From a virus (Duplodnaviria; Caudoviricetes), in the IMG/VR virus record IMGVR_UViG_3300031951_000214, positions 1-54,384 of that record: a stretch of DNA of 54,384 nucleotides. One strand, 5' to 3'. Under the pieces are notes generated by a model. The model made no database searches. It was not told the DNA's origin and saw only the letters and a program-made list of their open reading frames with translations. Position numbers and translations under genes: made by a program. This document shows, piece by piece, positions 1 through 54,384 of the stretch. Within the stretch, counting starts at the first letter, position 1. The number at the start of each line of letters is the position of its first letter.

Positions 1-37
1 TGGACAGTGCCGCAGAGCTTGTAAGGAGTATGAAGAA

Positions 38-202
38 ATGAACGATAAACCAATAGAGCAAGCCAAGACACAGCAAGAGTTCTATGACGAGCTACGCAAT
101 GGTGTTATCGAAGAAGTGGCAGTAGCCATTGAGAAGTTGACTGGCTTTGGTCAGGACACCATCAATTCGTTTGCAATCTACATTCGGGAGATGAAGAAAT
201 GA
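38..202 (+). CDS. small hypothetical phage protein (54 aa)
   Basis: Not in ORF track; read by hand as MNDKPIEQ...IREMKK*. AAGGAG lies upstream and the stop overlaps the next start (ATGA). Confidence 0.7.
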   Translation: MNDKPIEQAKTQQEFYDELRNGVIEEVAVAIEKLTGFGQDTINSFAIYIREMKK

Positions 203-402
203 ACAACCCACCAGCATTTCCATACTTTGGGCATACAGGATGGAGTCAAGGCAACGGCATGACCCTGCGTGACTACTTTGCGGCAAAGGCTATGCAGGGA
301 TATTGCTCAAACCAACAGCACACCAGCAGTTGCACGGTTGAACTTACCGCTGATTGCGCTTACGAAATGGCAGACGCAATGATGAAGGCAAGAGAGCAAT
401 GA
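199..402 (+). CDS. conserved small phage protein (GMTLRDYFAAKAM...AYEMADAM type)
   Basis: Motif recognised as a recurring phage family; ATGA coupling at both ends. Confidence 0.8.
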   Translation: MNNPPAFPYFGHTGWSQGNGMTLRDYFAAKAMQGYCSNQQHTSSCTVELTADCAYEMADAMMKAREQ

Positions 403-620
403 GTTTCAGAACCACCACCGTCAAATACATCAAAGAAGTGTTGAGGGCTAGGACTATTCACGAAGTCATTGCCAATGAACTACGGGAAGCACACCTGCGC
501 AAGCTGGAAGCTGAGACTGCGGCTGAGTATGCCAATGCGGCTATTCAATACAACGAACAACGCATTGCACGACTGATGGCAAGACTGACTGAACACACAG
601 AAGAGGGAGATTACACATGA
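399..620 (+). CDS. hypothetical coiled-coil protein
   Basis: ATG at 399 overlaps the upstream stop; helical sequence. Confidence 0.7.
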   Translation: MSFRTTTVKYIKEVLRARTIHEVIANELREAHLRKLEAETAAEYANAAIQYNEQRIARLMARLTEHTEEGDYT

Positions 621-958
621 CACAAGATGAAGTACTTAATCTGGCAAGAGAGGCTGATGGACAAGTGACGATGTGGGTCAATCACAGCACGATTCAAAAG
701 ACTACAACATTTACATTTGAGTCACCCATTGATTACCGTGTCAGCGGCGACTACCCCGAGATGTACCACATCAAATTCTTGGAAAGGTTTGCCAACCTTG
801 TAGCCGCCAAGGAAAAAGAAGCCTTGGCACAGCGCACATGGGTAGGGCTGACGGATGATGAAATTGCACAAGGCTGTAAAGAGTCTTGGGTAACTGAACA
901 GGCTTTTCAATCAGCAGTGTGGTGGGCAGAGGAAAAGCTGAAGGAGAAGAACACATGA
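617..958 (+). CDS. hypothetical protein with C-terminal 'QRTWVGLT...KLKEKNT' module
   Basis: GGGAG RBS, ATGA overlap; C-terminal module shared with 955-1482. Confidence 0.75.
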   Translation: MTQDEVLNLAREADGQVTMWVNHSTIQKTTTFTFESPIDYRVSGDYPEMYHIKFLERFANLVAAKEKEALAQRTWVGLTDDEIAQGCKESWVTEQAFQSAVWWAEEKLKEKNT

Positions 959-1482
959 ACACTTGTCCAAATTGCGGAAAGGTAGCAGGTCTTCACTCAA
1001 GCATATTGCAAGGGTGTATGTGTCAATACTCTATGCAAGCACCACCACAGCCAGAGCAAGAGCCTGTGGCGTGGCTTATTACAGATGAAAAAATCAACAG
1101 CCTTCAAGTGGATTCAATTCACCGCTTGGTTGACCGAGCAAGACACGCACACATGACTGACATCAAGTTGCGTATCAACGGTCAAGATGAGTGGCATCAG
1201 GCTGATTGGCTGAAGCATCTAACTCGCACCACCCCACCACAGCCAGAGCAAAAGCCTGTGGCGAAGGTTGACGCAAATGACGAAGGCTATTGGGCGGAAA
1301 TACTGCCAGACCGAAGCGTAAAGGTTGGTCAGCTTTTATACGCCACCCCACCACAGCGCACATGGGTAGGGCTGACGAATGAGGAGATACATGAAAGCAA
1401 ACCCCCCTTGTCTAATGACGCAGTGGTTTGGGAACTTGCTGTTGAATGGGCAGAAGCCAAACTCAAGGAGAAGAACACATGA
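828..1482 (+). repeat. direct repeats at early-gene module junctions
   Basis: 26-bp perfect repeat at 828-853/1352-1377; 18-bp aaggagaagaacacatga at 941-958/1465-1482; 30-bp repeat with one mismatch at 1042-1071/1234-1263. Confidence 0.9.
955..1482 (+). CDS. modular hypothetical protein (CxxC N-terminus, two PPQPEQxPVA linkers, 'QRTWVGLT' C-terminal module)
   Basis: AAGGAG RBS then ATG at 955; internal repeats. Confidence 0.75.
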   Translation: MNTCPNCGKVAGLHSSILQGCMCQYSMQAPPQPEQEPVAWLITDEKINSLQVDSIHRLVDRARHAHMTDIKLRINGQDEWHQADWLKHLTRTTPPQPEQKPVAKVDANDEGYWAEILPDRSVKVGQLLYATPPQRTWVGLTNEEIHESKPPLSNDAVVWELAVEWAEAKLKEKNT

Positions 1483-1688
1483 TTGATCGGCTCATACTCA
1501 GCGTGGCGCTTATGGCAACAGGGTGGAATGGCTTGTTCCCCGAACCCACGCCGCCAGTGGAAAAAACGCTGAAGCAAAAAGCAAAAGAACGACAGCTAAG
1601 TGAAATCTGTCTGAGAAAAGACAAAAGACACCAAACTGATACTGTAAAGCGTATGTGTAAACGATGGAAGGAGCAACAAGGTGCTTGA
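1479..1688 (+). CDS. small protein with N-terminal hydrophobic/signal-like segment
   Basis: AAGGAG RBS; MIDRLILSVALMATG; two Cys. Confidence 0.7.
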   Translation: MIDRLILSVALMATGWNGLFPEPTPPVEKTLKQKAKERQLSEICLRKDKRHQTDTVKRMCKRWKEQQGA

Positions 1689-1863
1689 GGTACACGACAT
1701 CAACGGCAGACTCACGACACGCAATGTTTGGTACACGACCGATGACTATGGGACGTTATGGCGGTTCGTTGTAACAGAAGGCGGTGTTCGATTTTGGTGG
1801 GATGCAATTCATGAAACAGCGATGATGAAAATTCTTGGATACACAGATTGGAGTAGAACATGA
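1681..1863 (+). CDS. hypothetical protein
   Basis: GTG start after AAGGAG; coupled to neighbours. Confidence 0.65.
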   Translation: MLEVHDINGRLTTRNVWYTTDDYGTLWRFVVTEGGVRFWWDAIHETAMMKILGYTDWSRT

Positions 1864-2018
1864 TGGATAAAGAAGCAATTCAAAAAGCATGGAACATGAT
1901 GTCCATGCACAACAGCGAACTATTGCTTGAGAACGAGCAGTTAAAGAAACAGCTTATGCGCCAGAGCTTTTGGTACGCAATCAAGCGAGCAATCAATATT
2001 TGGAGGGGGAAAGAATGA
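1860..2018 (+). CDS. hypothetical protein (52 aa)
   Basis: Read by hand as MMDKEAIQKAW...WRGKE*; ATGA overlaps at both ends. Confidence 0.65.
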   Translation: MMDKEAIQKAWNMMSMHNSELLLENEQLKKQLMRQSFWYAIKRAINIWRGKE

Positions 2019-2182
2019 TTGAAGCAATCAGAACATTTTTTGGTAAATCGCGTGGGGAACACGGGGAGCGCAGAACGGTCGTGCAAGAAGGTCTTGTATG
2101 GCGGTGCAGTAACTGCTACCTTATATTTTTAACCAAGTCCGCTGGAGATGACCACAAATGCCAAGACCCAAGAGTGAACTGA
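2015..2182 (+). CDS. small zinc-finger-like protein
   Basis: GGAGG RBS; CSNC...HxC motif. Confidence 0.6.
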   Translation: MIEAIRTFFGKSRGEHGERRTVVQEGLVWRCSNCYLIFLTKSAGDDHKCQDPRVN

Positions 2183-2325
2183 CCACCAACCCAAAAATTG
2201 TTGGGGCGAGGTTAACAGAAGAACTTTTTAAAGAATGGCGCAAACTTGGAGGCAGTGTATGGTTAAGAAAGTATCTGATAGAACACAGAAAAAAAAGATT
2301 GACGATGGAGAACCAAAAATCCTGA
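2158..2325 (+). CDS. small putative DNA-binding protein (ribbon-helix-helix-like)
   Basis: Read by hand as MPRPKSELTTNPKIVGARLTEELFKEWRKLGGSVWLRKYL...; GGAG upstream. Confidence 0.6.
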   Translation: MPRPKSELTTNPKIVGARLTEELFKEWRKLGGSVWLRKYLIEHRKKRLTMENQKS

Positions 2326-2447
2326 GTCAAGAACAGCTACTTAAATGGTGGCCTTTTGATCGTGTGGACGGGCAATCACTTGAACGTCTATATAGAAAAA
2401 TAAAAAAAGAAGAAGTGCTCAAGCACTCAGAAGACGCGTTAGTTTAA
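2259..2447 (+). CDS. hypothetical protein
   Basis: GGAGG RBS before ATG 2259; WWPFDR motif. Confidence 0.5.
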   Translation: MVKKVSDRTQKKKIDDGEPKILSQEQLLKWWPFDRVDGQSLERLYRKIKKEEVLKHSEDALV

Positions 2448-2465
2448 TTAACCAAGGAGAGAGAA

Positions 2466-2945
2466 ATGACTACAACCAAAAAACCACGTGACACAGTGAA
2501 ATCAAGAAAAATCTTGTCGTACATGACATATCACCCAAATGCAACGACAGAACAAATTGCATCAAAATTTAACATCACTAAACAATACGTGTATGTGATG
2601 CGCCATAAGATACGCAAGATGGCAAACACCTTGACACCGAAGACCGCGATAACCCCAATTGTCAAACCCGCGATTGTTGAAAAACATTTTGGTATAGACA
2701 TCGACAAAGTGCATGACCCAGTGAATGAGCCACAACCCGACCCAGTGAACCATCCTTGGCATTACAAAGTAGGAGGAATCGAGACCATTGACTTTATTGA
2801 AGCCAAGGGATTGAATTACAACCTAGGTAACGCCATAAAGTACATCACACGAGCCGACCACAAGGGAAGCAAGGCGCAAGACCTAGCCAAAGCTATTTGG
2901 TATCTACGAAGAGAAATAACAAACAATGTCCCTAATAACTCTTGA
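2466..2945 (+). CDS. N-terminal HTH fused to DUF3310 (T7 gp1.7 nucleotide-kinase-like) domain
   Basis: DPVNHPxHY...GIETIDFI...GNAIKYxxRAxHKG...DLAKAxWYL; N-terminal 'ATTEQIASKFNITKQYVY'. Confidence 0.8.
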   Translation: MTTTKKPRDTVKSRKILSYMTYHPNATTEQIASKFNITKQYVYVMRHKIRKMANTLTPKTAITPIVKPAIVEKHFGIDIDKVHDPVNEPQPDPVNHPWHYKVGGIETIDFIEAKGLNYNLGNAIKYITRADHKGSKAQDLAKAIWYLRREITNNVPNNS

Positions 2946-4797
2946 TTTTGAAACGTACTACACCGACACAGACCTTGGGTTCAAAAAGCAGACGACTGAA
3001 GAGTACGTGCGAGACCCTCGGTTTGAGGTCATAGGTGTAAGTGTTCAGGTGGATGCTGAAGACCCAGTTTGGTTTTCAGGGACACATGAACAGATACGTA
3101 AGTTTTTCAAGCAGTTTGACTGGAAGGGTAGTGCTGTCTTGGCGCACAACACGCTGTTCGATGGCGCTATCCTCAGTTGGATTTTTAACATCAAGCCGAT
3201 GGCATTGTTGGATACATTGTCAATGGCGAGAGCATTGCATGGGGTAGATGCAGGTGGTTCACTTGCCGCCCTTGCGAAGCGCTATGAGATTGGGGAGAAG
3301 GGCGATGAGGTTGTCAAAGCAATTAACAAGACACGCTTAGACTTTACAGAAGAAGAGTTGGCACTGTATGGTGAGTACTGTAGGAATGATGTACGCCTGA
3401 CATACAAACTATTCTTGTTGATGATGCCAAGCTTTGACCCTGACGAGTTGAAGTTAATAGACATGACGTTGCGCATGTTCACCGACCCGATGTTGTATGT
3501 GAATCAGGATACCCTGAAAGAGCGATTTGATGACTTGGCAAAAGAGAAATCAGATTTGCTTGCTTCACTGATGACTGACCTTGATTGCGCCACAGAAGAA
3601 GAGGTGCGTGAGAAGCTGTCGAGTAACGCCAAGTTTGCCAAGGTGTTGGAGAAGCTGGGTGTGCCTGTGCCGATGAAGATGAGCGAGAAGCAGAAGAAGG
3701 AAGTGCCAGCGCTTGCGAAGAAGGACGAGGGGTTCATCGCACTGACTGAGAGCGAAGATACTTTTATTCAACACCTGTGCGCTGTGCGTTTGGGGACGAA
3801 GTCTACGCTTGAAACCAAACGACTTGAACGATTCATGGGTATAGGGTTACGCAACAAGGGCAGACTGCCTATCCCGTTGAAGTATTACGGCGCACACACT
3901 GGGCGTTGGTCAGGCACAGACAAGGTGAACTTCCAGAACTTACCGAGCAGGGATGCCAAGAAGAAAGCGCTGAAGAAAGCCATCGTGCCACCTGAAGGCT
4001 ATGTGGTAATTAACTCTGACTCATCGCAGATTGAGGCTCGGGTACTTGCGTGGGTGTCTGGTCAGGAAGATGTTGTCAAGCAGTTTGCTGATGGCGAAGA
4101 TGTCTACTCAATATTTTCATCGTCGGTTTACAACAGGAAGATCACTAAAGCTGATGAGGTAGAACGATTCGTGGGTAAGACATGTATCTTGGGATTGGGC
4201 TTTGGTACAGGGGCGTTGAAGCTACAACACACATTGGCTACAGCTCAACCAGTAAGCGTGAAGCTCCCCGAAGAACAATGCAAAACCATTGTGGGTATTT
4301 ATCGGGAGAAGAATTACAAGATACCTGAACTATGGGGTGACGCTGACAGGATGCTTGACACCATGATGAATGGCAAGATCAAGAAACCAATACAACTTGG
4401 TGAGCATGGTTGTTTGTTCTACGACAACGACGGAGTGATTCTCCCCAATGGTCTGCGCATACGCTACGCCAACTTGAGGCGCATGGACAAGGACGGTAAG
4501 TCACAGATTGTTTACGATTCACGCAGGGGTGAAATCTCAACTTGGGGCGGTAGTATCACAGAAAACGTAGTGCAAGCCCTAGCAAGAATTATCGTGGGTA
4601 AGCAGATGCTTGCCATATCTGAAAGATACAGAGTAGCTTTGACAGTACATGATGCGGCAGTCGTTGTCGTGCAAGAAGACGACGTACCTGAAGCCGTAGC
4701 GTATATCAATAAAGTAATGTCTACCCCACCCGACTGGGCGACAGGCTTGCCAGTGGCATGTGAAACAAAAGTCGGTGCAACCTATGGAGACTGCTGA
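2926..4797 (+). CDS. polA: DNA polymerase family A with 3'-5' exonuclease domain
   Basis: ExoI DFET, HNxxFD, TGRWS, NFQNLP, motif A DSSQIEAR, motif B KTCILGLGFG, motif C VHD. Confidence 0.95.
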   Translation: MSLITLDFETYYTDTDLGFKKQTTEEYVRDPRFEVIGVSVQVDAEDPVWFSGTHEQIRKFFKQFDWKGSAVLAHNTLFDGAILSWIFNIKPMALLDTLSMARALHGVDAGGSLAALAKRYEIGEKGDEVVKAINKTRLDFTEEELALYGEYCRNDVRLTYKLFLLMMPSFDPDELKLIDMTLRMFTDPMLYVNQDTLKERFDDLAKEKSDLLASLMTDLDCATEEEVREKLSSNAKFAKVLEKLGVPVPMKMSEKQKKEVPALAKKDEGFIALTESEDTFIQHLCAVRLGTKSTLETKRLERFMGIGLRNKGRLPIPLKYYGAHTGRWSGTDKVNFQNLPSRDAKKKALKKAIVPPEGYVVINSDSSQIEARVLAWVSGQEDVVKQFADGEDVYSIFSSSVYNRKITKADEVERFVGKTCILGLGFGTGALKLQHTLATAQPVSVKLPEEQCKTIVGIYREKNYKIPELWGDADRMLDTMMNGKIKKPIQLGEHGCLFYDNDGVILPNGLRIRYANLRRMDKDGKSQIVYDSRRGEISTWGGSITENVVQALARIIVGKQMLAISERYRVALTVHDAAVVVVQEDDVPEAVAYINKVMSTPPDWATGLPVACETKVGATYGDC

Positions 4798-5855
4798 TGA
4801 GTGGAATAAATGCTAATCTAGAAAGAATACATAAACGTATAGACCCGAACCGTAGAAATACTGTTTCTACAAAAGAAGTGAATGAAAGATTCCGTGGCAA
4901 TTTAAAAATATTGTCTATGGGAAGAGTATCAGAAGGTATAACGTACCCATCAGTAAGAGACGCTTTTAAGTCTGACCCAAAGGTAAAAGACGGGATTAGA
5001 TATTTTCTTAGTCAGTTGTATGACACACTAAAAAGCAAGGACGGATTTTTTACAAAAGGTGTAGATGAAGAAGTTTGTCAAACAATTTTGAAGTATCCAA
5101 AAATAATTATTGAATCAGACTTTCAACCACCTGACAATGATTGGATTAGTTCTTTCATTGAAGAAGGCAAAATAAAATTACCCTTTCCAAAGATAGGTGT
5201 GATAGCTGGGTATTTACATGACGCCCCTAGCCAGTCTAATTTGCCATATTTTGGCAGGTCAGCCGCAGGAAGGGTAAATAGATTTAGTTTTTACACAGTG
5301 TCCCAAGACTACGACGGTATTTTAATAAGCGCGTTTCTTTCTTCTAGTGTAAATGCACCGTTGTATGTTGCGTCTATAAGGTTAGAAGTAACTCCAGATA
5401 GAGACAATCAAGTTTTGGGTATATACCCCGTTATCCCTCATAGTCAAGAGGGATGGCTAGACAGCGAAATGATACATGTCATATCAGATGCTGTATTACG
5501 CACAATCTATATGATGACTTACCACACAGGTGATGCGTACATATCTACACCCACCCCTAGAGAAATAGAAGTAAATCAGAAGAAGCTACGTAAAGGCAAA
5601 ACTCCGCTGATTGAGTTTCGACTGATTTCAATTACAGGGAAAGAACAACCCAAGACCCCCTCAACAACTCACGATACACATGCATCGCCTCGGCAGCACT
5701 GGAGGCGTGGTCACTGGAGATCATATAAATCTGGAAAGCGTACTTGGGTAGCGCCCATGCTTGTAGGCGATGAGGCCAATGGCAAGATCATTAAGGATTA
5801 CGCCATAGGTAATTACAAAGAAAAACGATATGATTGGGCTTCCCAAACCACGTGA
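4797..5855 (+). CDS. hypothetical protein with C-terminal SPRxHxRRGHWR...WV motif
   Basis: 352-aa ORF, visibly AT-richer than flanks, start overlaps polA stop. Confidence 0.75.
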   Translation: MSGINANLERIHKRIDPNRRNTVSTKEVNERFRGNLKILSMGRVSEGITYPSVRDAFKSDPKVKDGIRYFLSQLYDTLKSKDGFFTKGVDEEVCQTILKYPKIIIESDFQPPDNDWISSFIEEGKIKLPFPKIGVIAGYLHDAPSQSNLPYFGRSAAGRVNRFSFYTVSQDYDGILISAFLSSSVNAPLYVASIRLEVTPDRDNQVLGIYPVIPHSQEGWLDSEMIHVISDAVLRTIYMMTYHTGDAYISTPTPREIEVNQKKLRKGKTPLIEFRLISITGKEQPKTPSTTHDTHASPRQHWRRGHWRSYKSGKRTWVAPMLVGDEANGKIIKDYAIGNYKEKRYDWASQTT

Positions 5856-5864
5856 AAATCAGTC

Positions 5865-6524
5865 ATGGAAGCACACGAAGTCAAATGGTCTTACTCCAGT
5901 CTTAAAGATTATCAAAACTGCCCACGGCAGTATCAAGAAATCAAAGTACTGAAGAACTACACCAAGTTCCCCACCGCAGAAATGCGATACGGGACAGAGG
6001 TACACAAAGCGGTAGAAGATTATGTGGGAGAGGGTAAGCCCCTTGCGCCTGACTACCAACGCTTTGCCAAACAACTCCAACCCCTGATTGAGATGGAAGG
6101 CGTCAAGCATCCCGAACTACGCATGGCGCTAGGGTTTGATCGCAAGCCGTCTAAGTGGGGCGACTACTGGGTGCGTGGTATTGCTGACTTGGTCGTCTTG
6201 AATGGCGACACTGCGTTTATCGTGGACTACAAGACAGGCAGTAGTAAATACCCTGACCCCAAACAGTTACAGCTGATGGCCTTGATGGTCTTTTCACACT
6301 ACCCTGAAATCGTAAATATCAAGGCAGGGCTTCTGTTTGTTATGCACGAACACTTCTTTCCCTCCGAATACCACAGAGAGGATGAGGAAAAACTTTGGGG
6401 CGACTTTTACCCCCATCTTGAACGCCTACGCCTTTCGTACGAGAATGGTGTCTGGCAAGAAAACCCTACGCCATTATGTGGTTGGTGTCCCGTGAAGCGA
6501 TGCCAGTTTCATAAGGAAAGATAA
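5865..6524 (+). CDS. PD-(D/E)XK exonuclease, Cas4/RecB-like
   Basis: WSYSSL..Y..CP, GxxxH, GIAD, VDYKTG, QL, C-terminal CGWCPxxxC. Confidence 0.9.
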   Translation: MEAHEVKWSYSSLKDYQNCPRQYQEIKVLKNYTKFPTAEMRYGTEVHKAVEDYVGEGKPLAPDYQRFAKQLQPLIEMEGVKHPELRMALGFDRKPSKWGDYWVRGIADLVVLNGDTAFIVDYKTGSSKYPDPKQLQLMALMVFSHYPEIVNIKAGLLFVMHEHFFPSEYHREDEEKLWGDFYPHLERLRLSYENGVWQENPTPLCGWCPVKRCQFHKER

Positions 6525-6580
6525 ATGAAAGACGATAGATTGATAGGCGTAATCTATCAAGCCCATGAAGGAGAAACAAC

Positions 6581-6898
6581 ATGCCTTACGTGAACAAACC
6601 TAGACCGTACAAAAAAGAATATCAACAGCAGAAAGCCCGTGGTGAATTGGCTAACCGCATGGAGCGTCAACGTGCGCGTCGCGCGATGGACAAGAAGGGC
6701 AGGGATGCTAATGGTGATGGAACAGCTGATGCTCGTGAGGGTAAAGACATTGCGCATCGCAAGGCGCTGTCAAGAGGCGGCTCAAACGGTGATGGTGTAC
6801 GTGTCGAAAGCCCTGCTTTGAATCGTTCATTCAAACGTAATTCATCGGGTGCTTTGGTATCGGAAACCAGCAAACGTGAAAAAAAGTTGAAAAAATAA
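6581..6898 (+). CDS. HNH-like endonuclease
   Basis: GKDIAH..ALSRGGSN...V.S...NRS pattern; AAGGAG RBS. Confidence 0.7.
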   Translation: MPYVNKPRPYKKEYQQQKARGELANRMERQRARRAMDKKGRDANGDGTADAREGKDIAHRKALSRGGSNGDGVRVESPALNRSFKRNSSGALVSETSKREKKLKK

Positions 6899-6899
6899 C

Positions 6900-6927
6900 T
6901 TGACAAATAAAAAACTGACTCCATAAT
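6900..6927 (+). promoter_or_regulatory. sigma70-type promoter
   Basis: TTGACA (6900-6905), 16-nt spacer, CATAAT (6922-6927). Confidence 0.7.
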
Positions 6928-6932
6928 TCAAT

Positions 6933-7112
6933 ACATCAAGCGTTGTGAGTCGAGAAGAGGTGAATGAAGCTTGATCGGGCGTAAGGCATGAGTGGCTCGT
7001 AGACTTAATTGCATAGTCATAACCATTGTCAGTTGATCGGCAGGTCCATGAGCGTTAGTCCGCTTCATGCTCCACTGCGACAGGGTCAATCGTGCGGGGC
7101 GTTCCCCGCACG
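6933..7112 (+). ncRNA. putative structured leader/ncRNA upstream of the helicase
   Basis: Several complementary segments, e.g. atcaagc/gcttgat and a perfect cgtgcgggg/ccccgcacg hairpin, in a long intergenic gap. Confidence 0.5.
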
Positions 7113-7144
7113 TAAAGCAGTTTGAATTCAGTCAAGGGGAATAA

Positions 7145-8722
7145 GTGGAAATCGTGAACAACATAGCTGTGCGTTTTGAATGTCCTAGCGACATTGCACA
7201 GACAATAAAAAGCTACATCGAACGTAGCGAAGTGCTGGATGAAAAAGACGGCATTGCTGATGTCGTAGTGCATTGGGGTCTTGATGAGATGCAACGTCTC
7301 TCGTACCTTACCCCGCCCACCATAAAAGTTCCATCGCCCATTGAGCGTGACTATGCATGGCCGGGAATGTTTCAACCGTTCAATCACCAAAAAGATACTT
7401 CACGATTCCTAACTCTGAACAAACGTTCGTTTTGTTTCAATGAGGCTGGTACAGGTAAAACATCAGCGGCTATATGGGCGGCTGACTATTTAATGAATCA
7501 GGGATTGGTGAAACGTGTGTTAGTCGTCTGCCCTCTGTCAATCATGCAGTCCGCATGGCAAGCAGATTTGTTTAAGACTGCAATGCACAGGACATGTGGT
7601 ATTGCACACGGCACAACATCAAAGCGCAAAAAGATCATCAATGGACTCTATGACTTTGTCATCATCAACTACGACGGTGTTGGTGTCATGGAGAAAGAGA
7701 TTGCTGGCAAGTTTGATTTAATCATCATTGACGAAGCCAACGCATACAAAACCGTATCCACAAAGCGCTGGCGCACCCTTGCAAGGATACTGACCAAGGA
7801 CACGTATCTTTGGATGATGACAGGCACACCTGCATCGCAGTCGCCAGAGGATGCGTTTGGGCTTGCCAAGCTCATAAACCCCAACGGAGTGCCACGCTAT
7901 GCCACGGCATGGAAAGACTCTGTGATGCGCCAAGTAACCAAGTTTAAGTGGGTTCCGAAACCCGACGCGCAGGACACAGTGTTCAAGGCGCTTCAGCCAG
8001 CCATTAGATACGAGAAGGCGCAGTGTCTTGATCTACCAGAAGTTACTTATCAGACACGGGTTGTACCGCTCACACCGCAAGCGATGAAGTATTACAGAGA
8101 ACTTTTAAAAGAGATGCAGATACAAGCAGCTGGAGAAACAATCAGCACAGTCAATGCCGCCGCCGCACTGAGCCGCTTGCTTCAATTATCAGGCGGGGCT
8201 GTGTACACAGATGATGGCAACGTGGTTGAGTTTGATGTTCAGCCTAGATTGTCAGTGTTGCATGAGGTACTTGATGAGTCGCCCCATAAAGTAATTGTGT
8301 TCGTGCCGTACAAACACACACTATATCTAGTAAAAAATTATTTAGAGAAGAATGGCATCACCAATGAAATTATTTCTGGAGACGTAAGCGCAAGCAAAAG
8401 GTCAGCCATATTTAATTCATTCCAAACCATAGCGCACCCACGAGTACTATTGATTCAACCGCAAGCCGCATCGCATGGGGTAACGCTTACAGCGGCTGAC
8501 ACAGTTGTATTTTGGTCTCCAGTAATGTCTGTAGAGACATACTTACAGTGTATTGCTCGGATTGATCGCGTAGGACAAAAAAACAAAATGACGGTAATTC
8601 ACCTCCAAGGGTCTGAGGTGGAGCGGCGCATGTACACAATGCTTCAGAACAAAGTAGACATGCACGAACAATTAGTAGACCTGTACAGAGTGGAAATTGA
8701 AGAAGGAGAAATCAATGAGTGA
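7145..8722 (+). CDS. SNF2-family (superfamily II) helicase
   Basis: EAGTGKT, IIDEA, MTGTP, HGVTLT, QCIARIDRVGQ; GTG start after GGGGA. Confidence 0.93.
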   Translation: MEIVNNIAVRFECPSDIAQTIKSYIERSEVLDEKDGIADVVVHWGLDEMQRLSYLTPPTIKVPSPIERDYAWPGMFQPFNHQKDTSRFLTLNKRSFCFNEAGTGKTSAAIWAADYLMNQGLVKRVLVVCPLSIMQSAWQADLFKTAMHRTCGIAHGTTSKRKKIINGLYDFVIINYDGVGVMEKEIAGKFDLIIIDEANAYKTVSTKRWRTLARILTKDTYLWMMTGTPASQSPEDAFGLAKLINPNGVPRYATAWKDSVMRQVTKFKWVPKPDAQDTVFKALQPAIRYEKAQCLDLPEVTYQTRVVPLTPQAMKYYRELLKEMQIQAAGETISTVNAAAALSRLLQLSGGAVYTDDGNVVEFDVQPRLSVLHEVLDESPHKVIVFVPYKHTLYLVKNYLEKNGITNEIISGDVSASKRSAIFNSFQTIAHPRVLLIQPQAASHGVTLTAADTVVFWSPVMSVETYLQCIARIDRVGQKNKMTVIHLQGSEVERRMYTMLQNKVDMHEQLVDLYRVEIEEGEINE

Positions 8723-9128
8723 CACAGATGTGTTAGTAGAAACCTATTTGACAATCAGACGCAAACGTGAGAACCTAAAAGCTGAGTACGACTCGGCAGA
8801 TGCGGAACTCAAAGAAGATATGACGCGCTTGGAACAAGCGTTGCTGGCAGTTTGTAATGAGGCGAATTTGAATGGATTTAAAACAGTACACGGCACTGTC
8901 ACTAGGACAGTCAAAGAAAGATTTTTTTGCACTGATTGGGATTACTTCAGGAAGTTTGTCGAGACAGAAGGCTCGATTGATTTGCTTGAACGCCGCATCC
9001 ATCAACGCAATTTCAAAGAATTCATGAACGGTCGGGAATCTAAAGGGTTACCTCCCGGAGTGAATGCCTTGCGCGAGTTTGACATAACAGTGCGCAAGGC
9101 CAGTACAACCAGTGAAACTTCAGTTTAA
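8715..9128 (+). CDS. conserved phage replication-module protein (coiled-coil N-terminus)
   Basis: AAGGAG RBS then ATG 8715; lies between helicase and SSB-like gene. Confidence 0.75.
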   Translation: MSDTDVLVETYLTIRRKRENLKAEYDSADAELKEDMTRLEQALLAVCNEANLNGFKTVHGTVTRTVKERFFCTDWDYFRKFVETEGSIDLLERRIHQRNFKEFMNGRESKGLPPGVNALREFDITVRKASTTSETSV

Positions 9129-9141
9129 GGAAAAATAAATC

Positions 9142-9981
9142 ATGAGTAATGATCTCGCAACCATCATGCAGTCGTCCGACATCGTTGAGCTTGGACTTGA
9201 TGAAGATACCCTTGCCGTTGCAGGGGGAGCAACAAAAGGTAACAAACGTATTTCGATTGAAGGGCGCGTGTTTCGCAAAATTGTTGGCGGTAAGGAGCAG
9301 AGTGTCAACACTGACATTTCTATGAATGTGATTTTTGTGAAGATGGCGCATGAAGCTTCACGCACATACTACAGCCAGACATACAAGAAGGGTGTGAAGA
9401 TTGCCCCCTCTTGCTGGTCAAGTGACTCCAAGACTCCTGACCCAGATGTAAAAGAAGCACCCGCTTCAGCCTGCGCTGACTGCCCCAACTCTGTAAAGGG
9501 TTCAGGTCAAGGCGGTACAGGTACAGCTTGCCGCTTGTCTTGGCGCACTGCCGTGGTGTTGCCTAATGACCCTGCTGGTGATGTCTATCAGTTGGTGTTA
9601 CCTGCTACATCAGCGTTTGGTAAAGAAGAAAACGGTCGTTGGCCTTTCCGTCCGTACATTCAGATGCTTGCCAACAACAACGTGTCTGCTGGGCGCATCG
9701 TGACCAAGATGGAGTTTGATACCAACTCTTCTACACCAAAGTTGTTGTTCTCTCCACAAGCCGCAGTGCCAACTGATGCACGTGAAATCATTGCACGTCA
9801 GAGCAAATCGTCTGCCGCTGAGAACGCAGTGAAATTGACTGTGTTCAAGATGGACGAGACTGCTGAAGCCGAAGCACCTGCACAGGCCACACCCGAACCT
9901 ACGAAGCGCGAGACTGCGAAAGCCGCCCCCGCCAAGGTAGAGGAAGTCAACGACGTTTTGAAGAAATGGTCTAAGAAGTAA
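9142..9981 (+). CDS. putative ssDNA-binding/annealing protein
   Basis: Position in replication module, CxxC..C motifs, flexible tail ending VLKKW; function inferred. Confidence 0.55.
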   Translation: MSNDLATIMQSSDIVELGLDEDTLAVAGGATKGNKRISIEGRVFRKIVGGKEQSVNTDISMNVIFVKMAHEASRTYYSQTYKKGVKIAPSCWSSDSKTPDPDVKEAPASACADCPNSVKGSGQGGTGTACRLSWRTAVVLPNDPAGDVYQLVLPATSAFGKEENGRWPFRPYIQMLANNNVSAGRIVTKMEFDTNSSTPKLLFSPQAAVPTDAREIIARQSKSSAAENAVKLTVFKMDETAEAEAPAQATPEPTKRETAKAAPAKVEEVNDVLKKWSKK

Positions 9982-10319
9982 TGAGCAGAGGATATAGCCC
10001 TGAGTTGTTGGACTTGATTGATAACACGAACGTATATCGGTTAGGGGTTGATCTTGCGAAGGTTTGTGTCAAAGCAAATCTTCCGTCTGCCTACATAGCG
10101 CAAGTGTTTGATGTCACCCGAGCAACCACCCACACGTGGTTTAGAGGCGGGGCTATACGTCCTAAGAAGCGGCAACGTATAGAAACATTCATCGCTTTAG
10201 TCGAGGAGGATTTAAAAAAAGGTATCTTGCCGTGCAAGAACCTACGCGATGCAAAAGCATATTTGAGGGACATGATCGGACGTCCTATCAAGCCTGCTTC
10301 TGATAGCAAAACGGGCTGA
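9981..10319 (+). CDS. HTH DNA-binding protein
   Basis: 'AYIAQVFDVTRATTHTWFRG' is Cro-like. Confidence 0.7.
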   Translation: MSRGYSPELLDLIDNTNVYRLGVDLAKVCVKANLPSAYIAQVFDVTRATTHTWFRGGAIRPKKRQRIETFIALVEEDLKKGILPCKNLRDAKAYLRDMIGRPIKPASDSKTG

Positions 10320-10338
10320 ATAAGCTATTTCATTTGTT

Positions 10339-10362
10339 GGCGGGGTAACTCCCGCCGTTTTT
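10339..10362 (+). terminator. intrinsic terminator/attenuator before primase
   Basis: ggcggg-gtaact-cccgcc followed by gttttt. Confidence 0.65.
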
Positions 10363-10374
10363 GTCTCTGCGATC

Positions 10375-13224
10375 ATGAATAAACAATTTTTTGAGAAAGT
10401 ATTGCCAGCGCAGGGCAACATTTGTGTAGTAGGTATCAAAGATAAGAGCGTAAAGCCACGGTTTGTTGATGACATTGATAGCGCCATTGAACAGATGGTT
10501 GCTTTTGACAAAGACGACTACAACACATTCTTTGCACTGGGGACATTTGAGGGGTACGAACGTAAGGCGGCAGGTTGTATTTTCATGCGCGCCTTCTTCG
10601 TTGATTTGGATTGCGGTGAGGGGAAGCCGTATACGGAGTGGGCAGATGGGTTAATTGCAATACACAAGTTTGTACAGACCACTGATCTGCCAAAACCAAT
10701 CATCGTCAATTCTGGGCGCGGTATACACGCATACTGGCCTTTTGATGATGAAATACCTGCTGAGGATTGGAAGCCCTACGCTGAAAAGTTCAAGGCATTC
10801 TGTCTAGACAACGATTTGCACATTGACGAAACAGTCACAGCAGACTTAGCACGAGTCCTCAGAGTACCGGGGTCTCGCAATCTCAAGGGCGAGCCGTTGC
10901 CTGTTGAAGTCATACAAGATGCTGAGCCAACATCATTCGAGTACTGGACTGAACGTCTTGGCACAGTTGAGCTGCCGTTTGATCTGAAGAAGGTTGAAAA
11001 GGGTCTTGACCCTGACACCAAAGCAATTTACGAAAAACGTAACGACAATTTTGAATATGACTTCATGCGCATCGCGCAAATGAGTATAGAAGGGAACGGT
11101 TGTGGGCAAATTAAATATATCCTCGAAAACGCCGCTAGTTGTCCAGAGCCGATCTGGTACGCTGGAATATCTGTCGCCGCTCGGTGTCGTGATGGCAGTA
11201 CTGCCATACATCTCATGTCAGAAGACCACCCAAAATATTCTTGGGAAGAGACTGAGCGAAAAGCCGCCCAATCCCTTGAAGTCGACTGGTCATTTAGTTG
11301 CGATGCCTTTGAACGATCCAATTCAGGAGGATGCAAAGGATGCGCCTATGCAGGTAAGTTTGGAAAACGTGGGCCTATCGAACTTGGCAAAACCCTTAGA
11401 ACCCCACAACAGCCCATTGACAGAGAGCTTGATGAACCCCAAACAAATACGCAGGAATCAATTCGGGTCGAAGCGCATACCGAAAAAATTCCTTTCTTCC
11501 CCGATGCCCTCTATCCATTTTCCAGAGGAATTAATGGAGGAATCTATTTCCAACCAGCTCCCAGAGCAACAAAAAAAGGAATGGTTCAAGACCCCCCAGA
11601 AATGATTTCTGCTGTGGACTTCTTTCCAACGCAACGGGTATTTAGTCCACATGATGGGGAATGTTTGGTAATGAGGGCGGTGTTACCAATAGACCCAACC
11701 CGTGAATTTTTACTGCCACTAAAAGATGTTGGTGCAGTCGATAGATTGAAGTCGGCGCTTTTGTTTCAAGGTATTAACTTTGACCAGCGCCACGCTCCAA
11801 TGGTATCAAGCTACATCACTAAGTGGATGGATTTTTTAATGCAAACACAAAGGGCAAGCATCATGAGAATACAACAAGGATGGACAGAAAACAACGAGTC
11901 ATTTGTATTGGGTACAACAGAGTACATGGCAGACGGCGAAGAGCGATACTGCCCGCCATCCCCGATAGCAAAGAACGTGGTGAAGAACATTCAAGAGAAA
12001 GGTACATTCGATGAATGGAAGAAAGCCATTCAAATGTTTAATGACCCTGGCTATGAATACCACGCTTTTGCTGTGCTGTGCGGTTTGGCTTCCCCGTTGA
12101 TGCAGTTCACCAACGTCAACGGTGCTATTTATTCTTTGTTTGGTGAAGCTGGCAACGGAAAGACTGGCGCACTAAATGGCGCTTTGAGTGTATGGGGTAA
12201 CTGCGAGAACTTGGCGGTCTTTGACGCCACGCAAAACGCCCTGATGCAACGGATGATTACCTGCAAAAACATTTTGTTTGGTATGGATGAGCAGTCAAAC
12301 ACAGACGGTAAGGTCGTATCTCATATAGCCTACAACGTGTCGTCTGGTGCGCCCAAGCTACGGCTTCAGGCATCCGTGAACCAAGAACGAGAGATGTCAT
12401 TTGTCACAAACCTGTTGGCAATCATTACTACAAACACGCCACTCAAGGACATCATTGCGCTATACAAAGCAAACACAAACCCAGAGGATGTACGGATTAT
12501 TGAACCAGAAGTCCCACGCCCATCAGAGCCGGGCTACGAGTTGAACATGGCGCGGGGTCTGTTGATGTTTGAACCGTTGAAGTTTAATTACGGCTTTGCT
12601 GGCCCTGTCTACGTCAAGGACTTGTATCAACAAACTCTACCTGAAGTTAAAAAGCGCATCCGTAACGAGTACCTTGATTACAGCCGCGCCTATACAGACA
12701 ATGCTGAGTACCGATTCATTGCCAACGTGCTGGCAGTGACAAGGGTGGCGGGAGAGGATGGCAACAGACTCGGCCTGTTTAACTTTGATCTAGACCGCAT
12801 CATTGGCGTGGTGGGGCAGGGCATCATGGACACAATCAACGGCAAGTCCAAAGACAAGACCAGCGCTTACGAAGACATCCTTGGTGACTTCATCAATAAA
12901 TACATTCAATCTGCGTTGGTCATCAAAGACGGTCGTACATCAACCGAACCAAAGCAAGCGCTATACATCCGTGCTGAAGTCGATGAGGGCAAGATATACA
13001 TCTCCACCTCTGCCATGAAGACATACCTCAAAGACATCAAGCTGGGTGTCAGGGAATTTGAATCCAATCTTCAACGTCGAGGGACACTCAAGAACAAAAT
13101 TCGCAAGCAGATGGCTTCAGGGTGGAAGGATGCATTTGGCACAACAAACATCCAAGCCTACGAGTTTGAAATGGACATGACTCACCTCTTCCCTGTAAAT
13201 GAAGAAGCTGTCGTCAGCGAGTAA
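10375..13224 (+). CDS. primase-helicase (RepB/AEP-type primase plus DUF927-type helicase)
   Basis: VDLD, SGRGIHAYW, DLARVLRVPG, Cys cluster, QGW motif, Walker A GEAGNGKT. Confidence 0.88.
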   Translation: MNKQFFEKVLPAQGNICVVGIKDKSVKPRFVDDIDSAIEQMVAFDKDDYNTFFALGTFEGYERKAAGCIFMRAFFVDLDCGEGKPYTEWADGLIAIHKFVQTTDLPKPIIVNSGRGIHAYWPFDDEIPAEDWKPYAEKFKAFCLDNDLHIDETVTADLARVLRVPGSRNLKGEPLPVEVIQDAEPTSFEYWTERLGTVELPFDLKKVEKGLDPDTKAIYEKRNDNFEYDFMRIAQMSIEGNGCGQIKYILENAASCPEPIWYAGISVAARCRDGSTAIHLMSEDHPKYSWEETERKAAQSLEVDWSFSCDAFERSNSGGCKGCAYAGKFGKRGPIELGKTLRTPQQPIDRELDEPQTNTQESIRVEAHTEKIPFFPDALYPFSRGINGGIYFQPAPRATKKGMVQDPPEMISAVDFFPTQRVFSPHDGECLVMRAVLPIDPTREFLLPLKDVGAVDRLKSALLFQGINFDQRHAPMVSSYITKWMDFLMQTQRASIMRIQQGWTENNESFVLGTTEYMADGEERYCPPSPIAKNVVKNIQEKGTFDEWKKAIQMFNDPGYEYHAFAVLCGLASPLMQFTNVNGAIYSLFGEAGNGKTGALNGALSVWGNCENLAVFDATQNALMQRMITCKNILFGMDEQSNTDGKVVSHIAYNVSSGAPKLRLQASVNQEREMSFVTNLLAIITTNTPLKDIIALYKANTNPEDVRIIEPEVPRPSEPGYELNMARGLLMFEPLKFNYGFAGPVYVKDLYQQTLPEVKKRIRNEYLDYSRAYTDNAEYRFIANVLAVTRVAGEDGNRLGLFNFDLDRIIGVVGQGIMDTINGKSKDKTSAYEDILGDFINKYIQSALVIKDGRTSTEPKQALYIRAEVDEGKIYISTSAMKTYLKDIKLGVREFESNLQRRGTLKNKIRKQMASGWKDAFGTTNIQAYEFEMDMTHLFPVNEEAVVSE

Positions 13225-13420
13225 GCCCTACGATGAACCCGTCTGGTTGTTTCCCTATCCAGCCATGCTGGTGGGGGACAGCTTCTTTATACCGACTATG
13301 AAGCCCGCGTACTTGACGTATGCGGCTGATAACGCGGCAAAGAAAAGCGATGTAAAAGTAAAAATACACACCGTCACTGAAGACGGTGTTCTTGGCATAC
13401 GTGTTTGGCGCGTGTCTTAG
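13199..13420 (+). CDS. conserved small phage protein (FP..M.VGDSFFIP...GIRVWR)
   Basis: Recognisable motif; last + strand gene of the block. Confidence 0.75.
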   Translation: MKKLSSASKPYDEPVWLFPYPAMLVGDSFFIPTMKPAYLTYAADNAAKKSDVKVKIHTVTEDGVLGIRVWRVS

Positions 13421-16400
13421 GGCTTGACGTCAAGCATATCGAAGGCTTCAACCAACCTGTGCTTGACCAAGCTTGACATGTCGTTGAGTTGCTTGAGCTG
13501 CTCTTTGCGTTCCATGATGGTTAAATCTTTGTTTGCGCGAACTTGGTTTGCCATAGTGCGGATGTTGCGCAGCGTTCCATTTACTTGCGTGTTGTAAAAC
13601 TGTACGGCAGGATAAGCAGTGGGGTTGTCTTCCATAAATTTTTCCAACTGCTCTGGGCGGTCTTTAAGCGAATTAATGCGCTGCTCCATCTGTTTGACCT
13701 GCTTCTCAATGCTACTGAATTCACGGGCATCAATGTTTGATCTAGAGCCAATAAAACTACTGAGGAACACCATGTCATTCTTTGGATCAAATTCTTTTGC
13801 CCCAGCCACAGTCAATCCAACATTCGTTGCGCTTGAGGCCATCTTTGCCATACCATCAAAATAGTTGTTGGCAAAGAAGTACATGGTGTTTGGACTCCAG
13901 TCCACTGCGCCATTTGTTGCATCAAACAATTCTCTGGCAGCTTTCTTGTACATCTCTGGAATGTTGTCGCCACCTGTATAGGCATCGCCAAACCGTGATT
14001 GACGGTTGTTGTATATCTCACGCCCCAGACCATCCAAGTTCATCACATACTCAAAGAACGGACGGAACATAGATGGCGTTACTGAGTCCATAGCAAACGC
14101 TGGGAAATTGTCTATCGGACTGATACGCGATACCGGCAAGGGCAGGAATGAATCAACTCCAGTAACCAAGATGTTCCCAAACGCATCAAGTAGGGATGTC
14201 CTGCCAGATGCAATAGAAGCTATCTGCGCACCAGCAGATGCAAACGCGCCAAGACCGAAGCCCCAAGGGATTTGAATAATCAAGTCTGTGCCGGGTATGT
14301 GGAAGCGAGCGTTCCGAGTCCAGCGTGCCATGTCATCTGTAACAACTTTGTTACGACCTTGGTCATCGTCTTCTGCCATCATCAGCGCCATGTAATACAT
14401 AGCCACGCCTGTACCGATCAAACCTGTAGCCATGTACCGTGCATTAGTTTGACGTTGTTTGAGTTCTTTTACCGCGCTCTCAATCTGTTCTTCAGTGCGG
14501 CCCTGTGCAGCAGCCTCTTCTCTAAAGTTTGCTTCATTAAAACCAAACGCTGGAGCCAACGCCTCAATAGCTCTGACTGCACCTGTGGCAGCTGGACGGA
14601 AGAACATGAACAATGCGCCAGCACCCCTGCCCCAACGCCCTACCTGTTCAAAGTTGGCTAGGTTCTTGGCGTACTCAACTGCCTGAGCCTTAGCATCAGT
14701 TAGCGCATCAGCGTCGTTTTTAAACTTGCCACTTGACTTGTTCTCAGCAAAGAACTGATCCTTCAACATGCGGTATGTAGCGGCACGGCTAGACAATTCA
14801 AACATGTCGTTATAGATATCAATGAACTTATCTACCTGATCTTTCTTTTGCAAGATGCCACTGCGACCGATCTCTTTCATCAGTCCATCAAGCGCACCCT
14901 TGGCAGCAAGCCCTTGGAGATACGACACGCGACCACCCAACTGTACGTACTCAAGCAGGTCGGCATAGTATTGATCTTTAGCGGCAAGCTCTCTTAGCTT
15001 ATCGAACTTACCGTTTGCGTAAAGATTTGAGAACCGCACAGACTTAGCCATGCCACCACCAGCCACATCCGCAGCAACAGCAGTCAGCAATTGACCTGCC
15101 TTGACTGGGCCAAGTTCAGCGCCAAGCGTAAAGGCGTTAGTCAGCGCATCACGCACAAAGTTCATTGGTGCAAACGCTGGGTTATACCGTGTATGCATCT
15201 GCCCGATACCACTTGTAATAGAGTTAGCGATATCAATCAACGGTTGCGTTGTTCTGTATGAACGACGAATGGCTTCGCGTTGTTTTTCATCGTTTAGTTC
15301 AATGACGTCAATTGTTCCATCGGCGTTGTAGTGAAATATCTTGTTGCTTCCACCAATATCTTTTTTATCAAGATTACCCAAGAAGCGGTCTTCAAACTTG
15401 ATAGTGTCCTTAACTTTACCCATGAGTAATCTGTTCTTGGGGTCAACGGCATTCTTAATTGCCAGAGTCAAGTCTTTACGTCCAGCACGCATAGCAGCAG
15501 ACGCGCCATCCGCAAGGGATTGAAGTAATGGGTTCTCAGATTCAGACTCTCGCCCACCAAAAGGATTCTGGCCTTCTTGCAAGTCACCACCAATACGACG
15601 TGAGTCGATGTTGAACTCTTCGTCAATTTGCCTTAACCCCGGACGTCCTTTGAACGGCACATAGTCTTTAAAGTCATAGAAGTCAATCACGTTTGACGCG
15701 GGTTGTGAATGGTAGTTCGCCATCTTGTTCAGCGTTTGTGTCATTTGATTGACCTTACGCAAGGCTTCTACCACTGCCCCAACTTCTTTTTCTGTTTCAG
15801 GCGTTACACGTTCTTTAAGGATTGCAGCAATCTGTCGCGGCGTACGGTTTGCAATGACGTTGTACATCGCATTGTTTTGGTTAAACATTTCAGGCGTAGT
15901 GGGCTTCTTGTTTATTTGCTTTGCGTGAAATGTTTTATCGTCAACAACCTTATCCAACATGGCGCGTAGGTCAAGCGCGCGCTCTTTGCGTTTTTGATCC
16001 AGCTCGTTGATCTGATCCTGCGTCATCTCAGGCGTAACTTGGTAAGAAGGCTGCGCCAATTCACGCATCACCGCTTCCCTGAACCCTTCAGCAGAATATT
16101 CCTTGCCTTCAAACTTGATGCGCTTGCTTTCATTTTCAAGCGGCACAGTCTTTATGTACTTGACACGGCGGCGCTCAGGCTCGTGGCGCGCTTCCAAAAT
16201 AATGTGTAGACGTGCAAGCGCCTCATTGATAGTCAATCCAGATTTCTTTGCGTATGCTTCTACAGCTGCATGGGTTTCTTCAGTTGCGTTGCGTAAATAC
16301 TCGTCATACAGATTGACAGCCATACCAGCAGAACGTGTAATCTGCCCATATACATTGTTTAGATCAGGCCCAATACGTTTGAGCATCCCGAACAACCGCG

Positions 16401-19400
16401 CACGGTCTTCTACCACTTTAATTGGGTAGCGTTCGTTCTGGAACATAGTGGCCGCCCAATGGCCGCCCTTCTTGGTAAACAAATTACGCAAAAATGATTT
16501 GGCAGTCCGTTCTTTTAGCTGAACTTCAGACTCAGCTTGTGCTGCAAGTTGTTCATCAGACAGCTTTGACTCGTCGTAGGTTTCTGCCTGTTTCGTTTCA
16601 GTGGGCAGGGGAGCCATCTTGATAGCGTCTTTGGGGGCAGCCATGACGTATTCAAACGCGCCAAAGGTTTCAATCAACGCATTACGCGACTCAACAGTGT
16701 CTGGAATGCCAAGCACTTGGGCAACTGCTTTTACAAAGTTAGACCATGCGTTTTTAACTTGACCCCACAGTGAATTACTAGCAGGAATTTGAATGCGCTG
16801 TAATTCTTTTTGGAATGCGCGGTCAGTCACGGCGTAGGATACAAACTCGTAAATGTTTTCGTACGCAGCTGGATACTTTGCCTTAAGCTCCTTGCTAGTC
16901 TCTTTCATCAAGTAGTCAAGATGCACTGCGCCGTCTTCTTGCTTTTGAGACAGTTTGACTTCGCTTTCTTCAAACCCATACAGTACACGTAGGGTCCCGG
17001 CGTGCGCAAACTCATGCAGTAAGACAGTCTCTGTCTGTCCTTCTTTAGTCACTCGGACCGTATCAGTTTGAGGGTCGTACTCAGCGGGGCGGTTGTTTGG
17101 TAGACTTTTTACAACTTCAACTTTTGTCTTGAGCTTGAGCTTGTAAAGCGCCTGTGCAACAGCCCTATGCACTGGGTCTTGCGCAGAAGTGCGCAAGTAG
17201 TTTAGGAATGCCGTGGCGTTGTTATTGTCCAGTTGTTCTTCAACAAACTTAGGCAACGGTTTAGTTTTAGGCACGCCTTCAGGCTCAATGCCTTGCTTCT
17301 CGGCCAAGTACGCTGACAGTTTTTCAGCAGCTATATCGTGTTCAGGCTGGTTATTAGTCGCTAAACCTTCAAAGTAAACCTGTTTTTCTTCAGGTGACAA
17401 CGCGCCAAACTCAGGTAGATGTAACCGCGCATCGGGTTCAATACCGTTGTGGTATTCCCGTGTGTCTTCGTACATCTGTTGTTCTTCAGGAGTTACCTCT
17501 ACTGTTGGTTCGGCAATGGGCGCTTCTTGTCCTTGCGTTTCTGTTTCGACGGCTTCAGGGGTTTCAGTGCCAACTTGGTCTCCTTGTTGTTCGGTGGTAG
17601 CTTCTGCTTGTTTAGCCGCGCTTTCTTGTATGTCAAGCTGCGCCCATTCACTAAATAAATTAGTGCGTTGTTTGTCAAGGGCTTCCCACTGTTTGAATTT
17701 TTCTGTACCCCTCTTTGGAGCACGCCCATCTTTAGACAATAGCGCGCGTTGCTGTTCATCAATAGCACTAATTTCGTTTTGCACCATATCTTTGGTGCGA
17801 GTTTCTAGGTCTGATTTACCTTGCTGCGTAATTTCTTCAACAGGCGCTTCAAAACTTGGTACGTCTTCAAGTTCTATTTTTTCCCCTGTAATAGGATGTA
17901 CAGAAGGAAAATCTTCTATGTCTGCGTCAATAGGAAGCTGATTTACTGTAATGGGTGGCTGTTTTTCTCCTGCAATAGGCTGCACAGCATCCGGTCCAGC
18001 AGGAACCACTCCAAGTCCGTCAGGTTCTGCAAGTCCTTCGGTGGGTACGACTGTATCGGGCTGTCCAGCCACTGGAACGCTTGTTCCACCTGCTGTGGTG
18101 TCAGTTGGTCCAACATCTGGCGTTCCTTTCTGAGCTGTTTGTAGAGTCTTAATCTTGTATTCGACGCTTCGCTGTTTGTTTCTTTTTCCACTTAATAAAC
18201 CTTGTTCTCTTGGCGTAATAGTGCCGTCTCGTTGTTTTTGCTCAAGTGCTTTAATTTCAGCAGCTCTTTTATCAAAATCAGCAATCAATACATCAAGCTG
18301 AGTAGCTGGCGCTCCAGTAGGCACAACGGCAGGGGCTATACCTTCAGGCGCAATCTCAAACCCAGACACATCACGCTGCACTGTAGTAGGCGCAAGTTCA
18401 GGCTCTACACCTAACTCAGCATCAGCAGGCACTTCAACATCTGCCAAACCTTTGGTCTGAATCTTCTGTGCTTCAGCCGCAGCTTCAGGCCCCTTGCCAA
18501 GCACTACGTCTGCAACGCCAGTAATGCCAGCACCACCAAGCCCGCCCTTGAGTCCAGCGTTGATGAATCGTTCAAAATTCTGCGGTGTGAAGAACCCAAG
18601 GTTCTGGTCAACAAAATTCTCAGCAGCCGCGCTTGATACTTCTTGCAACGCTTCAGTGCCGCCTTCAGTTACAAAGCCTTTGGCTACGCCCGTGCCTGCA
18701 CGTTTGTACCAAGCCGCGCCTAATTCTTCAGGACCGATACCAGACAGCTTGGCTTTGCGTAATAGACTTATAGGTAACGCAGCGTCCAGCACAGCGTTAA
18801 AGCTACCAAACGCAATCGCTGTACCAAGGTCTTGTTGCCCTGTGGCTTCGTAAATGTTCTGGTAAACATCAGGTATGTTCTGTGCCGCAGAGCCAGCCAA
18901 CGCGCCACCTGCTTCATACTTGAGTGCGGTCTGCCGCGCAGCTTGGATTCCCGCTTGCGTCGCAGCTTGCTTTAATTCTTCACCAGCCAAACCTTTGGCG
19001 GCTTGTGCCAAAACAGCTTTCTCCGCTGTAGCCTGCGCAGCAGCTACTGCACCACGCCCTAGGATAGCTGCTGTGCCACCAGTAAACAAACTTGGTATGA
19101 GAGAGGGCAGAGCTTCGCCAACTGCTTCCTTGGCATACACCAGCGCATCGCTAACATCTTTAATGTCAGTGTATGACGGTACTTCAGCTGGATATTTTTT
19201 GGCGATTTCTTCCTGAGACTTTGCAGCCTCCTGCATCTGCTGCGCAGCATACTCATCTGCGCCAACTGCTCTACCAGCCATAGCAGGCAAGATGTCACCC
19301 AACAACACACCGGTTTGCGCAGCGCCACGTTTGATGGACGGAATGAAGCCAGTTTCCGGTTTTTTTACCGGGGTAGGAGGAGCCTCGGGTTCTTGCATCA

Positions 19401-19506
19401 AATTAAAATAATCTGACGCCAACATTTTTACGGCATCTACTGGTAGGCCATCAGGCCCTTCAAAGTTATAAACCTTCCCGCCGGAACGTACTTTGTAGGT
19501 TGCCAT
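13417..19506 (-). CDS. giant internal virion/ejection protein (large polyvalent protein; zincin-like HExxH, LPD38-like C-terminus)
   Basis: 2029 aa; Gly/Ala hydrophobic N-terminus, acidic linker, LLHEFAH, C-terminal NFVRD / FMFF / IPWGFG segments. Confidence 0.8.
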   Translation of the reverse strand: MATYKVRSGGKVYNFEGPDGLPVDAVKMLASDYFNLMQEPEAPPTPVKKPETGFIPSIKRGAAQTGVLLGDILPAMAGRAVGADEYAAQQMQEAAKSQEEIAKKYPAEVPSYTDIKDVSDALVYAKEAVGEALPSLIPSLFTGGTAAILGRGAVAAAQATAEKAVLAQAAKGLAGEELKQAATQAGIQAARQTALKYEAGGALAGSAAQNIPDVYQNIYEATGQQDLGTAIAFGSFNAVLDAALPISLLRKAKLSGIGPEELGAAWYKRAGTGVAKGFVTEGGTEALQEVSSAAAENFVDQNLGFFTPQNFERFINAGLKGGLGGAGITGVADVVLGKGPEAAAEAQKIQTKGLADVEVPADAELGVEPELAPTTVQRDVSGFEIAPEGIAPAVVPTGAPATQLDVLIADFDKRAAEIKALEQKQRDGTITPREQGLLSGKRNKQRSVEYKIKTLQTAQKGTPDVGPTDTTAGGTSVPVAGQPDTVVPTEGLAEPDGLGVVPAGPDAVQPIAGEKQPPITVNQLPIDADIEDFPSVHPITGEKIELEDVPSFEAPVEEITQQGKSDLETRTKDMVQNEISAIDEQQRALLSKDGRAPKRGTEKFKQWEALDKQRTNLFSEWAQLDIQESAAKQAEATTEQQGDQVGTETPEAVETETQGQEAPIAEPTVEVTPEEQQMYEDTREYHNGIEPDARLHLPEFGALSPEEKQVYFEGLATNNQPEHDIAAEKLSAYLAEKQGIEPEGVPKTKPLPKFVEEQLDNNNATAFLNYLRTSAQDPVHRAVAQALYKLKLKTKVEVVKSLPNNRPAEYDPQTDTVRVTKEGQTETVLLHEFAHAGTLRVLYGFEESEVKLSQKQEDGAVHLDYLMKETSKELKAKYPAAYENIYEFVSYAVTDRAFQKELQRIQIPASNSLWGQVKNAWSNFVKAVAQVLGIPDTVESRNALIETFGAFEYVMAAPKDAIKMAPLPTETKQAETYDESKLSDEQLAAQAESEVQLKERTAKSFLRNLFTKKGGHWAATMFQNERYPIKVVEDRARLFGMLKRIGPDLNNVYGQITRSAGMAVNLYDEYLRNATEETHAAVEAYAKKSGLTINEALARLHIILEARHEPERRRVKYIKTVPLENESKRIKFEGKEYSAEGFREAVMRELAQPSYQVTPEMTQDQINELDQKRKERALDLRAMLDKVVDDKTFHAKQINKKPTTPEMFNQNNAMYNVIANRTPRQIAAILKERVTPETEKEVGAVVEALRKVNQMTQTLNKMANYHSQPASNVIDFYDFKDYVPFKGRPGLRQIDEEFNIDSRRIGGDLQEGQNPFGGRESESENPLLQSLADGASAAMRAGRKDLTLAIKNAVDPKNRLLMGKVKDTIKFEDRFLGNLDKKDIGGSNKIFHYNADGTIDVIELNDEKQREAIRRSYRTTQPLIDIANSITSGIGQMHTRYNPAFAPMNFVRDALTNAFTLGAELGPVKAGQLLTAVAADVAGGGMAKSVRFSNLYANGKFDKLRELAAKDQYYADLLEYVQLGGRVSYLQGLAAKGALDGLMKEIGRSGILQKKDQVDKFIDIYNDMFELSSRAATYRMLKDQFFAENKSSGKFKNDADALTDAKAQAVEYAKNLANFEQVGRWGRGAGALFMFFRPAATGAVRAIEALAPAFGFNEANFREEAAAQGRTEEQIESAVKELKQRQTNARYMATGLIGTGVAMYYMALMMAEDDDQGRNKVVTDDMARWTRNARFHIPGTDLIIQIPWGFGLGAFASAGAQIASIASGRTSLLDAFGNILVTGVDSFLPLPVSRISPIDNFPAFAMDSVTPSMFRPFFEYVMNLDGLGREIYNNRQSRFGDAYTGGDNIPEMYKKAARELFDATNGAVDWSPNTMYFFANNYFDGMAKMASSATNVGLTVAGAKEFDPKNDMVFLSSFIGSRSNIDAREFSSIEKQVKQMEQRINSLKDRPEQLEKFMEDNPTAYPAVQFYNTQVNGTLRNIRTMANQVRANKDLTIMERKEQLKQLNDMSSLVKHRLVEAFDMLDVKP
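17499..17573 (-). CDS. putative overprinted basic peptide (24 aa)
   Basis: AAGGAG 6 nt before TTG; MALKPLKPSKQKRKDKKRPLPNQQ. Confidence 0.35.
   Translation of the reverse strand: MALKPLKPSKQKRKDKKRPLPNQQ
17943..18116 (-). CDS. putative overprinted gene (57 aa) nested in the giant protein
   Basis: AAAGGA 7 nt before ATG; protein-like amphipathic sequence MLDQLTPQQVEQAFQWL... Confidence 0.55.
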   Translation of the reverse strand: MLDQLTPQQVEQAFQWLDSPIQSYPPKDLQNLTDLEWFLLDRMLCSLLQEKNSHPLQ

Positions 19507-19509
19507 GTT

Positions 19510-21972
19510 TTAATCCAGATCAATTATGTCGTCATCGTCTTTTGAAGAGGATATCCCAGTCATACCAAACCCAGTTGTGATTGGTAAATATTTTTTCATG
19601 GCTTGGTTTAGCATACGGTCATAGTCTTCTGGTTTCACCGTTCCCATACCGCCTCTGATCTTTGAATCAACTTCTTTTTGCGCCAACTTCATAGCTTCAG
19701 CTCTACTTCTTGCTACGTATTGCATACCACGCAGACCAGCAGTGCCAGACCTAGCAGCAATTTGCTGCCTTTGTAAGTTTTCTCTGGCTTGATTTGCGCG
19801 AATGGTTTCATCAAGCTGTCGTTGTGCCTGTTTGATAGTCTCTTGTTGTTGCTGCAAAATACGCATGTTTTGTGCGGCGCTCATTGCAGTTGCAGAGTCA
19901 TTCTTACGTGTGGCGATGTTAAATTTACGCATCTCCATTTGCAGCTTCATGTCGTTAGCATCTGCGGCAGCAGCAAGTTTTTCGCTCTCAGCAAAAGATG
20001 CAGCCAACGTAGGTGCAGCTGCTGAAGCGCTCCCAAGTAGACCAGCGATACCTTGACCTTTACTTTCTCTACCAGTCTTGGAAGCCTGAGCAGCCATATT
20101 AAAACCAAACTCAGCCAAGGCTTTACCCAAGGCTTTCTCTTTGATTTCTTTTGACTTGCCTGATTGTTTGTCTATTAGTTCTTGCAACCCCTTGAGGTCT
20201 TCTTTGCTTTCATTTTGTAACTTTTCCCGCACTTTATCGTACATGGCCATAAAGTCTTCTTTGGGCACACCCTGCTCTTCAGCCATCTTTGTGACGGCTT
20301 TATCTAGGGCAGGGCTAAGTTTTTTCTGTTTTGGCGCAGGCGCAACTTTTTTGTCATTTGTTTTTACTTGAGCGGCACGAGACGCATTTCTCATTGCATC
20401 AGTTTTATTTGATGCATCAACAGCAGAAGCGCTTGCTGCTGTTTTAGGTTTTTCAGTAGTTGCTTTTGCTTTCCATGCGGGTTCGTTTGTAATACGCTGA
20501 AGAAAACTTAATGAGTTTGGGTTGACTGGCGCATCGTATATTTCGCTTGCTCCAGTTCCCATTGGGTCAGAAACCATGTCCCCATCAGCAAACGCAACGA
20601 TACCGCCGCCAGCCATCATTTCTTCTTGGCGCTCTTGTGGAATTTGGTCAAACGCTGAACCCAGTCCGTAATTTATAGAAGCTGACTGCGCTTGTATTGC
20701 ATTCAATTGAGCAATGCGTTCATCAATCGCTGCTACGGTGTCCATGTCACGACGGTTCAAAGCAGCTTCTTTGGCTATCTGCAAACCTTCAATGCTATAC
20801 ATGTCATCAACGATAGCGTCTTTGTTGCCTTGACTTGTTACCTCTCCTCCGTCAGCGTACCCAGCTAAACCGCCGCCTGCTTTACCCGGAGTGGGGGAAT
20901 CAAACATCCCCATTTTGCTTAAACCGTAAGCGCCCATACCGATACCACCAAGCTGGCCCATCAAGTTGGGCGGGGCTGCGTAAACCGACTGAGTTGATTG
21001 TTGACCCAACGGCAAGCCACGGATCATGTCGGACATGAAGCCCAACTGTTTATACGGATAGTTCTGTTGGTTTAGGAAATCCTGATACGCCATGTCCAGC
21101 GGACGCTGGGCTTGCTGCTGTTGCTGTGCGCCCAATTGACTTTGCAACTGAGTGATACCCATTCTTTGACCATACTCGGTTTGACCAAGTTGACCTAACT
21201 GACCTGCGGCTTGCAATCCAGTTTGGAGACCCTGCATACCCAAACCAGCGCCGTACTGGCGTGACTGCTCACCCATGCCTTGAGCTTGTAAACGCCGAGC
21301 CTGATCACGTTCAAATTGCTGCTGGGCGTTTTGAAACGCAGCTTGCCGACCTGTAGCCTCAATGCCTTGAAGCTGAGAATTTAAAGAACGCTGTGCTTCA
21401 GCATCTATGATTGCCGACCTGCTGCCACCAAACGCACCTTGTTTTACTGCTTGGGCTTGACGCATCGGTTGAGCGATTTGAAAATCCCGTAAAGCCTGAG
21501 CTTTCTGGTAATCCACCACATTTTTAGCGTATGGATCCATGTAATCTTGAGCGGCTTGTTCGTTAAATTGACCGCCATAAAATCTACCACCTTGGTAATT
21601 TGTACCGAGCGCACCAAGACCCGCCATGCCAGCAATGCTAGAACCAAGCCCTACTTGTTGGGATGGCTGCATCTGTTCTGCTGTCTCAAATGTTCTTTGT
21701 TGCAAAGGCTGAAACCCAGCAATCCGCTCACCACCGTACTGTTGGTATGGGTTTTTACTTATATCGGTAAGCGCCGCGCCTTTTGCCAGCGTATCTTTGG
21801 CATAGCCTTTGGCCCAGTCAGGCAGTTCAACAACTTGTGTGGTTTTCTCGGGCGTGCTTGGAGAGCCACCCATGTCGTACAGCCTTATTTTTCCGCCTTC
21901 TTTTTTAAACGCACGTAGATCGCCAGCGGGCGTATCCAATAAAGCCAATTGACGTTGATAATTGCGACTCAT
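19510..21972 (-). CDS. internal virion / DNA ejection (pilot-like) protein
   Basis: Gln/Gly/Ala-rich helical protein next to the giant protein; GAFGGSR motif. Confidence 0.7.
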   Translation of the reverse strand: MSRNYQRQLALLDTPAGDLRAFKKEGGKIRLYDMGGSPSTPEKTTQVVELPDWAKGYAKDTLAKGAALTDISKNPYQQYGGERIAGFQPLQQRTFETAEQMQPSQQVGLGSSIAGMAGLGALGTNYQGGRFYGGQFNEQAAQDYMDPYAKNVVDYQKAQALRDFQIAQPMRQAQAVKQGAFGGSRSAIIDAEAQRSLNSQLQGIEATGRQAAFQNAQQQFERDQARRLQAQGMGEQSRQYGAGLGMQGLQTGLQAAGQLGQLGQTEYGQRMGITQLQSQLGAQQQQQAQRPLDMAYQDFLNQQNYPYKQLGFMSDMIRGLPLGQQSTQSVYAAPPNLMGQLGGIGMGAYGLSKMGMFDSPTPGKAGGGLAGYADGGEVTSQGNKDAIVDDMYSIEGLQIAKEAALNRRDMDTVAAIDERIAQLNAIQAQSASINYGLGSAFDQIPQERQEEMMAGGGIVAFADGDMVSDPMGTGASEIYDAPVNPNSLSFLQRITNEPAWKAKATTEKPKTAASASAVDASNKTDAMRNASRAAQVKTNDKKVAPAPKQKKLSPALDKAVTKMAEEQGVPKEDFMAMYDKVREKLQNESKEDLKGLQELIDKQSGKSKEIKEKALGKALAEFGFNMAAQASKTGRESKGQGIAGLLGSASAAAPTLAASFAESEKLAAAADANDMKLQMEMRKFNIATRKNDSATAMSAAQNMRILQQQQETIKQAQRQLDETIRANQARENLQRQQIAARSGTAGLRGMQYVARSRAEAMKLAQKEVDSKIRGGMGTVKPEDYDRMLNQAMKKYLPITTGFGMTGISSSKDDDDIIDLD

Positions 21973-22397
21973 GTTTCTTCCTTAAAGAATTTTTGGTACA
22001 CTACACTCTGCACCTCAAACCCATACTTATCAGCCTGTTTACGCCAGCCGGGACGACCAACGAACTCAATGCCGGAACAACCAGCATCTCTAGCAAACCT
22101 GTTGAGCAGGTCGAATATTTCATCATCCATATACTGCATATGGCTTGGCTCCATTGCGCAGTACTGAACAACCAGCATTCTGCGCCGTGGGTAATCTTTT
22201 ACTTCCGTAATCACATGACCGTAGATTTTGCCTTCTTCATGCCCAATCCACAACTGCATCTGACCATTAAAAACAAACCGTAAGATGTCGTCTACCGTTG
22301 CCCTGCCTCTTGTCCATTCTTGGGATTTTGTTAAAAGAGGGAGCAACCCCGGTATCGTTTGAGCCACCATGCCCGGTGGTATCAAAGACACCATCAT
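21969..22397 (-). CDS. GNAT-fold-like protein in the ejection module
   Basis: 'FARDAGCSGIEFVGRPGW...YGF' resembles acetyltransferase-like virion assembly proteins. Confidence 0.55.
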   Translation of the reverse strand: MMVSLIPPGMVAQTIPGLLPLLTKSQEWTRGRATVDDILRFVFNGQMQLWIGHEEGKIYGHVITEVKDYPRRRMLVVQYCAMEPSHMQYMDDEIFDLLNRFARDAGCSGIEFVGRPGWRKQADKYGFEVQSVVYQKFFKEET

Positions 22398-23650
22398 GCC
22401 GGTAGATACTTCTCGGAGCGGCTGTTCTTGGCGACCTTGCCCTTGCCCACAGTCTTGCCGCGAGCTTTCTGAATCCTGTCCATCATGGCGTACAGCTTAC
22501 GTGCGCCAGCCTCAGTCGAGCCGTTGCCCAACTCGGACACGATACGTGCAGGTACGACAAACTCGCCGTCGGCTAAACGCGCAGGTTGCTTCTTTCCAAT
22601 GACCGCAGGGATGGAATCAGATACACCATCGCCCGGGCCACGCAGCAACCGACCGCCGTCTGAGTAATCGCCAAGATGAGAGATGCCGCCGGAAGCCATC
22701 ATGCCGCCAGCCGCCGCCCTTGGCGTGTATGCTGGGCTAAAGTATCGACGCTCGCGCCCATACGGATCAGGTTCTGGGAATGGGTTAGCTGGGTTTGCAG
22801 CGTATGTGTATTGCTGACCGGGGTCAGAATCAGTCTTTGTTTCTTCTTGTTTTTTCGGCTCCATTGCGTAAGCAAGAGCAGGCGCGGCGGCAGCAGCCAG
22901 TGTGGTTTTGGGGCCGTATGTGTATTCCACGTTCCCAAGATTTTTCATAAAAGCCGTGCGACCTTCCGGCGAAGTAAGCGTTTTAGCGCCCTCAATCATT
23001 TGGTTGCCAGATGTTTTCGCTGCATCCATAGAAAATTGCGCTGGTTGGGCAATATTTGGATTAAGAGGTGCTACTTGTTGACCGGTAAGTGCTGGCGATT
23101 TAAGCACGTTTGCTTGCGTAGTTGCCAAGTTAGGAGTGGCACTCAATGGAGCGTTGGTAAGAGCATCAACCGGTACAGTCGCAGGTTGTGGGACGTAACC
23201 CATGCCGCCCATAAAATTACCTGTTGGCACAACAGGCGCTGCTGGAGTTGCCGCCGCTGCTGTCCCCGCTGTCCCTGCTGCCGCACCACCAGAAGTTGCC
23301 AATGCACTGCCAATACCAGCGCCACCATAAGCGCCCAAGCCAGCCATCAAGCCCTTCTTGATGTCTCCAGTTGCTACCGTTGTTCCGCCGCCTATCAACA
23401 ATCCTGCGGTCAGCGGGTTAATTGCTCCGCCAGAGACTGCCATCAATCCTGCGCCAGCAATCATTGGGAGTAGGCTTTTTAGAAAACCAGCTTCAGGCAG
23501 GCCAGTCTGCGGATTAATGGTTAACTGCCCGCCATGCGCCATAGCGATGTCGTTCAGGCTTTTTACTTCCCCTTTGGACATGTGAACGAGCATGTCGTCG
23601 CCGTTGCGTCCATGCCTTTCAAGATGTTTTGCAGCTTGCTGTAGACTCAT
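22394..23650 (-). CDS. internal virion protein
   Basis: GRNGDDMLVH, INPQTGLPEA and GPGDGVSDSIPA...LADGEFV motifs; GAGG RBS before ATG 23650. Confidence 0.75.
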   Translation of the reverse strand: MSLQQAAKHLERHGRNGDDMLVHMSKGEVKSLNDIAMAHGGQLTINPQTGLPEAGFLKSLLPMIAGAGLMAVSGGAINPLTAGLLIGGGTTVATGDIKKGLMAGLGAYGGAGIGSALATSGGAAAGTAGTAAAATPAAPVVPTGNFMGGMGYVPQPATVPVDALTNAPLSATPNLATTQANVLKSPALTGQQVAPLNPNIAQPAQFSMDAAKTSGNQMIEGAKTLTSPEGRTAFMKNLGNVEYTYGPKTTLAAAAAPALAYAMEPKKQEETKTDSDPGQQYTYAANPANPFPEPDPYGRERRYFSPAYTPRAAAGGMMASGGISHLGDYSDGGRLLRGPGDGVSDSIPAVIGKKQPARLADGEFVVPARIVSELGNGSTEAGARKLYAMMDRIQKARGKTVGKGKVAKNSRSEKYLPA

Positions 23651-23684
23651 ATTAGCCTCGTGTAAACAGGGGTGGTTGATCGTA

Positions 23685-24329
23685 TCATGTTGAGAGTGCC
23701 GAGACAAACGAAAGTGTGGCTACCACAGACTGGGTAGACGGCTTGGTTGGCGTACCAGAAGCGTTTAAATGCTGGATGGTTACAGCGGCATCGGTTGGCG
23801 ACCAGTAAATTTCTACATAGTCATTTGCATCCATTTCCAAGAAATAATTCCAGCCAATGATTGAGTGACCGGGTGTACCACCGTGGCTGTTGGGGATTGA
23901 GACAAATCCGGTTGAGCCTGTGATGTCTACGTTATTCTGTTTCAGCCAAATATAAACATCGTGCAGTTGCACGGCTGTGTTCTGGAACTGCGCACTAAAC
24001 TGAAGGTTGTATATACCTGAATTGGCTACTGTAATCTTGGATGTAGCAATCGACACCTCATTGGCAAAATCCGTGGTGTTGAGTGTCATCAGCGTGGCTG
24101 TGTTTGCCGTGGTTGCCTGATCTTGGTCGCTGGAGAATGCCCCGTACGGGAAGCGAATAAACCGCCCGCCGGACTCACCCAAAAGCGCCCCGGTCAGGTT
24201 GTCAAGCTGGTTGAAATACAGGCGCAGGATGTTTGAGTACTGCTCAATAAACTCGGCGTTGTACTCGTTCGGAGCCGCTGGCAGTCGTGGCTGGACGACT
24301 GGGCGATATCGGTTGATGATGGTTGCCAT
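23685..24329 (-). CDS. virion structural protein (C-terminal beta-sandwich)
   Basis: Follows the tail-nozzle gene; N-terminal ILRLYFNQLD helix. Confidence 0.6.
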   Translation of the reverse strand: MATIINRYRPVVQPRLPAAPNEYNAEFIEQYSNILRLYFNQLDNLTGALLGESGGRFIRFPYGAFSSDQDQATTANTATLMTLNTTDFANEVSIATSKITVANSGIYNLQFSAQFQNTAVQLHDVYIWLKQNNVDITGSTGFVSIPNSHGGTPGHSIIGWNYFLEMDANDYVEIYWSPTDAAVTIQHLNASGTPTKPSTQSVVATLSFVSALST

Positions 24330-26566
24330 CAGCGCCTGCCGTCTGGTCTGATGTCAATCCGAGGCACACCCAACTGCCACTGAACACCAAGCTCGTCTGA
24401 ACTTACCTTAAACGCCATCTGACGACCACGAATCCGCACATACACCTGTTGGGTGAACTCTTGGATGGCATAGGTTCTGGTGTTCTGGTAGTTCTGCGTA
24501 CTGACCACATCAGGGTTGTTTGAGTTGCCATACGGCGCACCTGAGTTGGCGCGAGGCAGTACCGTGAACATGGCGGTCGGCTGGTTCACATTCGATCCGT
24601 CAAACGTCAAGTCAGGGATCAATCTCCAGACAAACCCAAAGTTGTGTCCATCCCCAATATCAAAATCAGAAGAAGTCACCTGCGCCACAATTGGCACGGA
24701 CGGGTTCACTGTGCCGTCATCCACTCCGCTCTCATGGTACAGAAGCTGTGCGTTTGAGTTACCACCTGCCACGCCGTATGTGGTTGCCATTGGGAATGAG
24801 CGAAGGGAACTATCCAACCATGCTGTGCGGCCTTGGTTTAGATTCTGGTAGTTGTCCCAGTCGCCGTAATACCAAGTGTTTTCCAAGTGGTTGTAGATCA
24901 CATAGCGGTTAACCACGGATGAGTTGGCAGAACAATACTGCCACCATACTTCACTGTAGCCCTCGTTTGTTCCCGCACAGAACTGAAACGCTTGCTCAAG
25001 GTTGATGTCGTTAAACACGTATTCCCGCAAGGTAGACGGCAAGGTCTGCACCCGACCAGAGTACATGTAAAACTTGTCTGTACCCATCCAGTAGGTGATG
25101 TTGTTAGCGGTTGCTATCGCATTTGGCCCAGCAATAGATATGTTGTCGCCCATGATCTGGAAACTCCAGACATACGGTGGGCCAAGGTACTGCATGGAAT
25201 AAATGGCTGAATCCGTCAACACCAAAATCTCTTGGCGGGTCTGCATGGCGGTCACAATTTGTGAACCGTGACTCAGTCGGTAGCTACCCGCTTGGTTTGT
25301 TACAGCCGGAATCCATGTGGCAAAACTTTCTTGGTCAGACCAACGTATCAGCAAGGGGTCTTGGACGGTAGTGCCGTAATCGTTTACACCAAACGCAAGA
25401 ACAAACCTTGAGGCATCCGACACCATGACAAAGTTGGCAACCGTTGGGCAAGATGAGTCAGTGGTAATCGTCCCGGACTTTGTAACAACAGCGGTGCTTG
25501 GGCCAAGGTATTGGCCTCGGTTAAATGTGCTGGCAGATGCTGCGTTTGCCCAGTAGTACAACGCACCGCCACGGGGGTTGAAGATCAGGTCTTCGCCAAA
25601 GTTTGACTGGCTCCACAAACGAAGCTGAATGCCAATCCCTGTAGCCGCAGGAGAACCCCAGCCAGTGAATGTGGTGGACTGCGTCACTATTGCATTGTCG
25701 GCGTGGGAGGCGGCTGCGCCTGAACCCGTCCCACTCAACCCACGGGTACACCCCAAGAATTGCGTTGAATTTTTACTTGTGTAAGAGATGTTCTCTGAGT
25801 CAATCAGAATGTTTCCGGCTGCTGAAAACGCTGCTGTTGAATCAACTGTGATTGTGGTGACAGAGTTGTTTATTGAGCCGTCAAGTTGGTTTGTTGCTGT
25901 ACCAAAAACGATACCGCCCCAAGTACCTGCGCCCCAGCCCACATTCAGAGAGTAAATATCTACACCCGTTGTAATCTGATATGCGGCAACCACTGATGCT
26001 CCGCCGTTGCCCGAGTCCCCTGCGGCTGCATTGACTGAAGCTGTGATGGTGTATGAGTTTGAACTGACGTAGCTGGTGATCTGGAACTCTGCGTTCAAGA
26101 TGGCGGCAGTGATGTTGCCACCCAAAGATACCGCGCCGCTAAACGTAACGAAGTCCCCTGCCTGCGCACCGTGGGCGATATCCGTGACTGTGATGATTGG
26201 CAACCCAGTGGTTGCGGCAAAGGTGACTTCGCCTGCGGTGGTGGTAGAGCGCAATGGGGTAACGTCGTACACCAAGCCGTTTGGCCCGTTCTGGATGTAG
26301 TACTTGAGGTTTGTGCCTATCGCCAACAGGTTGTAGCCCGTCAAATTAAGCCAGTTCCACATACCCCTAGCAACACCCCAAAGCGTACCCGTTGGGGGTT
26401 TTAACGCAGATACAGTTGTTCCCGTGTCGGCTGCCCACCCGCCAATCTTTTCTGGCTGACCTGAGCGGAACCGAATTTTGTTGGAGGCGTAATAACCACC
26501 CTCGTTAGAGTAGGAGGTGTTTTCTCTGTTTACACCGGGGCGGAAGGCGAGCTTTTGGAGTGGCAT
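24329..26566 (-). CDS. tail nozzle / DNA-stabilisation protein (P22 gp10 / tubular protein B-like)
   Basis: 745 aa, beta-propeller-like; IRWSDQE, NQAG and RIRGRQ motifs. Confidence 0.7.
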   Translation of the reverse strand: MPLQKLAFRPGVNRENTSYSNEGGYYASNKIRFRSGQPEKIGGWAADTGTTVSALKPPTGTLWGVARGMWNWLNLTGYNLLAIGTNLKYYIQNGPNGLVYDVTPLRSTTTAGEVTFAATTGLPIITVTDIAHGAQAGDFVTFSGAVSLGGNITAAILNAEFQITSYVSSNSYTITASVNAAAGDSGNGGASVVAAYQITTGVDIYSLNVGWGAGTWGGIVFGTATNQLDGSINNSVTTITVDSTAAFSAAGNILIDSENISYTSKNSTQFLGCTRGLSGTGSGAAASHADNAIVTQSTTFTGWGSPAATGIGIQLRLWSQSNFGEDLIFNPRGGALYYWANAASASTFNRGQYLGPSTAVVTKSGTITTDSSCPTVANFVMVSDASRFVLAFGVNDYGTTVQDPLLIRWSDQESFATWIPAVTNQAGSYRLSHGSQIVTAMQTRQEILVLTDSAIYSMQYLGPPYVWSFQIMGDNISIAGPNAIATANNITYWMGTDKFYMYSGRVQTLPSTLREYVFNDINLEQAFQFCAGTNEGYSEVWWQYCSANSSVVNRYVIYNHLENTWYYGDWDNYQNLNQGRTAWLDSSLRSFPMATTYGVAGGNSNAQLLYHESGVDDGTVNPSVPIVAQVTSSDFDIGDGHNFGFVWRLIPDLTFDGSNVNQPTAMFTVLPRANSGAPYGNSNNPDVVSTQNYQNTRTYAIQEFTQQVYVRIRGRQMAFKVSSDELGVQWQLGVPRIDIRPDGRR

Positions 26567-26568
26567 GA

Positions 26569-27033
26569 TTAAGCTACAAGTCCGGGAACATATTGCGTTT
26601 TACCAGCGACTTTCATGGCGGTCAACTCCTGCTTCTTTAAGTTGTCTGGGTTGTAACTTACATGCACCCAACCACTGTCAGGAATGCCGGGGGTGTAAAA
26701 CTCCAGAATCAACTGGGTATAGTCCAGATTATCCATGATCCACTGCGCCAATTCCGCATTTGGTACGCCGGGAATCTCTATATCGGCTGCTTGGCCCTTG
26801 CAATGGTCTGAGGTACGACTTCCGCCCACTGCTGCATTTGAGTCAGGAGAGCGATACCCAGAGTTCACCTTGACACCTTTTTGAAAGTGATCGCGGATCG
26901 GCTGGAGAACACGTTCAGCCAAGATTTTGAGGTACTCGGTTTCAACTGGCCCGGGAGTGTTGTCTAAGCCCATGCGCAGGGCTGTCTCGGATTTGGTCAG
27001 TTCGTGCAGGGAGAAATTGGCGGTCAGGTTCAT
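26569..27033 (-). CDS. endolysin, peptidase M15A
   Basis: SGYRS...N..VGG...SDHCKGQAAD...WVHVS. Confidence 0.92.
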   Translation of the reverse strand: MNLTANFSLHELTKSETALRMGLDNTPGPVETEYLKILAERVLQPIRDHFQKGVKVNSGYRSPDSNAAVGGSRTSDHCKGQAADIEIPGVPNAELAQWIMDNLDYTQLILEFYTPGIPDSGWVHVSYNPDNLKKQELTAMKVAGKTQYVPGLVA

Positions 27034-27497
27034 TTCATGCTCCTCACTTGGTTGTACTGGTCGATGCAGGTGTTGAGTTGCCGGATGGCTTGGTCGCCTC
27101 GGGCGGTGAGATCGACAAGAGCTTGAGCAACTCGTCCGTCAAGCTCGGCTCTTGTTTCTGTATCTCCACTGGCAGCGGTGGATGGCTCGGACACTGACAC
27201 GGGGCAGTCGGGCGCTTTGACAGGAATGAACAACTTGCGCTCGCCAGAGGCAAGATCAGTACGAAGCTTAATTTCTTTAATCCGTGCAACATCGTTGGCT
27301 TTCTTCAAGGTCTGGGCGTAGGTCTGGGCAACCTCTGCCATGCGTTGTTCTGTTTCCCGTGCCTGCTCGTTTAAACGGGCGATCTCCACCTGCTGGCGCT
27401 CATATTCGTCTTGCTCTCCACTGTAATACCCAGCCCCAAAACTGCCAAGTAGGGCAAGTACGATGCCAAGCAAGACATATGGGTTGAGCAAAGTCAT
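27030..27497 (-). CDS. Rz: Rz-like inner-membrane spanin
   Basis: N-terminal TM, coiled coil, C-terminal 'GDQAIRQLNTC'. Confidence 0.85.
   Translation of the reverse strand: MTLLNPYVLLGIVLALLGSFGAGYYSGEQDEYERQQVEIARLNEQARETEQRMAEVAQTYAQTLKKANDVARIKEIKLRTDLASGERKLFIPVKAPDCPVSVSEPSTAASGDTETRAELDGRVAQALVDLTARGDQAIRQLNTCIDQYNQVRSMK
27044..27292 (-). CDS. Rz1: Rz1-like outer-membrane lipoprotein spanin embedded in Rz
   Basis: Alternative frame inside Rz; signal peptide with lipobox-like ASASC; Pro-rich. Confidence 0.75.
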   Translation of the reverse strand: MLHGLKKLSFVLILPLASASCSFLSKRPTAPCQCPSHPPLPVEIQKQEPSLTDELLKLLSISPPEATKPSGNSTPASTSTTK

Positions 27498-27820
27498 TCG
27501 TTGGTCTTTCCACGGACGTAGGCAGTTGCCGCCATGAACGCCACCACAATCGTACCCATTGCAGCGCAGTAGGTGGTCACCAAACCATTCAGGGCATTGA
27601 CCTTCTCCAGTGCAACCAGTTCAGATGCCAAGTAAGCAATGAGTACAGGCGGTGCAACCAATGCCGCCCAAGCCATGATCCTCTGTTGGTCAGCCATCTT
27701 GTCCATGTTCTCAATGACAATCATGCGCTCAGAGCGAGCTAACTCCGTGTCCGTCACCACGCCGTCGTGGTCGGTATCGAATTCGTTGTAGGTTGAGTCT
27801 TTCTCAAGTTGCTTACTCAT
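27494..27820 (-). CDS. putative holin (2 TM) with EF-hand-like N-terminal loop
   Basis: Two hydrophobic helices, lysis-cassette position, DTDHDGVVTDTE. Confidence 0.6.
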   Translation of the reverse strand: MSKQLEKDSTYNEFDTDHDGVVTDTELARSERMIVIENMDKMADQQRIMAWAALVAPPVLIAYLASELVALEKVNALNGLVTTYCAAMGTIVVAFMAATAYVRGKTNE

Positions 27821-28031
27821 GTTTCTTCCTCCGGTCAAAAATGGGGTTGTCCTCAAACTCTTTTGGACTGTCCCGATTCTTTCTTTCGATTTCTTGTCTC
27901 AGCTTCTCCACCTTCTCCAACTGCTGTTTGGCATCGTTCCTTGTCTCCAGTATGTCCAGATACATGAACGCCAACAACGGCAGCATCAAGGCCACCAACA
28001 AAACCGCCACCACCCAGCCCACCATTCCCAT
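27813..28031 (-). CDS. small single-pass membrane protein (lysis cassette)
   Basis: GAGGAG RBS and TGATG overlap favour the start at 28031; TM plus coiled coil. Confidence 0.6.
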   Translation of the reverse strand: MGMVGWVVAVLLVALMLPLLAFMYLDILETRNDAKQQLEKVEKLRQEIERKNRDSPKEFEDNPIFDRRKKHE

Positions 28032-28726
28032 CACAAGCTCCTCAGTTGTTTCAACCACAGGAACCACGTCCACAGGTACAGGATAAGAATAAGGGCTAGG
28101 ACGGCTGCTCCCGCTCGCAGGTTTTGGCTTCTTTCCCTTTGGTGTCGTTGCCATCTCAATCTTCGCTCCCGTTGTTCCTGTGCAAGTCTGGCAGCTTCTT
28201 GTTCAGCGGCTATGACATCCCGCATCTCAAACACTTTGCTGTACAGCGCACCCATTTCGGGAGGGCTTTGATACACCATCGTTTCCCTTATTGTCTTCTC
28301 CAACTCCGCCATCTGATCCTGCGCCATGACCCGCTTCAGTGCGGCTTCCATTTGATTCTGGTCAGGTTCGTAGACGTTTCTGGACTTCTCCTCCTCTTCC
28401 CGAATGTGTGCAGCTAACTGCTCTTGAATCTTGAAGAACTCGGTAAGCTGCTTGACAACCCCCACCATGACTTCGGTTTCGTCAACGGCAACGAACTTGT
28501 CTTTCTTTTTCGCCACAGGCTTGGGCGTTGACTGTTTTGCCTTGGGTTTAAAGAAGTTACTAAAGTTACTCCAAAATCCAGTAACTTCCCTATAAACGCC
28601 AACAGCCTCGTCAACAGTGCTTTTGACCTCCATGAAAGAAGTCTTCGCCTGCTTGTATAGCTCACAACCTTCCTTGATGGCGGCGACACAAGCATTAGCG
28701 GCAAAGAGAAGGCTGATCGGATCAAT
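28031..28726 (-). CDS. coiled-coil membrane-anchored protein, apparent ATT start
   Basis: Frame is open from ATT at 28726 (IDPISLLFAANACV...) after a GAGGT RBS; C-terminal TM. Confidence 0.65.
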   Translation of the reverse strand: MDPISLLFAANACVAAIKEGCELYKQAKTSFMEVKSTVDEAVGVYREVTGFWSNFSNFFKPKAKQSTPKPVAKKKDKFVAVDETEVMVGVVKQLTEFFKIQEQLAAHIREEEEKSRNVYEPDQNQMEAALKRVMAQDQMAELEKTIRETMVYQSPPEMGALYSKVFEMRDVIAAEQEAARLAQEQRERRLRWQRHQRERSQNLRAGAAVLALILILYLWTWFLWLKQLRSL

Positions 28727-28734
28727 TTTCTACC

Positions 28735-29802
28735 TCAAGCGGTGCGTTCCCACATATACACAACAATATATGGTTGAAGGTTTGCGTCTGTACCAGAAGA
28801 ACCTGTTGTGCTATTTGCCACGGTAATGCCTGTGGTTGCGGTACTAGTTGTATCAGTTATGTTTGCAGGAACAAAACAGTTTGTTGAACTGCCTGATTGC
28901 GGTAAGGCGCTACTTGGTCTGAGATAAGTGTGGTTGTGTCCGGGGTCTGTGACTGATGCAGTGTGGGTGTGGCTAACAACAATTGCATCTTTGCTGCCGC
29001 CTGTTGCGCCTGCGGTGTATGTTCCGCCTCCGCCTGTACCCGCGCCAATCATCACTCGGCCAGCACCAAACGCAGTCCATGTACCAAAACCAAGCAATGT
29101 AGCTGGGTTGGTTGACACTGTTGCAGTGTAAAGAGAACCAACAGGGTATAAAGCAGCCGCAATTGCCGCCTTAACAAATGCTGTTGTAGCGATTGACGTA
29201 TCGTTATCCGAAGTGGATTGCGTCGGCGCTGTGGGGTTGCCAGTAAACGCAGGGGAAGCAATTGCAGCCACATCCGTGCCAATCACCAAGCCAAGGTTTG
29301 TTCTTGCGGCAGACGCTGATGTGGCTCCTGTACCGCCCTTGGCAATAGCCAATGTGCCTGTCAAGTTTGCTGCTTGTACTTCGTAGAAGTTTGTGCCGTC
29401 AGACCAGACAAGGACTTTGTCGCCGTCTGCAATTGCAACCCCAGTACCTGCGGCTGTTGTGTTGCCGATGACCGTAGAGTTGTAGATGGTAATGGTGTAG
29501 CCAGAGTTGTTCCAGATGATGTACTGTTTAGACACTGGCGGGGCGTAGATGGCTGAGGCTGCTGCCGCGCTGTTGAACTTCAACATGGCGTACACCGATT
29601 GGTTCAGCGATGCGCTGGAGGATGGCCCGTTGACATAGGTCAGGGCTTGGGCGGCAGAGGACACCGTGACAGCTTGATACCCTGCGATGGCTGTGTCCAA
29701 AACGTAGGCAAGGTTGCTGTCGGTGGTTGCACCCCACGCACCGGCTTGGTCGCCAGAACCAATCAACTCGATACGCAGGCTTGAGGAATAGGTACTGCTC
29801 AT
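28735..29802 (-). CDS. tail fibre / collar-type structural protein
   Basis: SPAFTGNPTAPT, IATTAFV, YPVGSLY and NLQPYIVVYMW.RTA motifs. Confidence 0.75.
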   Translation of the reverse strand: MSSTYSSSLRIELIGSGDQAGAWGATTDSNLAYVLDTAIAGYQAVTVSSAAQALTYVNGPSSSASLNQSVYAMLKFNSAAAASAIYAPPVSKQYIIWNNSGYTITIYNSTVIGNTTAAGTGVAIADGDKVLVWSDGTNFYEVQAANLTGTLAIAKGGTGATSASAARTNLGLVIGTDVAAIASPAFTGNPTAPTQSTSDNDTSIATTAFVKAAIAAALYPVGSLYTATVSTNPATLLGFGTWTAFGAGRVMIGAGTGGGGTYTAGATGGSKDAIVVSHTHTASVTDPGHNHTYLRPSSALPQSGSSTNCFVPANITDTTSTATTGITVANSTTGSSGTDANLQPYIVVYMWERTA

Positions 29803-31022
29803 GGTGTTTCTCCTTGTGGGGGATTATCCGCGCTTTGTGTTTCTAACGCTGTGATTCGTGCTGTCAGGTCTGTGATGAGGGCTTGCTGTTCTTGGATGGC
29901 TGCTGTTAGGGTTGTTATTAAAAATGAGGTATCTATAGACTGATATCTTGGGCGGGAATGTTCGGCTCCTTCTTCATCTTTATAAATTTCTATTTCATCC
30001 TTTGTTCCAATAACTGCTTGTGGAATAATTGCCTGTAATTCATGGGCAATAAACCCTTCGCTTGTTTTATTTGGTTCAGATTTCCATGTGTAAGTAACTG
30101 GTTTAAGCGCAGCAACTTTTGCCAATGCCCCAGTCATAGGTGCAATGTTTTCTTTTAATCTGTAATCAGATGATGTTGTATAACTAATAGAATTAGAAGA
30201 AGAATAATAAATTCCACCGCCTGTATAAGCATTGTTAAAATCAATAAATCTTATTGCCGCACCATTTTGACTATTTGCACTATTTTTAATGCACATACCT
30301 TGTTGTGAAAAACCATCAAAAGTAAATTGTATGGTTCCAGTCAAAACAGTGGCACTTTGAGCCACCAGCAAGTTACCGCTGGAGTCGATACGCATACGTT
30401 CTGCAAGAGTGTCACTAATTCTTGTTTGAAACACCATTGCCCCACCAGTACCATTGGTGGTTGTGTTTACAGCATCAATTTCAGCAATTGTCCGAACGCT
30501 TGTATCTCTAGCTTGGAACAACAAAGATGCCGCATTGTTACCAGAAACAACCGTATCCCCTGTGCCATCGTGAATGCTTAATTGACCCGCAGTAGCCGCT
30601 GGCCCTTTTACTTCAAGACGATAACTTGGCGCAACACCAATCCCCACATTACCGCTGGAGTCGATACGCATACGTTCTGTGCCGTTTGTTGTAAACACCA
30701 TTGGCGTATTTGACTCATTATGCAGAATGTATGAATCTACATTAGAGCCAACAAACCATGATGACCCAGCAGACGCTGTGTTTCTAATAGTAGAGCCAGA
30801 CCCCCCAGCAACATGAAGTTTAGAACTCGGTGAAGCAGTACCAATCCCCAAGTTACCTGAGCTATCAAACCTTGCAATCTCCGCACCACCTTCAGCAAAA
30901 GCAATGGTGTCAGCGGCAGGGAAGAATATACCTGTGTTTGTATCTGTTCCCCTGACAGCAGGGGTTGCGGCAGAACCGTCGATGTCGGACAAACCGTCCG
31001 TGCCTGAAAGAATTAAACTCAT
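29799..31022 (-). CDS. tail fibre with C-terminal intramolecular chaperone (peptidase S74)
   Basis: Repeated ERMRIDSSGN; SDYRLKENI, GFIAHEL, C-terminal coiled coil. Confidence 0.88.
   Translation of the reverse strand: MSLILSGTDGLSDIDGSAATPAVRGTDTNTGIFFPAADTIAFAEGGAEIARFDSSGNLGIGTASPSSKLHVAGGSGSTIRNTASAGSSWFVGSNVDSYILHNESNTPMVFTTNGTERMRIDSSGNVGIGVAPSYRLEVKGPAATAGQLSIHDGTGDTVVSGNNAASLLFQARDTSVRTIAEIDAVNTTTNGTGGAMVFQTRISDTLAERMRIDSSGNLLVAQSATVLTGTIQFTFDGFSQQGMCIKNSANSQNGAAIRFIDFNNAYTGGGIYYSSSNSISYTTSSDYRLKENIAPMTGALAKVAALKPVTYTWKSEPNKTSEGFIAHELQAIIPQAVIGTKDEIEIYKDEEGAEHSRPRYQSIDTSFLITTLTAAIQEQQALITDLTARITALETQSADNPPQGETP
30373..30679. repeat. 31-bp perfect direct repeat in tail fibre
   Basis: ttaccgctggagtcgatacgcatacgttctg at 30373-30403 and 30649-30679. 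Confidence 0.9.
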
Positions 31023-31495
31023 GGTTTTACCTCAACGACCGCTTCAGGTTCTTGTGGGGTGGTTTCTACTGGAGTCTCAACTACCGCTTCAGGCTCCACA
31101 ACGGGACTATCCACTGGTGCAGGCTCCACAACAGGCTCCACAACAACCACAGGGCGCAAGTCGCCTTTGTCCCATGCTGTAGTCTCTTGATTCCATGTGT
31201 AGAAGTATTCATCCACAGGCATAGCAATAGGTGGGTTCCACAGCCATGTGGCAGTGTCCAGCACCCAGTTATCAAAAGGCTTGGGGGCAATGAAGACATC
31301 GTTTGTCTCGTCATAGGTGTAGCCAATGCCAGCGTAGTTGCCACGCAATGGGCGACCTTGTGGGTGCTGGTTACCGAGCGTGTTGTAGCTGGTCTGAATC
31401 CAGCCGTGACCAACTGCACCAGTGTCGATGAAGTCTTGTTCAGCAACAATCACCTGAGTGACCATACCGTTTTCTACTCGGGCAAAGTGTGACAA
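31019..31495 (-). CDS. tail-fibre-associated protein (possible assembly chaperone)
   Basis: MSHFARV...WIQTSYN...RGNYAGIGYTYD motif; TTG start after AAGGAG. Confidence 0.7.
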   Translation of the reverse strand: MSHFARVENGMVTQVIVAEQDFIDTGAVGHGWIQTSYNTLGNQHPQGRPLRGNYAGIGYTYDETNDVFIAPKPFDNWVLDTATWLWNPPIAMPVDEYFYTWNQETTAWDKGDLRPVVVVEPVVEPAPVDSPVVEPEAVVETPVETTPQEPEAVVEVKP

Positions 31496-31534
31496 TTTAA
31501 TTCTCCTTGAATGTGATGGGCGTTAGTTTATTCG

Positions 31535-32611
31535 TCATCGGGCATTTGCAAATTTCGTTGGATTTTCGCCGAAGGCGGCGTAAATGTATGTGCCACCGCT
31601 GCCGTTAATGTCGTCATCTGCTGTTCTGCACTTGAAGCCGTTGGACAAAACATCGATAGACACAAGCACATTGTTTGCTTCAGCGGCTGAACTGTTTGGC
31701 AAAAGATAATCTTGCATTTGGTTGTATGTTGACCTTGAGGTATCCCAAACAATCCAATTTCCTACAGCGTTTGTCTGCTTGACCATAACGAACCTCGGTC
31801 TAAATCCTAAATATACAAACACACCATCAGTAGAGCCATTGCCTGTGTATTTACCAAACGCAGAGTATCCAGCTACTGCGGCAAAGCAGTATGCGACATA
31901 GGTTGAACCATTTACATTTAAGTCAGTACCCGTGTTAGCGGCAGAACCAATACTAAACACAGAAGATGTTGGTGCAGTAGAGTTAAAATATAACGGCAGG
32001 TTTTGTTGAGCCGCTGTTGTTTGTAGTGTTAGCAAGTTTGTTGGACTGATTGAACTGTGATACACAATCCAAGAAGTGCTTGCAGTCGGCCTGCTCTTAA
32101 TAATCATCATAGATGGTGCAACACCAAGTCCATGCCCTATGGTTGCGGCTGTACCTGTACCTGTATAAGTCACCACGCTAAAGCCAGCAGTTGCATTTGC
32201 TCTTACTTGTGATGAGATTGTCCCGCTGGTGTTTGTTACTGTTGAGCCGCCAGCGTTCCATTGCCAGCCAACGTAGGTTGAGCCAGATAAATTGCTATTT
32301 GTTGCGCTTCCAGTAGTGTTGTTTCCTAGATTGAATCCGTTTGAATTGAAGGCAATTACGTCCCCGCCAGCGCCAGTCCCGTTGTTTCTTTCGGCATCAG
32401 TAAGATTACTAGCCAATGCAATTCCAGCACCCCTGACAGAATCAATTAAACCGTGGGTAGCCGCACTGCTTCGCACCTTAACCCACACCAAATCAGGAGC
32501 AAATGAAACACCATTTGCAGAGTTATTGATTGTTTGCGTTGACCCATTACCCGTGTACAGCGTAGCCGCCATCACAGTACGACCATCAGGAATTGCATAT
32601 GTTGTTGGCAT
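31535..32611 (-). CDS. tail-associated lectin-like beta protein
   Basis: Repeated YTGNG, PDLVWVK, GFRPRFVMVK, YIYAAF. Confidence 0.75.
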   Translation of the reverse strand: MPTTYAIPDGRTVMAATLYTGNGSTQTINNSANGVSFAPDLVWVKVRSSAATHGLIDSVRGAGIALASNLTDAERNNGTGAGGDVIAFNSNGFNLGNNTTGSATNSNLSGSTYVGWQWNAGGSTVTNTSGTISSQVRANATAGFSVVTYTGTGTAATIGHGLGVAPSMMIIKSRPTASTSWIVYHSSISPTNLLTLQTTAAQQNLPLYFNSTAPTSSVFSIGSAANTGTDLNVNGSTYVAYCFAAVAGYSAFGKYTGNGSTDGVFVYLGFRPRFVMVKQTNAVGNWIVWDTSRSTYNQMQDYLLPNSSAAEANNVLVSIDVLSNGFKCRTADDDINGSGGTYIYAAFGENPTKFANAR

Positions 32612-32620
32612 GGTTGTTCC

Positions 32621-35590
32621 TTATAGGTTGAATGTGTTGAGGGCTACAAAGCCGCTTGGTGGGGTGTAGGTGAATGGACGTTGACCAGCGTTGACAGAAC
32701 CAGCAACTGTCCTTGATGTACCGCCCAGATGATTGCAAATCAATTGCATATACGAGGAAGTTAATCCAGTGAAGGCTGTTCCTTGGCTTACATTGTTTTT
32801 ATAAAAAACCAATGTTCCTGCGGTCAAATCTAGAGCAACCCCAATAACGTCATTGTTCGTGTAAGTCGCTCCATACGCCACACCAGTTGCGCCACCAGCG
32901 CCACTATACTTATTTCCATCACAATGGTACACATAACCATCAGTAACCAAATTAATTGTGGTGGTGTTTGTTTGTGTATTTGAGGACAAGATAATACCTA
33001 TCGAAATATTTGACCCAGCACCGACATTGGTGGGTGTAACTTCCCAATAGTATTTGTCAGATGAAACAGCCAAGGTTCCTTTTAAGTACCAAACTCCACT
33101 TGTACTATTTGTATAAGTGAAATCCATGTTACCAGCCGTGACTGTGAATAAAGTTGAAAGTGGGTTTGCAACTGAATAATTAGCCGCTGTCGCACTTGTC
33201 AGTGTAGGCACATCGGTCATGCTGTCGTAGGTTGTGCCAGCAGTCAAAGAGATGTTGTTGGTTGTCCAGTTGTTTCCGTTAGGGCTGAAGTCATACCCCA
33301 AGGTTGTTGTGCTTGTGGTGTTGGTAAACGGCAAGTAAAAACCATTTGTGCCATACGAGCCACCATAGGTGATGGGTTGCCATACACCATAGGAGTTGAA
33401 TGTTCCAAAACTGTTTGGTGTCAGGGCTTGACCGTCAATGAAGTTTATTTCGGTTAAGTAGCCGTCTAGATACCATTGACTTACATTTGAACGCCTACCA
33501 ATATACAAAGGCATTGAAGCAACATTTATATTTGGCACAGTATTTTGTGCTGGGTATGTTGCTGTTGCATACGAACATTCAACACCATTTACATAAATTC
33601 TAACTCTATTGGCGGCTGTTGCTTGTGTTGTATCAACAGACAAAATAACATGATAATAAGCAGATGGGTCACGATAAACGGCATTAGTTTGAATTTTCCA
33701 TGCGGCTGTTTGACCATCATAAAACTCAAGAGTATCAGCGGCAATAGATGAATTTCCATACCCAAAATAATGTATTGCTGTTGAATTATCTCCAGCCAAA
33801 AGTGATGAGGTTACTCCAAAAGAACCTCTTTTAACCCATAAACTGTAAGTAAAAATTTTGTTATTTGTTACAGAACTTGAATTTGTCCTATTCAAATAAG
33901 CAGTCGCACTTGAACGGAAACGCAAAGAGTTGTTCACATACTTCAATGGAGCCAAGTATCCAGTTGATGTGAATGTGTGGATGACATTACCACCAGTGAT
34001 GGTGACAGTACCACCAGCCATTTGCTGAGTTGAGCCGGGGTAGCTGATGATGACCACGCCGGAGCCGCCTGAGCCACCAGCAACGGCTGTACTGCTAGAA
34101 CCTGAACCGCCGCCACCACCGCCAGTATTTGCTGTGCCTGCTGTGCCAGCGGCATTTACACCGCCGTTACCGCCGCCTCCCGCACCACCAGTTCCCGCCG
34201 TCCCAGATGGATATTTAGCACCGCCACCTCCGCCAGCATAAGTGACCGAGGAGCCGCTTATGGATGAGGCAGTACCTGCACCTCCATTACCACCAGCCGC
34301 CGCACCAGCAGTACCCGCCGCAGTTGCGCCACCGCCACCGCCTCCAGAATCATTACCTACTCCGCCAGCGCCTCCATTATTTCCTTGGCTTGGGCTTGTA
34401 GATGGCGTATTTCCTGTTCCGTTTGTTGCCGCACCAGAATAATTACCACCACCACCAGAGCCGCCGTTTTTTCCGTTATAAAAAGAACCTGTATAACCGC
34501 CGCCGCCGCCGCCACCCGTAGAAGTTGTTGAACTAAATGCGGAGTCTGAGCCATTTGCAGATTGTGAACCGCTAACTCCGCCAGCGCCGCCAGCGCCTAC
34601 AGTAACTGTATAAATTGAGTTAGTGTCTAATACGGCTGAACTTGTTCTAAAGCCGCCAGCACCGCCACCGCCAGAACCTGTATATTGACCACCGCCACCG
34701 CCACCAGCAACAACCAAATAGGATGCGCTCAAAGGTGTAATTGGAACAAGAGTGCCAGAAGTTGTAAATGTGTGAATGGTGTTACCACCACTTGAAGTGA
34801 CGACACCGCCACCAAATTGTTGTGCGCCTACATAGGAAATGATGACGATGCCTGAGCCGCCTGATGAACCATTATTGTTAGGCCCACCACCACCACCACC
34901 ACCAGTGTTGGCTGTGCCTGCTGTTCCAACAGAACTAGAAATACCGCCTGTTCCACCGCCACCGCTACCTCCAGCGCCACCACTGTTAAAACCACCACCG
35001 CCACCACCGCCAGCATAGGTAACGCTAGAGCCTGTAATTGAAGATGCTGTGCCAGCACCGCCAGCACCAGATACAGTATTGCCAGTTCCACCAGCCGCAG
35101 TAGCGCCGCCACCGCCGCCACCATAATTTACAAATCCGCTTGTACTGCCACCGTTGTTACCTTGTGATGGAGATGTTGCTGGAGTATTTCCTGTGCCTCC
35201 AGATGCTGCGGCAGATGGAGAACCTGCACCGCCACCACTGCCTCCGTTAGCACCATCACCACTACCTAAAGAACCACCACCACCGCCGCCAGTAGATGTT
35301 ATTGAGGAAAATACAGAATCAGTTCCATTAGTTCCCTTATTGGAAGTTGATGTAGAACCAGCACCACCAGCACCCACAGTAATTGTGTATGACTGAGTTG
35401 GGTTTAAAGATAATGTGCTTGTTCTAAAACCACCCGCACCACCTCCGCCACCAGCGTAGCTGGTTATATTGTTACCTCTGCCACCACCACCACCACCAGC
35501 CACTACAAGGTAGGTTGCAGTAACCGATTGCAGTCCTGTCCACCCAAAGGCGGCAAGTGCGGCGGCTCCAATTTTTGATAGACGGGGCAT
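32621..35590 (-). CDS. glycine-rich tail fibre/receptor-binding protein (two Gly-rich domains, LamG/ConA-like, SPRY-like)
   Basis: Duplicated YLVVAGGGGGG...GSGIVIISY domain; SLRF, FIDGQAL, YYWEV, IGVALDL. Confidence 0.8.
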   Translation of the reverse strand: MPRLSKIGAAALAAFGWTGLQSVTATYLVVAGGGGGGRGNNITSYAGGGGGAGGFRTSTLSLNPTQSYTITVGAGGAGSTSTSNKGTNGTDSVFSSITSTGGGGGGSLGSGDGANGGSGGGAGSPSAAASGGTGNTPATSPSQGNNGGSTSGFVNYGGGGGGATAAGGTGNTVSGAGGAGTASSITGSSVTYAGGGGGGGFNSGGAGGSGGGGTGGISSSVGTAGTANTGGGGGGGPNNNGSSGGSGIVIISYVGAQQFGGGVVTSSGGNTIHTFTTSGTLVPITPLSASYLVVAGGGGGGQYTGSGGGGAGGFRTSSAVLDTNSIYTVTVGAGGAGGVSGSQSANGSDSAFSSTTSTGGGGGGGYTGSFYNGKNGGSGGGGNYSGAATNGTGNTPSTSPSQGNNGGAGGVGNDSGGGGGGATAAGTAGAAAGGNGGAGTASSISGSSVTYAGGGGGAKYPSGTAGTGGAGGGGNGGVNAAGTAGTANTGGGGGGSGSSSTAVAGGSGGSGVVIISYPGSTQQMAGGTVTITGGNVIHTFTSTGYLAPLKYVNNSLRFRSSATAYLNRTNSSSVTNNKIFTYSLWVKRGSFGVTSSLLAGDNSTAIHYFGYGNSSIAADTLEFYDGQTAAWKIQTNAVYRDPSAYYHVILSVDTTQATAANRVRIYVNGVECSYATATYPAQNTVPNINVASMPLYIGRRSNVSQWYLDGYLTEINFIDGQALTPNSFGTFNSYGVWQPITYGGSYGTNGFYLPFTNTTSTTTLGYDFSPNGNNWTTNNISLTAGTTYDSMTDVPTLTSATAANYSVANPLSTLFTVTAGNMDFTYTNSTSGVWYLKGTLAVSSDKYYWEVTPTNVGAGSNISIGIILSSNTQTNTTTINLVTDGYVYHCDGNKYSGAGGATGVAYGATYTNNDVIGVALDLTAGTLVFYKNNVSQGTAFTGLTSSYMQLICNHLGGTSRTVAGSVNAGQRPFTYTPPSGFVALNTFNL

Positions 35591-35600
35591 CTGCGTGTCC

Positions 35601-36164
35601 TTATGCGAACTTGGTTTGTGATGCCAACACGGTAAAAGCGGCGCTTCCTGTTTTGATGATTACATAGGTGTAACTATCAATTGAGCTTGCATTGCCTGAT
35701 GTCGGTGCAGTACCGCCTTGCCACTTGGGAGTGACGGACGAGCCGTCCACCTGTACAGCAGAGTTGTAGTAAGCCGTAGCACCATTGGTCACCAAGAAAG
35801 TCACAGACAAGGATTCGCCTGTTGCCATGATGGTGTTCAATGATGTGCCGCTTGAGCCTCTGAAGTTGACCGTGAAGTTACCAGACGCATTGGTGGTGTA
35901 GTACAAAACAACCTGAGTCAGCGCATCGTAGGCAATCGTGCCTGTTGCAGCAGTAGCAGAAATAGTCGTTGTTTCTCGGATTGTTGTGGCTAATTCATTG
36001 GTGATTGTTGGGCTTGTTAAGGTTTTGTTTGTCAACGTCTGCGTCAGGTCATTACCTGTCATTGTGAAGTCAGAGTCAGGCACAGTAACAGCACGGTTAG
36101 CCGCAGGGGAAGCCGTAAAGGTTGAAGTGAAATTGGTGGAGCCACCACTAAAAGCTATTGCCAT
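35601..36164 (-). CDS. tail structural protein
   Basis: QTLTNKTLTSPTI, KWQGGTAP; late-gene context. Confidence 0.7.
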   Translation of the reverse strand: MAIAFSGGSTNFTSTFTASPAANRAVTVPDSDFTMTGNDLTQTLTNKTLTSPTITNELATTIRETTTISATAATGTIAYDALTQVVLYYTTNASGNFTVNFRGSSGTSLNTIMATGESLSVTFLVTNGATAYYNSAVQVDGSSVTPKWQGGTAPTSGNASSIDSYTYVIIKTGSAAFTVLASQTKFA

Positions 36165-36173
36165 GTTTTTTCC

Positions 36174-36644
36174 TTAGAAGACGACCAAGCGTTGACCGCT
36201 GGTAACAGTAATAGTAACGCCGCTGGCAACAGTGAGAGGGCCAACAGCAAATCCGTTCTGCCCGGCAGCAATAGTGCCACTTACCGTCACAGTGTCAGCA
36301 TTTAACTGCACCGCGCCAATACCACCACCAATAGCGTTAGATGTAAATTCTGCGGGATAGGTGACAAACACATCCTTTGTACCGGCACTGAAGTTAACCA
36401 ATGCGCCTGCGTTACTGGATGAAATAACTGTGGTTCTGGCAAGCGTTGTACCGGATGAATTGTATGTACCAATACCAACTTCCCATTCCGAGCTACTTTG
36501 CCCAGCAATGGTGTAATAGGTGGTGTTTGAGTTTCCTATGACGGCAAAGGACTGATACCCAGTTGATGCCCCGAGCAGAGTCACTGTCCCCGTACCCGCC
36601 GTGGTGGTGGTCTCTTTAACTCGGTCTGCAAGTACAAAAGCCAT
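36174..36644 (-). CDS. tail structural protein
   Basis: LADRVKETTTT...WEVGIGTY...KDVFVTYPA. Confidence 0.7.
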   Translation of the reverse strand: MAFVLADRVKETTTTAGTGTVTLLGASTGYQSFAVIGNSNTTYYTIAGQSSSEWEVGIGTYNSSGTTLARTTVISSSNAGALVNFSAGTKDVFVTYPAEFTSNAIGGGIGAVQLNADTVTVSGTIAAGQNGFAVGPLTVASGVTITVTSGQRLVVF

Positions 36645-36652
36645 GTGCGTCC

Positions 36653-37495
36653 TTAATCCGTCTCAACCAACGTCCAGTCAGGGGTTTCTGAGTTGTCTAC
36701 CAGCGCCCAGCCAGCAGTTTGAGAATTGTTGACATTTTGCCAGTTTGCGGTCTGGCTGTCATCTACCAATTTCCAGTAGATTGCAATTACAGACCCAACA
36801 GAACCTGTAGCCTGAACCCCAGTTAAAGCAAACGATTTGTTTAAACCAACCGTACCAACCAGCCCAGCAGCACCACTGCCTGTTATAGGGCCACCTTGAG
36901 AAAAGACAACAGTGTTAACTGCACCCGAAGCCACAACGCCGGTCAATGCTATAGAAATAGCGGGGCTTACTGTTCCAACTGAACCTATAGCTTCGTCGCC
37001 AAATGTTGCGTCAGACTCGTTGTATATGACCGTACCAGCAAGACCAGAAGCCCCAACTCCTGTTAACGCAACTTCTTGGCTTTGTGTAACAGTCCCGACC
37101 GCTCCTGCGGCTGACACCCCTGTTATGGCAAATATCTTTTCTGGGGTCAGCGTACCCGCAAACCCACTGGCGTGAACTCCGGCTATTAACGGGAAATTTG
37201 TCTCATCTACAGCACCAACATCTGCGTTGGACAAAACACCAGTCAAAGCAACAGATATGCTTTGTACAACCGTCCCAGCACTGCCCGATGCTTCTACGCC
37301 TGTTACTGCTTGAGAATTTACGGCGACAACCGTACCTACACTACCTGTCGCCAATACACCTGACAGAGCAAATTCTTTACCTGCTACAACTGTTCCAACA
37401 TCCCCAGTCGCGGCTACGCCCGTCAGGGCAACGACGACTACATTTTCGCCAAGAGCGGCATAAGGTGACTGGGCGTATGCGGATATACCAAACAT
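36653..37495 (-). CDS. repetitive virion protein (ALTGVxAxGxVGTV repeats)
   Basis: About ten imperfect ~20-aa repeats. Confidence 0.7.
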   Translation of the reverse strand: MFGISAYAQSPYAALGENVVVVALTGVAATGDVGTVVAGKEFALSGVLATGSVGTVVAVNSQAVTGVEASGSAGTVVQSISVALTGVLSNADVGAVDETNFPLIAGVHASGFAGTLTPEKIFAITGVSAAGAVGTVTQSQEVALTGVGASGLAGTVIYNESDATFGDEAIGSVGTVSPAISIALTGVVASGAVNTVVFSQGGPITGSGAAGLVGTVGLNKSFALTGVQATGSVGSVIAIYWKLVDDSQTANWQNVNNSQTAGWALVDNSETPDWTLVETD

Positions 37496-37520
37496 GGTCT
37501 ACGGCCTGCGCCGCCTCCGC

Positions 37521-37997
37521 TTAGGTTGTGGCTAAACGCAACAAAGCCGTTGAAGTTGTGTCTGCTGGCATGGTCAAGGTAAAAGTTCCGGCACTGATAG
37601 TTTGTGAACCAAACGTATGGACAGAAACCGCCTTGTTACTCTGAGAGGAGTTGTAAATCAACACCGCATCAAACGCTGTGGTCAAAGTCACAGAGGTGTA
37701 GACCAAGCTAGCAGAAGGCGTAAAAAACGCCACGCCCGCCGTAGCAGATGCGTTTGTTGCCGTAGGAGGGTTTGCTATTGTTACCGTTATGCCACCTGCG
37801 GTGTACCCAGCACCAGAGACTTCTCCGGTTGTAGTGTATGCAGTGGTCGATGCGTTAATGGTAGCTGACGCCAAAAACAAAGCTGCTTTAAACGTATCAG
37901 CGGCAGATGTGCCACGGGTTGGCGCAGTGCCGAAGTTGTGAGTTGCTGTCATCAACTCGCCCATGAACGAGGTACACATTGATTGGGTATTTGCCAC
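37521..37997 (-). CDS. virion structural protein, paralog of 38200-38622
   Basis: DTFKAALF...TTAYTTTGE...YTAGG...FTLTMP; GTG start after AGGAG. Confidence 0.75.
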   Translation of the reverse strand: MANTQSMCTSFMGELMTATHNFGTAPTRGTSAADTFKAALFLASATINASTTAYTTTGEVSGAGYTAGGITVTIANPPTATNASATAGVAFFTPSASLVYTSVTLTTAFDAVLIYNSSQSNKAVSVHTFGSQTISAGTFTLTMPADTTSTALLRLATT

Positions 37998-38008
37998 TTG
38001 GATTCTCC

Positions 38009-38200
38009 TTAAAACGAAGCTGCTCTGCCGCCAGCAAATGTTGGGGGCTTTTTCAAAGTTACATGCGCGGAACGGTGGACAAGTTCTCCGTCCAACCAGT
38101 ACTCAACCCATGTGGTGTGTTCATTGTCATTATCGACTGTACCTTCCCGCTTTTCAAGCAGAGAATCGTCCATTTCGCCTTTGGTTGTAGTTACTAGCAT
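38009..38200 (-). CDS. hypothetical protein
   Basis: WVEYWLDGELVHRS; coupled to the upstream gene. Confidence 0.7.
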   Translation of the reverse strand: MLVTTTKGEMDDSLLEKREGTVDNDNEHTTWVEYWLDGELVHRSAHVTLKKPPTFAGGRAASF

Positions 38201-38622
38201 TACACGATCCTTATGAGTGCTGACGTGCTGGTGTTTGCAGGCATCGTCACGGTGAATGAGGTGGTTGATGTTTTGTTGTTGCCAAAGTCAAGGACACAGA
38301 CTGCGCCATTGTCTCCGGCTTTGTAGATCAACGCGCCACGGGCTGTGATCGCGCCTGTCCATGACGGAGAAGAAAAAGTCACGTATGTCACGCTGCCGGA
38401 CGCTGTTGTTTGAGAAGACACTGTAGTGGTGACGATCTCTCCGCCTGCCACGTAGTTACCGCCTGATGCCTCACCAGTGGTTGTGTAGGCTGTGGTTGTC
38501 TCGTCCAATGTTGCATCGTTGGTGTACAGAGCCAGTCGGAACGTATCCGAGGTCAAGTTAATTGACCCGTTTGCCAGCCCTGCCCGCAGCGTATTGCAAG
38601 AGAAGTTGCCTTGAAAAGCCAT
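38200..38622 (-). CDS. virion structural protein
   Basis: DTFRLALY...TTAYTTTGE...YVAGG...ARGALIY...VLDFG. Confidence 0.75.
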   Translation of the reverse strand: MAFQGNFSCNTLRAGLANGSINLTSDTFRLALYTNDATLDETTTAYTTTGEASGGNYVAGGEIVTTTVSSQTTASGSVTYVTFSSPSWTGAITARGALIYKAGDNGAVCVLDFGNNKTSTTSFTVTMPANTSTSALIRIV

Positions 38623-39338
38623 CAGGTCACCGCCTGTCTAAACTGTCCTGACCTGTAAGCGTCTTGACGCTCCATGCCATCGCCCAGACGTTTCGCCAAC
38701 GCAAGTGCTTCTTTGAACTTGGTGTCGTACAACGTGATGATGTCTTGCTCACCTTTCATAAAAGTGTAAGCCTCTACCAATGAGCCATACAGCAAAACGG
38801 AATCAAAGTTGTCCCCCAACCATGTTGTGGTCGCGGTGGTGATGGATTCTGGGTAGTAATAGTAGTGAAGCTCAACGTAATACGCCGCATCAGGCGTTGG
38901 GCCAAGGATAATTGACAATTCGTTGGTGATCGCAGAACTGACAATCGTCGGGCCAAACAACGCGTAGTATTTTGGAACACCTTTGTCGTTTGGCGCAGGG
39001 TACGCCTGACGGATGAAATTCACATCCTTGTTGAGTAAATACTCAAACGTGCCAGTGTCCAAATCACCACCAACAACACCTGTCACCAATGCCAACGAAT
39101 ACACAGACAAAAAGTCATTTGGCAAAGACACGTACTTATTGCTTGACGTGATCGCTGTGTACTGATTCTTGCGAAGCGACGGGAACTGAACCGAGTTGTA
39201 AATGCGCTGCTCAGCCTGCTGAATGAACCGATTGATCTGAGCGGTTGAATTCTCAGTCGATCCATCAGCAAGGTATACAGGGGGAAACTGATTCTCCGTG
39301 TATGACTGAATTGCAATTACAAGCTGGCTGTAGTTCAC
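38622..39338 (-). CDS. head-tail adaptor / tail tubular protein A-like
   Basis: FIQQAEQRI, GxPKYYA, GPTPD, LLYGSLVEA. Confidence 0.7.
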   Translation of the reverse strand: MNYSQLVIAIQSYTENQFPPVYLADGSTENSTAQINRFIQQAEQRIYNSVQFPSLRKNQYTAITSSNKYVSLPNDFLSVYSLALVTGVVGGDLDTGTFEYLLNKDVNFIRQAYPAPNDKGVPKYYALFGPTIVSSAITNELSIILGPTPDAAYYVELHYYYYPESITTATTTWLGDNFDSVLLYGSLVEAYTFMKGEQDIITLYDTKFKEALALAKRLGDGMERQDAYRSGQFRQAVT

Positions 39339-39535
39339 GCCATTGGCCCCCGCGCCATCACGCCTTTAGTAGCCGCGCCAGTGCCACGGATTTTGATACC
39401 AGTGGTTTTGGTGGGCTTGTAGTCATTGCTGTGAGCATTTGCCTCAGAGACGTTTAGGTCTTTCATGTATTTTTTATTGTCAGCCTCACCAACAACAACG
39501 CTTGGAACTATTTTTGGTTTTTTGTAATCAACCAT
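39335..39535 (-). CDS. small basic protein
   Basis: C-terminal IRGTGAATKG..ARGPMA; GGAGG RBS. Confidence 0.7.
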   Translation of the reverse strand: MVDYKKPKIVPSVVVGEADNKKYMKDLNVSEANAHSNDYKPTKTTGIKIRGTGAATKGVMARGPMA

Positions 39536-39536
39536 C

Positions 39537-39701
39537 TTAGCCTCCGCGACCAGAAGAGCGTTGGTTCATGACCTTCGCCATGTTGCGACCATACTTGAGC
39601 ATGTTGGCGTTTGTTTTGCCGCCAGCCGCCATTTTGTGCATACGCTTTTCGTGGGACTTAACTGCTTTGCCCGCGATCTTTTTTACCTGCTTCGTGTCCA
39701 T
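39537..39701 (-). CDS. small basic protein (54 aa)
   Basis: Read by hand as MDTKQVKK...HEKRMHKMAAGGKT...GRGG*; AGGAG RBS. Confidence 0.7.
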   Translation of the reverse strand: MDTKQVKKIAGKAVKSHEKRMHKMAAGGKTNANMLKYGRNMAKVMNQRSSGRGG

Positions 39702-39711
39702 GTTTAAACTC

Positions 39712-40137
39712 CTAAGTTACGCTTACCGTGACTGTACCAAGTTCCACCGCTAAAACCAAATTATTTGGAGTCAAAGCAGCATCAAAAAACGCTGCCCCAC
39801 CCACTGGGTTCCAGCCCCACTGAAAGATTCGACTACCACCCTCCACTGTCCCAGTACCCAATGGGCCTGTACCAGTTGGGACAATCTGCAACCCGCTTGT
39901 TCCTGACAACACATAGCTGCGGTCAGGACGAGGATTCCTTAAAGCCTGTGGGTCGTCCACCGGGAACATACCCAACTGCAACTGCGGTTGATCAGGATCC
40001 CAGCAAGCCGGGCAAACCAACAGGTTGTAGTTCTTGGTCTTGATGATCTCCGTCTTCAAGATGTTGAGCTTGAACCGCTGATCGCAGCGATCACACTGCG
40101 CAATCGCGTGCTTACCACTGGCAAACCTGTTGCCCAC
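39712..40137 (-). CDS. conserved phage zinc-binding protein
   Basis: CDRC...VCPACWD..QPQ...DPQAL..PRPD. Confidence 0.75.
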   Translation of the reverse strand: MGNRFASGKHAIAQCDRCDQRFKLNILKTEIIKTKNYNLLVCPACWDPDQPQLQLGMFPVDDPQALRNPRPDRSYVLSGTSGLQIVPTGTGPLGTGTVEGGSRIFQWGWNPVGGAAFFDAALTPNNLVLAVELGTVTVSVT

Positions 40138-40139
40138 TG

Positions 40140-41066
40140 TTACCTCCCAATGTAGGTTTGGCGGGGAACAAGCCTCAAGGCAGCTTTCTCATGGTCTTCG
40201 TACGCCGCAAGCTCCCAAGCCTCGTCATACTGCTGTTTCAGGAAGCCAAGACGTTCTGCGCCAGTGGGGATCTTTCCGGCGATGTAATACGACAACCCCG
40301 CTGCCATACAAGGCAGGAAGCGGAAAGGAACGTCCATGACGTTTACACCCCCACCAGCGTCTTGGGTGCGGCGTAGACGCCAATACACCAATTGGTAGGT
40401 CTGTGCGTTGTCCGGTGTGGGCCAGACGGTTACAGCGGGAACCTGCTCCCAATACACGGTCGCATTGTCCGCATGGCTTGCCGCCGTGGTGTTTTGCTGC
40501 CCACGGAAGCAGTTGTACAGGACATTCCCGTCAATGTATCCATAGTTGATGATCTCATTGTCAATCTTGACAAACCCGGCGGCTGGAAGCCCCACCACGG
40601 AGTCCAACGTAATCTGGGTAACTGTGCTGTTAATTGCACCGTCTAGGGTTAACCCTGTCGTTGATGTTTGTCCGTTGTAGCGTTGAATCCAAATCTGGAT
40701 TGGTCTGGCTTGCGTGATCTTGTTGGGGATCGTCGCATAAGTAGAAACGCTGATGCGGGTGATGGTCAGATCAGCCTGAGTTGAGGCGATGTTTCCGCCA
40801 GTACGGATGACATGCTCCAACAGGTCAATGGTGTCGTTGGGTAGAGGGTAGGTGTTCTGACCCTGAACCAAGTCAATTGTGCCAGTCTCAATTGTCCACA
40901 GATTGATGCCACGGTTGGCCCAATCAGCAAACATGATGTTTAAACTGCGTCTGGCTGTACGTAGGTCATACCCGGTACGCAACTCACCACCGGCGCGTTC
41001 AAACGCTTCCTCGACCAACTCGGTGAGGTCTAGGTTAAAGCTTGATGCACCAGAGGTATTTGCCAT
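40140..41066 (-). CDS. head-tail connector / tubular protein A-like with inserted beta domain
   Basis: ARRSLN..FADWANRG.NLW, WPTPD, DVPFRFLP. Confidence 0.7.
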   Translation of the reverse strand: MANTSGASSFNLDLTELVEEAFERAGGELRTGYDLRTARRSLNIMFADWANRGINLWTIETGTIDLVQGQNTYPLPNDTIDLLEHVIRTGGNIASTQADLTITRISVSTYATIPNKITQARPIQIWIQRYNGQTSTTGLTLDGAINSTVTQITLDSVVGLPAAGFVKIDNEIINYGYIDGNVLYNCFRGQQNTTAASHADNATVYWEQVPAVTVWPTPDNAQTYQLVYWRLRRTQDAGGGVNVMDVPFRFLPCMAAGLSYYIAGKIPTGAERLGFLKQQYDEAWELAAYEDHEKAALRLVPRQTYIGR

Positions 41067-41305
41067 TATCTAAACCCTGCCGTTTTCTTTGCAATGTTCT
41101 TTGGTTGTGCCACAAACTGTTTGCCCTTGGCTTTGCCCGCCCGCTTTGCACGGGTTGTAGCGGCATACTCCGCTGGGCTTAGACTTTTGATCGCGGCCTC
41201 TGGGAGATACCGCTCACCCGTTTTGGATGAGGGTTTACCCGACTTGGTTCGCCATTTCTGGTCGCCCCAAGATTTAAGGGATTGTTGCGGTGCTTTAAGA
41301 GACAT
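41066..41305 (-). CDS. DUF5872-like protein, C-terminal part
   Basis: QQSLKSW..QKWRTK...ERYLP...GKQFV. Confidence 0.65.
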   Translation of the reverse strand: MSLKAPQQSLKSWGDQKWRTKSGKPSSKTGERYLPEAAIKSLSPAEYAATTRAKRAGKAKGKQFVAQPKNIAKKTAGFR

Positions 41306-41762
41306 TTTCTACCTCTTGTATTTTGGCAGAGATTAAATAGTCTTTTGCTTTTTGTAGCAAATGCTCACTGTCCCCCAATAACCCAAGCCCACGATTGCAA
41401 TTTGGGCAAAGTAGCCCACGAACTCTTCCTGTAACATGGTCATGGTCAATACACAACCAGCTAAATTTTTCTTCTGGCTCACTGCAAATTGCGCAGCAGC
41501 CATGTTGGGCTTCATACAAAACATCGTACATTTCTTGAGTTGCCCCTCGACGTTTGAGTCGTCGATTTGCTACCACCCAATTTTTTCTACGCCAATCATT
41601 GATATGGTCTCTATTTTGTACAGCCCATTCTTGCCGTTTGGCCTGCATACACAGCTTACATTGCGACTTATGTAGATGTGACAATTTACCGCCACGGCTA
41701 AAAAACTCCGTCAAAGGTTTTTCTTGTTTACATCCAGTACAAGTTTTAATCACGATAGCCAC
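41295..41762 (-). CDS. endonuclease VII-family nuclease (probable free-standing homing endonuclease)
   Basis: Q.GCCAIC...IDHDH.TGRVRGLLC..CNRGLG plus N-terminal CxxC pairs. Confidence 0.9.
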   Translation of the reverse strand: MAIVIKTCTGCKQEKPLTEFFSRGGKLSHLHKSQCKLCMQAKRQEWAVQNRDHINDWRRKNWVVANRRLKRRGATQEMYDVLYEAQHGCCAICSEPEEKFSWLCIDHDHVTGRVRGLLCPNCNRGLGLLGDSEHLLQKAKDYLISAKIQEVENVS

Positions 41763-42024
41763 CGCCTGCTGCTTTATATTTTTTAGCTACAAGTTGACTT
41801 TTTCTTGCCGACCACTGACCTGCGCCAGTACCATGTGTTGCTGCTGATTTGACCTGAGCCACGATCCGCTTGCGCAGGCTAGGCTTGGTGTAGTTGCCAG
41901 CGGCGTTGACCTTACCGCCCTCTGCATACATGTCTACGTCTTGCGGCTTGTCTTTACGACGGACAGCCTTCTTCCCCGGCATCTTCTTCGGGTTGATTGC
42001 GCCCATACCGCGAGAGGCCATCAT
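41746..42024 (-). CDS. DUF5872-like protein, N-terminal part
   Basis: NYTKPSLR...GQWSARKSQL....YK..GGGY. Confidence 0.7.
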   Translation of the reverse strand: MMASRGMGAINPKKMPGKKAVRRKDKPQDVDMYAEGGKVNAAGNYTKPSLRKRIVAQVKSAATHGTGAGQWSARKSQLVAKKYKAAGGGYRD

Positions 42025-42437
42025 CAGATCATCTTCCCACGGGTTTTGCCTTTGACAGCGCAGCCATCAGCACGGCTGGAAGCAGTCATACCGCCCTTGG
42101 CGAATCCTTTACCCATCTCCGTCTTGGTGGTGGGTGCAGTCTTCATCTTCTTGCGCATCTCTTCATCTTTTGCTTCTTCCATAGACTGCTTTTGACCGGG
42201 GGTCATTGAGTCTTCTTTGCCGCGAGATTCGCGCTTTATTTCAGCGGCGGCTTCACGTCTATCTTTGTTACCAGCTTCTTGAGCTATTTCAATTTGTTTT
42301 TTCTTTATAAAACCCATACCCCCCAAACCCACCGCTGGGGGTATATAAGCTAGTGGAGATAACTTACCACTACCGCCGCCAGACCCACCACCCTCAAGTG
42401 GGTTCAAGTCGGTGTAGTGCCTTGAATGTTTTCCCAT
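42024..42437 (-). CDS. basic protein with C-terminal 'FAKGG...RADGCAVKGKT' tag
   Basis: GAGGT RBS; shared tag. Confidence 0.7.
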   Translation of the reverse strand: MGKHSRHYTDLNPLEGGGSGGGSGKLSPLAYIPPAVGLGGMGFIKKKQIEIAQEAGNKDRREAAAEIKRESRGKEDSMTPGQKQSMEEAKDEEMRKKMKTAPTTKTEMGKGFAKGGMTASSRADGCAVKGKTRGKMI

Positions 42438-42445
42438 GATTTACC

Positions 42446-43564
42446 TCAATACATTTTGCAACGGGTTTTGCCGCGAGATGCAATACCATCACCACGACGA
42501 GAAGCGGTCATGCCGCCAGAAGCCATTTTGACTGCGCCACCACGCTTAAAGTCTGAACCCGGTTTAAAATTCATAAAAGGGTCTTTAGAATTACGTTTTG
42601 CTTCAGCGGCAGCGGCGCGGGCTTCAGCGGCGGCGGCGCGGGCTTCAGCTTGTGCAATTTTATCCATACCCTTGGGGCCAGCAGCCCAAGCGTTTGGATT
42701 GGTCACAGTCGCATTTCTGCCGGGAAAAGCAACATTACGAACTTCTTCCATGTCTTTTATACGCTGACCTGCGGCACTCAAAACGTCTTCACCCTTGCCT
42801 GCTTGTTTAGCAGTAGTACGATTGGCTAAGTTTTTTGCTAGGCTTGCAGCTGTTTTGTAGCCACCGCCGGGAGTTAAGAGCTGTTCTGGGTATACAGGTT
42901 CAGCGGCTTGCAACTCTGGGTTAGCTTTTAACCTTTTCATCTTGGCGTCATAAGCTGCCTGAGCACGGGAACGGTTCTTCATCTCATCTGTAGAAATTGA
43001 AGCTTTGCGGGCATCTGTTTTTCTAGCTTGCGATTCTGCCTTTGATTTAAGGTTAGCTACTTTTGCCGCATCAAGATTTCGTTGATACGCTCGAAAATCA
43101 GCTTTGTTACTAGCTATATCTTTTTTATCTTTTGCTGCTTGCTTGGCTTTATCTTCAGGAGTTTGATTTAATATTGTTTTTGCTTCAGCTTGAGTCATAT
43201 CTTTATCTGAGCGTAGTACACCCTTAGACTGACTAGGGTCACCATGTTTAACTTCTTTAGCAGGTTCATCAGCTTTTGGAAGGTCTTCAGCCTTTACTTC
43301 CCGTTTATCTACCGGAGCAGGTTTAGGTTCAATTTTAATTTCTGGCTTTTTGTAGCCTTCATTACTGTAATCTTCGTCTTTTGCAGCTTCAGCTTTTTTA
43401 GCACCAGACACGGCTTCTCTTTGCGCGTCTGTTCGGGCTTTAGACGATTTTTCTTCGTCATCAGTTGCAGAGGGGCCTTTTGCGTCCTTACCTTTGGACA
43501 TCATGTAGGCCGCAGCACCCAGTGCAGCAAGCCCAGCTAACCTTCCAGCGCTTTTCTTTGCCAT
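42446..43564 (-). CDS. Lys/Ala-rich low-complexity protein with C-terminal tag
   Basis: AAGGAG RBS; ends MASGG...RGDGIASRGKTRCKMY. Confidence 0.75.
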   Translation of the reverse strand: MAKKSAGRLAGLAALGAAAYMMSKGKDAKGPSATDDEEKSSKARTDAQREAVSGAKKAEAAKDEDYSNEGYKKPEIKIEPKPAPVDKREVKAEDLPKADEPAKEVKHGDPSQSKGVLRSDKDMTQAEAKTILNQTPEDKAKQAAKDKKDIASNKADFRAYQRNLDAAKVANLKSKAESQARKTDARKASISTDEMKNRSRAQAAYDAKMKRLKANPELQAAEPVYPEQLLTPGGGYKTAASLAKNLANRTTAKQAGKGEDVLSAAGQRIKDMEEVRNVAFPGRNATVTNPNAWAAGPKGMDKIAQAEARAAAAEARAAAAEAKRNSKDPFMNFKPGSDFKRGGAVKMASGGMTASRRGDGIASRGKTRCKMY

Positions 43565-43574
43565 GATTTACTCC

Positions 43575-44066
43575 TTAGCAGGTTTTGCCGCCCATTTTCA
43601 TGCCCAGTGGCTTAGAACCAGACATCTTGACTTGTGCGCCCTTGGTTTTGCCTTTGGCAGCGACACCATCGCGGCTTGGAGCGGCGGTCTTTACAGTACC
43701 CATTTTGGCTTTGGTGATACCACCGTTGGCCATTTTTTTCATACCAGCTTCTTTCATCTCATGCTTGACCATAGACTTAGGTGCGCCCTTAGCCTTCATG
43801 AAGCTGACCTCTTTTTTGACCATCGCTTTAGATTCTTTCATTTCGCCACCCTTGTTAAAAAGTTCGCTCTTACCTTGATTAGTCTTTGGCTTGTTGACCG
43901 CTTGCGCGTCAGCACGGCTTTTTGTGCCTTTGCCAAATTTCATACCCTTGCTGGCTTCGCTGAAATCCTTGCCCACTGATTTGGGGACTCCAACCTTCTT
44001 CGCAAACGCTGGGTTGTGAGCCACAGCATCCATGAATTTCTTTTGTTTAAGACTTGTTGCTGGCAT
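43575..44066 (-). CDS. Lys/Met-rich basic protein with tag motif
   Basis: Repeated xxGG motifs; RDGVAAKGKTKG. Confidence 0.75.
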   Translation of the reverse strand: MPATSLKQKKFMDAVAHNPAFAKKVGVPKSVGKDFSEASKGMKFGKGTKSRADAQAVNKPKTNQGKSELFNKGGEMKESKAMVKKEVSFMKAKGAPKSMVKHEMKEAGMKKMANGGITKAKMGTVKTAAPSRDGVAAKGKTKGAQVKMSGSKPLGMKMGGKTC

Positions 44067-44305
44067 CACTTCCCCGCTTGAATAAGCTGGTCAATTTTTG
44101 CTTCAAGGCGGTTAAACCGCTGGTCAATGTGGTCAGTAATTCTCTGAACCTCTGCGTTAGTTGCGTAATCACGGGCAATCTCCTCGCGTGTGATGTTGAG
44201 CAGGCGCTCAATACGTTTGACATCTTCGAACTTTTCGCGGATAAAAAACCACAATGCCCCCATGATGAGGGACAGTGCGGCAGACCAGATTGTTGCGATG
44301 TCCAT
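44066..44305 (-). CDS. small membrane-anchored coiled-coil protein
   Basis: N-terminal TM; RFNRLEAKID. Confidence 0.7.
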   Translation of the reverse strand: MDIATIWSAALSLIMGALWFFIREKFEDVKRIERLLNITREEIARDYATNAEVQRITDHIDQRFNRLEAKIDQLIQAGK

Positions 44306-44628
44306 CAGATCATCCTACCCTTGGTCTTACCTTTGACGGCACAGCCATCAGCACTGCTGACGTATCCACCATCTGCGCAGTTCCACGCACGAAGGCTCTT
44401 GTTAATCCTTGAATCCGGATCGTTTGCGGTCTTGGCGCTGGTCAACTTCGCTTTCATGCCTTTCATACGGGCGCAGAAAGAGTCGCGGCGACTGCCGCCG
44501 TGTGGCTGAGGCGGTTTTAATCCGGGTTTCCCCGGATTTGCTGCGTTGTAGGAAGCTCGTCCTTTGGCGTTCAAGCCGCCCTTCTCGGACTTTCCTTCCT
44601 TCCTCTGCCATGCGGGGGACTTAGCCAT
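44305..44628 (-). CDS. DUF6321-like basic protein with appended tag
   Basis: AWQRKEGK..GGLN.KGR...RR.SFCARM...SLRAWNC, then ADGG..SADGCAVKGKTKG. Confidence 0.7.
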   Translation of the reverse strand: MAKSPAWQRKEGKSEKGGLNAKGRASYNAANPGKPGLKPPQPHGGSRRDSFCARMKGMKAKLTSAKTANDPDSRINKSLRAWNCADGGYVSSADGCAVKGKTKGRMI

Positions 44629-44902
44629 ACACAATCGTCACGCCTGTGATATTAGTCACATCAACGTAAACGCCTGTGGCAAACAAAATTCCTTCGCCGG
44701 GGATGGGTAGAAGAAACGTGTTTGCCGTGCCTGCGGGGGTGTCAATTTCAAGCTTCAGTGTGCCTGAAGTACTCGTTCCATCATAGAACTTAACCGACCC
44801 TGCGCTTGCCCCCGCAAGACCATATACAGCTTTTACACGGACACGGTAGTCAACCGCTTGTCCGTCTGCCGTTAGTCGCGTTGACTGGACATCATATTGC
44901 AT
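44621..44902 (-). CDS. small virion protein
   Basis: IPGEGILFATGVYV; GGAGG RBS. Confidence 0.7.
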   Translation of the reverse strand: MQYDVQSTRLTADGQAVDYRVRVKAVYGLAGASAGSVKFYDGTSTSGTLKLEIDTPAGTANTFLLPIPGEGILFATGVYVDVTNITGVTIVYG

Positions 44903-44915
44903 GAGCCGCTCCTAA

Positions 44916-45449
44916 TTAGGAATTTGCAAACGGTGTGGCAACAGTACCAGAACCAAGCAAAACACCTGTGACATAGTACTTCAAAGAAGCCAAAACAGTC
45001 ACGGTAATCCAAGAACCTGCTGCTCCACCAGTGGTAGTGCCGTCCAAGTTAATGACATCATTTGCTGCTGCGGGAGCATAACCAGTGGTTGCACCAGAAG
45101 CATCGGTTGCTACCAATAGCAGCGAGCCAACAAATTTATCTGTGCCGTCAGTTTTGATAGCCACGGCAGTTGCGGCGGTTTCTACAAAAAATGTGTAGGT
45201 CGTGCCAACATTGTTCAGAGTATTAGGGTCTTGACCGGGGCCGCTAGAAGTAGGGTTTGCTGTTGCGTTGATGGTTGGCAGGGTAATAATCAAAGTCGCA
45301 TCGTTGGTGCGAATTACCTTACCTGCGTATGTGGCAACATCAAGCGTAACGGTGTTTGTGCCGTTGGCAAGATTAACAACTGTATTTGGGCCTTGGGAAT
45401 AGAAGCCAGCCATTGAACGGACTGGGCCTTGAAACGTAGTGCGAGCCAT
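44916..45449 (-). CDS. virion structural/decoration protein
   Basis: Start MARTTFQGPV at 45449 after TAAGGA. Confidence 0.7.
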   Translation of the reverse strand: MARTTFQGPVRSMAGFYSQGPNTVVNLANGTNTVTLDVATYAGKVIRTNDATLIITLPTINATANPTSSGPGQDPNTLNNVGTTYTFFVETAATAVAIKTDGTDKFVGSLLLVATDASGATTGYAPAAANDVINLDGTTTGGAAGSWITVTVLASLKYYVTGVLLGSGTVATPFANS

Positions 45450-45454
45450 GTTTT

Positions 45455-45535
45455 TTTCCTTACATGCAAGTGGAGGTGTATCAATCTGCATGTCGTCAGC
45501 CGGGACTGTTTGATACACCGGAGAACCCCGGAATG
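45455..45535 (-). ncRNA. structured pseudoknotted RNA downstream of capsid gene (candidate Mu-gpT-DE-type motif)
   Basis: 10-bp stem 45475-45484/45510-45519, with two further pairings from its loop. Confidence 0.6.
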
Positions 45536-45550
45536 GTTGCAATATACACC

Positions 45551-45580
45551 AAAAGAAAAGGGGGCACAAGGCCCCCTTTC
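45551..45580 (-). terminator. intrinsic terminator after major capsid gene
   Basis: aaagggggc-cttgt-gccccctttt followed by ctttt on the - strand. Confidence 0.85.
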
Positions 45581-45587
45581 CGGTTTA

Positions 45588-46499
45588 TCAGGCAGTGCCT
45601 GAAGAACCAAACATACCCAGAGGGTCAGACCAGCCGAAGCTGTAACGCTCACGGGCCTTGTAACGCACGTTGCCGGTATCGAAGTCGCCGTCCATGCTGT
45701 TAGACAGCGGAGTACGAACGAAGTGCTTCAGACCGTTTGGCACGTCTGTAGTCAAGAACCAAGCGTTGGTGTCTGTCAAGAAGTGGTTGACAGTGTAGCC
45801 GCCGGGAATTGCGCCCATTTGCTTGATGGCGTTGATGTCGTTGTCCGCTGTAGACACACGCAGTTCGGTGTCTAACAAACGTTTAGCGACAAACATCAAG
45901 TTTGGAGGAACAATCATCTTGACAGGCTTGGCTGCAATCAACAAACCACGCTCATCAGTCCAAGCAGCGATCTGGATAACGGCGGCTTCCAAAGAAGTCT
46001 CGTTCAAATCAACTTGGGTAGAGGGAGTGTTGCTGTTGACACCGCCAGTAATCAAGGGGTGGCTGGTATTAAACAAAGACACGCCGTCGCCACCGGGGTA
46101 GCTAGAGCTAAAGCCATTGTTCAGGACGGCAGCAGCCTTGACCTGTTTGGTGTAAGCCATAGCGCGAGCCAATGACTTGGTGTAACGAGACGACAAGCTG
46201 TCGTACAAGTTATCTTCAATCGCTTCTTCAGTGATTGAGAAACCCAAGGCGATGGTTTCGTGCGTATAGCGGGTTGACCATGCCTCTTGTGCATTGTCAT
46301 AAGCGATGGCAGAACCTTCGTTTTTGACTGGTGCAGCAGAAAAGCCGGACAGTTTGGTTTCTTCTTCAAAAGAACGCTCAGAAGTCTCAGTTTCGTAGAT
46401 TTCTTTGTGTTCTTCACCGTAGCGAGCATACTCCATACCGAACAAAGCGTTCAATCCGGGGAGCAACTCTTTCAGCAGTTGTGCGCGTGAAATAGCCAT
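45588..46499 (-). CDS. major capsid protein (HK97 fold, Mu gpT-like)
   Basis: MAISRAQLLKELLPGL, GGDGVSLF..SHP, NHFLTD..AWF, RYKARERYSFG.SD. Confidence 0.9.
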   Translation of the reverse strand: MAISRAQLLKELLPGLNALFGMEYARYGEEHKEIYETETSERSFEEETKLSGFSAAPVKNEGSAIAYDNAQEAWSTRYTHETIALGFSITEEAIEDNLYDSLSSRYTKSLARAMAYTKQVKAAAVLNNGFSSSYPGGDGVSLFNTSHPLITGGVNSNTPSTQVDLNETSLEAAVIQIAAWTDERGLLIAAKPVKMIVPPNLMFVAKRLLDTELRVSTADNDINAIKQMGAIPGGYTVNHFLTDTNAWFLTTDVPNGLKHFVRTPLSNSMDGDFDTGNVRYKARERYSFGWSDPLGMFGSSGTA

Positions 46500-46514
46500 G
46501 ATTTAAGCTCCTGT

Positions 46515-47171
46515 TTAAACGCCAGAGGCGATAGTGGTTGTATGAATCTCAAAGTTCCAACGAACGATGAGTTCGGGGAACACCACGTTGCCAGAACCAT
46601 TGACATAAGATGTCTCAGGCACAACGTCAACGACGTTCATGGGCAGTGTTCCTGTGGTTGCAGACGCTGCAACGGCTACTCGGCTGTCGCCTGTAGCTGT
46701 CAAACCAGTGTTCTGAACCAATTCCACGTTTGTACCAATAACGGTAAATTGCGTGGTAGATGACGGCAACAAACCAGAAGTTGCATCATCAGCAGTAGTA
46801 CCTGTAGCAATCACAGCCTTGAACAAGGTGTCAGGGTCATTACACACATAAGCGGTAATAACTGTACCTGTTGGAGCAGTAGTGTTTGCAGGATAGTACT
46901 GAGAGAAAATGACCTGACCTTGCGCGTTAACGTAAGAGCAGCCCATGAAAACGCCCATGATTTGTGAAGTTGTCACAGTTGCACGAGCGGACGTGATGGC
47001 AGATTTGATAATCGTGCCGGTGTTTACCATTTCTACAGCATCACCAAAAAAGATGGAGGTGTTGTAGGCCGAGGCAATCCGATACTGACGAGTAGCGCCC
47101 GCGAAGGGTGTACCGCCGTATAGATTGATCGGCTTCAAACCATAAGGTTTATCTACCGTTGGGTAAGCCAT
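46515..47171 (-). CDS. capsid-associated (decoration/cement) protein
   Basis: PYGLKP, GVFMGCSY, DPDTLF; directly upstream of the MCP. Confidence 0.65.
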   Translation of the reverse strand: MAYPTVDKPYGLKPINLYGGTPFAGATRQYRIASAYNTSIFFGDAVEMVNTGTIIKSAITSARATVTTSQIMGVFMGCSYVNAQGQVIFSQYYPANTTAPTGTVITAYVCNDPDTLFKAVIATGTTADDATSGLLPSSTTQFTVIGTNVELVQNTGLTATGDSRVAVAASATTGTLPMNVVDVVPETSYVNGSGNVVFPELIVRWNFEIHTTTIASGV

Positions 47172-47186
47172 TTTAGACTCCTAAAT

Positions 47187-47663
47187 TTAAGAACCAGAAC
47201 CGAAAGTGACATTCGACTTCTTATCAGCGAATAACGCCATATTGGATCGAGAGTCTCTTTCCCGAAGGAAATTGTTGTCAACCGATTCCATTTGTGACTT
47301 GTTCAGGTTGTCAAAGTGCTTAGCACGTTGCTCCATAAACTCAGCCGGAATGCGACATAACAACAGTCCACCAATTTCAATACCGCCTTTAAAGCGGCCT
47401 TCAGTGGCAGCGTGCATCATGAGTTCAGGATATTCTTCCGCTTTTACGGGTTCGTATCCCTCACGTAACTTAGAAGAGATATTGCTAGGATCAGCAGCAC
47501 CCAAAGTACTTAAACGGATATAACGATGTTTCCAACCGGGGCGGTCATCGGGCATAGGTAACGCTTCGGGAGCTCGCCAAGACGTTGGTCTATAGCTGTT
47601 AGCTCGGGTTTCCAATGCTCTGTCTAGACGAGCTTGCGGTTTTTTTGTTTCGACGTTTTCCAT
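47187..47663 (-). CDS. conserved head-module protein
   Basis: GWKHRYIR...KLREGYEPV...GGLLLCRIP. Confidence 0.7.
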   Translation of the reverse strand: MENVETKKPQARLDRALETRANSYRPTSWRAPEALPMPDDRPGWKHRYIRLSTLGAADPSNISSKLREGYEPVKAEEYPELMMHAATEGRFKGGIEIGGLLLCRIPAEFMEQRAKHFDNLNKSQMESVDNNFLRERDSRSNMALFADKKSNVTFGSGS

Positions 47664-47665
47664 GA

Positions 47666-48667
47666 TTAAGCACCTTTTCTAAGTAAAGCAACCTGTCTTG
47701 CATATTCTTCAATAGGCACCCCAAGACGTCGCGCTTGCGCGGCTTCTGATGCCTTTAACCGAATACGGTTAGGTGGTGTACTCCGCGAGGCTGGAGCCAC
47801 TGGCGAAGTAATTCGTGTTGCACGGCGCGGCGGATCGTAATCATCCTCGTCAACCGGTTCTGACGTTCTTTTCTTTGGAGGCGGTTCGTCATCCTCATAG
47901 CTCTGTTCACTCTCAAAGTGCTCAGGAAATCGTTTGCGCATCGTTTTGTCGATGGTTTTGAAGTACTCTTCAGTACCTACATAGTCCGCACCATACTCTT
48001 TCTGCAACTTTCTGTCAATACCCATTGCAGCCATAGTCATCTCGTCGTCTACGCCCCACCAATCGCTGTTGTTTTCCACCCATTTTTTAGTACGGGGAGA
48101 TACTCTTGGAGCCTCATCAACTTCGCGTGCGGGAGCCTGAAACTCTCTGTCCTCATTCTTGATTGGCTTCATGCTCTCGGCACGATCAATCTTCAAAGTG
48201 GCCCTAGCAATTGCCTCTTGTGCCTGTACAATTGCATCAGGATCAGCAGCTTCGTACGCTTTCTTGTACTTCTCTTTGGCGGCGTCCAATTCAATTTGAG
48301 CAGACGATTTTGACTGCTCAATATAGGCTTCGCTGCCTGTAGAAAGTTGTTGCTGAAGTCGCTTGTTTTCTTCAAGAATTTGTTTTGCGTAGGCTTCAGT
48401 TGCTTCGCGTTCCCGCAGAGCCTGCTCCTTCGCACGGCGTTCATCGTGATAGCCACGGGTGAACTTCTTAATACGTTTTTGAACCTTCTCGTCGTAGGAG
48501 GCTAACTCTTCGTCAGTTACTTCTTCGACTGGTTCTTTCATGGGTTTACGCCCACGGTCTTCAGGAGGAGTATCGTCTTCGATCTCGATCTCAAGTTTCT
48601 CTTCAGCAGTTTTCTTGCCTTCTACTTCATCTGGAAACTCGTATGTGTCGTCAAATTTTGTTGCCAT
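47666..48667 (-). CDS. capsid scaffolding protein
   Basis: Acidic coiled coil; C-terminal 'ARRLGVPIEEYARQ'. Confidence 0.7.
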   Translation of the reverse strand: MATKFDDTYEFPDEVEGKKTAEEKLEIEIEDDTPPEDRGRKPMKEPVEEVTDEELASYDEKVQKRIKKFTRGYHDERRAKEQALREREATEAYAKQILEENKRLQQQLSTGSEAYIEQSKSSAQIELDAAKEKYKKAYEAADPDAIVQAQEAIARATLKIDRAESMKPIKNEDREFQAPAREVDEAPRVSPRTKKWVENNSDWWGVDDEMTMAAMGIDRKLQKEYGADYVGTEEYFKTIDKTMRKRFPEHFESEQSYEDDEPPPKKRTSEPVDEDDYDPPRRATRITSPVAPASRSTPPNRIRLKASEAAQARRLGVPIEEYARQVALLRKGA

Positions 48668-48677
48668 GTGTTACTCC

Positions 48678-49088
48678 TTATGCAGCTCGTGTAATGCCAC
48701 GGGGGTCTTCTACAACCGCTTCCACACTGTCATCGTTGATGATGCGGAACTCACGGCCATGAATCTTCAGACGGGTGCCTGAATTGGGTCGGACGATGAC
48801 AAAGTCACCTTCCTTGCACGACGGCCCACTGGGGAACCGGGTGGTGTCTTTATACGCATCAGGCCCAAGCTTGATAACGAACAGGACTGGGGTCAGCACT
48901 TCTTCATAGTGCATGGTCTTTGAGTCTTTTATAAGACCTACTTCACTGTCTTGGTATTCCTCCATTGCTTCGGGAACAACGCACAAGAGGCGAAAGGTTT
49001 TGGGGTCGGGCAACTGCTTGGCTTTTTCTTCAGCAGTCTTATTCAGAATGCCAGACAGATCAACGGCAGCGACATCAAATTCACTCAT
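48678..49088 (-). CDS. groES: GroES-like co-chaperonin (Cpn10)
   Basis: P..FRLL, GLI, V.KLGPDAY, KEGDFV, GTRL.I.G.EFRIINDD.V.AVV. Confidence 0.85.
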   Translation of the reverse strand: MSEFDVAAVDLSGILNKTAEEKAKQLPDPKTFRLLCVVPEAMEEYQDSEVGLIKDSKTMHYEEVLTPVLFVIKLGPDAYKDTTRFPSGPSCKEGDFVIVRPNSGTRLKIHGREFRIINDDSVEAVVEDPRGITRAA

Positions 49089-49278
49089 CAGCTTTCTCCA
49101 TTTTTTGCACAAGGTCTTCAATGATGTTTTCTGCAAAGTTCAAACCTTGGATAACTCCGCAGATTCTTCGGTACTCTTCAAAAGTGTCGCATCGACCAGC
49201 AGCTGCGTAAGCTTCACGCTCTTGTTTCAGCTTTTGAATCTCTTTGACTATGAGAGCCAACAGTTTGTAGTCGCTCAA
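49081..49278 (-). CDS. small conserved protein between portal and GroES
   Basis: G....FEEYR..CG.IQGL; TTG start after AAGGAG. Confidence 0.75.
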   Translation of the reverse strand: MSDYKLLALIVKEIQKLKQEREAYAAAGRCDTFEEYRRICGVIQGLNFAENIIEDLVQKMEKADE

Positions 49279-51791
49279 TCTTTCTCCTTCTTAGGTGGTT
49301 GCTGAGATTTTTGACCGGTGTTTTGAGCAGCGCGATGAGCTGCTTGTTGCACGGCCATTTGCGCCTTGTGTTTTGCAACATCAATGCCCAAACGTGCACC
49401 CTCAATTTCTGATTGACGAGTGGCTTTGTCTTTTGCAGCGGCTGCTGTAGCCGCGACCTGCATAGCAGCGATCTCTTTTTGAGCCGCGATACGTGCTTCC
49501 TCGACGCGAATCTGATCTGCTTTGGCGGCAGCATCAATTTGTTGCTTTTGTTGTTTCAACTGCAACTCGCCCTGTTTAATCTGCAACTCTTGCATCTGCA
49601 TCTGAACAATCGGGTCCTGCATCTGCTGTTGGGCTTTCTGTTGTTGAGCCTCTTGTTGGTTCTGCTGCAACAACTGCGTAGACGCTTGAGCCGCCATCAC
49701 AGCAATTTTGTCAGCCAACTCTGGAGCAACTTGTTTGTTTTGCTCTTCCGAAGGCAGTGTTACGCCCATCGTCATCTCAACTTGTTTACGATACTCAAAC
49801 GCAATGTGTTCGTTGATGTGAGCCATCGCTGAGGCCATGATCTGCTGCGCCATCGGATTCATCGCCATCAACTGCTGAATCTTCGGGTCTTGTATCGCGG
49901 CCATGTGTACAGCGATATGCGCCTGATGGTTCTGCTCCATGAACGCTTTGACCGGCTTCATAGTCAGCAACGCTTGGTTCTCAGACACGGGGTCAACAGG
50001 TATGGCGTCGTCTTCTGTTTTGACCAACTTGTTCGCGTTCTTCACACCCAAGACCTCAATCATCTGACGGTGTAAGAGAGATAAGTCATACAACTGGGGA
50101 GCCTGTTGCGCCAACTGCATCACTGCTTGGTACTGCACAATCTTTTGTGCCATTGTTGCTGCGTTGGGGTCACTCACAGGAATGACGTCCACTTTCTCGT
50201 AGTCTGATTTACGAGCAGCGCGGCTACCTTCTTCTGGTTCGTAATCGTAGTCTTCTGGGGCGTAGTCAGCGATGATGACCTTGAGGAGTTTGAACTCCTG
50301 TTTCATGGTGAAGTGCATACGAGCCTGCACAGCACCCATCACTTTAAGAGTACGCTCAAGCAGAGCCAATGTTGTACCCACTGGAGCTTGTGCCGACATG
50401 TCGGACACATTCATATCTCCTGATGAGGCAAACGCTCTGCCTTCTTCTACGATGTTTTGGAACAGGCCAAACAGAACCTGACTTGGCTCTTTGTATGGCA
50501 GAGGGAGAATGTTGTCCCTGATTGAACCACTTGGGACGTCTACGTCTCTGAACTCTCCGGGTTGGATGGGCGTGTCGTCGCCTTTGATGCGAAGACCGCG
50601 AGACTTGAGGCCCCCGGGTAGGTTTGAAAGTGTTCCCGCATCCACGAGCTGGCGGATGAGCATCGTCGCGCTCTTTGCGTATCCTCCGATAAGGTGGATA
50701 AGACCATAACCATAGAATCCAAAACCGGGGATGTATTGGTAGTGAACGAAGTGTTGGCGTTTGAGTTGGAGTTCATCGTCTTCATACCAATTTCTCCTGA
50801 TGGCCAACACTGTACCAGTCTGTTTTTCAAGCGTGACAACATAAGGCAGAGCAATACCTGTTGGCTTACCCTTCTTATCAGTGTGTTCAAAGCCGGGCAA
50901 ATCTAAGTCAACATGCATCTCAAGGATACGATATCTGTCGTCTTGAGTAGCTGACATCCCGTTCTCTTCGGCTTTTTGCTTCTCAATGTCGTCCAACTCA
51001 TAGCCGGGTTCACCCAACTCTACATCAGCGTAAAAACCTGCATTCTGGAGTCGAAGAATCTCGTTCTCAGTCTTACGCATCACATGAGTAACACGTTCTG
51101 CTGTCTCTAAACTTGTGGCTCCATAAGGCACTACGATGTCTTCAGCAGGAATAAATACTGCTGCTTGACGACCTCTGCTTGGGTCGTAATAAACTTTTTT
51201 GAACGCAGAACCAGCCAAAGGTAGATTCCACAACATCTTCTCATGCTCTGGTCGGTACTCGACCATCACCTCAGTCAGCTGGTAGTTCATGTCCTCCTGC
51301 ACGCGCGCGGCTGCGTCTTCTGCTTCAGGGGTGTCTCTGCCAATAATTTTCGTCTTCACAGGCCCCATCGCGGGGAACGTCTCGGTGATGCCTTCTGACT
51401 GAAACCGCACTACTGACTCTGTGAGCATCGGGTGAAACACACCACACGCCCCCTGCCAAGGCTCTGTTCTTTCCTCATACTTCAAGCCCAACAGCTTTAG
51501 TCCATCAACGTATGTTTTGATCCAGTCTTTGCGGTCTTGGGTGTCTTTATCAAAGTCATCAATCAATTCAGAACTGAGCATGGCCAAATCTTTGTCGTCC
51601 ATATACTCAGCAAGATTGGCATCAAACGTATCGGCTGTTTCTTTTTGTGGTTTGAGATCAATCTCAATGTCACCCATGCCGATACTCACCGACTCAGGGT
51701 CTTCGATCTCAATCTCAATGTCCGGCGCACCCTCTGGAATGAGTTCTTCAAGTCCTTGAGGAGCTGCGTATAAGCCTTTACTGATCGCCAT
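49275..51791 (-). CDS. portal protein
   Basis: 838 aa after TerL; GSAFKKVYYD, GFYGYGL, LVDAGTLSN, Gln-rich barrel-like tail. Confidence 0.9.
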   Translation of the reverse strand: MAISKGLYAAPQGLEELIPEGAPDIEIEIEDPESVSIGMGDIEIDLKPQKETADTFDANLAEYMDDKDLAMLSSELIDDFDKDTQDRKDWIKTYVDGLKLLGLKYEERTEPWQGACGVFHPMLTESVVRFQSEGITETFPAMGPVKTKIIGRDTPEAEDAAARVQEDMNYQLTEVMVEYRPEHEKMLWNLPLAGSAFKKVYYDPSRGRQAAVFIPAEDIVVPYGATSLETAERVTHVMRKTENEILRLQNAGFYADVELGEPGYELDDIEKQKAEENGMSATQDDRYRILEMHVDLDLPGFEHTDKKGKPTGIALPYVVTLEKQTGTVLAIRRNWYEDDELQLKRQHFVHYQYIPGFGFYGYGLIHLIGGYAKSATMLIRQLVDAGTLSNLPGGLKSRGLRIKGDDTPIQPGEFRDVDVPSGSIRDNILPLPYKEPSQVLFGLFQNIVEEGRAFASSGDMNVSDMSAQAPVGTTLALLERTLKVMGAVQARMHFTMKQEFKLLKVIIADYAPEDYDYEPEEGSRAARKSDYEKVDVIPVSDPNAATMAQKIVQYQAVMQLAQQAPQLYDLSLLHRQMIEVLGVKNANKLVKTEDDAIPVDPVSENQALLTMKPVKAFMEQNHQAHIAVHMAAIQDPKIQQLMAMNPMAQQIMASAMAHINEHIAFEYRKQVEMTMGVTLPSEEQNKQVAPELADKIAVMAAQASTQLLQQNQQEAQQQKAQQQMQDPIVQMQMQELQIKQGELQLKQQKQQIDAAAKADQIRVEEARIAAQKEIAAMQVAATAAAAKDKATRQSEIEGARLGIDVAKHKAQMAVQQAAHRAAQNTGQKSQQPPKKEKD

Positions 51792-51800
51792 TTTGTGTCC

Positions 51801-53318
51801 TTACACCGTGTAGTACCGCTCAGCGCGGCGACTTTTAAAATACTGAATATCATCAGGTTCGTCGTTTGGCAACCTGATGAAACCTCCCTGACGGAATCTC
51901 GCAAGGGCTTGTGTAGTTGAGTCAACCAAGTCGTCGTTTGTGCCGCTTGGAAAGTCGTTGCACTCCTCAATAACCTCTTGCGCCCATCTGCGGTCCGGTG
52001 CCCATACTATCCCTGAAGAAAACAAGTCAGAGACAGCATTTACACGGGCGATCTTATCCTGTCCTTTACCCGGCGTAAACTCCCCAACAGGCACTCCCAT
52101 GCGTCTAAATTCTTGATACAGAGCTGCTCCGTTGGACTTCTTCTCCACCACAAACGCATCTGGCCCCCACTCTTTGTACTCCTCCAGCACCATCTTCTTC
52201 AGTTCTGGAAACTCCATGCGTTTTTTGATGGCGTTGAGCAATATGATGTTGTAATTGTTCGTGTTCTCATTGAAGAACACGCCCCATGTGGTCAGGGCGT
52301 TGTAGTCAGCGCGGGTGTTGGCTTCTTGTGCGGCGTCCAGACTCATAATAATGAACTCGCAGTTGGGTGGTGGGGCATCTTGATCCCATATCTGCCACCA
52401 CTCCCTTTTTATCAGCGCACCTTCCTCTGATACGGGGTTCTGCATGTACTGGGCTTCCCAGTACCGCACGTCCATGCCAGCCTTTTTGGACAACAACTCC
52501 TCAATCGACCAGAACTCGCCCCACAACGGCTTGTCATTCAATATGGCAGGGAACTCAACGACCTCCCAGTCGTCTACACCCTCTTCTCGACCCATCTGGC
52601 TGATGATCTGGCCTGTCAAATCTAGTTTTGACCACCGAGTCATCACAATGATAATAGCGCCTCCCGGCATAAGACGCTGCAAAGGGCCAGACTGGAACCA
52701 CTCCCAAGCAGGGAGAAAAACATCGGGGCGTCCAGTTTTTGCGTCTTGTTCAGAATGAGGGTCATCAATGATGAAAAGGTCCGCACCACGGCCAGCCAAA
52801 GCGCCGCCAACACCAATTGCAAAGTATTCACCTTGGGCATTTGTTCCCCATCTTGAAGCTGATTTACTGTCAGATTGCAGTTCTACGCCCGGAAAAATGT
52901 CTTTGTAGTTATCTGAACCTACAAGATTACGAACGCGGCGACCAAAATTAACAGCCAAATCTGCTGTGTGAGACGCCATAATGACCTTCTTATGGGGGAA
53001 TTTGCCCAAAAACCATGCTGGCGCAAGATAGGAAATGAGTTCAGATTTGCCATGTCGAGGCGCAATATTAACAATGACACGCTTTTTCTTTCCGTTGGCG
53101 ATGTCTTCGAAGATTTTAGCGAGCCTGCGATGATGCGGGCCAACTTTATAGCCGGGGTAGACGTGATCCGCGAACTCCAAAAGCAAATCTTTGCCCAAAT
53201 TCTGCACAGATTGGGCATCCCAGACCTTGATAAGTTCAAGAATTTTGCGTTTTTCATCATTTGACGCTGTTGGCAACAGGTTTTTCAGAGTTTCTATCTG
53301 TTCCCGTGTAACTTTCAC
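51801..53318 (-). CDS. terL: terminase large subunit
   Basis: APRHGKS, IIDDP, MTRW, YMQNP, RNase H-like DAA / DDLVDS. Confidence 0.95.
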   Translation of the reverse strand: MKVTREQIETLKNLLPTASNDEKRKILELIKVWDAQSVQNLGKDLLLEFADHVYPGYKVGPHHRRLAKIFEDIANGKKKRVIVNIAPRHGKSELISYLAPAWFLGKFPHKKVIMASHTADLAVNFGRRVRNLVGSDNYKDIFPGVELQSDSKSASRWGTNAQGEYFAIGVGGALAGRGADLFIIDDPHSEQDAKTGRPDVFLPAWEWFQSGPLQRLMPGGAIIIVMTRWSKLDLTGQIISQMGREEGVDDWEVVEFPAILNDKPLWGEFWSIEELLSKKAGMDVRYWEAQYMQNPVSEEGALIKREWWQIWDQDAPPPNCEFIIMSLDAAQEANTRADYNALTTWGVFFNENTNNYNIILLNAIKKRMEFPELKKMVLEEYKEWGPDAFVVEKKSNGAALYQEFRRMGVPVGEFTPGKGQDKIARVNAVSDLFSSGIVWAPDRRWAQEVIEECNDFPSGTNDDLVDSTTQALARFRQGGFIRLPNDEPDDIQYFKSRRAERYYTV

Positions 53319-53863
53319 CGTACAACCTCAATCATCTCTACGTCTACAGTGCGTTTTTCAAGTTTGGCAAGGGTTTCAAGCAGTTCTTTCTCAACTTCTT
53401 CAATAGACTGCTGTTTGTGCGTGACTTCAGAGCGGCGTTTGAAGGCGTCGACCCCGTCAACTTCCCCTAAAGCGCGCAGTGCAGTGAGCCGAATCTTGGC
53501 GTCGGGGTGGTCTGTCTCGGCCACCAGCTTGTTCACCACAAATTTCTTCAAATCAGCGAGTTCTTTGACCACCAAGGTGTCATGCTGCGCGACCATCCCA
53601 GCCAAATACGCAATTGTGGCGTTTGAGTAGGCGGATAAAGTGGGTACTTGCTTTTGATCGCCCATCATGCTTTGGGCAATTTCGACCGCCTGCTGGCGTT
53701 CTTCGTCATTTGGGTCAATTGGCTCGCCTTTTAAGTCAGCTATGAGCTTGACTGTTCTGGCGCGCATGTCCAACTCTTCGCGTGGAGACAGTTCGGGCAT
53801 CGCATCAGTGGCAGATGCGGGGAGCGGGATATGAGAATCTATCTCTGGAATCAAGTCTTGCAT
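53315..53863 (-). CDS. putative terminase small subunit
   Basis: Directly upstream of terL; helical; RLTALRALG. Confidence 0.6.
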   Translation of the reverse strand: MQDLIPEIDSHIPLPASATDAMPELSPREELDMRARTVKLIADLKGEPIDPNDEERQQAVEIAQSMMGDQKQVPTLSAYSNATIAYLAGMVAQHDTLVVKELADLKKFVVNKLVAETDHPDAKIRLTALRALGEVDGVDAFKRRSEVTHKQQSIEEVEKELLETLAKLEKRTVDVEMIEVVR

Positions 53864-53894
53864 TGGGAGGAAGGTGGCACTCCAAAGTTGACGG

Positions 53895-53903
53895 AATATA
53901 CCA
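53895..53903 (-). promoter_or_regulatory. extended -10 promoter candidate for the late block
   Basis: TGGTATATT about 30 nt upstream of the terS start. Confidence 0.45.
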
Positions 53904-53976
53904 CGTATTTCGACGAGGAGGTAGGATTCCTACCCGGGGGGTATTAGGATAAACCCTAATAGACAAGGAGACGAGC

Positions 53977-54002
53977 AAAAAAAGACCCCCGGGGAGGGGG
54001 TC
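53977..54002 (-). terminator. intrinsic terminator
   Basis: gaccccc-tcccc-gggggtc followed by ttttttt on the - strand. Confidence 0.75.
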
Positions 54003-54065
54003 GAAGGAGAGAGGCAACTGAGAAGGTTGTTGATTGGATACTTATCCAGCAAGACTGTAAACTTA

Positions 54066-54141
54066 ACCAACACGGCTGGGGACTTGTCGTGCGTCCTTCA
54101 ATTAGCGTGGCAACATCAGCCACATCCCCATGCGTGTTGGT
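54066..54141 (-). ncRNA. putative structured RNA hairpin
   Basis: Nested stems accaacacg/cgtgttggt, tgggga/tcccca and gtggc/gccac; strand inferred from the downstream terminator. Confidence 0.45.
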
Positions 54142-54300
54142 ACACCGTTCCCTTTCGAGCTTTTCATGTTACGTGGTGTCTCCGCGACTTTGGGAAGTAT
54201 ATCAGTTATTTGTGCGAGTCATGGTGTAGGAGGCGGGAGGGGGACCCATTTGGGAATCTGGGGGGTGGGGGTATGCCTACCCCCGTATATGTCAAGTTTG

Positions 54301-54309
54301 TGCTATACT
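54301..54309 (+). promoter_or_regulatory. extended -10 promoter for a rightward early gene
   Basis: TGCTATACT, then AAGGAG and ATG at 54356. Confidence 0.55.
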
Positions 54310-54355
54310 AACCCCAATGCGATGCAATAGTGCAAAGCAGATAAGGAGAATGCAA

Positions 54356-54384
54356 ATGGACGGAATGCTCACAATCAAGATGGT
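54356..54384 (+). CDS. start of a rightward gene, truncated by the window edge
   Basis: TAAGGAG RBS; MDGMLTIKM... Confidence 0.5.

What the first reader, a model, noticed from the sequence alone, without database searches (positions are those of the whole stretch)
17943..18129. Overprinted 57-aa gene inside the giant ejection protein
Seen: in a shifted frame on the same strand, AAAGGA sits 7 nt before ATG 18116. The product MLDQLTPQQVEQAFQWLDSPIQSYPPKDLQNLTDLEWFLLDRMLCSLLQEKNSHPLQ has a clear amphipathic helical pattern, while the host frame here is a disordered Pro/Gly/Val linker. Inference: the nested frame is the constrained one, encoding a hidden small protein such as a chaperone or inhibitor of the giant protein. 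Standard gene callers would miss it.
Basis: partly seen in the sequence, partly recalled or inferred. Interest (0 to 1): 0.75.

Follow-up and report, generated by a model that had tools for sequence, protein, structure and literature searches.

The report
Hidden small gene inside giant phage gene
A 57-codon gene read in a shifted frame inside a 2029-codon phage virion-protein gene is real and conserved across many uncultivated phages, often better than the giant gene around it, but what its small acidic protein does is still unknown.

Summary
Window 17943-18116 (-) is a 57-codon ORF in the +1 frame of a 2029-codon polyvalent/ejection-type gene (13417-19506, -). On its own the ORF is not beyond chance: 5 such ORFs were seen against 2.7 expected. 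The comparative evidence is decisive. The same ORF is nested in the same frame of a giant ORF in 125 of 125 related loci from 121 distinct contigs. It has ATG or GTG in 77 of 77 unique copies, a GGAG-type Shine-Dalgarno site, a length of 56-58 codons and a conserved stop. Only here in the host gene is the host's third codon position the most conserved. Changes that are silent in the nested frame are 2.3-fold enriched, and changes silent only in the host frame are 0.49-fold depleted. Nucleotide conservation starts at the ribosome-binding site and ends at the stop codon. The product is acidic (pI 4.2), is predicted as a two-helix hairpin, and matches no known family. Host proteins shuffle their domains, but 83 of 85 keep an HExxH zincin-like domain downstream. 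Function is inferred only: an accessory (chaperone or regulator) of the giant protein at about 35-40%, an independent effector at about 30%. No translation data exist.

The parts
18124..18129 (-). Shine-Dalgarno-like site (AAAGGA) 7 nt upstream of the nested start codon
   Evidence: Read. In 77 unique family copies a GGAG-type core is present in 76, ending 6 nt before the start in 61. Column entropy drops to 0.11-0.66 bits at -10 to -7, while positions further upstream stay at 1.3-1.9 bits.
17943..18116 (-). Nested 57-codon gene (ATG 18116-18114, TAA 17945-17943) in the +1 frame of the giant gene. Product is 6.8 kDa with pI 4.23.
   Evidence: Conserved ORF in 125 of 125 loci. Coding-type position pattern. 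Substitution classes. pI and mass. Two-helix AF2 model.
13417..19506 (-). Host gene: a 2029-aa giant polyvalent/ejection-type virion protein
   Evidence: ORF. Pfam LPD38 at 68 bits (cut-off 27). Weak PHROG hits to virion proteins. The host frame has no stop across the overlap in 77 of 77 unique copies.
16480..17268 (-). HExxH (plus a downstream Glu) zincin-like domain of the host protein, aa 747-1009, with the motif at aa 831-835 (window 17002-17016). It is the one host domain that accompanies the nested gene almost everywhere.
   Evidence: An iterated HMM finds it in 83 of 85 host proteins. H85, E86, H89, E141 and F142 are invariant in 48 sequences. AF2 pLDDT 78.8. Foldseek gives only weak hits, best E 0.05, mostly zinc peptidases.
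13795..14337 (-). LPD38 domain of the host protein (aa 1724-1904)
   Evidence: Pfam PF18857, E 1.5e-18.
19510..21972 (-). Context: upstream 820-aa gene with a PHROG 'DNA ejection protein' match
   Evidence: phrog_4287, E 5.4e-25.

Best explanation
This is a genuine protein-coding gene overprinted on the giant gene. SHOWN by comparison: a 56-58-codon ORF sits in the +1 frame of a giant polyvalent/ejection-protein gene, has its own GGAG-type ribosome-binding site, ATG/GTG start and fixed stop, and is under purifying selection in its own frame. The host frame there only has to stay open and reads as a Gly/Ala/Pro/Thr/Val linker. INFERRED mechanism: ribosomes start internally on the giant gene's mRNA (no promoter-like site lies nearby). 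They make a 6.8-kDa acidic two-helix hairpin protein at the same time and place as the giant protein. INFERRED role (my odds about 35-40%): a dedicated accessory of the giant protein. It could be a chaperone that keeps it competent for packaging or ejection, or a regulator or inhibitor of its zincin-like domain, with the gene-in-gene layout guaranteeing co-inheritance and co-expression. The confidence given below is for the gene being real and independently translated, not for the role.
For: (1) The ORF is open in the same frame of a giant ORF in 16 of 16 loci found through the host protein (host identity 39-92%). The same holds in 80 of 80, 25 of 25 and 4 of 4 loci found through the small protein. 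The total is 125 of 125 loci on 121 distinct contigs, with no free-standing copy. (2) Of 77 unique copies, 74 start with ATG and 3 with GTG, the length is 56-58 aa, and a GGAG-type core is present in 76, ending 6 nt before the start in 61. (3) Entropy at nested codon positions 1/2/3 is 0.80/0.50/0.98 bits. Pairwise protein identity is 0.568 in the nested frame against 0.38 in the host frame, and the nested frame is higher in 120 of 120 pairs. (4) Along the whole host gene, third-position entropy is 1.2-1.6 bits. It falls to 0.61-1.02 bits, below the first position, only in the windows that start at codons 438-495. (5) On 70 minimum-spanning-tree edges, changes that are nonsynonymous in the host but synonymous in the nested frame number 935 (2.30 times their share of possible changes). 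The reverse class numbers 268 (0.49 times). (6) Nucleotide conservation begins at -10 and ends at the stop codon, and the flanks are at 1.6-2.0 bits. (7) The third frame is stop-free in only 7 of 77 copies, while the host frame is stop-free in 77 of 77. (8) The family is large: 308 tblastn-confirmed IMG/VR stretches, 169 database proteins and 239 representatives of 50%-identity clusters. (9) For the role: host proteins share the window's N- or C-terminal domains in only about 37-42% of 84 cases, and 10 of 84 give no blastp hit. All carry the nested gene, and 83 of 85 carry the HExxH domain, which lies downstream of the nested gene in all 82 host ORFs where the distance was measured (92-1257 aa). 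The small protein is acidic across the family (pI 4.06-5.23).
Against: There is no direct evidence of translation: no proteomics and no ribosome profiling. No cultured phage carries the gene (tblastn against 50,697 phage records gave a best E of 5). All sequences are uncultivated contigs and are related to one another, so the counts are not independent events. Of the 125 loci, 109 were retrieved by similarity to the small protein itself. That biases the comparison 'nested more conserved than host domain', though not the nesting count. For the proposed role there is no homology, fold match or contact evidence at all. Permanent nesting could equally mean that an overprinted gene simply cannot move.
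Confidence: 0.9

Rival explanations
1. It is a real gene, but functionally independent of the giant protein. The small acidic protein would be a host-takeover or anti-defence effector, effectively one more 'valence' of a counter-defence locus. It arose by overprinting in a permissive linker and has been locked there since.
For: The product is small, acidic and helical, and matches no known family. Polyvalent proteins are described as conflict weaponry (passage read in PMC5512222). The host linker imposes almost no constraint. Codon usage weakly favours the host frame as the older one: 0.62 against 0.57, with the nested frame higher in only 23 of 84.
Against: It was never found free-standing in 109 loci retrieved through the small protein alone, despite heavy domain shuffling of the hosts. 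It is expressed from a gene whose neighbours are virion genes, which would be late for a takeover protein (inference). None of this is decisive.
Confidence: 0.3
2. It is not an independent gene. Ribosomes translating the giant gene would enter the +1 frame by programmed frameshifting, giving a truncated N-terminal protein with a 57-aa alternative tail.
For: SD-like sequences can stimulate frameshifting (recalled, for example RF2). In the window the +1 frame is open for 25 codons upstream of the ATG. One database protein (P0224) reads from the host frame into the nested frame.
Against: A stop in the nested frame lies 5 codons or fewer upstream of the start in 16 of 77 unique copies and directly next to it in 3. 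The first codon is ATG or GTG in 77 of 77, which a frameshift would not need. The 6 nt between SD and start vary (0.97-1.57 bits), so no conserved slippery site exists there. P0224 switches frame in the middle of the ORF and is a single record, so an indel or an assembly error explains it.
Confidence: 0.04
3. It is not a gene. The conservation would reflect a nucleic-acid element (a packaging, regulatory or RNA structure) or a constrained host-frame motif, and the ORF would be a by-product.
For: The single-sequence ORF is within chance. The host-frame peptide also shows recurring residues across relatives.
Against: The conservation has three-base periodicity in the nested frame, with position 2 the most conserved and position 3 the least. 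It starts at an SD and start codon and ends at a stop codon. Substitutions avoid nested-frame amino-acid changes, and nested identity exceeds host-frame identity in 120 of 120 pairs. Amino-acid replacements are conservative, and the model folds with confidence.
Confidence: 0.03

Closest known systems
Lambda Rz/Rz1 embedded spanin genes (recalled from general knowledge, not from a call)
   Same: A small gene lies wholly nested in the +1 frame of a larger same-strand phage gene, has its own ribosome-binding site and start, and is expressed with the larger gene. In that system the two products work together.
   Different: Rz1 is a secreted lipoprotein with a signal peptide and lipobox. This product has no N-terminal hydrophobic signal and no conserved Cys. 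The host here is a roughly 2000-3000-aa polyvalent virion protein, not a lysis protein. Spanin genes also occur overlapped or separated, whereas this gene was nested in 125 of 125 loci.
Overprinted genes of Microviridae such as phiX174 E within D and B within A (recalled; the reviews PMC8227390 and PMC3494269 were seen only in search listings)
   Same: They are same-strand out-of-frame genes created on top of an existing gene, with the new frame under its own selection.
   Different: Those cases sit in tiny ssDNA genomes under strong size pressure. This case is in a dsDNA phage of at least 54 kb. Here the nested frame is the more constrained one and the host frame is reduced to a linker.
Rpn 'genes-within-genes' toxin-antitoxin (PMC10327210; only the abstract start in the listing was seen)
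   Same: A small protein is translated separately from inside the gene of a large protein and, there, directly blocks the large protein. It is a precedent for an intragenic inhibitor whose linkage cannot be broken.
   Different: RpnS is in-frame (the C-terminal domain of RpnL) and belongs to a bacterial defence system. Here the small protein is out of frame, shares no residues with its host, and no inhibition has been shown.
Tail assembly chaperones (Pfam Phage_TAC_7, gpG/gpE type)
   Same: Both are small, acidic, helical phage proteins. TACs serve a very long protein that is later ejected (role recalled).
   Different: This is not a member. Only 2 of 69 family members touch PF10109, the one inspected at 19.3 bits against a cut-off of 25, and the model finds nothing in the window at E up to 10. 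There is no frameshift product.
Phage polyvalent proteins with LPD domains and a processing metallopeptidase, such as phi24B gp47 (passages read in PMC5512222, and in preprint 10.64898/2026.04.10.717836)
   Same: The HOST gene fits this class. It is giant and multidomain, with LPD38 and an HExxH domain. Relatives carry LPD39 and other modules. gp47 is reported as abundant in virions and is proposed to be an ejection protein.
   Different: Neither text mentions an overlapping gene. 'overlapping' and 'frameshift' each occur 0 times in PMC5512222. Cultured Stx and Vibrio phages match only host aa 1279-1866, at about 23% identity in the rows listed, and single-sequence tblastn finds no copy of the small protein in them.

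Membership tests
Same-strand overprinted (nested) protein-coding gene | The alternative-frame ORF is kept open in homologues well beyond chance | tested here: met
   Open in 125 of 125 loci. Six control +1 ORFs of the same host gene are open in 0-5 of 8-16 relatives. The third frame is open in 7 of 77.
Same-strand overprinted (nested) protein-coding gene | Its own translation start: a conserved start codon and ribosome-binding site | tested here: met
   74 ATG and 3 GTG in 77 unique copies. A GGAG-type core is present in 76 of 77, with 6-nt spacing in 61. An entropy minimum lies at -10 to -7 and at the start codon.
Same-strand overprinted (nested) protein-coding gene | Purifying selection acts on the nested frame | tested here: met
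   Position entropy is 0.80/0.50/0.98 bits. The host third position is the most conserved only here. Substitution classes are 2.30-fold against 0.49-fold. This was not a tree-based dN/dS.
Same-strand overprinted (nested) protein-coding gene | The host frame is also translated through the overlap | tested here: met
   The host frame has no stop in 77 of 77 copies, and giant ORFs of 1775-3184 aa run across the overlap. Translation itself is inferred.
Same-strand overprinted (nested) protein-coding gene | The protein product is detected | not testable with these tools
   No proteomics or ribosome profiling is available. Only a 183-nt contig from one RNA library covers 18044-18226, which does not show translation.
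Pfam PF10109 Phage_TAC_7 (tail assembly chaperone) | Score at or above the curated cut-off of 25 bits | tested here: not met
   0 hits for the window protein. 2 of 69 family members match, best E 6.6e-05. L017 scores 19.3 bits over profile positions 45-76 of 79.
Embedded o-spanin (Rz1 type) | An N-terminal signal peptide with a lipobox Cys | tested here: not met
   The sequence starts with a polar, acidic stretch. Its only Cys is at position 45 and is not conserved. The feature list for the family is recalled.
Programmed-frameshift product | The new frame is open upstream to a conserved slippery site, and no start codon is needed | tested here: not met
   Stops lie 5 codons or fewer upstream in 16 of 77 copies and adjacent in 3. 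The start codon is invariant as ATG/GTG. The spacer is variable.
Phage-type polyvalent protein (for the HOST gene) | A giant multidomain protein carrying LPD domains | tested here: met
   LPD38 at 68 bits, above the cut-off of 27. The relative L021 has LPD39 at 29.8 bits, above 27.
Phage-type polyvalent protein (for the HOST gene) | A zincin-like processing metallopeptidase domain | tested here: inconclusive
   The HExxH and downstream Glu are invariant in 48 sequences, and the domain is found in 83 of 85 hosts. However, no Pfam or NCBIfam model matches, and Foldseek's best E is 0.05.
Phage-type polyvalent protein (for the HOST gene) | Packaged in the virion and delivered into the host | not testable with these tools
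   Known only by analogy to phi24B gp47 (passage) and from neighbouring virion and ejection genes.

The most novel reading that the evidence does not exclude
The nested gene would be the constant core of a mobile 'linker cassette' in phage polyvalent ejection proteins. It would encode an out-of-frame intragenic partner, a chaperone or a brake on the zincin-like processing domain, made from the same mRNA as the giant protein. No recombination event that shuffles the giant protein's domains could then separate the protein from its keeper. That would be a new class: an overprinted, cis-linked regulator of a virion-delivered polyprotein.
Probability: 0.25. Interest if true: 0.85.

Novelty: new variant of a known kind. 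Interest (0 to 1): 0.72.

Why it matters
Fully nested, out-of-frame genes are textbook cases in tiny phages and in spanin loci, but they are rarely documented in large dsDNA phage structural genes. Here one is conserved down to about 30% protein identity. At least 308 IMG/VR stretches and 239 clusters at 50% identity carry it, all unnamed. It stays in place while the surrounding giant gene swaps its domains. The result adds a widespread, unannotated protein family to phage genomes. It shows that 'disordered linkers' of giant virion proteins can hide the more strongly selected frame. It also gives a concrete handle on how polyvalent/ejection proteins are handled before packaging, because a knockout that is silent in the host frame is possible. 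In addition, it is a clean natural test case for overlapping-gene detection methods and for gene callers that forbid nested genes.

Tried and rejected
Known-family searches for the small protein were all negative or sub-threshold.
- Pfam.
- PHROGs. The only recurring hit is phrog_5825 (unknown function), matched by 14 of 69 members with a best E of 0.022.
- NCBIfam.
- PDB sequences: best E 0.97.
- Foldseek against PDB and BFVD: best E 5.3 and 2.5.
- ESM Atlas: no usable hit.

The tail-assembly-chaperone homology was considered because of the PF10109 hits. I rejected it as membership.

Co-folding of the HExxH domain (A6) with the small protein (A4) returned 'no answer', score 0.00 against a mark of 0.32, and the controls were not run. 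This is not evidence either way. A homodimer and other host domains could not be tried because the cap is one job.

RNA evidence was sought with one search. It gave only small shares (0.09 or less). Laying 4 runs showed one 183-nt contig from an RNA library over 18044-18226 and one 37-nt piece over 17977-18013. No transcription or translation claim can be made from this.

The promoter scan of 17700-18500 found 0 promoter-like sites, and 1 terminator-like site on the other strand, which is within chance.

Codon usage as a guide to which frame is older gave 0.62 for the host frame, 0.57 for the nested frame and 0.75 elsewhere in the host gene. This only weakly favours the host frame as ancestral.

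The genome-contig scan gave one true locus, L099, on a contig of a Polaromonas MAG, plus two partial matches that I regard as spurious (L100, L101). It is a weak host clue only.

P0200, a basic and divergent member, gave no viral locus.

Literature searches returned no paper describing a gene nested in a polyvalent or ejection protein gene. These were keyword searches, not sequence searches, and supplementary files were not consulted.
Full report
OBSERVATION. On the minus strand, AAAGGA (18129-18124) is followed after 7 nt by ATG (18116-18114). It lies in the +1 frame of a 2029-codon ORF (13417-19506, minus strand). Nested codon position 1 is host position 2, and the overlap covers host codons 464-522. 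The window is an uncultivated virus record estimated at 86% complete. It carries DNA polymerase, helicase, primase, portal and terminase genes, and a 'DNA ejection protein' gene lies directly upstream of the giant gene.

IS THE ORF ALONE MORE THAN CHANCE? No. The host gene has 5 ATG-ORFs of 57 aa or more in its +1/+2 frames. Shuffling synonymous codons gives 2.7 on average, and 97% of shuffles have at least one. The case rests on comparison.

COMPARATIVE EVIDENCE. The host protein retrieved 17 viral loci at 39-92% identity, and 16 of them cover the region.
- In 16 of 16 the +1 frame is open over the homologous stretch. It begins with ATG (GTG in one), often just after stops in that frame, and ends at the same place.
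- The six other +1-frame ATG-ORFs of 40 aa or more in the window's host gene are open in only 0-5 of 8-16 relatives, whereas this one is open in 15 of 15.
- In the overlap, entropy at nested codon positions 1/2/3 is 0.80/0.50/0.98 bits. Pairwise identity is 0.568 in the nested frame against 0.38 in the host frame, and the nested frame is higher in 120 of 120 pairs.
- I slid a 57-codon window over the whole host alignment. Host third-position entropy is 1.2-1.6 bits everywhere except the windows that start at codons 438-495. There it falls to 0.61-1.02 bits, below the first position.
- With 71 unique 57-codon copies, I classified differences on 70 minimum-spanning-tree edges. 935 are nonsynonymous in the host but synonymous in the nested frame, which is 2.30 times their share of possible changes. 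268 are the reverse, 0.49 times their share.
- I anchored the sequences without gaps at the ORF. Nucleotide conservation then begins at -10 (the GGAG core, 0.11-0.66 bits), includes the start codon and stops at the stop codon. Both flanks sit at 1.6-2.0 bits.
- The host frame has no stop in 77 of 77 unique copies, while the third frame is open in only 7 of 77. This is therefore a true dual-coding stretch in which the nested frame carries most of the constraint.

BREADTH. A profile of the small protein (A2) matched 308 tblastn-confirmed stretches in IMG/VR, of which the best 80 were returned. More divergent queries added further loci.
- The A5 alignment gave 24 loci, one of them on a contig already held.
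- The single protein P0221 gave 4 loci.
- A genome scan gave one locus.
- The ORF is nested in the same relative frame of a giant ORF in 80 of 80, 25 of 25 and 4 of 4 of these loci. Complete host ORFs are 1775-3184 aa.
- With the first 16, the total is 125 of 125 loci on 121 distinct contigs.
- 109 of these loci were found through the small protein alone, so a free-standing copy could have appeared. None did.
- Among 77 unique copies there are 74 ATG and 3 GTG starts, lengths of 56-58 aa, and a GGAG-type core in 76, with 6-nt spacing in 61.
- The protein databases hold 169 matching proteins and 239 representatives of 50%-identity clusters. All are unnamed or 'hypothetical', without Pfam domains, and the match sits at the C-terminal end of nearly all of them.

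THE HOST. The window's giant protein has an LPD38 domain and an HExxH motif at aa 831.
- A passage of a 2026 preprint reports phi24B gp47 (2811 aa, LPD38 plus a MuF-C peptidase) as abundant in virions and proposes it as an ejection protein.
- Cultured Stx and Vibrio phages match only host aa 1279-1866, at about 23% identity in the rows listed.
- Among 84 distinct complete hosts that carry the nested gene, only about 37-42% share blastp similarity with the window's N- or C-terminal domains, and 10 share none. Others carry LPD39 or a sub-threshold HATPase_c match.
- The constant companion is a domain around HExxH. An iterated HMM finds it in 83 of 85 hosts, and H, E, H and a downstream E-F are invariant in 48 sequences.
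- That domain lies downstream of the nested gene in all 82 host ORFs where the distance was measured, by 92-1257 aa with a median of 287. The nested gene itself sits at 13-33% of host length.
- The domain's fold model (pLDDT 78.8) gives only weak Foldseek hits, mostly zinc peptidases. I therefore call it zincin-like, not a proven peptidase.

THE PRODUCT. It is 6.8 kDa with pI 4.23 and net charge about -5, and the family pI ranges from 4.06 to 5.23.
- It is 33% large hydrophobic residues, against 3.9% for the host frame on the same DNA.
- AlphaFold2 with 15 sequences gives two helices (7-18 and 34-53) joined by a Pro-rich loop, at pLDDT 82.8.
- M1, L5, Q9, E11, A13, L17, P26, L29, W37, L47, E50 and K51 are invariant in A2. 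In the 69-member A4 alignment only P26 is invariant, and seven positions are 90% or more conserved.
- No known family, solved structure or predicted viral structure matches.

MECHANISM.
- Shown: there is a conserved, independently startable ORF under purifying selection.
- Inferred: translation starts internally on the giant gene's mRNA. No promoter-like site lies nearby, and the SD and start codon are the only conserved upstream features.
- Role, by inference only: the gene never leaves the giant gene while that gene's domains are exchanged, and it always precedes the zincin-like domain. I therefore favour, at about 35-40%, an accessory of the giant protein, meaning a chaperone for a long ejected protein or a brake on its processing domain. 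The gene-in-gene layout would guarantee linkage and co-expression.
- An independent effector that is simply locked in place by overprinting is nearly as likely, at about 30%.

RIVALS. Frameshifting is unlikely. Stops lie 5 codons or fewer upstream of the start in 16 of 77 copies, the start codon is ATG/GTG throughout, and the spacer varies. A non-coding element is excluded by the codon periodicity and the substitution pattern.

CAVEATS. All evidence is comparative and comes from related, uncultivated contigs. No translation data exist. The statement that the nested protein is more conserved than the HExxH domain (median identity to the window 0.61 against 0.24, higher in 77 of 79) is biased, because most loci were selected by small-protein similarity.

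NOVELTY. Overprinted phage genes are a known kind. This family, its location inside polyvalent/ejection protein genes and its persistence through host domain shuffling were not found in five keyword searches of the literature.

Noticed in passing
Protein P0224 (database protein, 266 aa): It reads the host frame into the first half of the overlap and then switches to the nested frame in the loop between the two helices. This is probably an indel or an assembly error in that contig. A natural frame-switch variant was not excluded.
   Followed up: no
Loci L018-L129; host ORFs listed: The giant host proteins are mosaics. N- and C-terminal domains differ between phages (LPD38 in the window, LPD39 and a sub-threshold HATPase_c match in L021). 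The nested gene and the HExxH domain persist throughout. L092 and L093 have an HExxH motif, but the domain HMM does not detect it.
   Followed up: partly
L008:2001-7232: The host reading frame of this relative is interrupted. Its longest ORF starts only at locus position 2819, although the nested ORF downstream is intact. The cause may be a frameshift or an assembly error.
   Followed up: no
L099 (contig of a Polaromonas MAG): This is the only full-length copy found in 185,579 species genomes. It lies on an 18.6-kb contig binned with a Polaromonas MAG and is nested in a 2328-aa ORF. It is a weak clue to the host range, and the scarcity of copies in these genomes hints, weakly, at a lytic lifestyle for these phages.
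   Followed up: partly
Alignment A4; phrog_5825: 14 of 69 family members give weak hits (best E 0.022) to the same 208-position PHROG of unknown function. For the window protein the hit covers residues 1-25 against profile positions 144-168. This may be a shared short helix motif or it may be noise.
   Followed up: no
window 18117-19506 (-), host aa 1-463: The N-terminal part of the giant protein is rich in Gly/Ala and has several hydrophobic stretches (read). It gives a weak PHROG 'virion structural protein' hit at aa 75-152 and no Pfam or NCBIfam match.
   Followed up: no
window 51801-53318 (-): The large terminase is closest (42-52% identity) to uncultured-type podophages: phage DSL-LC04, Pelagibacter phages HTVC027P/023P, and Synechococcus/Planktothrix phages. 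By organism name, at most one of these records appears among the 282 that match the giant protein.
   Followed up: partly
window 18044-18226: A 183-nt contig from a wastewater metatranscriptome library (run X2) matches with 2 differences and spans the nested gene's SD and start. A near-identical phage therefore occurs in that sample, but transcription is not shown.
   Followed up: partly

What the first reader, a model, noticed from the sequence alone, without database searches (positions are those of the whole stretch)
39335..44628. Unrelated basic proteins share a 'GG...DGxAxKGKT' tag: candidate capsid cargo-loading system
Seen: four proteins with different bodies carry nearly the same motif at or near the C-terminus: SSADGCAVKGKTKGRMI (44305), SRDGVAAKGKTKGAQV (43575), RRGDGIASRGKTRCKMY (42446) and SRADGCAVKGKTRGKMI (42024). 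Each is preceded by an [FMC]-A/K-x-GG box (CADGG, MANGG, FKRGG/MASGG, FAKGG). Weaker versions occur at 41746 (SRGMGAI, YAEGG), 39537 (MAAGG) and 39335 (RGTGAATKG). In the DUF6321-like protein the tag follows what looks like the natural domain end (WNC), as if appended. All lie downstream of the capsid gene. Inference: a portable peptide signal, analogous to the T4 internal-protein capsid targeting sequence, that loads DNA-binding or anti-host cargo into heads, with xxGG possibly a processing site.
Basis: partly seen in the sequence, partly recalled or inferred. Interest (0 to 1): 0.85.

Follow-up and report, generated by a model that had tools for sequence, protein, structure and literature searches.

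The report
Shared tail peptide on phage head-module proteins
Four otherwise unrelated small, basic phage proteins encoded just after the capsid gene end in the same ~28-residue peptide, which is widespread in one abundant uncultured phage lineage and probably docks these proteins inside the phage head, though no experiment has tested this.

Summary
The string [DG]GxAx[KR]GKT occurs four times in the six-frame translation of the window. All four lie at or near the C-termini of four neighbouring minus-strand genes downstream of the capsid gene. A profile of the tag scores them at E 1e-14 to 4e-4.

The tag is about 28 residues: a Φ-x-x-G-G box, a 9-residue spacer, then ADG[C/I]AxKGKT[K/R]G[R/K]ΦΦ-end. 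No Pfam, NCBIfam or PHROG model covers it, and the motif strings are not in the searched papers.

It marks 8,393 representative proteins of 1.84 billion. In the close capsid relatives sampled, tag genes always lie 0.7-5.9 kb downstream of the capsid gene, on its strand, 1-5 per genome. Bodies are basic, disordered and hypervariable. Two bodies (DUF6321, a phiKZ-type N-domain) exist widely without the tag, so it is portable.

Best reading (about 0.4): a docking peptide that loads or anchors polycationic internal proteins in the head, like the T4 capsid targeting sequence or encapsulin cargo peptides. This is untested.

Not supported: "anti-host cargo" and "xxGG processing site".

Unexplained: a single cysteine that moves between alternative tag positions.

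The parts
45588..46499 (-). Major capsid protein (303 aa, no cysteine). It is the upstream landmark of the tag genes.
   Evidence: Pfam Phage_capsid_4 9.4e-15 and Mu-like_gpT. PHROG major head protein. 73% identity to the Pag-Yong1/MinM2 capsid protein. Cysteine count.
44305..44628 (-). 107-aa protein: a DUF6321 body plus an appended tag (tag about 44308-44379, CADGG...KGKTKGRMI). The ORF can also be read from a TTG at 44634.
   Evidence: Pfam DUF6321 residues 14-84, E 6.6e-19. Tag HMM E 1.5e-14. Relatives without the tag end at WNC*/WRC*. AlphaFold2 gives the tag pLDDT <50.
44066..44305 (-). 79-aa protein with an N-terminal hydrophobic segment, then a charged segment that looks like a coiled coil by eye. 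It has no tag and lies among the tag genes.
   Evidence: Sequence. Matches phrog_7885 and phrog_462. Homologue in DSL-LC04.
43575..44069 (-). 164-aa basic protein. N-terminal domain (residues 2-44) of phrog_16759 type, a K/M/G-rich body, then the long-form tag (about 43578-43733: MANGG...SRDGVAAKGKTKGAQVKM...MKMGGKTC).
   Evidence: PHROG hits. tblastn matches residues 2-44 only, in 111 phage records. Tag HMM E 4e-4. Single Cys as the last residue.
42446..43564 (-). 372-aa basic K/A/E-rich protein with an N-terminal hydrophobic segment and a C-terminal tag (about 42449-42550: FKRGGAVKMASGGMTASRRGDGIASRGKTRCKMY).
   Evidence: No Pfam or PHROG family. Tag HMM E 9.1e-14. Single Cys, inside the tag. 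Body cluster of 10 related sequences in relatives.
42024..42437 (-). 137-aa basic, disordered protein with a C-terminal tag (about 42027-42104: FAKGGMTASSRADGCAVKGKTRGKMI).
   Evidence: No family. Tag HMM E 1.1e-14. Single Cys, inside the tag. The ESM Atlas holds a model of this protein with mean pLDDT 0.59 and pTM 0.24, and its nearest clusters are 100% viral hypothetical proteins.
41746..42024 (-). 92-aa basic protein (phrog_17747). It has an N-terminal SRGMGAI string and one YAEGG box, but no tag core.
   Evidence: PHROG 9.2e-22. Tag HMM E 0.43, GG-box part only.
41066..41305 (-). 79-aa basic protein (phrog_14910), without a tag. It belongs to the same run of small basic head-module genes.
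   Evidence: PHROG 1.6e-37. Net charge +15.
39537..39701 (-). 54-aa basic protein. It has a MAAGG box followed by GGKTNxxMLKxGRxxAKVxNQ, a module that in some relatives follows an N-terminal copy of the tag.
   Evidence: Sequence. Compare L023, L068 and L131 and L261, L271 and L234. Tag HMM E 0.87.
39335..39535 (-). 66-aa protein ending RGTGAATKGVMARGPMA*. This is a separate conserved C-terminal motif with a tag-like skeleton (R-x-x-G-x-A-x-K-G).
   Evidence: The regex RGxGAAx[KR]G near a stop gave 38 distinct C-terminal variants in the fetched loci, most of them of this RGTGAATKG type. Not hit by the tag HMM.
38622..41066 (-). Downstream boundary of the tag region: two SU10-adaptor-like genes (40140-41066 and 38622-39338) and a zinc-ribbon-like 141-aa gene (39712-40137).
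   Evidence: Pfam SU10_adaptor 1.4e-07 and 6.2e-24.

Best explanation
The tag is a portable short linear motif of about 28 residues: Φ-[AK]-x-G-G, a 9-residue Ser/Ala-rich spacer, then [KR]-R-A-D-G-[C/I]-A-x-[KR]-G-K-T-[KR]-G-[RK]-Φ-Φ at the C-terminus. It is carried by 1-5 small, strongly basic, intrinsically disordered proteins per genome. These are encoded between the capsid/cement genes and the head-tail adaptor genes of an abundant uncultured podovirus-like lineage.

Most likely it is a docking peptide. It would bind one conserved component of the procapsid interior (capsid protein, scaffold or portal), so that the polycationic proteins are built into the head before DNA is packaged. There they would stay with the DNA as counter-ions or tethers, and perhaps be ejected with it.

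Shown: the motif, its portability, its terminal position, purifying selection on it, its strict head-module synteny, and its restriction to one capsid clade with variant tags in sister clades.

Inferred: presence in the virion, the docking function, and the partner.
For: 1. Portability.
- DUF6321 bodies occur tag-less in 280 named phage records; 0 of 280 matches run through the tag.
- They also occur tag-less in sister-clade loci that end at WNC*/WRC*.
- The N-domain of the 164-aa protein matches residues 2-44 only, in 111 phage records.
- One relative carries DUF6496.

2. The tag is the constrained part.
- Mean pairwise identity is 0.64 for the 17-residue core and 0.20 for bodies.
- 100 bodies from genomes whose capsid proteins are 84-99% identical fall into 48 blastp clusters, 37 of them singletons.
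- Synonymous differences separate the window's four tag DNAs.

3. Terminal position.
- The tag ends exactly at the C-terminus in 117 of 136 representative proteins, and within 12 residues in the other 19.

4. Synteny.
- 110 of 110 tag ORFs in 80 capsid-relative loci are on the capsid gene's strand, 683-5,857 bases downstream, and none is upstream.
- 28 of 29 loci with at least 4.5 kb of downstream DNA have 1-5 tag ORFs.

5. Clade specificity.
- 12 of 13 long tag-bearing contigs have a capsid protein 76-88% identical to the window's.
- The tag HMM finds 189 ORFs in 79 of 146 window-like loci.
- It finds 0 ORFs in the 80 CRP-901-like loci, 1 in the 80 HTVC023P-like loci and 2 in the 80 RW-like loci; those listed match mainly the GG-box part.

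6. Different clades use different shared tags.
- L455 has two different bodies ending ..GG..V.RG.G.AR.QK..IC*.
- L253 has two ending ENYNDQVKRKFGGGKL*.
- This is what a co-evolving phage-encoded receptor would produce.

7. Disorder.
- The tag has pLDDT <50 beside a helical body.
- Bodies carry net charge +10 to +27 and are 66-68% disorder-promoting residues.

8. Precedent.

9. Weak annotation hints that two of the bodies are virion proteins.
- The DUF6321 protein is annotated 'virion protein' in S-SCSM1.
- The N-domain alone is annotated 'structural protein' in Eowyn.
- Two PHROGs that match the N-domain are annotated 'virion structural protein'.
- These are depositors' labels and were not checked.
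Against: - No direct evidence places any tag protein in a virion. The one named phage group that carries the tag (Pag-Yong1, and MinM2/Pra-JY27 with the same top-hit capsid scores) does not appear in the searched papers: none of the listed papers holds Pag-Yong1, and the MinM2 hits are unrelated medical papers.
- Many tag proteins have almost no 'cargo' (48-80 aa). Some are two tags in tandem (P0241, 73 aa; P0257, 70 aa). That fits a functional binding unit better than a mere address label.
- No gene is found only in the tag-bearing genomes compared; the core head genes are shared by tag-positive and tag-negative lineages, so no candidate receptor stands out.
- Within the window-like clade, tags of one genome are not more alike than tags of different genomes: 0.584 against 0.564, with 312 of 2,000 permutations reaching the difference. 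The co-evolution argument therefore rests on two anecdotal sister-clade loci. In L253 the shared tag is nearly identical at the DNA level, so recent conversion could explain it.
- The capsid protein has no cysteine, so the tag's cysteine cannot bond to it.
Confidence: 0.4

Rival explanations
1. The tag is itself the working part, not an address. It would be a basic, glycine-rich mini-module that binds DNA or another polyanion, or that cross-links to other tags through its single thiol. The proteins would then be protamine- or histone-like condensers of phage DNA, and the bodies mere spacers.
For: - Tandem two-tag mini-proteins and very short bodies exist.
- The tag is rich in K/R/G, and whole proteins carry net charge +10 to +27.
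- Cysteine is 0.16% of body residues (24 of 15,348) but 4.1% of tail residues. 136 of 159 tag ORFs have a Cys in the tag or its short extension.
- In 216 short-form tails, Cys at core position 3 and Cys as the last residue almost exclude each other: 2 have both, 139 only the first, 25 only the last, 50 neither. Fisher p = 3e-11, not corrected for relatedness.
- The window's tags contain the string GxxxxGKT.
Against: - Non-specific DNA binding would not need a near-invariant 20-residue sequence such as SSASKRADGCA.
- The GK[ST] lysine is replaced by H or R in relatives (KGHTKG, RGRTKG, QGHTKG), so this is not a Walker A loop.
- 23 of 159 tag ORFs have no Cys in the tag or its extension, and 50 of 216 short-form tails have none at the two positions counted. 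The thiol is therefore not essential for every copy.
- DNA-bound proteins are not expected to pass the portal with the DNA (general knowledge). An incorporation signal would still be needed if they act inside the head.
Confidence: 0.25
2. The tag anchors the disordered basic proteins to the outside of the capsid, or to the head-tail connector, as decoration or cement rather than as internal proteins.
For: - The genes follow the cement-like and Ig-like small head genes (44916-45569 and 44621-44902) and precede the adaptor genes.
- Synteny with the capsid gene is strict.
Against: - Lys-rich disordered chains exposed on the virion surface would be open to proteases and would tend to stick to surfaces (inference).
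- The composition resembles known internal, DNA-associated proteins.
- Copy number per genome is variable, 0-5, which is unlike the fixed lattice sites that cement proteins occupy.
Confidence: 0.1
3. There is no portable signal. The four genes are fast-diverging paralogues of one duplicated gene family, and the tag is simply the only segment still under constraint.
For: - The genes are tandem and co-oriented.
- Bodies share composition (K, A, G, M, S rich) and mini-motifs such as repeated ΦxxGG boxes.
- L140 carries a 248-aa gene with an internal partial copy of the tag, which suggests local duplication.
Against: - DUF6321, DUF6496 and the phrog_16759-type domain are independent families found widely without the tag.
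- Sister-clade orthologues of DUF6321 lack the tag.
- In L455 the orthologous N-domain protein carries a different tag, the one its genome-mate also carries.
- In L253 a tag is shared at the DNA level (49 of 52 bases) between otherwise unrelated genes.
Confidence: 0.1
4. The tag is read by a host machine. It would be a C-terminal degron or chaperone/unfoldase recognition signal (basic residues followed by a hydrophobic end), or the ΦxxGG box would be a protease site, timing the turnover or processing of late proteins.
For: - The tag sits at the extreme C-terminus and ends basic-then-hydrophobic (..KGRMV..GKIC).
- The resemblance to the basic, hydrophobic-ended C-terminal signals that ClpX recognises (MuA-type) is recalled from memory and was not tested.
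Against: - The conserved stretch is far longer than known degrons.
- The tag is confined to one phage clade. In prokaryote genomes it was found only on 18 MAG contigs of disparate taxa, several of phage-genome size, so there is no host-side pattern.
- No protease family is found in the window.
- The ΦxxGG spacing differs by one residue from the adenovirus protease site recalled from memory.
Confidence: 0.07

Closest known systems
T4 capsid targeting sequence (CTS) of the internal proteins IPI, IPII, IPIII and Alt
   Same: A short conserved peptide is the only thing shared by otherwise diverse, mostly basic small proteins, and it directs them into the prohead (PMC3012670, passages read). Several such genes occur per genome. 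The bodies evolve fast.
   Different: The T4 CTS is N-terminal and is removed by the prohead protease; that detail is recalled, not taken from the passages read. Here the tag is C-terminal, longer (about 28 aa), unrelated in phage type, and no prohead protease was found. The bodies here are mostly low-complexity rather than folded inhibitors.
Encapsulin cargo-loading (targeting) peptides
   Same: Both are short, disordered, C-terminal peptides preceded by a flexible Gly-rich linker, on unrelated cargo proteins encoded next to an HK97-fold shell gene. Encapsulins have a dedicated cargo-loading mechanism (PMC8346489, abstract seen).
   Different: Encapsulins are cellular compartments holding enzymes. 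The encapsulin consensus, recalled from memory, is unlike this tag. Here the shell is a DNA-filled phage head and the 'cargo' is polycationic filler. Binding to the shell has not been shown.
phiX174 protein J and adenovirus core proteins VII/mu (recalled from memory, no call)
   Same: These are small, highly basic DNA-neutralising virion proteins. In J, a basic DNA-binding part is joined to a conserved C-terminal part that lodges in the coat protein's inner surface.
   Different: These are unrelated viruses with different packaging routes. No sequence similarity was tested. The analogy is a lead only.
P22 scaffolding protein C-terminal coat-binding domain (recalled from memory, no call)
   Same: A basic C-terminal element binds the inner face of an HK97-fold coat protein and can carry fused cargo into procapsids.
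   Different: It is a folded helix-turn-helix on one dedicated scaffold protein that exits the procapsid. Here a disordered peptide sits on several proteins, and the phage has a separate acidic scaffold-like protein (47666-48667).

Membership tests
T4-type capsid targeting sequence | Short targeting peptide at the N-terminus of the internal protein | tested here: not met
   The tag ends at the C-terminus in 117 of 136 representatives and within 12 residues in the other 19. A few relatives carry it at the N-terminus (L023, L068, L131).
T4-type capsid targeting sequence | Removed by a prohead protease encoded in the head module | tested here: not met
   No protease family was found by Pfam or PHROGs among the proteins from 13417 to 53863. 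The only 'protease' PHROG hits fall on the capsid protein itself, to fused protease-capsid families. Whether cleavage occurs cannot be tested here.
T4-type capsid targeting sequence | Diverse bodies that share only the targeting peptide, several genes per genome | tested here: met
   48 body clusters among 100 bodies. 1-5 tag genes per locus.
Encapsulin cargo-loading peptide | C-terminal disordered peptide on cargo encoded beside an HK97-fold shell gene | tested here: met
   C-terminal position. pLDDT <50. Located 0.7-5.9 kb downstream of a Phage_capsid_4/Mu gpT-type capsid gene.
Encapsulin cargo-loading peptide | Peptide binds a pocket on the inner face of the shell protein | not testable with these tools
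   It needs a structure or a binding assay. No solved structure matches the tag or this capsid protein by sequence.
Encapsulin cargo-loading peptide | Shell is a DNA-free cellular nanocompartment with enzyme cargo | tested here: not met
   The window is a phage genome with terminase, portal and tail genes. 100 of 110 tag proteins have no Pfam domain.
Walker A / P-loop NTPase | GxxxxGK[ST] with an invariant lysine, set between a beta-strand and a helix of a folded domain | tested here: not met
   The string is present in the window. The lysine is H or R in relatives. The motif lies 4-5 residues from the C-terminus and is predicted to be coil.
Pfam DUF6321 (body of the 107-aa protein only) | Match above Pfam's gathering score | tested here: met
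   68.8 bits against a cut-off of 28.5, residues 14-84. The tag lies outside the domain.
Double-glycine leader peptide / peptidase C39 system | N-terminal leader ending in GG, with a C39 peptidase-ABC transporter nearby | tested here: not met
   The conserved GG box lies 23-27 residues from the C-terminus, and only 45 of 334 proteins have a box in their first 16 residues. No C39 or ABC family is found in the window.

The most novel reading that the evidence does not exclude
Tailed phages of this abundant lineage use a clade-specific C-terminal cargo-loading peptide that co-evolves with its partner, a phage counterpart of encapsulin targeting peptides. It loads a fast-evolving set of polycationic, DNA-neutralising proteins into the head. 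A single movable cysteine in the tag then locks them in place, by disulfide or metal bridging, once the particle meets oxidising water. The tag would be a natural, transferable handle for packing foreign proteins into HK97-fold phage capsids.
Probability: 0.25. Interest if true: 0.8.

Novelty: new variant of a known kind. Interest (0 to 1): 0.6.

Why it matters
How short-tailed phages get internal proteins into the head is known in detail for very few systems: the T4 capsid targeting sequence, and the still poorly understood P22 ejection proteins.

Here a sharply defined, unannotated peptide marks at least 8,393 protein clusters. The lineage's capsid gene is itself extremely common in metagenomes: 8,000 of 8,000 scored candidates had E <= 1e-10.

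If the tag is a loading signal, three things follow.
- It gives a directly testable rule for which proteins are packaged in uncultured phages.
- It gives a way to predict virion content from sequence.
- It offers a candidate tag for loading foreign proteins into phage capsids.

If instead it is a DNA-binding or cross-linking unit, it points to protein counter-ions as a general solution for packing 55-66 kb genomes.

In either case, the many 'hypothetical proteins' that carry it could be given a common label.

Tried and rejected
1. Complex prediction of the capsid protein (alignment A6, 90 rows) with the 40-residue tag (A1): verdict 'no answer', score 0.00 in both runs, controls not folded. Only a capsid monomer was offered. 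Scaffold, portal, capsomers and tag-tag pairs were not tried because the cap is one job.

2. AlphaFold2 of the capsid protein with the shallow alignment A4 gave a poor model (mean pLDDT 46). No fold search was run on it.

3. tblastn of the 137-aa protein and of a 31-residue tag against 50,697 phage records gave no match. The likely cause is the low-complexity filter, so absence of the tag from named phages is shown only for six records searched with the profile and for DUF6321 homologues.

4. Pfam at E <= 10 on the tag regions gave only chance-level hits. NCBIfam gave none. The profile against Protein Data Bank sequences gave only E 0.57 to a flavoprotein.

5. Walker A reading: rejected.

6. 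A conserved DNA or RNA element rather than a peptide: rejected, because the tag DNAs differ at synonymous sites.

7. A receptor gene present only in tag-bearing genomes: none found among 19 head-module queries against 7 tag-negative and 13 tag-positive loci.

8. Within-genome homogenisation of tags in the window-like clade: not significant.

9. Host assignment from prokaryote genomes: 18 true tags, all on MAG contigs of disparate taxa, several of phage-genome size. These are probably mis-binned phage contigs. Two further hits were chance.

10. Literature. DUF6321: 0 papers. The three motif strings: 3 unrelated papers. None of the listed papers holds Pag-Yong1, and the MinM2 hits are unrelated medical papers. 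The passages of the HTVC023P-type paper that hold 'structural' or 'capsid' say nothing on these proteins. Supplements were not consulted.

Full report
**What the window is.** The window is a complete virus record of 54,384 bases. Replication genes lie on the plus strand: family A DNA polymerase, an SNF2-type helicase, a PD-(D/E)XK nuclease and a DUF927 primase-helicase-like protein. A long minus-strand late operon holds, in order:
- large terminase, 51801-53318;
- portal, 49275-51791;
- GroES-like protein;
- an acidic 333-aa scaffold-like protein;
- the major capsid protein, 45588-46499;
- a cement-like protein;
- a run of small basic genes;
- two SU10-type adaptor genes;
- tail, lysis and very large genes.

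The capsid protein is 73% identical to that of Synechococcus phage MinM2 and Planktothrix phages Pag-Yong1 and Pra-JY27. It is 63-66% identical to the HTVC023P-type pelagiphages and phage DSL-LC04, and 54% identical to the Roseobacter phages CRP-901/902.

In the six-frame translation of the whole window, [DG]GxAx[KR]GKT occurs exactly four times. All four are on the minus strand, in three frames, at or near the C-termini of four neighbouring genes:
- 44305-44628, 107 aa;
- 43575-44069, 164 aa;
- 42446-43564, 372 aa;
- 42024-42437, 137 aa.

A profile of 52 C-terminal 40-mers (A1), which includes the window's three short-form tags, scores the four at E 1e-14 to 4e-4. The next-best window ORFs score E 0.43 and 0.87 and match only the GG-box part. 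The four tag DNAs are 65% identical and differ at synonymous sites. The conservation is therefore of the peptide, not of a DNA or RNA element or a recent repeat.

The 54-aa ORF shares other mini-modules with tag proteins of relatives. The 66-aa ORF ends in a separately conserved motif, K.RGTGAATKG.MARGPMA*. A regex for RGxGAAx[KR]G near a stop found 38 distinct C-terminal variants in the fetched loci, most of this type, and the skeleton resembles the tag.

**How common the tag is.**
These gave 161 distinct ORFs.
- An exhaustive HMMER pass over 1.84 billion cluster representatives gave 8,393 proteins at E <= 0.001 and 1,366 at E <= 1e-10.
- In 596 billion bases of prokaryote genomes the pattern hit only 20 places. 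Of these, 18 are true tags, all on MAG contigs of disparate taxa and several of phage-genome size; 2 are chance. The tag is therefore essentially viral.
- No Pfam, NCBIfam or PHROG model covers it. No chain in the Protein Data Bank matches it. The motif strings are absent from the searched literature.

**Anatomy of the tag.** From 334 distinct short-form tails the consensus is M/Y-K/A-K-G-G-K/S-V-S-S-A-S-K-R-A-D-G-C/I-A-x-K/R-G-K-T-K/R-G-R/K-M/F/I-V/C-end. D, G, G and T of the core were required by the selection pattern. Outside the selected core, R at -15 is 90%, A at -14 is 89% and S at -17 is 88%. The spacer from GG to DG is 9 residues in 208 of 334 tails.

A second, longer form (..KMGAVKTAAPSRDGVAxKGKTKGTMVKM..GGKAC-end) goes with the 164-aa type of body.

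The tag ends exactly at the C-terminus in 117 of 136 representatives and within 12 residues in the rest. A few relatives carry it at the N-terminus, and some small proteins are two tags in tandem.

AlphaFold2 on an alignment of DUF6321-plus-tag proteins gives a helical body (pLDDT about 51-82) and a coil tag with pLDDT <50.

**An odd feature: one movable cysteine.** Cysteine is almost absent from bodies (24 of 15,348 residues) but makes up 4.1% of tail residues. Of 159 tag ORFs, 136 have a Cys in the tag or its short extension and 86 end in Cys.

Among 216 distinct short-form tails, Cys at core position 3 and Cys as the last residue nearly exclude each other: 2 have both, 139 only position 3, 25 only the last residue, 50 neither. 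Fisher p = 3e-11, not corrected for relatedness. The window's 372-aa protein shows a third placement (..GKTRCKMY).

The 164-, 372- and 137-aa window proteins each have exactly one Cys, in the tag or its extension; the DUF6321 protein also has Cys in its body. The capsid protein has none. I have no tested explanation for this.

**Portability.**
- The body of the 107-aa protein is Pfam DUF6321. This domain occurs in 525 phage records, mostly cyanomyoviruses and pelagiphages, and the matches listed stop at about residue 86.
- With the C-terminal 51 residues as query, 0 of 280 matching records extend through the tag.
- HTVC104P gp76 ends ...RAWNC*. Sister-clade loci L263 and L277 end at WNC*/WRC*, whereas 12 closer relatives add the 22-23-residue tag.
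- The first 44 residues of the 164-aa protein match 111 phage records over that stretch only, including phiKZ ORF 165.1 and a 52-aa Eowyn ORF.
- One relative carries DUF6496.
- Otherwise 100 of 110 tag ORFs have no Pfam domain.

**Selection.**
- Among 80 loci whose capsid proteins are 84-99% identical to the window's, 100 tag-protein bodies of at least 30 aa fall into 48 blastp clusters, 37 of them singletons.
- Mean pairwise identity is 0.64 for the 17-residue tag core and 0.20 for bodies.
- Bodies are K/A/G/M/S-rich. The window's tag proteins carry net charge +10 to +27 and are about two-thirds disorder-promoting residues.

**Context.**
- In those 80 loci, all 110 tag ORFs are on the capsid gene's strand, 683-5,857 bases downstream, and none is upstream.
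- 28 of 29 loci with at least 4.5 kb of downstream DNA have 1-5 tag ORFs. The exception is L172.
- 12 of 13 long tag-bearing contigs have a capsid protein 76-88% identical to the window's. The thirteenth is a fragment with the tag at its very start.

**Distribution across clades.**
- The profile finds the tag in Pag-Yong1 (one copy, a 308-aa Pro/Ala/Arg-rich protein two genes after the capsid gene). It does not find it in HTVC023P, HTVC104P, DSL-LC04 or CRP-901. A weak hit in Caulobacter phage RW is not a tag.
- By clade, the profile finds 189 tag ORFs in 79 of 146 window-like loci. It finds none in the 80 CRP-901-like loci, 1 in the 80 HTVC023P-like loci and 2 in the 80 RW-like loci; the non-window hits listed match mainly the GG-box part.
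- At 74-82% capsid identity the tag degrades into variants: RGDGICRKGKTKGRMV..QGHTKG....RGRTKG....KGHTKG... This rules out a Walker A reading of GxxxxGKT.

**Other lineages have other shared tags.** In L455, a 62-kb contig from the HTVC023P-like set, a K/M-rich protein and the orthologue of the 164-aa protein's N-domain both end ..GG..V.RG.G.AR.QK..IC*. In L253 (capsid 80% identical) two unrelated basic ORFs both end ENYNDQVKRKFGGGKL*. There the DNA is identical at 49 of 52 bases while the upstream DNA is unrelated.

These two cases suggest clade-specific tag versions shared within a genome, and tag transfer by recombination. They are only two cases. Within the window-like clade, tags of one genome are not more alike than tags of different genomes: 0.584 against 0.564, with 312 of 2,000 permutations reaching the difference.

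**Most likely mechanism.** The following pattern is the one seen with the T4 capsid targeting sequence, where diverse internal proteins share only the signal that encapsidates them into the scaffolding core (PMC3012670, passages read). It is also the pattern of encapsulin cargo-loading peptides on HK97-fold shells (PMC8346489, abstract seen):
- a near-invariant, disordered terminal peptide;
- sitting on fast-evolving or independently existing bodies;
- confined to the head module;
- confined to one capsid clade.

I therefore favour a docking peptide that binds a conserved procapsid component, so that polycationic proteins are built into the head before packaging (confidence 0.4).

The reading is not settled, for these reasons:
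- the very short bodies and tandem-tag mini-proteins;
- the movable cysteine;
- no gene was found only in the tag-bearing genomes compared.

The main rival is that the tag is itself a DNA-binding or cross-linking unit (0.25). Lesser rivals are an external anchor (0.1), plain paralogy (0.1) and a host-read signal or processing site (0.07).

No enzyme or inhibitor domains occur on the bodies, and no protease family is found in the window.

**Limits.**
- No tag protein has been seen in a virion. The only hints are depositors' labels on tag-less homologues of two bodies.
- The tblastn filter hid low-complexity queries, so named phages were screened for the tag only in six records and through DUF6321.
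- Supplementary files were not consulted.

**Verdict.** This is a real, sharply defined, very widespread and unannotated peptide module. The concept it most resembles is known, so I rate it a new variant of a known kind. Interest is 0.6, and the function remains to be tested.

Noticed in passing
L253:8849-9142 and L253:10193-10540: A relative with an 80% identical capsid protein lacks the KGKT tag. Two unrelated basic ORFs there share a different C-terminal peptide, ENYNDQVKRKFGGGKL*. The DNA is identical at 49 of 52 bases while the upstream DNA is unrelated, which looks like a recent tag transfer or conversion.
   Followed up: partly
L455:6686-7102 and L455:7626-8000: On a 62-kb contig from the HTVC023P-like set, a K/M-rich protein and the orthologue of the 164-aa protein's N-domain both end in a variant tag, ..GG..V.RG.G.AR.QK..IC*. 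It again has a terminal Cys.
   Followed up: partly
window 39335-39535 (-): The 66-aa ORF ends K.RGTGAATKG.MARGPMA*, a separately conserved C-terminal motif. A regex for RGxGAAx[KR]G near a stop found 38 distinct variants in the fetched loci, most of this type; a few are RGxGAAxRGxxFKGV*-like ends. Its skeleton resembles the tag core.
   Followed up: partly
tag positions in window 42027-42104, 42449-42550, 43578-43733, 44308-44379: There is one cysteine per tag, sitting at alternative positions (core position 3, the G after KT[KR], or the last residue). The first and last placements nearly exclude each other across 216 tails. The capsid protein has no Cys.
   Followed up: partly
window 41295-41762 (-): An endonuclease VII gene (Pfam 1.1e-21) sits inside the run of small basic head genes. 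tblastn found a homologue in only 2 of the 20 loci compared, so it may be a mobile insertion.
   Followed up: no
window 19510-21972 and 22394-23707 (-): The 820-aa and 437-aa proteins, which match no Pfam family, also carry ΦxxGG boxes (YADGGEV, MAGGGIV, MASGGISHLGDYSDGG, MAHGG). The box may be a wider feature of this phage's late proteins.
   Followed up: no
window 13417-19506 (-): A 2,029-aa protein with a C-terminal LPD38 domain (large polyvalent protein associated domain) lies next to the 820-aa protein. It is possibly an internal or ejected virion protein.
   Followed up: no
window 40140-41066 and 38622-39338 (-): Two SU10-adaptor-like paralogues are separated by a zinc-ribbon-like 141-aa gene and two tiny basic ORFs. 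Both adaptor-like genes and the zinc-ribbon-like gene were found in most of the 20 loci compared, in tag-positive and tag-negative lineages alike.
   Followed up: partly
P0241 (73 aa), P0257 (70 aa): Some database proteins consist of little more than two tags in tandem.
   Followed up: no
L286-L305 (genome contigs): Tag genes occur on contigs binned into MAGs of Chitinophagales, Microbacteriaceae, Sericytochromatia, Methylopumilus, Cyanobium and others. Several contigs are 50-62 kb. These are probably phage contigs mis-binned into MAGs.
   Followed up: partly
L140:6498-7241: A near-identical relative (capsid 99% identical) has a 248-aa version of the 137-aa gene. It carries an internal partial tag (..GFDKGGMTASSR..) and a complete C-terminal one, which suggests internal duplication.
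   Followed up: no

Follow-up and report, generated by a model that had tools for sequence, protein, structure and literature searches.

What kind of RNA is encoded between the terminator of a major capsid gene and the start codon of the next gene in a tailed-phage genome, and what might it do for the message on which it stands? The question arises in a virus sequence of 54,384 nucleotides (Duplodnaviria; Caudoviricetes; IMG/VR record IMGVR_UViG_3300031951_000214), the whole of which is referred to as the window. An earlier note, made from the letters of this sequence, had drawn a double pseudoknot in the interval and had suggested a translational switch, a ribozyme-like element or a packaging-related RNA, possibly identical to a motif already described near gpT-like capsid genes. 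The reading favored here, at a probability of roughly 0.6 and on comparative sequence evidence, is that of a cis-acting 5′ leader RNA affecting translation and stability, carried by the transcription unit whose start directly follows the capsid gene. The components of the locus are as follows.

45588..46499, minus strand: major capsid gene, 303 aa; the upstream neighbor, outside the RNA
45555..45581, minus strand: strong intrinsic terminator of the capsid transcript, an 11-pair stem (7 of the pairs G-C) with a T run behind it
45541..45546, minus strand: −10 box TATATT, read from the sequence
45532..45534, minus strand: predicted 5′ end of the transcript, placed by a −10 box that ends 9 nt before helix A
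45457..45461, minus strand: Shine-Dalgarno AAGGA, read from the sequence, directly 3′ of helix D
44916..45449, minus strand: downstream gene, 177 aa, AUG at 45449; probable capsid-surface (cement or spike-like) protein

The capsid protein matches the Pfam families Phage_capsid_4 (9.4e-15) and Mu-like_gpT (4.3e-09) as well as PHROG 371, major head protein; a PDB sequence search with it gave no hits. From 45449 down to 13417 the minus-strand structural genes continue as a long same-strand run.

Architecture and covariation of the element

The element is a four-helix RNA of about 72 nt with two pseudoknots, located on the minus strand at 45531–45462, in which the strands follow one another in the order A, B, C, A′, C′, D, B′, D′. 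Its parts, from 5′ to 3′, are listed below.

45526..45531, minus strand: helix A 5′ strand CCGGGG; pairs with the loop of hairpin C (pseudoknot 1)
45510..45519, minus strand: helix B 5′ strand GGUGUAUCAA; partner UUGAUACACC
45509, minus strand: junction A between helices B and C; A in 65/69 aligned elements
45508–45506, 45505–45500 and 45499–45497, minus strand: hairpin C, made of CAG, loop UCCCGG and CUG
45494..45496, minus strand: junction ACG between helices C and D; A in 69/69, C in 67/69, G in 51/69
45487..45493, minus strand: helix D 5′ strand ACAUGCA; partner UGCAUGU
45485..45486, minus strand: junction GA, joining helix D to the 3′ strand of helix B; G in 66/69, A in 68/69
45475..45484, minus strand: helix B 3′ strand UUGAUACACC; partner GGUGUAUCAA
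45469..45474, minus strand: 6 unpaired nt between the 3′ strands of B and D
45462..45468, minus strand: helix D 3′ strand UGCAUGU (pseudoknot 2); ends directly at the Shine-Dalgarno

Three of these helices had been named in the earlier note, and all three are present: the stem GGUGUAUCAA/UUGAUACACC (45519–45510 with 45484–45475) is helix B, the pairing of UCCCGG with upstream CCGGGG (45505–45500 with 45531–45526) is helix A, and the pairing of ACAUGCA with the UGCAUGU that abuts the ribosome-binding site (45493–45487 with 45468–45462) is helix D. Each of them covaries in homologs. The fourth helix, C, and the near-invariant junction bases had been missed. Helix C comprises only 3 bp (CAG/CUG), which make UCCCGG a 6-nt hairpin loop, and this loop is at the same time the 3′ strand of helix A. 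The whole loop is taken up by the 5′ strand of the element, with one base on the 5′ side of the loop and none on its 3′ side—the geometry of fully paired kissing loops. Helix B encloses C together with the 5′ strand of D, and the 3′ tail folds back to form D. Outside the helices, few bases are fixed across the 69 aligned elements (A, AC and GA), all of them at the B/C/D junction, and the closing C-G pair of helix C is invariant (69/69). In the subfamily to which the window belongs, helix A can alternatively pair with a second complementary stretch just before B; this alternative pairing itself covaries, CCAGG being matched by CCUGG in L041 and L066, and the corresponding hairpin does not occur in the CUAGG, CUGGG and marine subfamilies.

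Folding of the window sequence alone does not recover this structure. The nested minimum free energy fold of 45560–45440 is no better than that of shuffled sequences (z +0.52), 137 of 200 shuffles being at least as stable. For the window RNA, helices B and C together amount to −12.4 kcal/mol and helices A and D to −14.0 kcal/mol, against −18.1 kcal/mol for the best nested fold, a comparison that is only suggestive. The structure was instead evaluated in homologs. Eighty IMG/VR loci with capsid proteins 84–99% identical to that of the window were assembled, and the 200 nt 3′ of the capsid gene were inspected in each; most of these loci carry a recognizable homologous element whose pairing is kept while its sequence changes. 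An initial scan with a helix descriptor was far too permissive, returning hundreds of matches, and was discarded. Because plain MAFFT alignment shifts helix A and the 3′ strand of helix D by 1–3 columns, covariance-model alignments fitted to one half of the structure were used and the other half was counted. The first of these, A4, was fitted to helices B and C only and has 69 rows; the second, A10, was fitted to helices A and D only and has 52 rows, 49 of them distinct.

In A10, the unfitted helices B and C are paired in 91.3% and 100% of cells, respectively, alongside 99.2% for A and 99.3% for D. Over the whole structure, 96.1% of the A10 cells are paired, compared with 73.6% in shuffles and 26–38% when the partners are slid, and none of 500 shuffles reaches the observed percentage paired or the observed covariation score. 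Both sides change in 21 of 24 pairs, among them 4/5 counted pairs of helix A, 6/6 of helix D and 10/10 of the unfitted helix B. The rows of A10 derive from a model termed R3 and include only three of the CUAGG type (L019, L020 and L021), none with a helix D of the UAGUAG type; most of the CUAGG/UAGUAG subfamily is thus absent from A10 and is represented in A4. There, helix B is paired in 96.8% of cells and helix C in 100%, and the unfitted helices, which are partly misaligned in A4, reach 80% (A) and 73% (D), whereas sliding the partners across the whole structure leaves only 27–44% paired. Both sides change in 10/10 pairs of helix B, and the middle pair of helix C occurs as AU in 34, UA in 26, CG in 8 and GC in 1 of the 69 rows. 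Helix A is found in the variants CUAGG/CCUAG, CUGGG/CCCAG, CCAAG/CUUGG, UCGGG/CCCGA, CCAGG/CCUGG and CUCGG/CCGAG. A separate custom parser detected 5/5 pairs of helix A in 56 of 64 distinct elements and 4/5 in the other 8, whereas only 23% of loops borrowed from other elements reach 5/5; by the same parser, helix D has at least 6 bp in 62 of 64 elements. At the level of sequence comparison, covariation across related viral contigs is thus confirmed for all four helices, the kind of evidence that the earlier note had asked for. Helices B and C contain 52 G.U cells and only 4 A.C cells out of 858, an excess indicating that selection acts on the gene-strand RNA and not on the DNA.

Distribution, promoter and genomic place

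A covariance model restricted to helices B and C (R1) finds one copy per source at E≤0.1: the window is hit, as are 68 of the 81 other sources. A further model, R2, adds L011, L016, L037, L038, L065 and L069, bringing the total to 74 of 80 freshwater loci. In five of the six freshwater loci lacking a match, the sequence extends merely 38, 49, 81, 235 and about 400 nt beyond the capsid gene; in the sixth, L071, neither R1 nor R2 matches within the approximately 570 nt that follow it. The element always lies on the gene strand, as a single copy per locus. A search with the exact 18-base core identified at least 120 IMG/VR contigs, each with one copy. Among the matches listed, 79 were inspected, and all 62 of those with at least 1 kb of upstream sequence have a capsid homolog upstream, within 250 nt in 48 and farther away in 14.

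The element also occurs in named phages. R2 matches phage DSL-LC04 directly before an annotated ‘cement protein’ (50.5 bits, E 2.4e-11) and, more weakly, Pelagibacter phage HTVC027P before gp62 (20.6 bits, E 0.009). When the HTVC027P capsid protein was used as a query, 80 marine loci were fetched, many of them short, of which 30 contain one R2 copy at E≤1 (23 at E≤0.01), in each case on the strand of the capsid gene and downstream of it. This marine clade is AT-rich, with CUAUAC/GUAUAG as helix A and CCUAG/CUAGG as helix D, and it provides a set independent of the freshwater one, in which helix B is paired in 96.9% of cells and 8 of its 10 pairs change on both sides. R2 does not match Pag-Yong1, Alcaligenes phage QDWS535, Roseobacter phage CRP-902, 023Pt_psg01 or Caudoviricetes MW202785. 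By eye, 023Pt_psg01 has a copy of the marine type and CRP-902 perhaps a reduced one; neither was counted.

The TATATT box proposed in the earlier note is present at 45546–45541, and its counterpart is a regular companion of the element: a −10-like hexamer ends 4–12 nt before helix A in 63 of 65 elements, as compared with 172 of 1280 random positions (13%), and in 55 of these 63 the gap measures 8–10 nt. A full −35/−10 pair precedes 24 of 65 elements and 25 of 1280 random positions (2%). In the window, the −35 position is occupied by TTGTGC, a 3/6 match inside the terminator loop, and a sigma-70 scan of 44800–46600 returned no site meeting the full criterion. No phage RNA polymerase was detected when 20 large ORFs were compared with Pfam, which makes it plausible that the host enzyme is used. 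As transcription generally begins some 7 nt 3′ of the −10 box, a box 8–10 nt before helix A predicts only 1–3 free nt ahead of the fold. In metatranscriptomes, six RNA runs contain 21–40% of the sampled words of 44900–46600. In the four runs examined, the region is present as assembled contigs only, which carry neither transcript ends nor strand nor a usable level; contigs from X15 and X20 include the element, and in X15 a single contig links 45528 with 45598.

A predicted 5′ end so close to the fold bears on the suggestion of a ribozyme-like element, that is, a self-cleaving RNA that trims the 5′ end of the message. A double pseudoknot with few conserved bases is indeed shared with HDV-like ribozymes, but the helix order A, B, C, A′, C′, D, B′, D′ is unlike theirs, a promoter only 8–10 nt away means that cleavage would remove just a few bases, and none of the ribozyme families of Rfam 15 matches, even at E≤10. 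Self-cleavage is therefore regarded as highly improbable. Nothing was found in favor of a packaging-related RNA, the third of the earlier suggestions, against which stand the excess of G.U over A.C and the fixed place of the element between promoter and start codon.

The relationship with the capsid gene proves to be indirect. In 16–17 freshwater loci an ORF of about 200 aa is inserted between the capsid gene and the element, and in these loci the element is found 3′ of the insert, still directly before the next gene, with promoters of the TTGACA-N16/17-TATAAA type preceding it and overlapping the end of the insert. The element thus stays beside the next gene despite the inserts, from which it follows that it belongs with the downstream gene and not with the capsid gene. 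The same observation weighs on membership in the Rfam family Mu-gpT-DE (accession RF03012, PMC7657543), a motif located near genes for Mu gpT-like major head proteins. The resemblance lies in the neighborhood within the window, where the element is downstream of a capsid gene whose product has a Mu-like gpT match. However, the RF03012 model comprises 53 positions with a gathering score of 49 bits, whereas the element spans about 72 nt, folds into four helices that make two pseudoknots and is tied to the promoter and start codon of the next gene. A direct search of the window with RF03012 yielded no match at E≤10 among 15 candidates scored, and the family is absent from the Rfam scans. The identity, which the earlier note had offered, is hardly credible. 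More generally, the comparison with Rfam that the note had called for returned no family: at gathering score, nothing in Rfam 15 matches the window or any of 20 homologous loci, and the 11 weak matches in a scan of 45350–45650 at E≤10 all lie on the terminator.

The Shine-Dalgarno contact and the downstream gene

In 64 freshwater elements, helix D adjoins the Shine-Dalgarno with a gap of 0 nt in 41, overlaps it by at least 2 nt in 11 and lies 2–5 nt away in 11, counts that were obtained with a custom parser for which one row remained unparsed and a few were misread (e.g., L043, L021 and L047). Overlap is seen, for example, where GCAUGAGG pairs with CUUCAUGC or UUGAGG with CCUCAA. Every one of the 30 marine hits has CUAGG as the 3′ strand of helix D, continuing into AGGAG. 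Judged from these sequences, closeness to or overlap with the Shine-Dalgarno is a trait of the family as a whole. The earlier idea of a translational switch fits this arrangement, in which helix D abuts or overlaps the Shine-Dalgarno.

Pseudoknot 3′ strands that cover the Shine-Dalgarno repress initiation in the SAM-II and preQ1 riboswitches and in rpsO, and the variable overlap seen here resembles the expression platforms of known pseudoknot riboswitches. In SAM-II, preQ1-I and preQ1-II the 3′ strand of the pseudoknot likewise abuts or includes the Shine-Dalgarno, to an extent that varies among members; the present element differs from them by a second pseudoknot that takes in the 5′ end, by its few conserved bases and by the lack of an Rfam match. 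A riboswitch, in which a small molecule bound at the B/C/D three-way junction stabilizes helix D over the Shine-Dalgarno, would also account for the clustering of invariant unpaired bases at a single junction and could draw on the covarying alternative pairing of helix A in the subfamily of the window. Nevertheless, only about 7 bases outside the helices are invariant, the CUAGG, CUGGG and marine subfamilies lack the alternative hairpin, none of the riboswitch families in Rfam matches, and a capsid-surface gene offers no obvious metabolite logic. Ligand control of this kind is accordingly a tentative proposal, with the odds well against it.

The contact with the Shine-Dalgarno bears equally on the notion that the element acts on RNA polymerase. 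The HK022 put RNAs are likewise phage-encoded, promoter-proximal, cis-acting folded RNAs that head a long operon, and a put-like function, namely processive antitermination through about 32 kb of minus-strand late genes, would suit the fixed place of the element right after a promoter and at the head of a long same-strand run of structural genes. Yet put RNAs consist of two stem-loops and are not known to form pseudoknots or to contact a Shine-Dalgarno, a terminator scan of the minus-strand genes below 45450 detected no strong intrinsic terminator for such an activity to overcome, and a helix D that overlaps the Shine-Dalgarno suggests action on the ribosome and not on the polymerase. Antitermination is very unlikely on these grounds.

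The gene behind the element encodes a protein of 177 aa without a sequence match in Pfam, PHROG or the PDB. An AlphaFold2 model built from 22 homologs is β-rich (pLDDT 76), and among PDB folds its best match is 9ny6_C, the Pseudomonas phage Pa223 capsid spike (E 5.3e-4, TM 0.37), a predicted likeness that gives weak to moderate backing to a capsid-surface assignment. The positional counterparts are annotated as ‘cement protein’ in DSL-LC04 and as ‘minor capsid protein’ in Pag-Yong1. The product is thus a probable capsid-surface protein, either cement or spike-like. Across loci, the first gene after the element falls into at least three N-terminal types (TTFxGPV, GFATHLGPW and STTQSIW) without pairwise BLASTP similarity (E 0.36 and 0.22), and RNA subtypes and downstream protein types are mixed. 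As far as sequences can tell, the RNA is better conserved than the protein encoded behind it.

This mixing is of consequence for a further explanation, in which the fold is a target for the capsid-surface protein, another late phage protein or a host factor, whose binding would repress translation and match synthesis to assembly, as with T4 gp32 or the P22 scaffolding protein. The element sits in a head-assembly module, and autogenously controlled leader pseudoknots are a known kind of phage RNA, the T4 gene 32 case being named in a review and in PMC10690425. The occurrence of the same RNA before at least three N-terminal protein types that share no BLASTP similarity and are mixed with RNA subtypes nonetheless argues against an operator for the downstream protein itself. 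The pseudoknots of T4 gene 32 and of E. coli rpsO (S15) share with the element a position in the 5′ leader and a role in governing initiation, which for the element is a prediction, but those leaders bind their own products, whereas the proteins behind the element are not alike. A protein operator of any of these kinds is an unlikely explanation.

A proposed leader tying the 5′ end to the ribosome-binding site

The preferred reading, a cis-acting 5′ leader, brings together the two ends of the fold. In this model, helix A would stack on C, with the 5′ end tucked in at the nick, while the 3′ tail would return along B and form D at the junction, so that the Shine-Dalgarno would emerge from the core of the fold. 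Being kept at the foot of helix D or inside it, the Shine-Dalgarno would become available for binding of the 30S subunit only once helix D opens, and the folded leader would thereby set or limit translation of the first gene, the probable capsid-surface protein. That occlusion extends to the 41 of 64 elements in which helix D only adjoins the Shine-Dalgarno is a guess. At the other end, pairing that begins within about 3 nt of the predicted transcription start would shield the message from 5′-end-dependent decay. E. coli mRNAs are stabilized by 5′-terminal pairing that leaves no more than about 2–4 free nt, and stabilizing 5′ stem-loops of the ompA type would resemble the element in this respect, its pairing beginning within about 3 nt of the predicted 5′ end. 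Compared with such stem-loops, the element is far more elaborate than needed and reaches the ribosome-binding site. To protect the 5′ end a plain hairpin would suffice, so that a fold conserved in such complexity, with its invariant junction bases, suggests an additional function. Moreover, a capsid-surface protein is presumably needed in quantity, which is a poor fit with a purely inhibitory leader.

More speculatively, the element could represent a new class of aptamer, in which the B/C/D junction would respond, late in infection, to a small molecule or to a signal of the assembly state by closing D over the Shine-Dalgarno; the chances of this are slight, though of some substance. If so, closure of helix D may time or dose the capsid-surface protein in phages that are very abundant in freshwater and marine environments. 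In a variant of the same proposal, the ring-like capture of the 5′ end may be a bacterial counterpart of nuclease-resistant viral RNAs. Should signal sensing hold true, the element would illustrate how capsid decoration is tuned in phages that infect lake bacteria and bacteria of the SAR11 type.

No published description of the motif was found, the comparison covering article text, PMC10504331 included, rather than the supplements of PMC10690425 and PMC5737381; the main text of PMC5737381 makes no mention of gpT, Mu-gpT-DE being described in its supplements. In a survey of IMG/VR (Fremin et al. 2023, PMC10690425), 8,495 candidates for structured RNAs were listed, many of which stand immediately before a gene. 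Its candidates and the element come from the same data source, IMG/VR; the text compared does not describe the element, which may nonetheless be among the candidates, unnamed or without a pseudoknot model. The family and its fold appear to be undescribed, within the known class of structured 5′ leaders that contact the Shine-Dalgarno. With the element, the short list of cis-regulatory RNAs encoded by phages would gain a new fold, and the element would serve as a model for how one small RNA ties the 5′ end of a message and its ribosome-binding site into a single structure. It is a compact RNA, with two pseudoknots in about 72 nt and unusually clear covariation, and its presence in the named phages DSL-LC04 and HTVC027P makes experiments possible. 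The former is deposited as a complete genome from lake water, and the record of the latter names its host.

A possible alternative partner for helix A

In the subfamily to which the window belongs, the CCGGGG of helix A, the strand that pairs with the loop of hairpin C in the double-pseudoknot leader RNA, has a possible second partner, a CCGG located just 5′ of helix B and within the beginning of that stem.

45518-45531, minus strand: possible alternative helix A pairing, with joint change in L041 and L066

In these two viral loci, all three stretches (helix A and its two partners) covary together, reading CCAGG, CCUGG, and CCUGG. The alternative pairing is absent from the CUAGG and CUGGG subfamilies, both named after their helix A sequence, and from the marine subfamily. 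It could represent a folding intermediate or a switch.

Leaders of related phages

A marine-type copy of the element was recognised by eye in phage 023Pt_psg01 (L086, about 4195-4293), featuring a CUAUAC/GUAUAG pairing, a 10-bp helix B, and a CCUAG/CUAGG pairing that extends into the Shine-Dalgarno sequence; despite this visible copy, R2, the second covariance model of the element, found no match in this phage. The leader of Roseobacter phage CRP-902 (L085, 3740-3830) is shorter; in it, the AGACAG located at the Shine-Dalgarno sequence could base-pair with a CUGUCU close to the 5′ end. In the GC-rich relative Planktothrix phage Pag-Yong1 (L081, 4904-5007), a search with R2 found the element to be absent from the spacer between capsid and minor capsid genes, which carries two other G+C-rich hairpins, one of them with GACUGAC in its loop.

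Predicted promoter and terminator upstream of the element

The only -35-like bases available to the element's predicted promoter in the window fall within the capsid terminator's loop, which makes terminator and promoter overlap.

45564-45569, minus strand: TTGTGC, -35-like, within the capsid terminator loop

In the metatranscriptome run X15, one contig joins 45528 to 45598, skipping terminator and promoter (45529-45597); the probable source of this contig is a relative whose spacer differs.

Inserted and distal open reading frames

13417-19506, minus strand: 2029-aa ORF carrying LPD38, a large polyvalent protein associated domain (Pfam)

This ORF is located at the distal end of the structural gene block. 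An ORF of ~200 aa lies between capsid gene and element in L010, L013, L021, L030, L033, L034, L047, L051, L062, L065, L072, L079, and L080. Its N-terminus, PKTR.EAKA.GA..YFTGEPC.HGH, is conserved across these loci, and the single ORF searched (L010) had no Pfam match. Within the first 90-120 nt past the capsid stop, the inserted ORF has its own -10 box and, in its short leader, a hairpin, CCUGUG..CACAGG. The 3′ arm of this hairpin continues into the Shine-Dalgarno sequence, and the arrangement resembles another conserved leader of a simpler kind.
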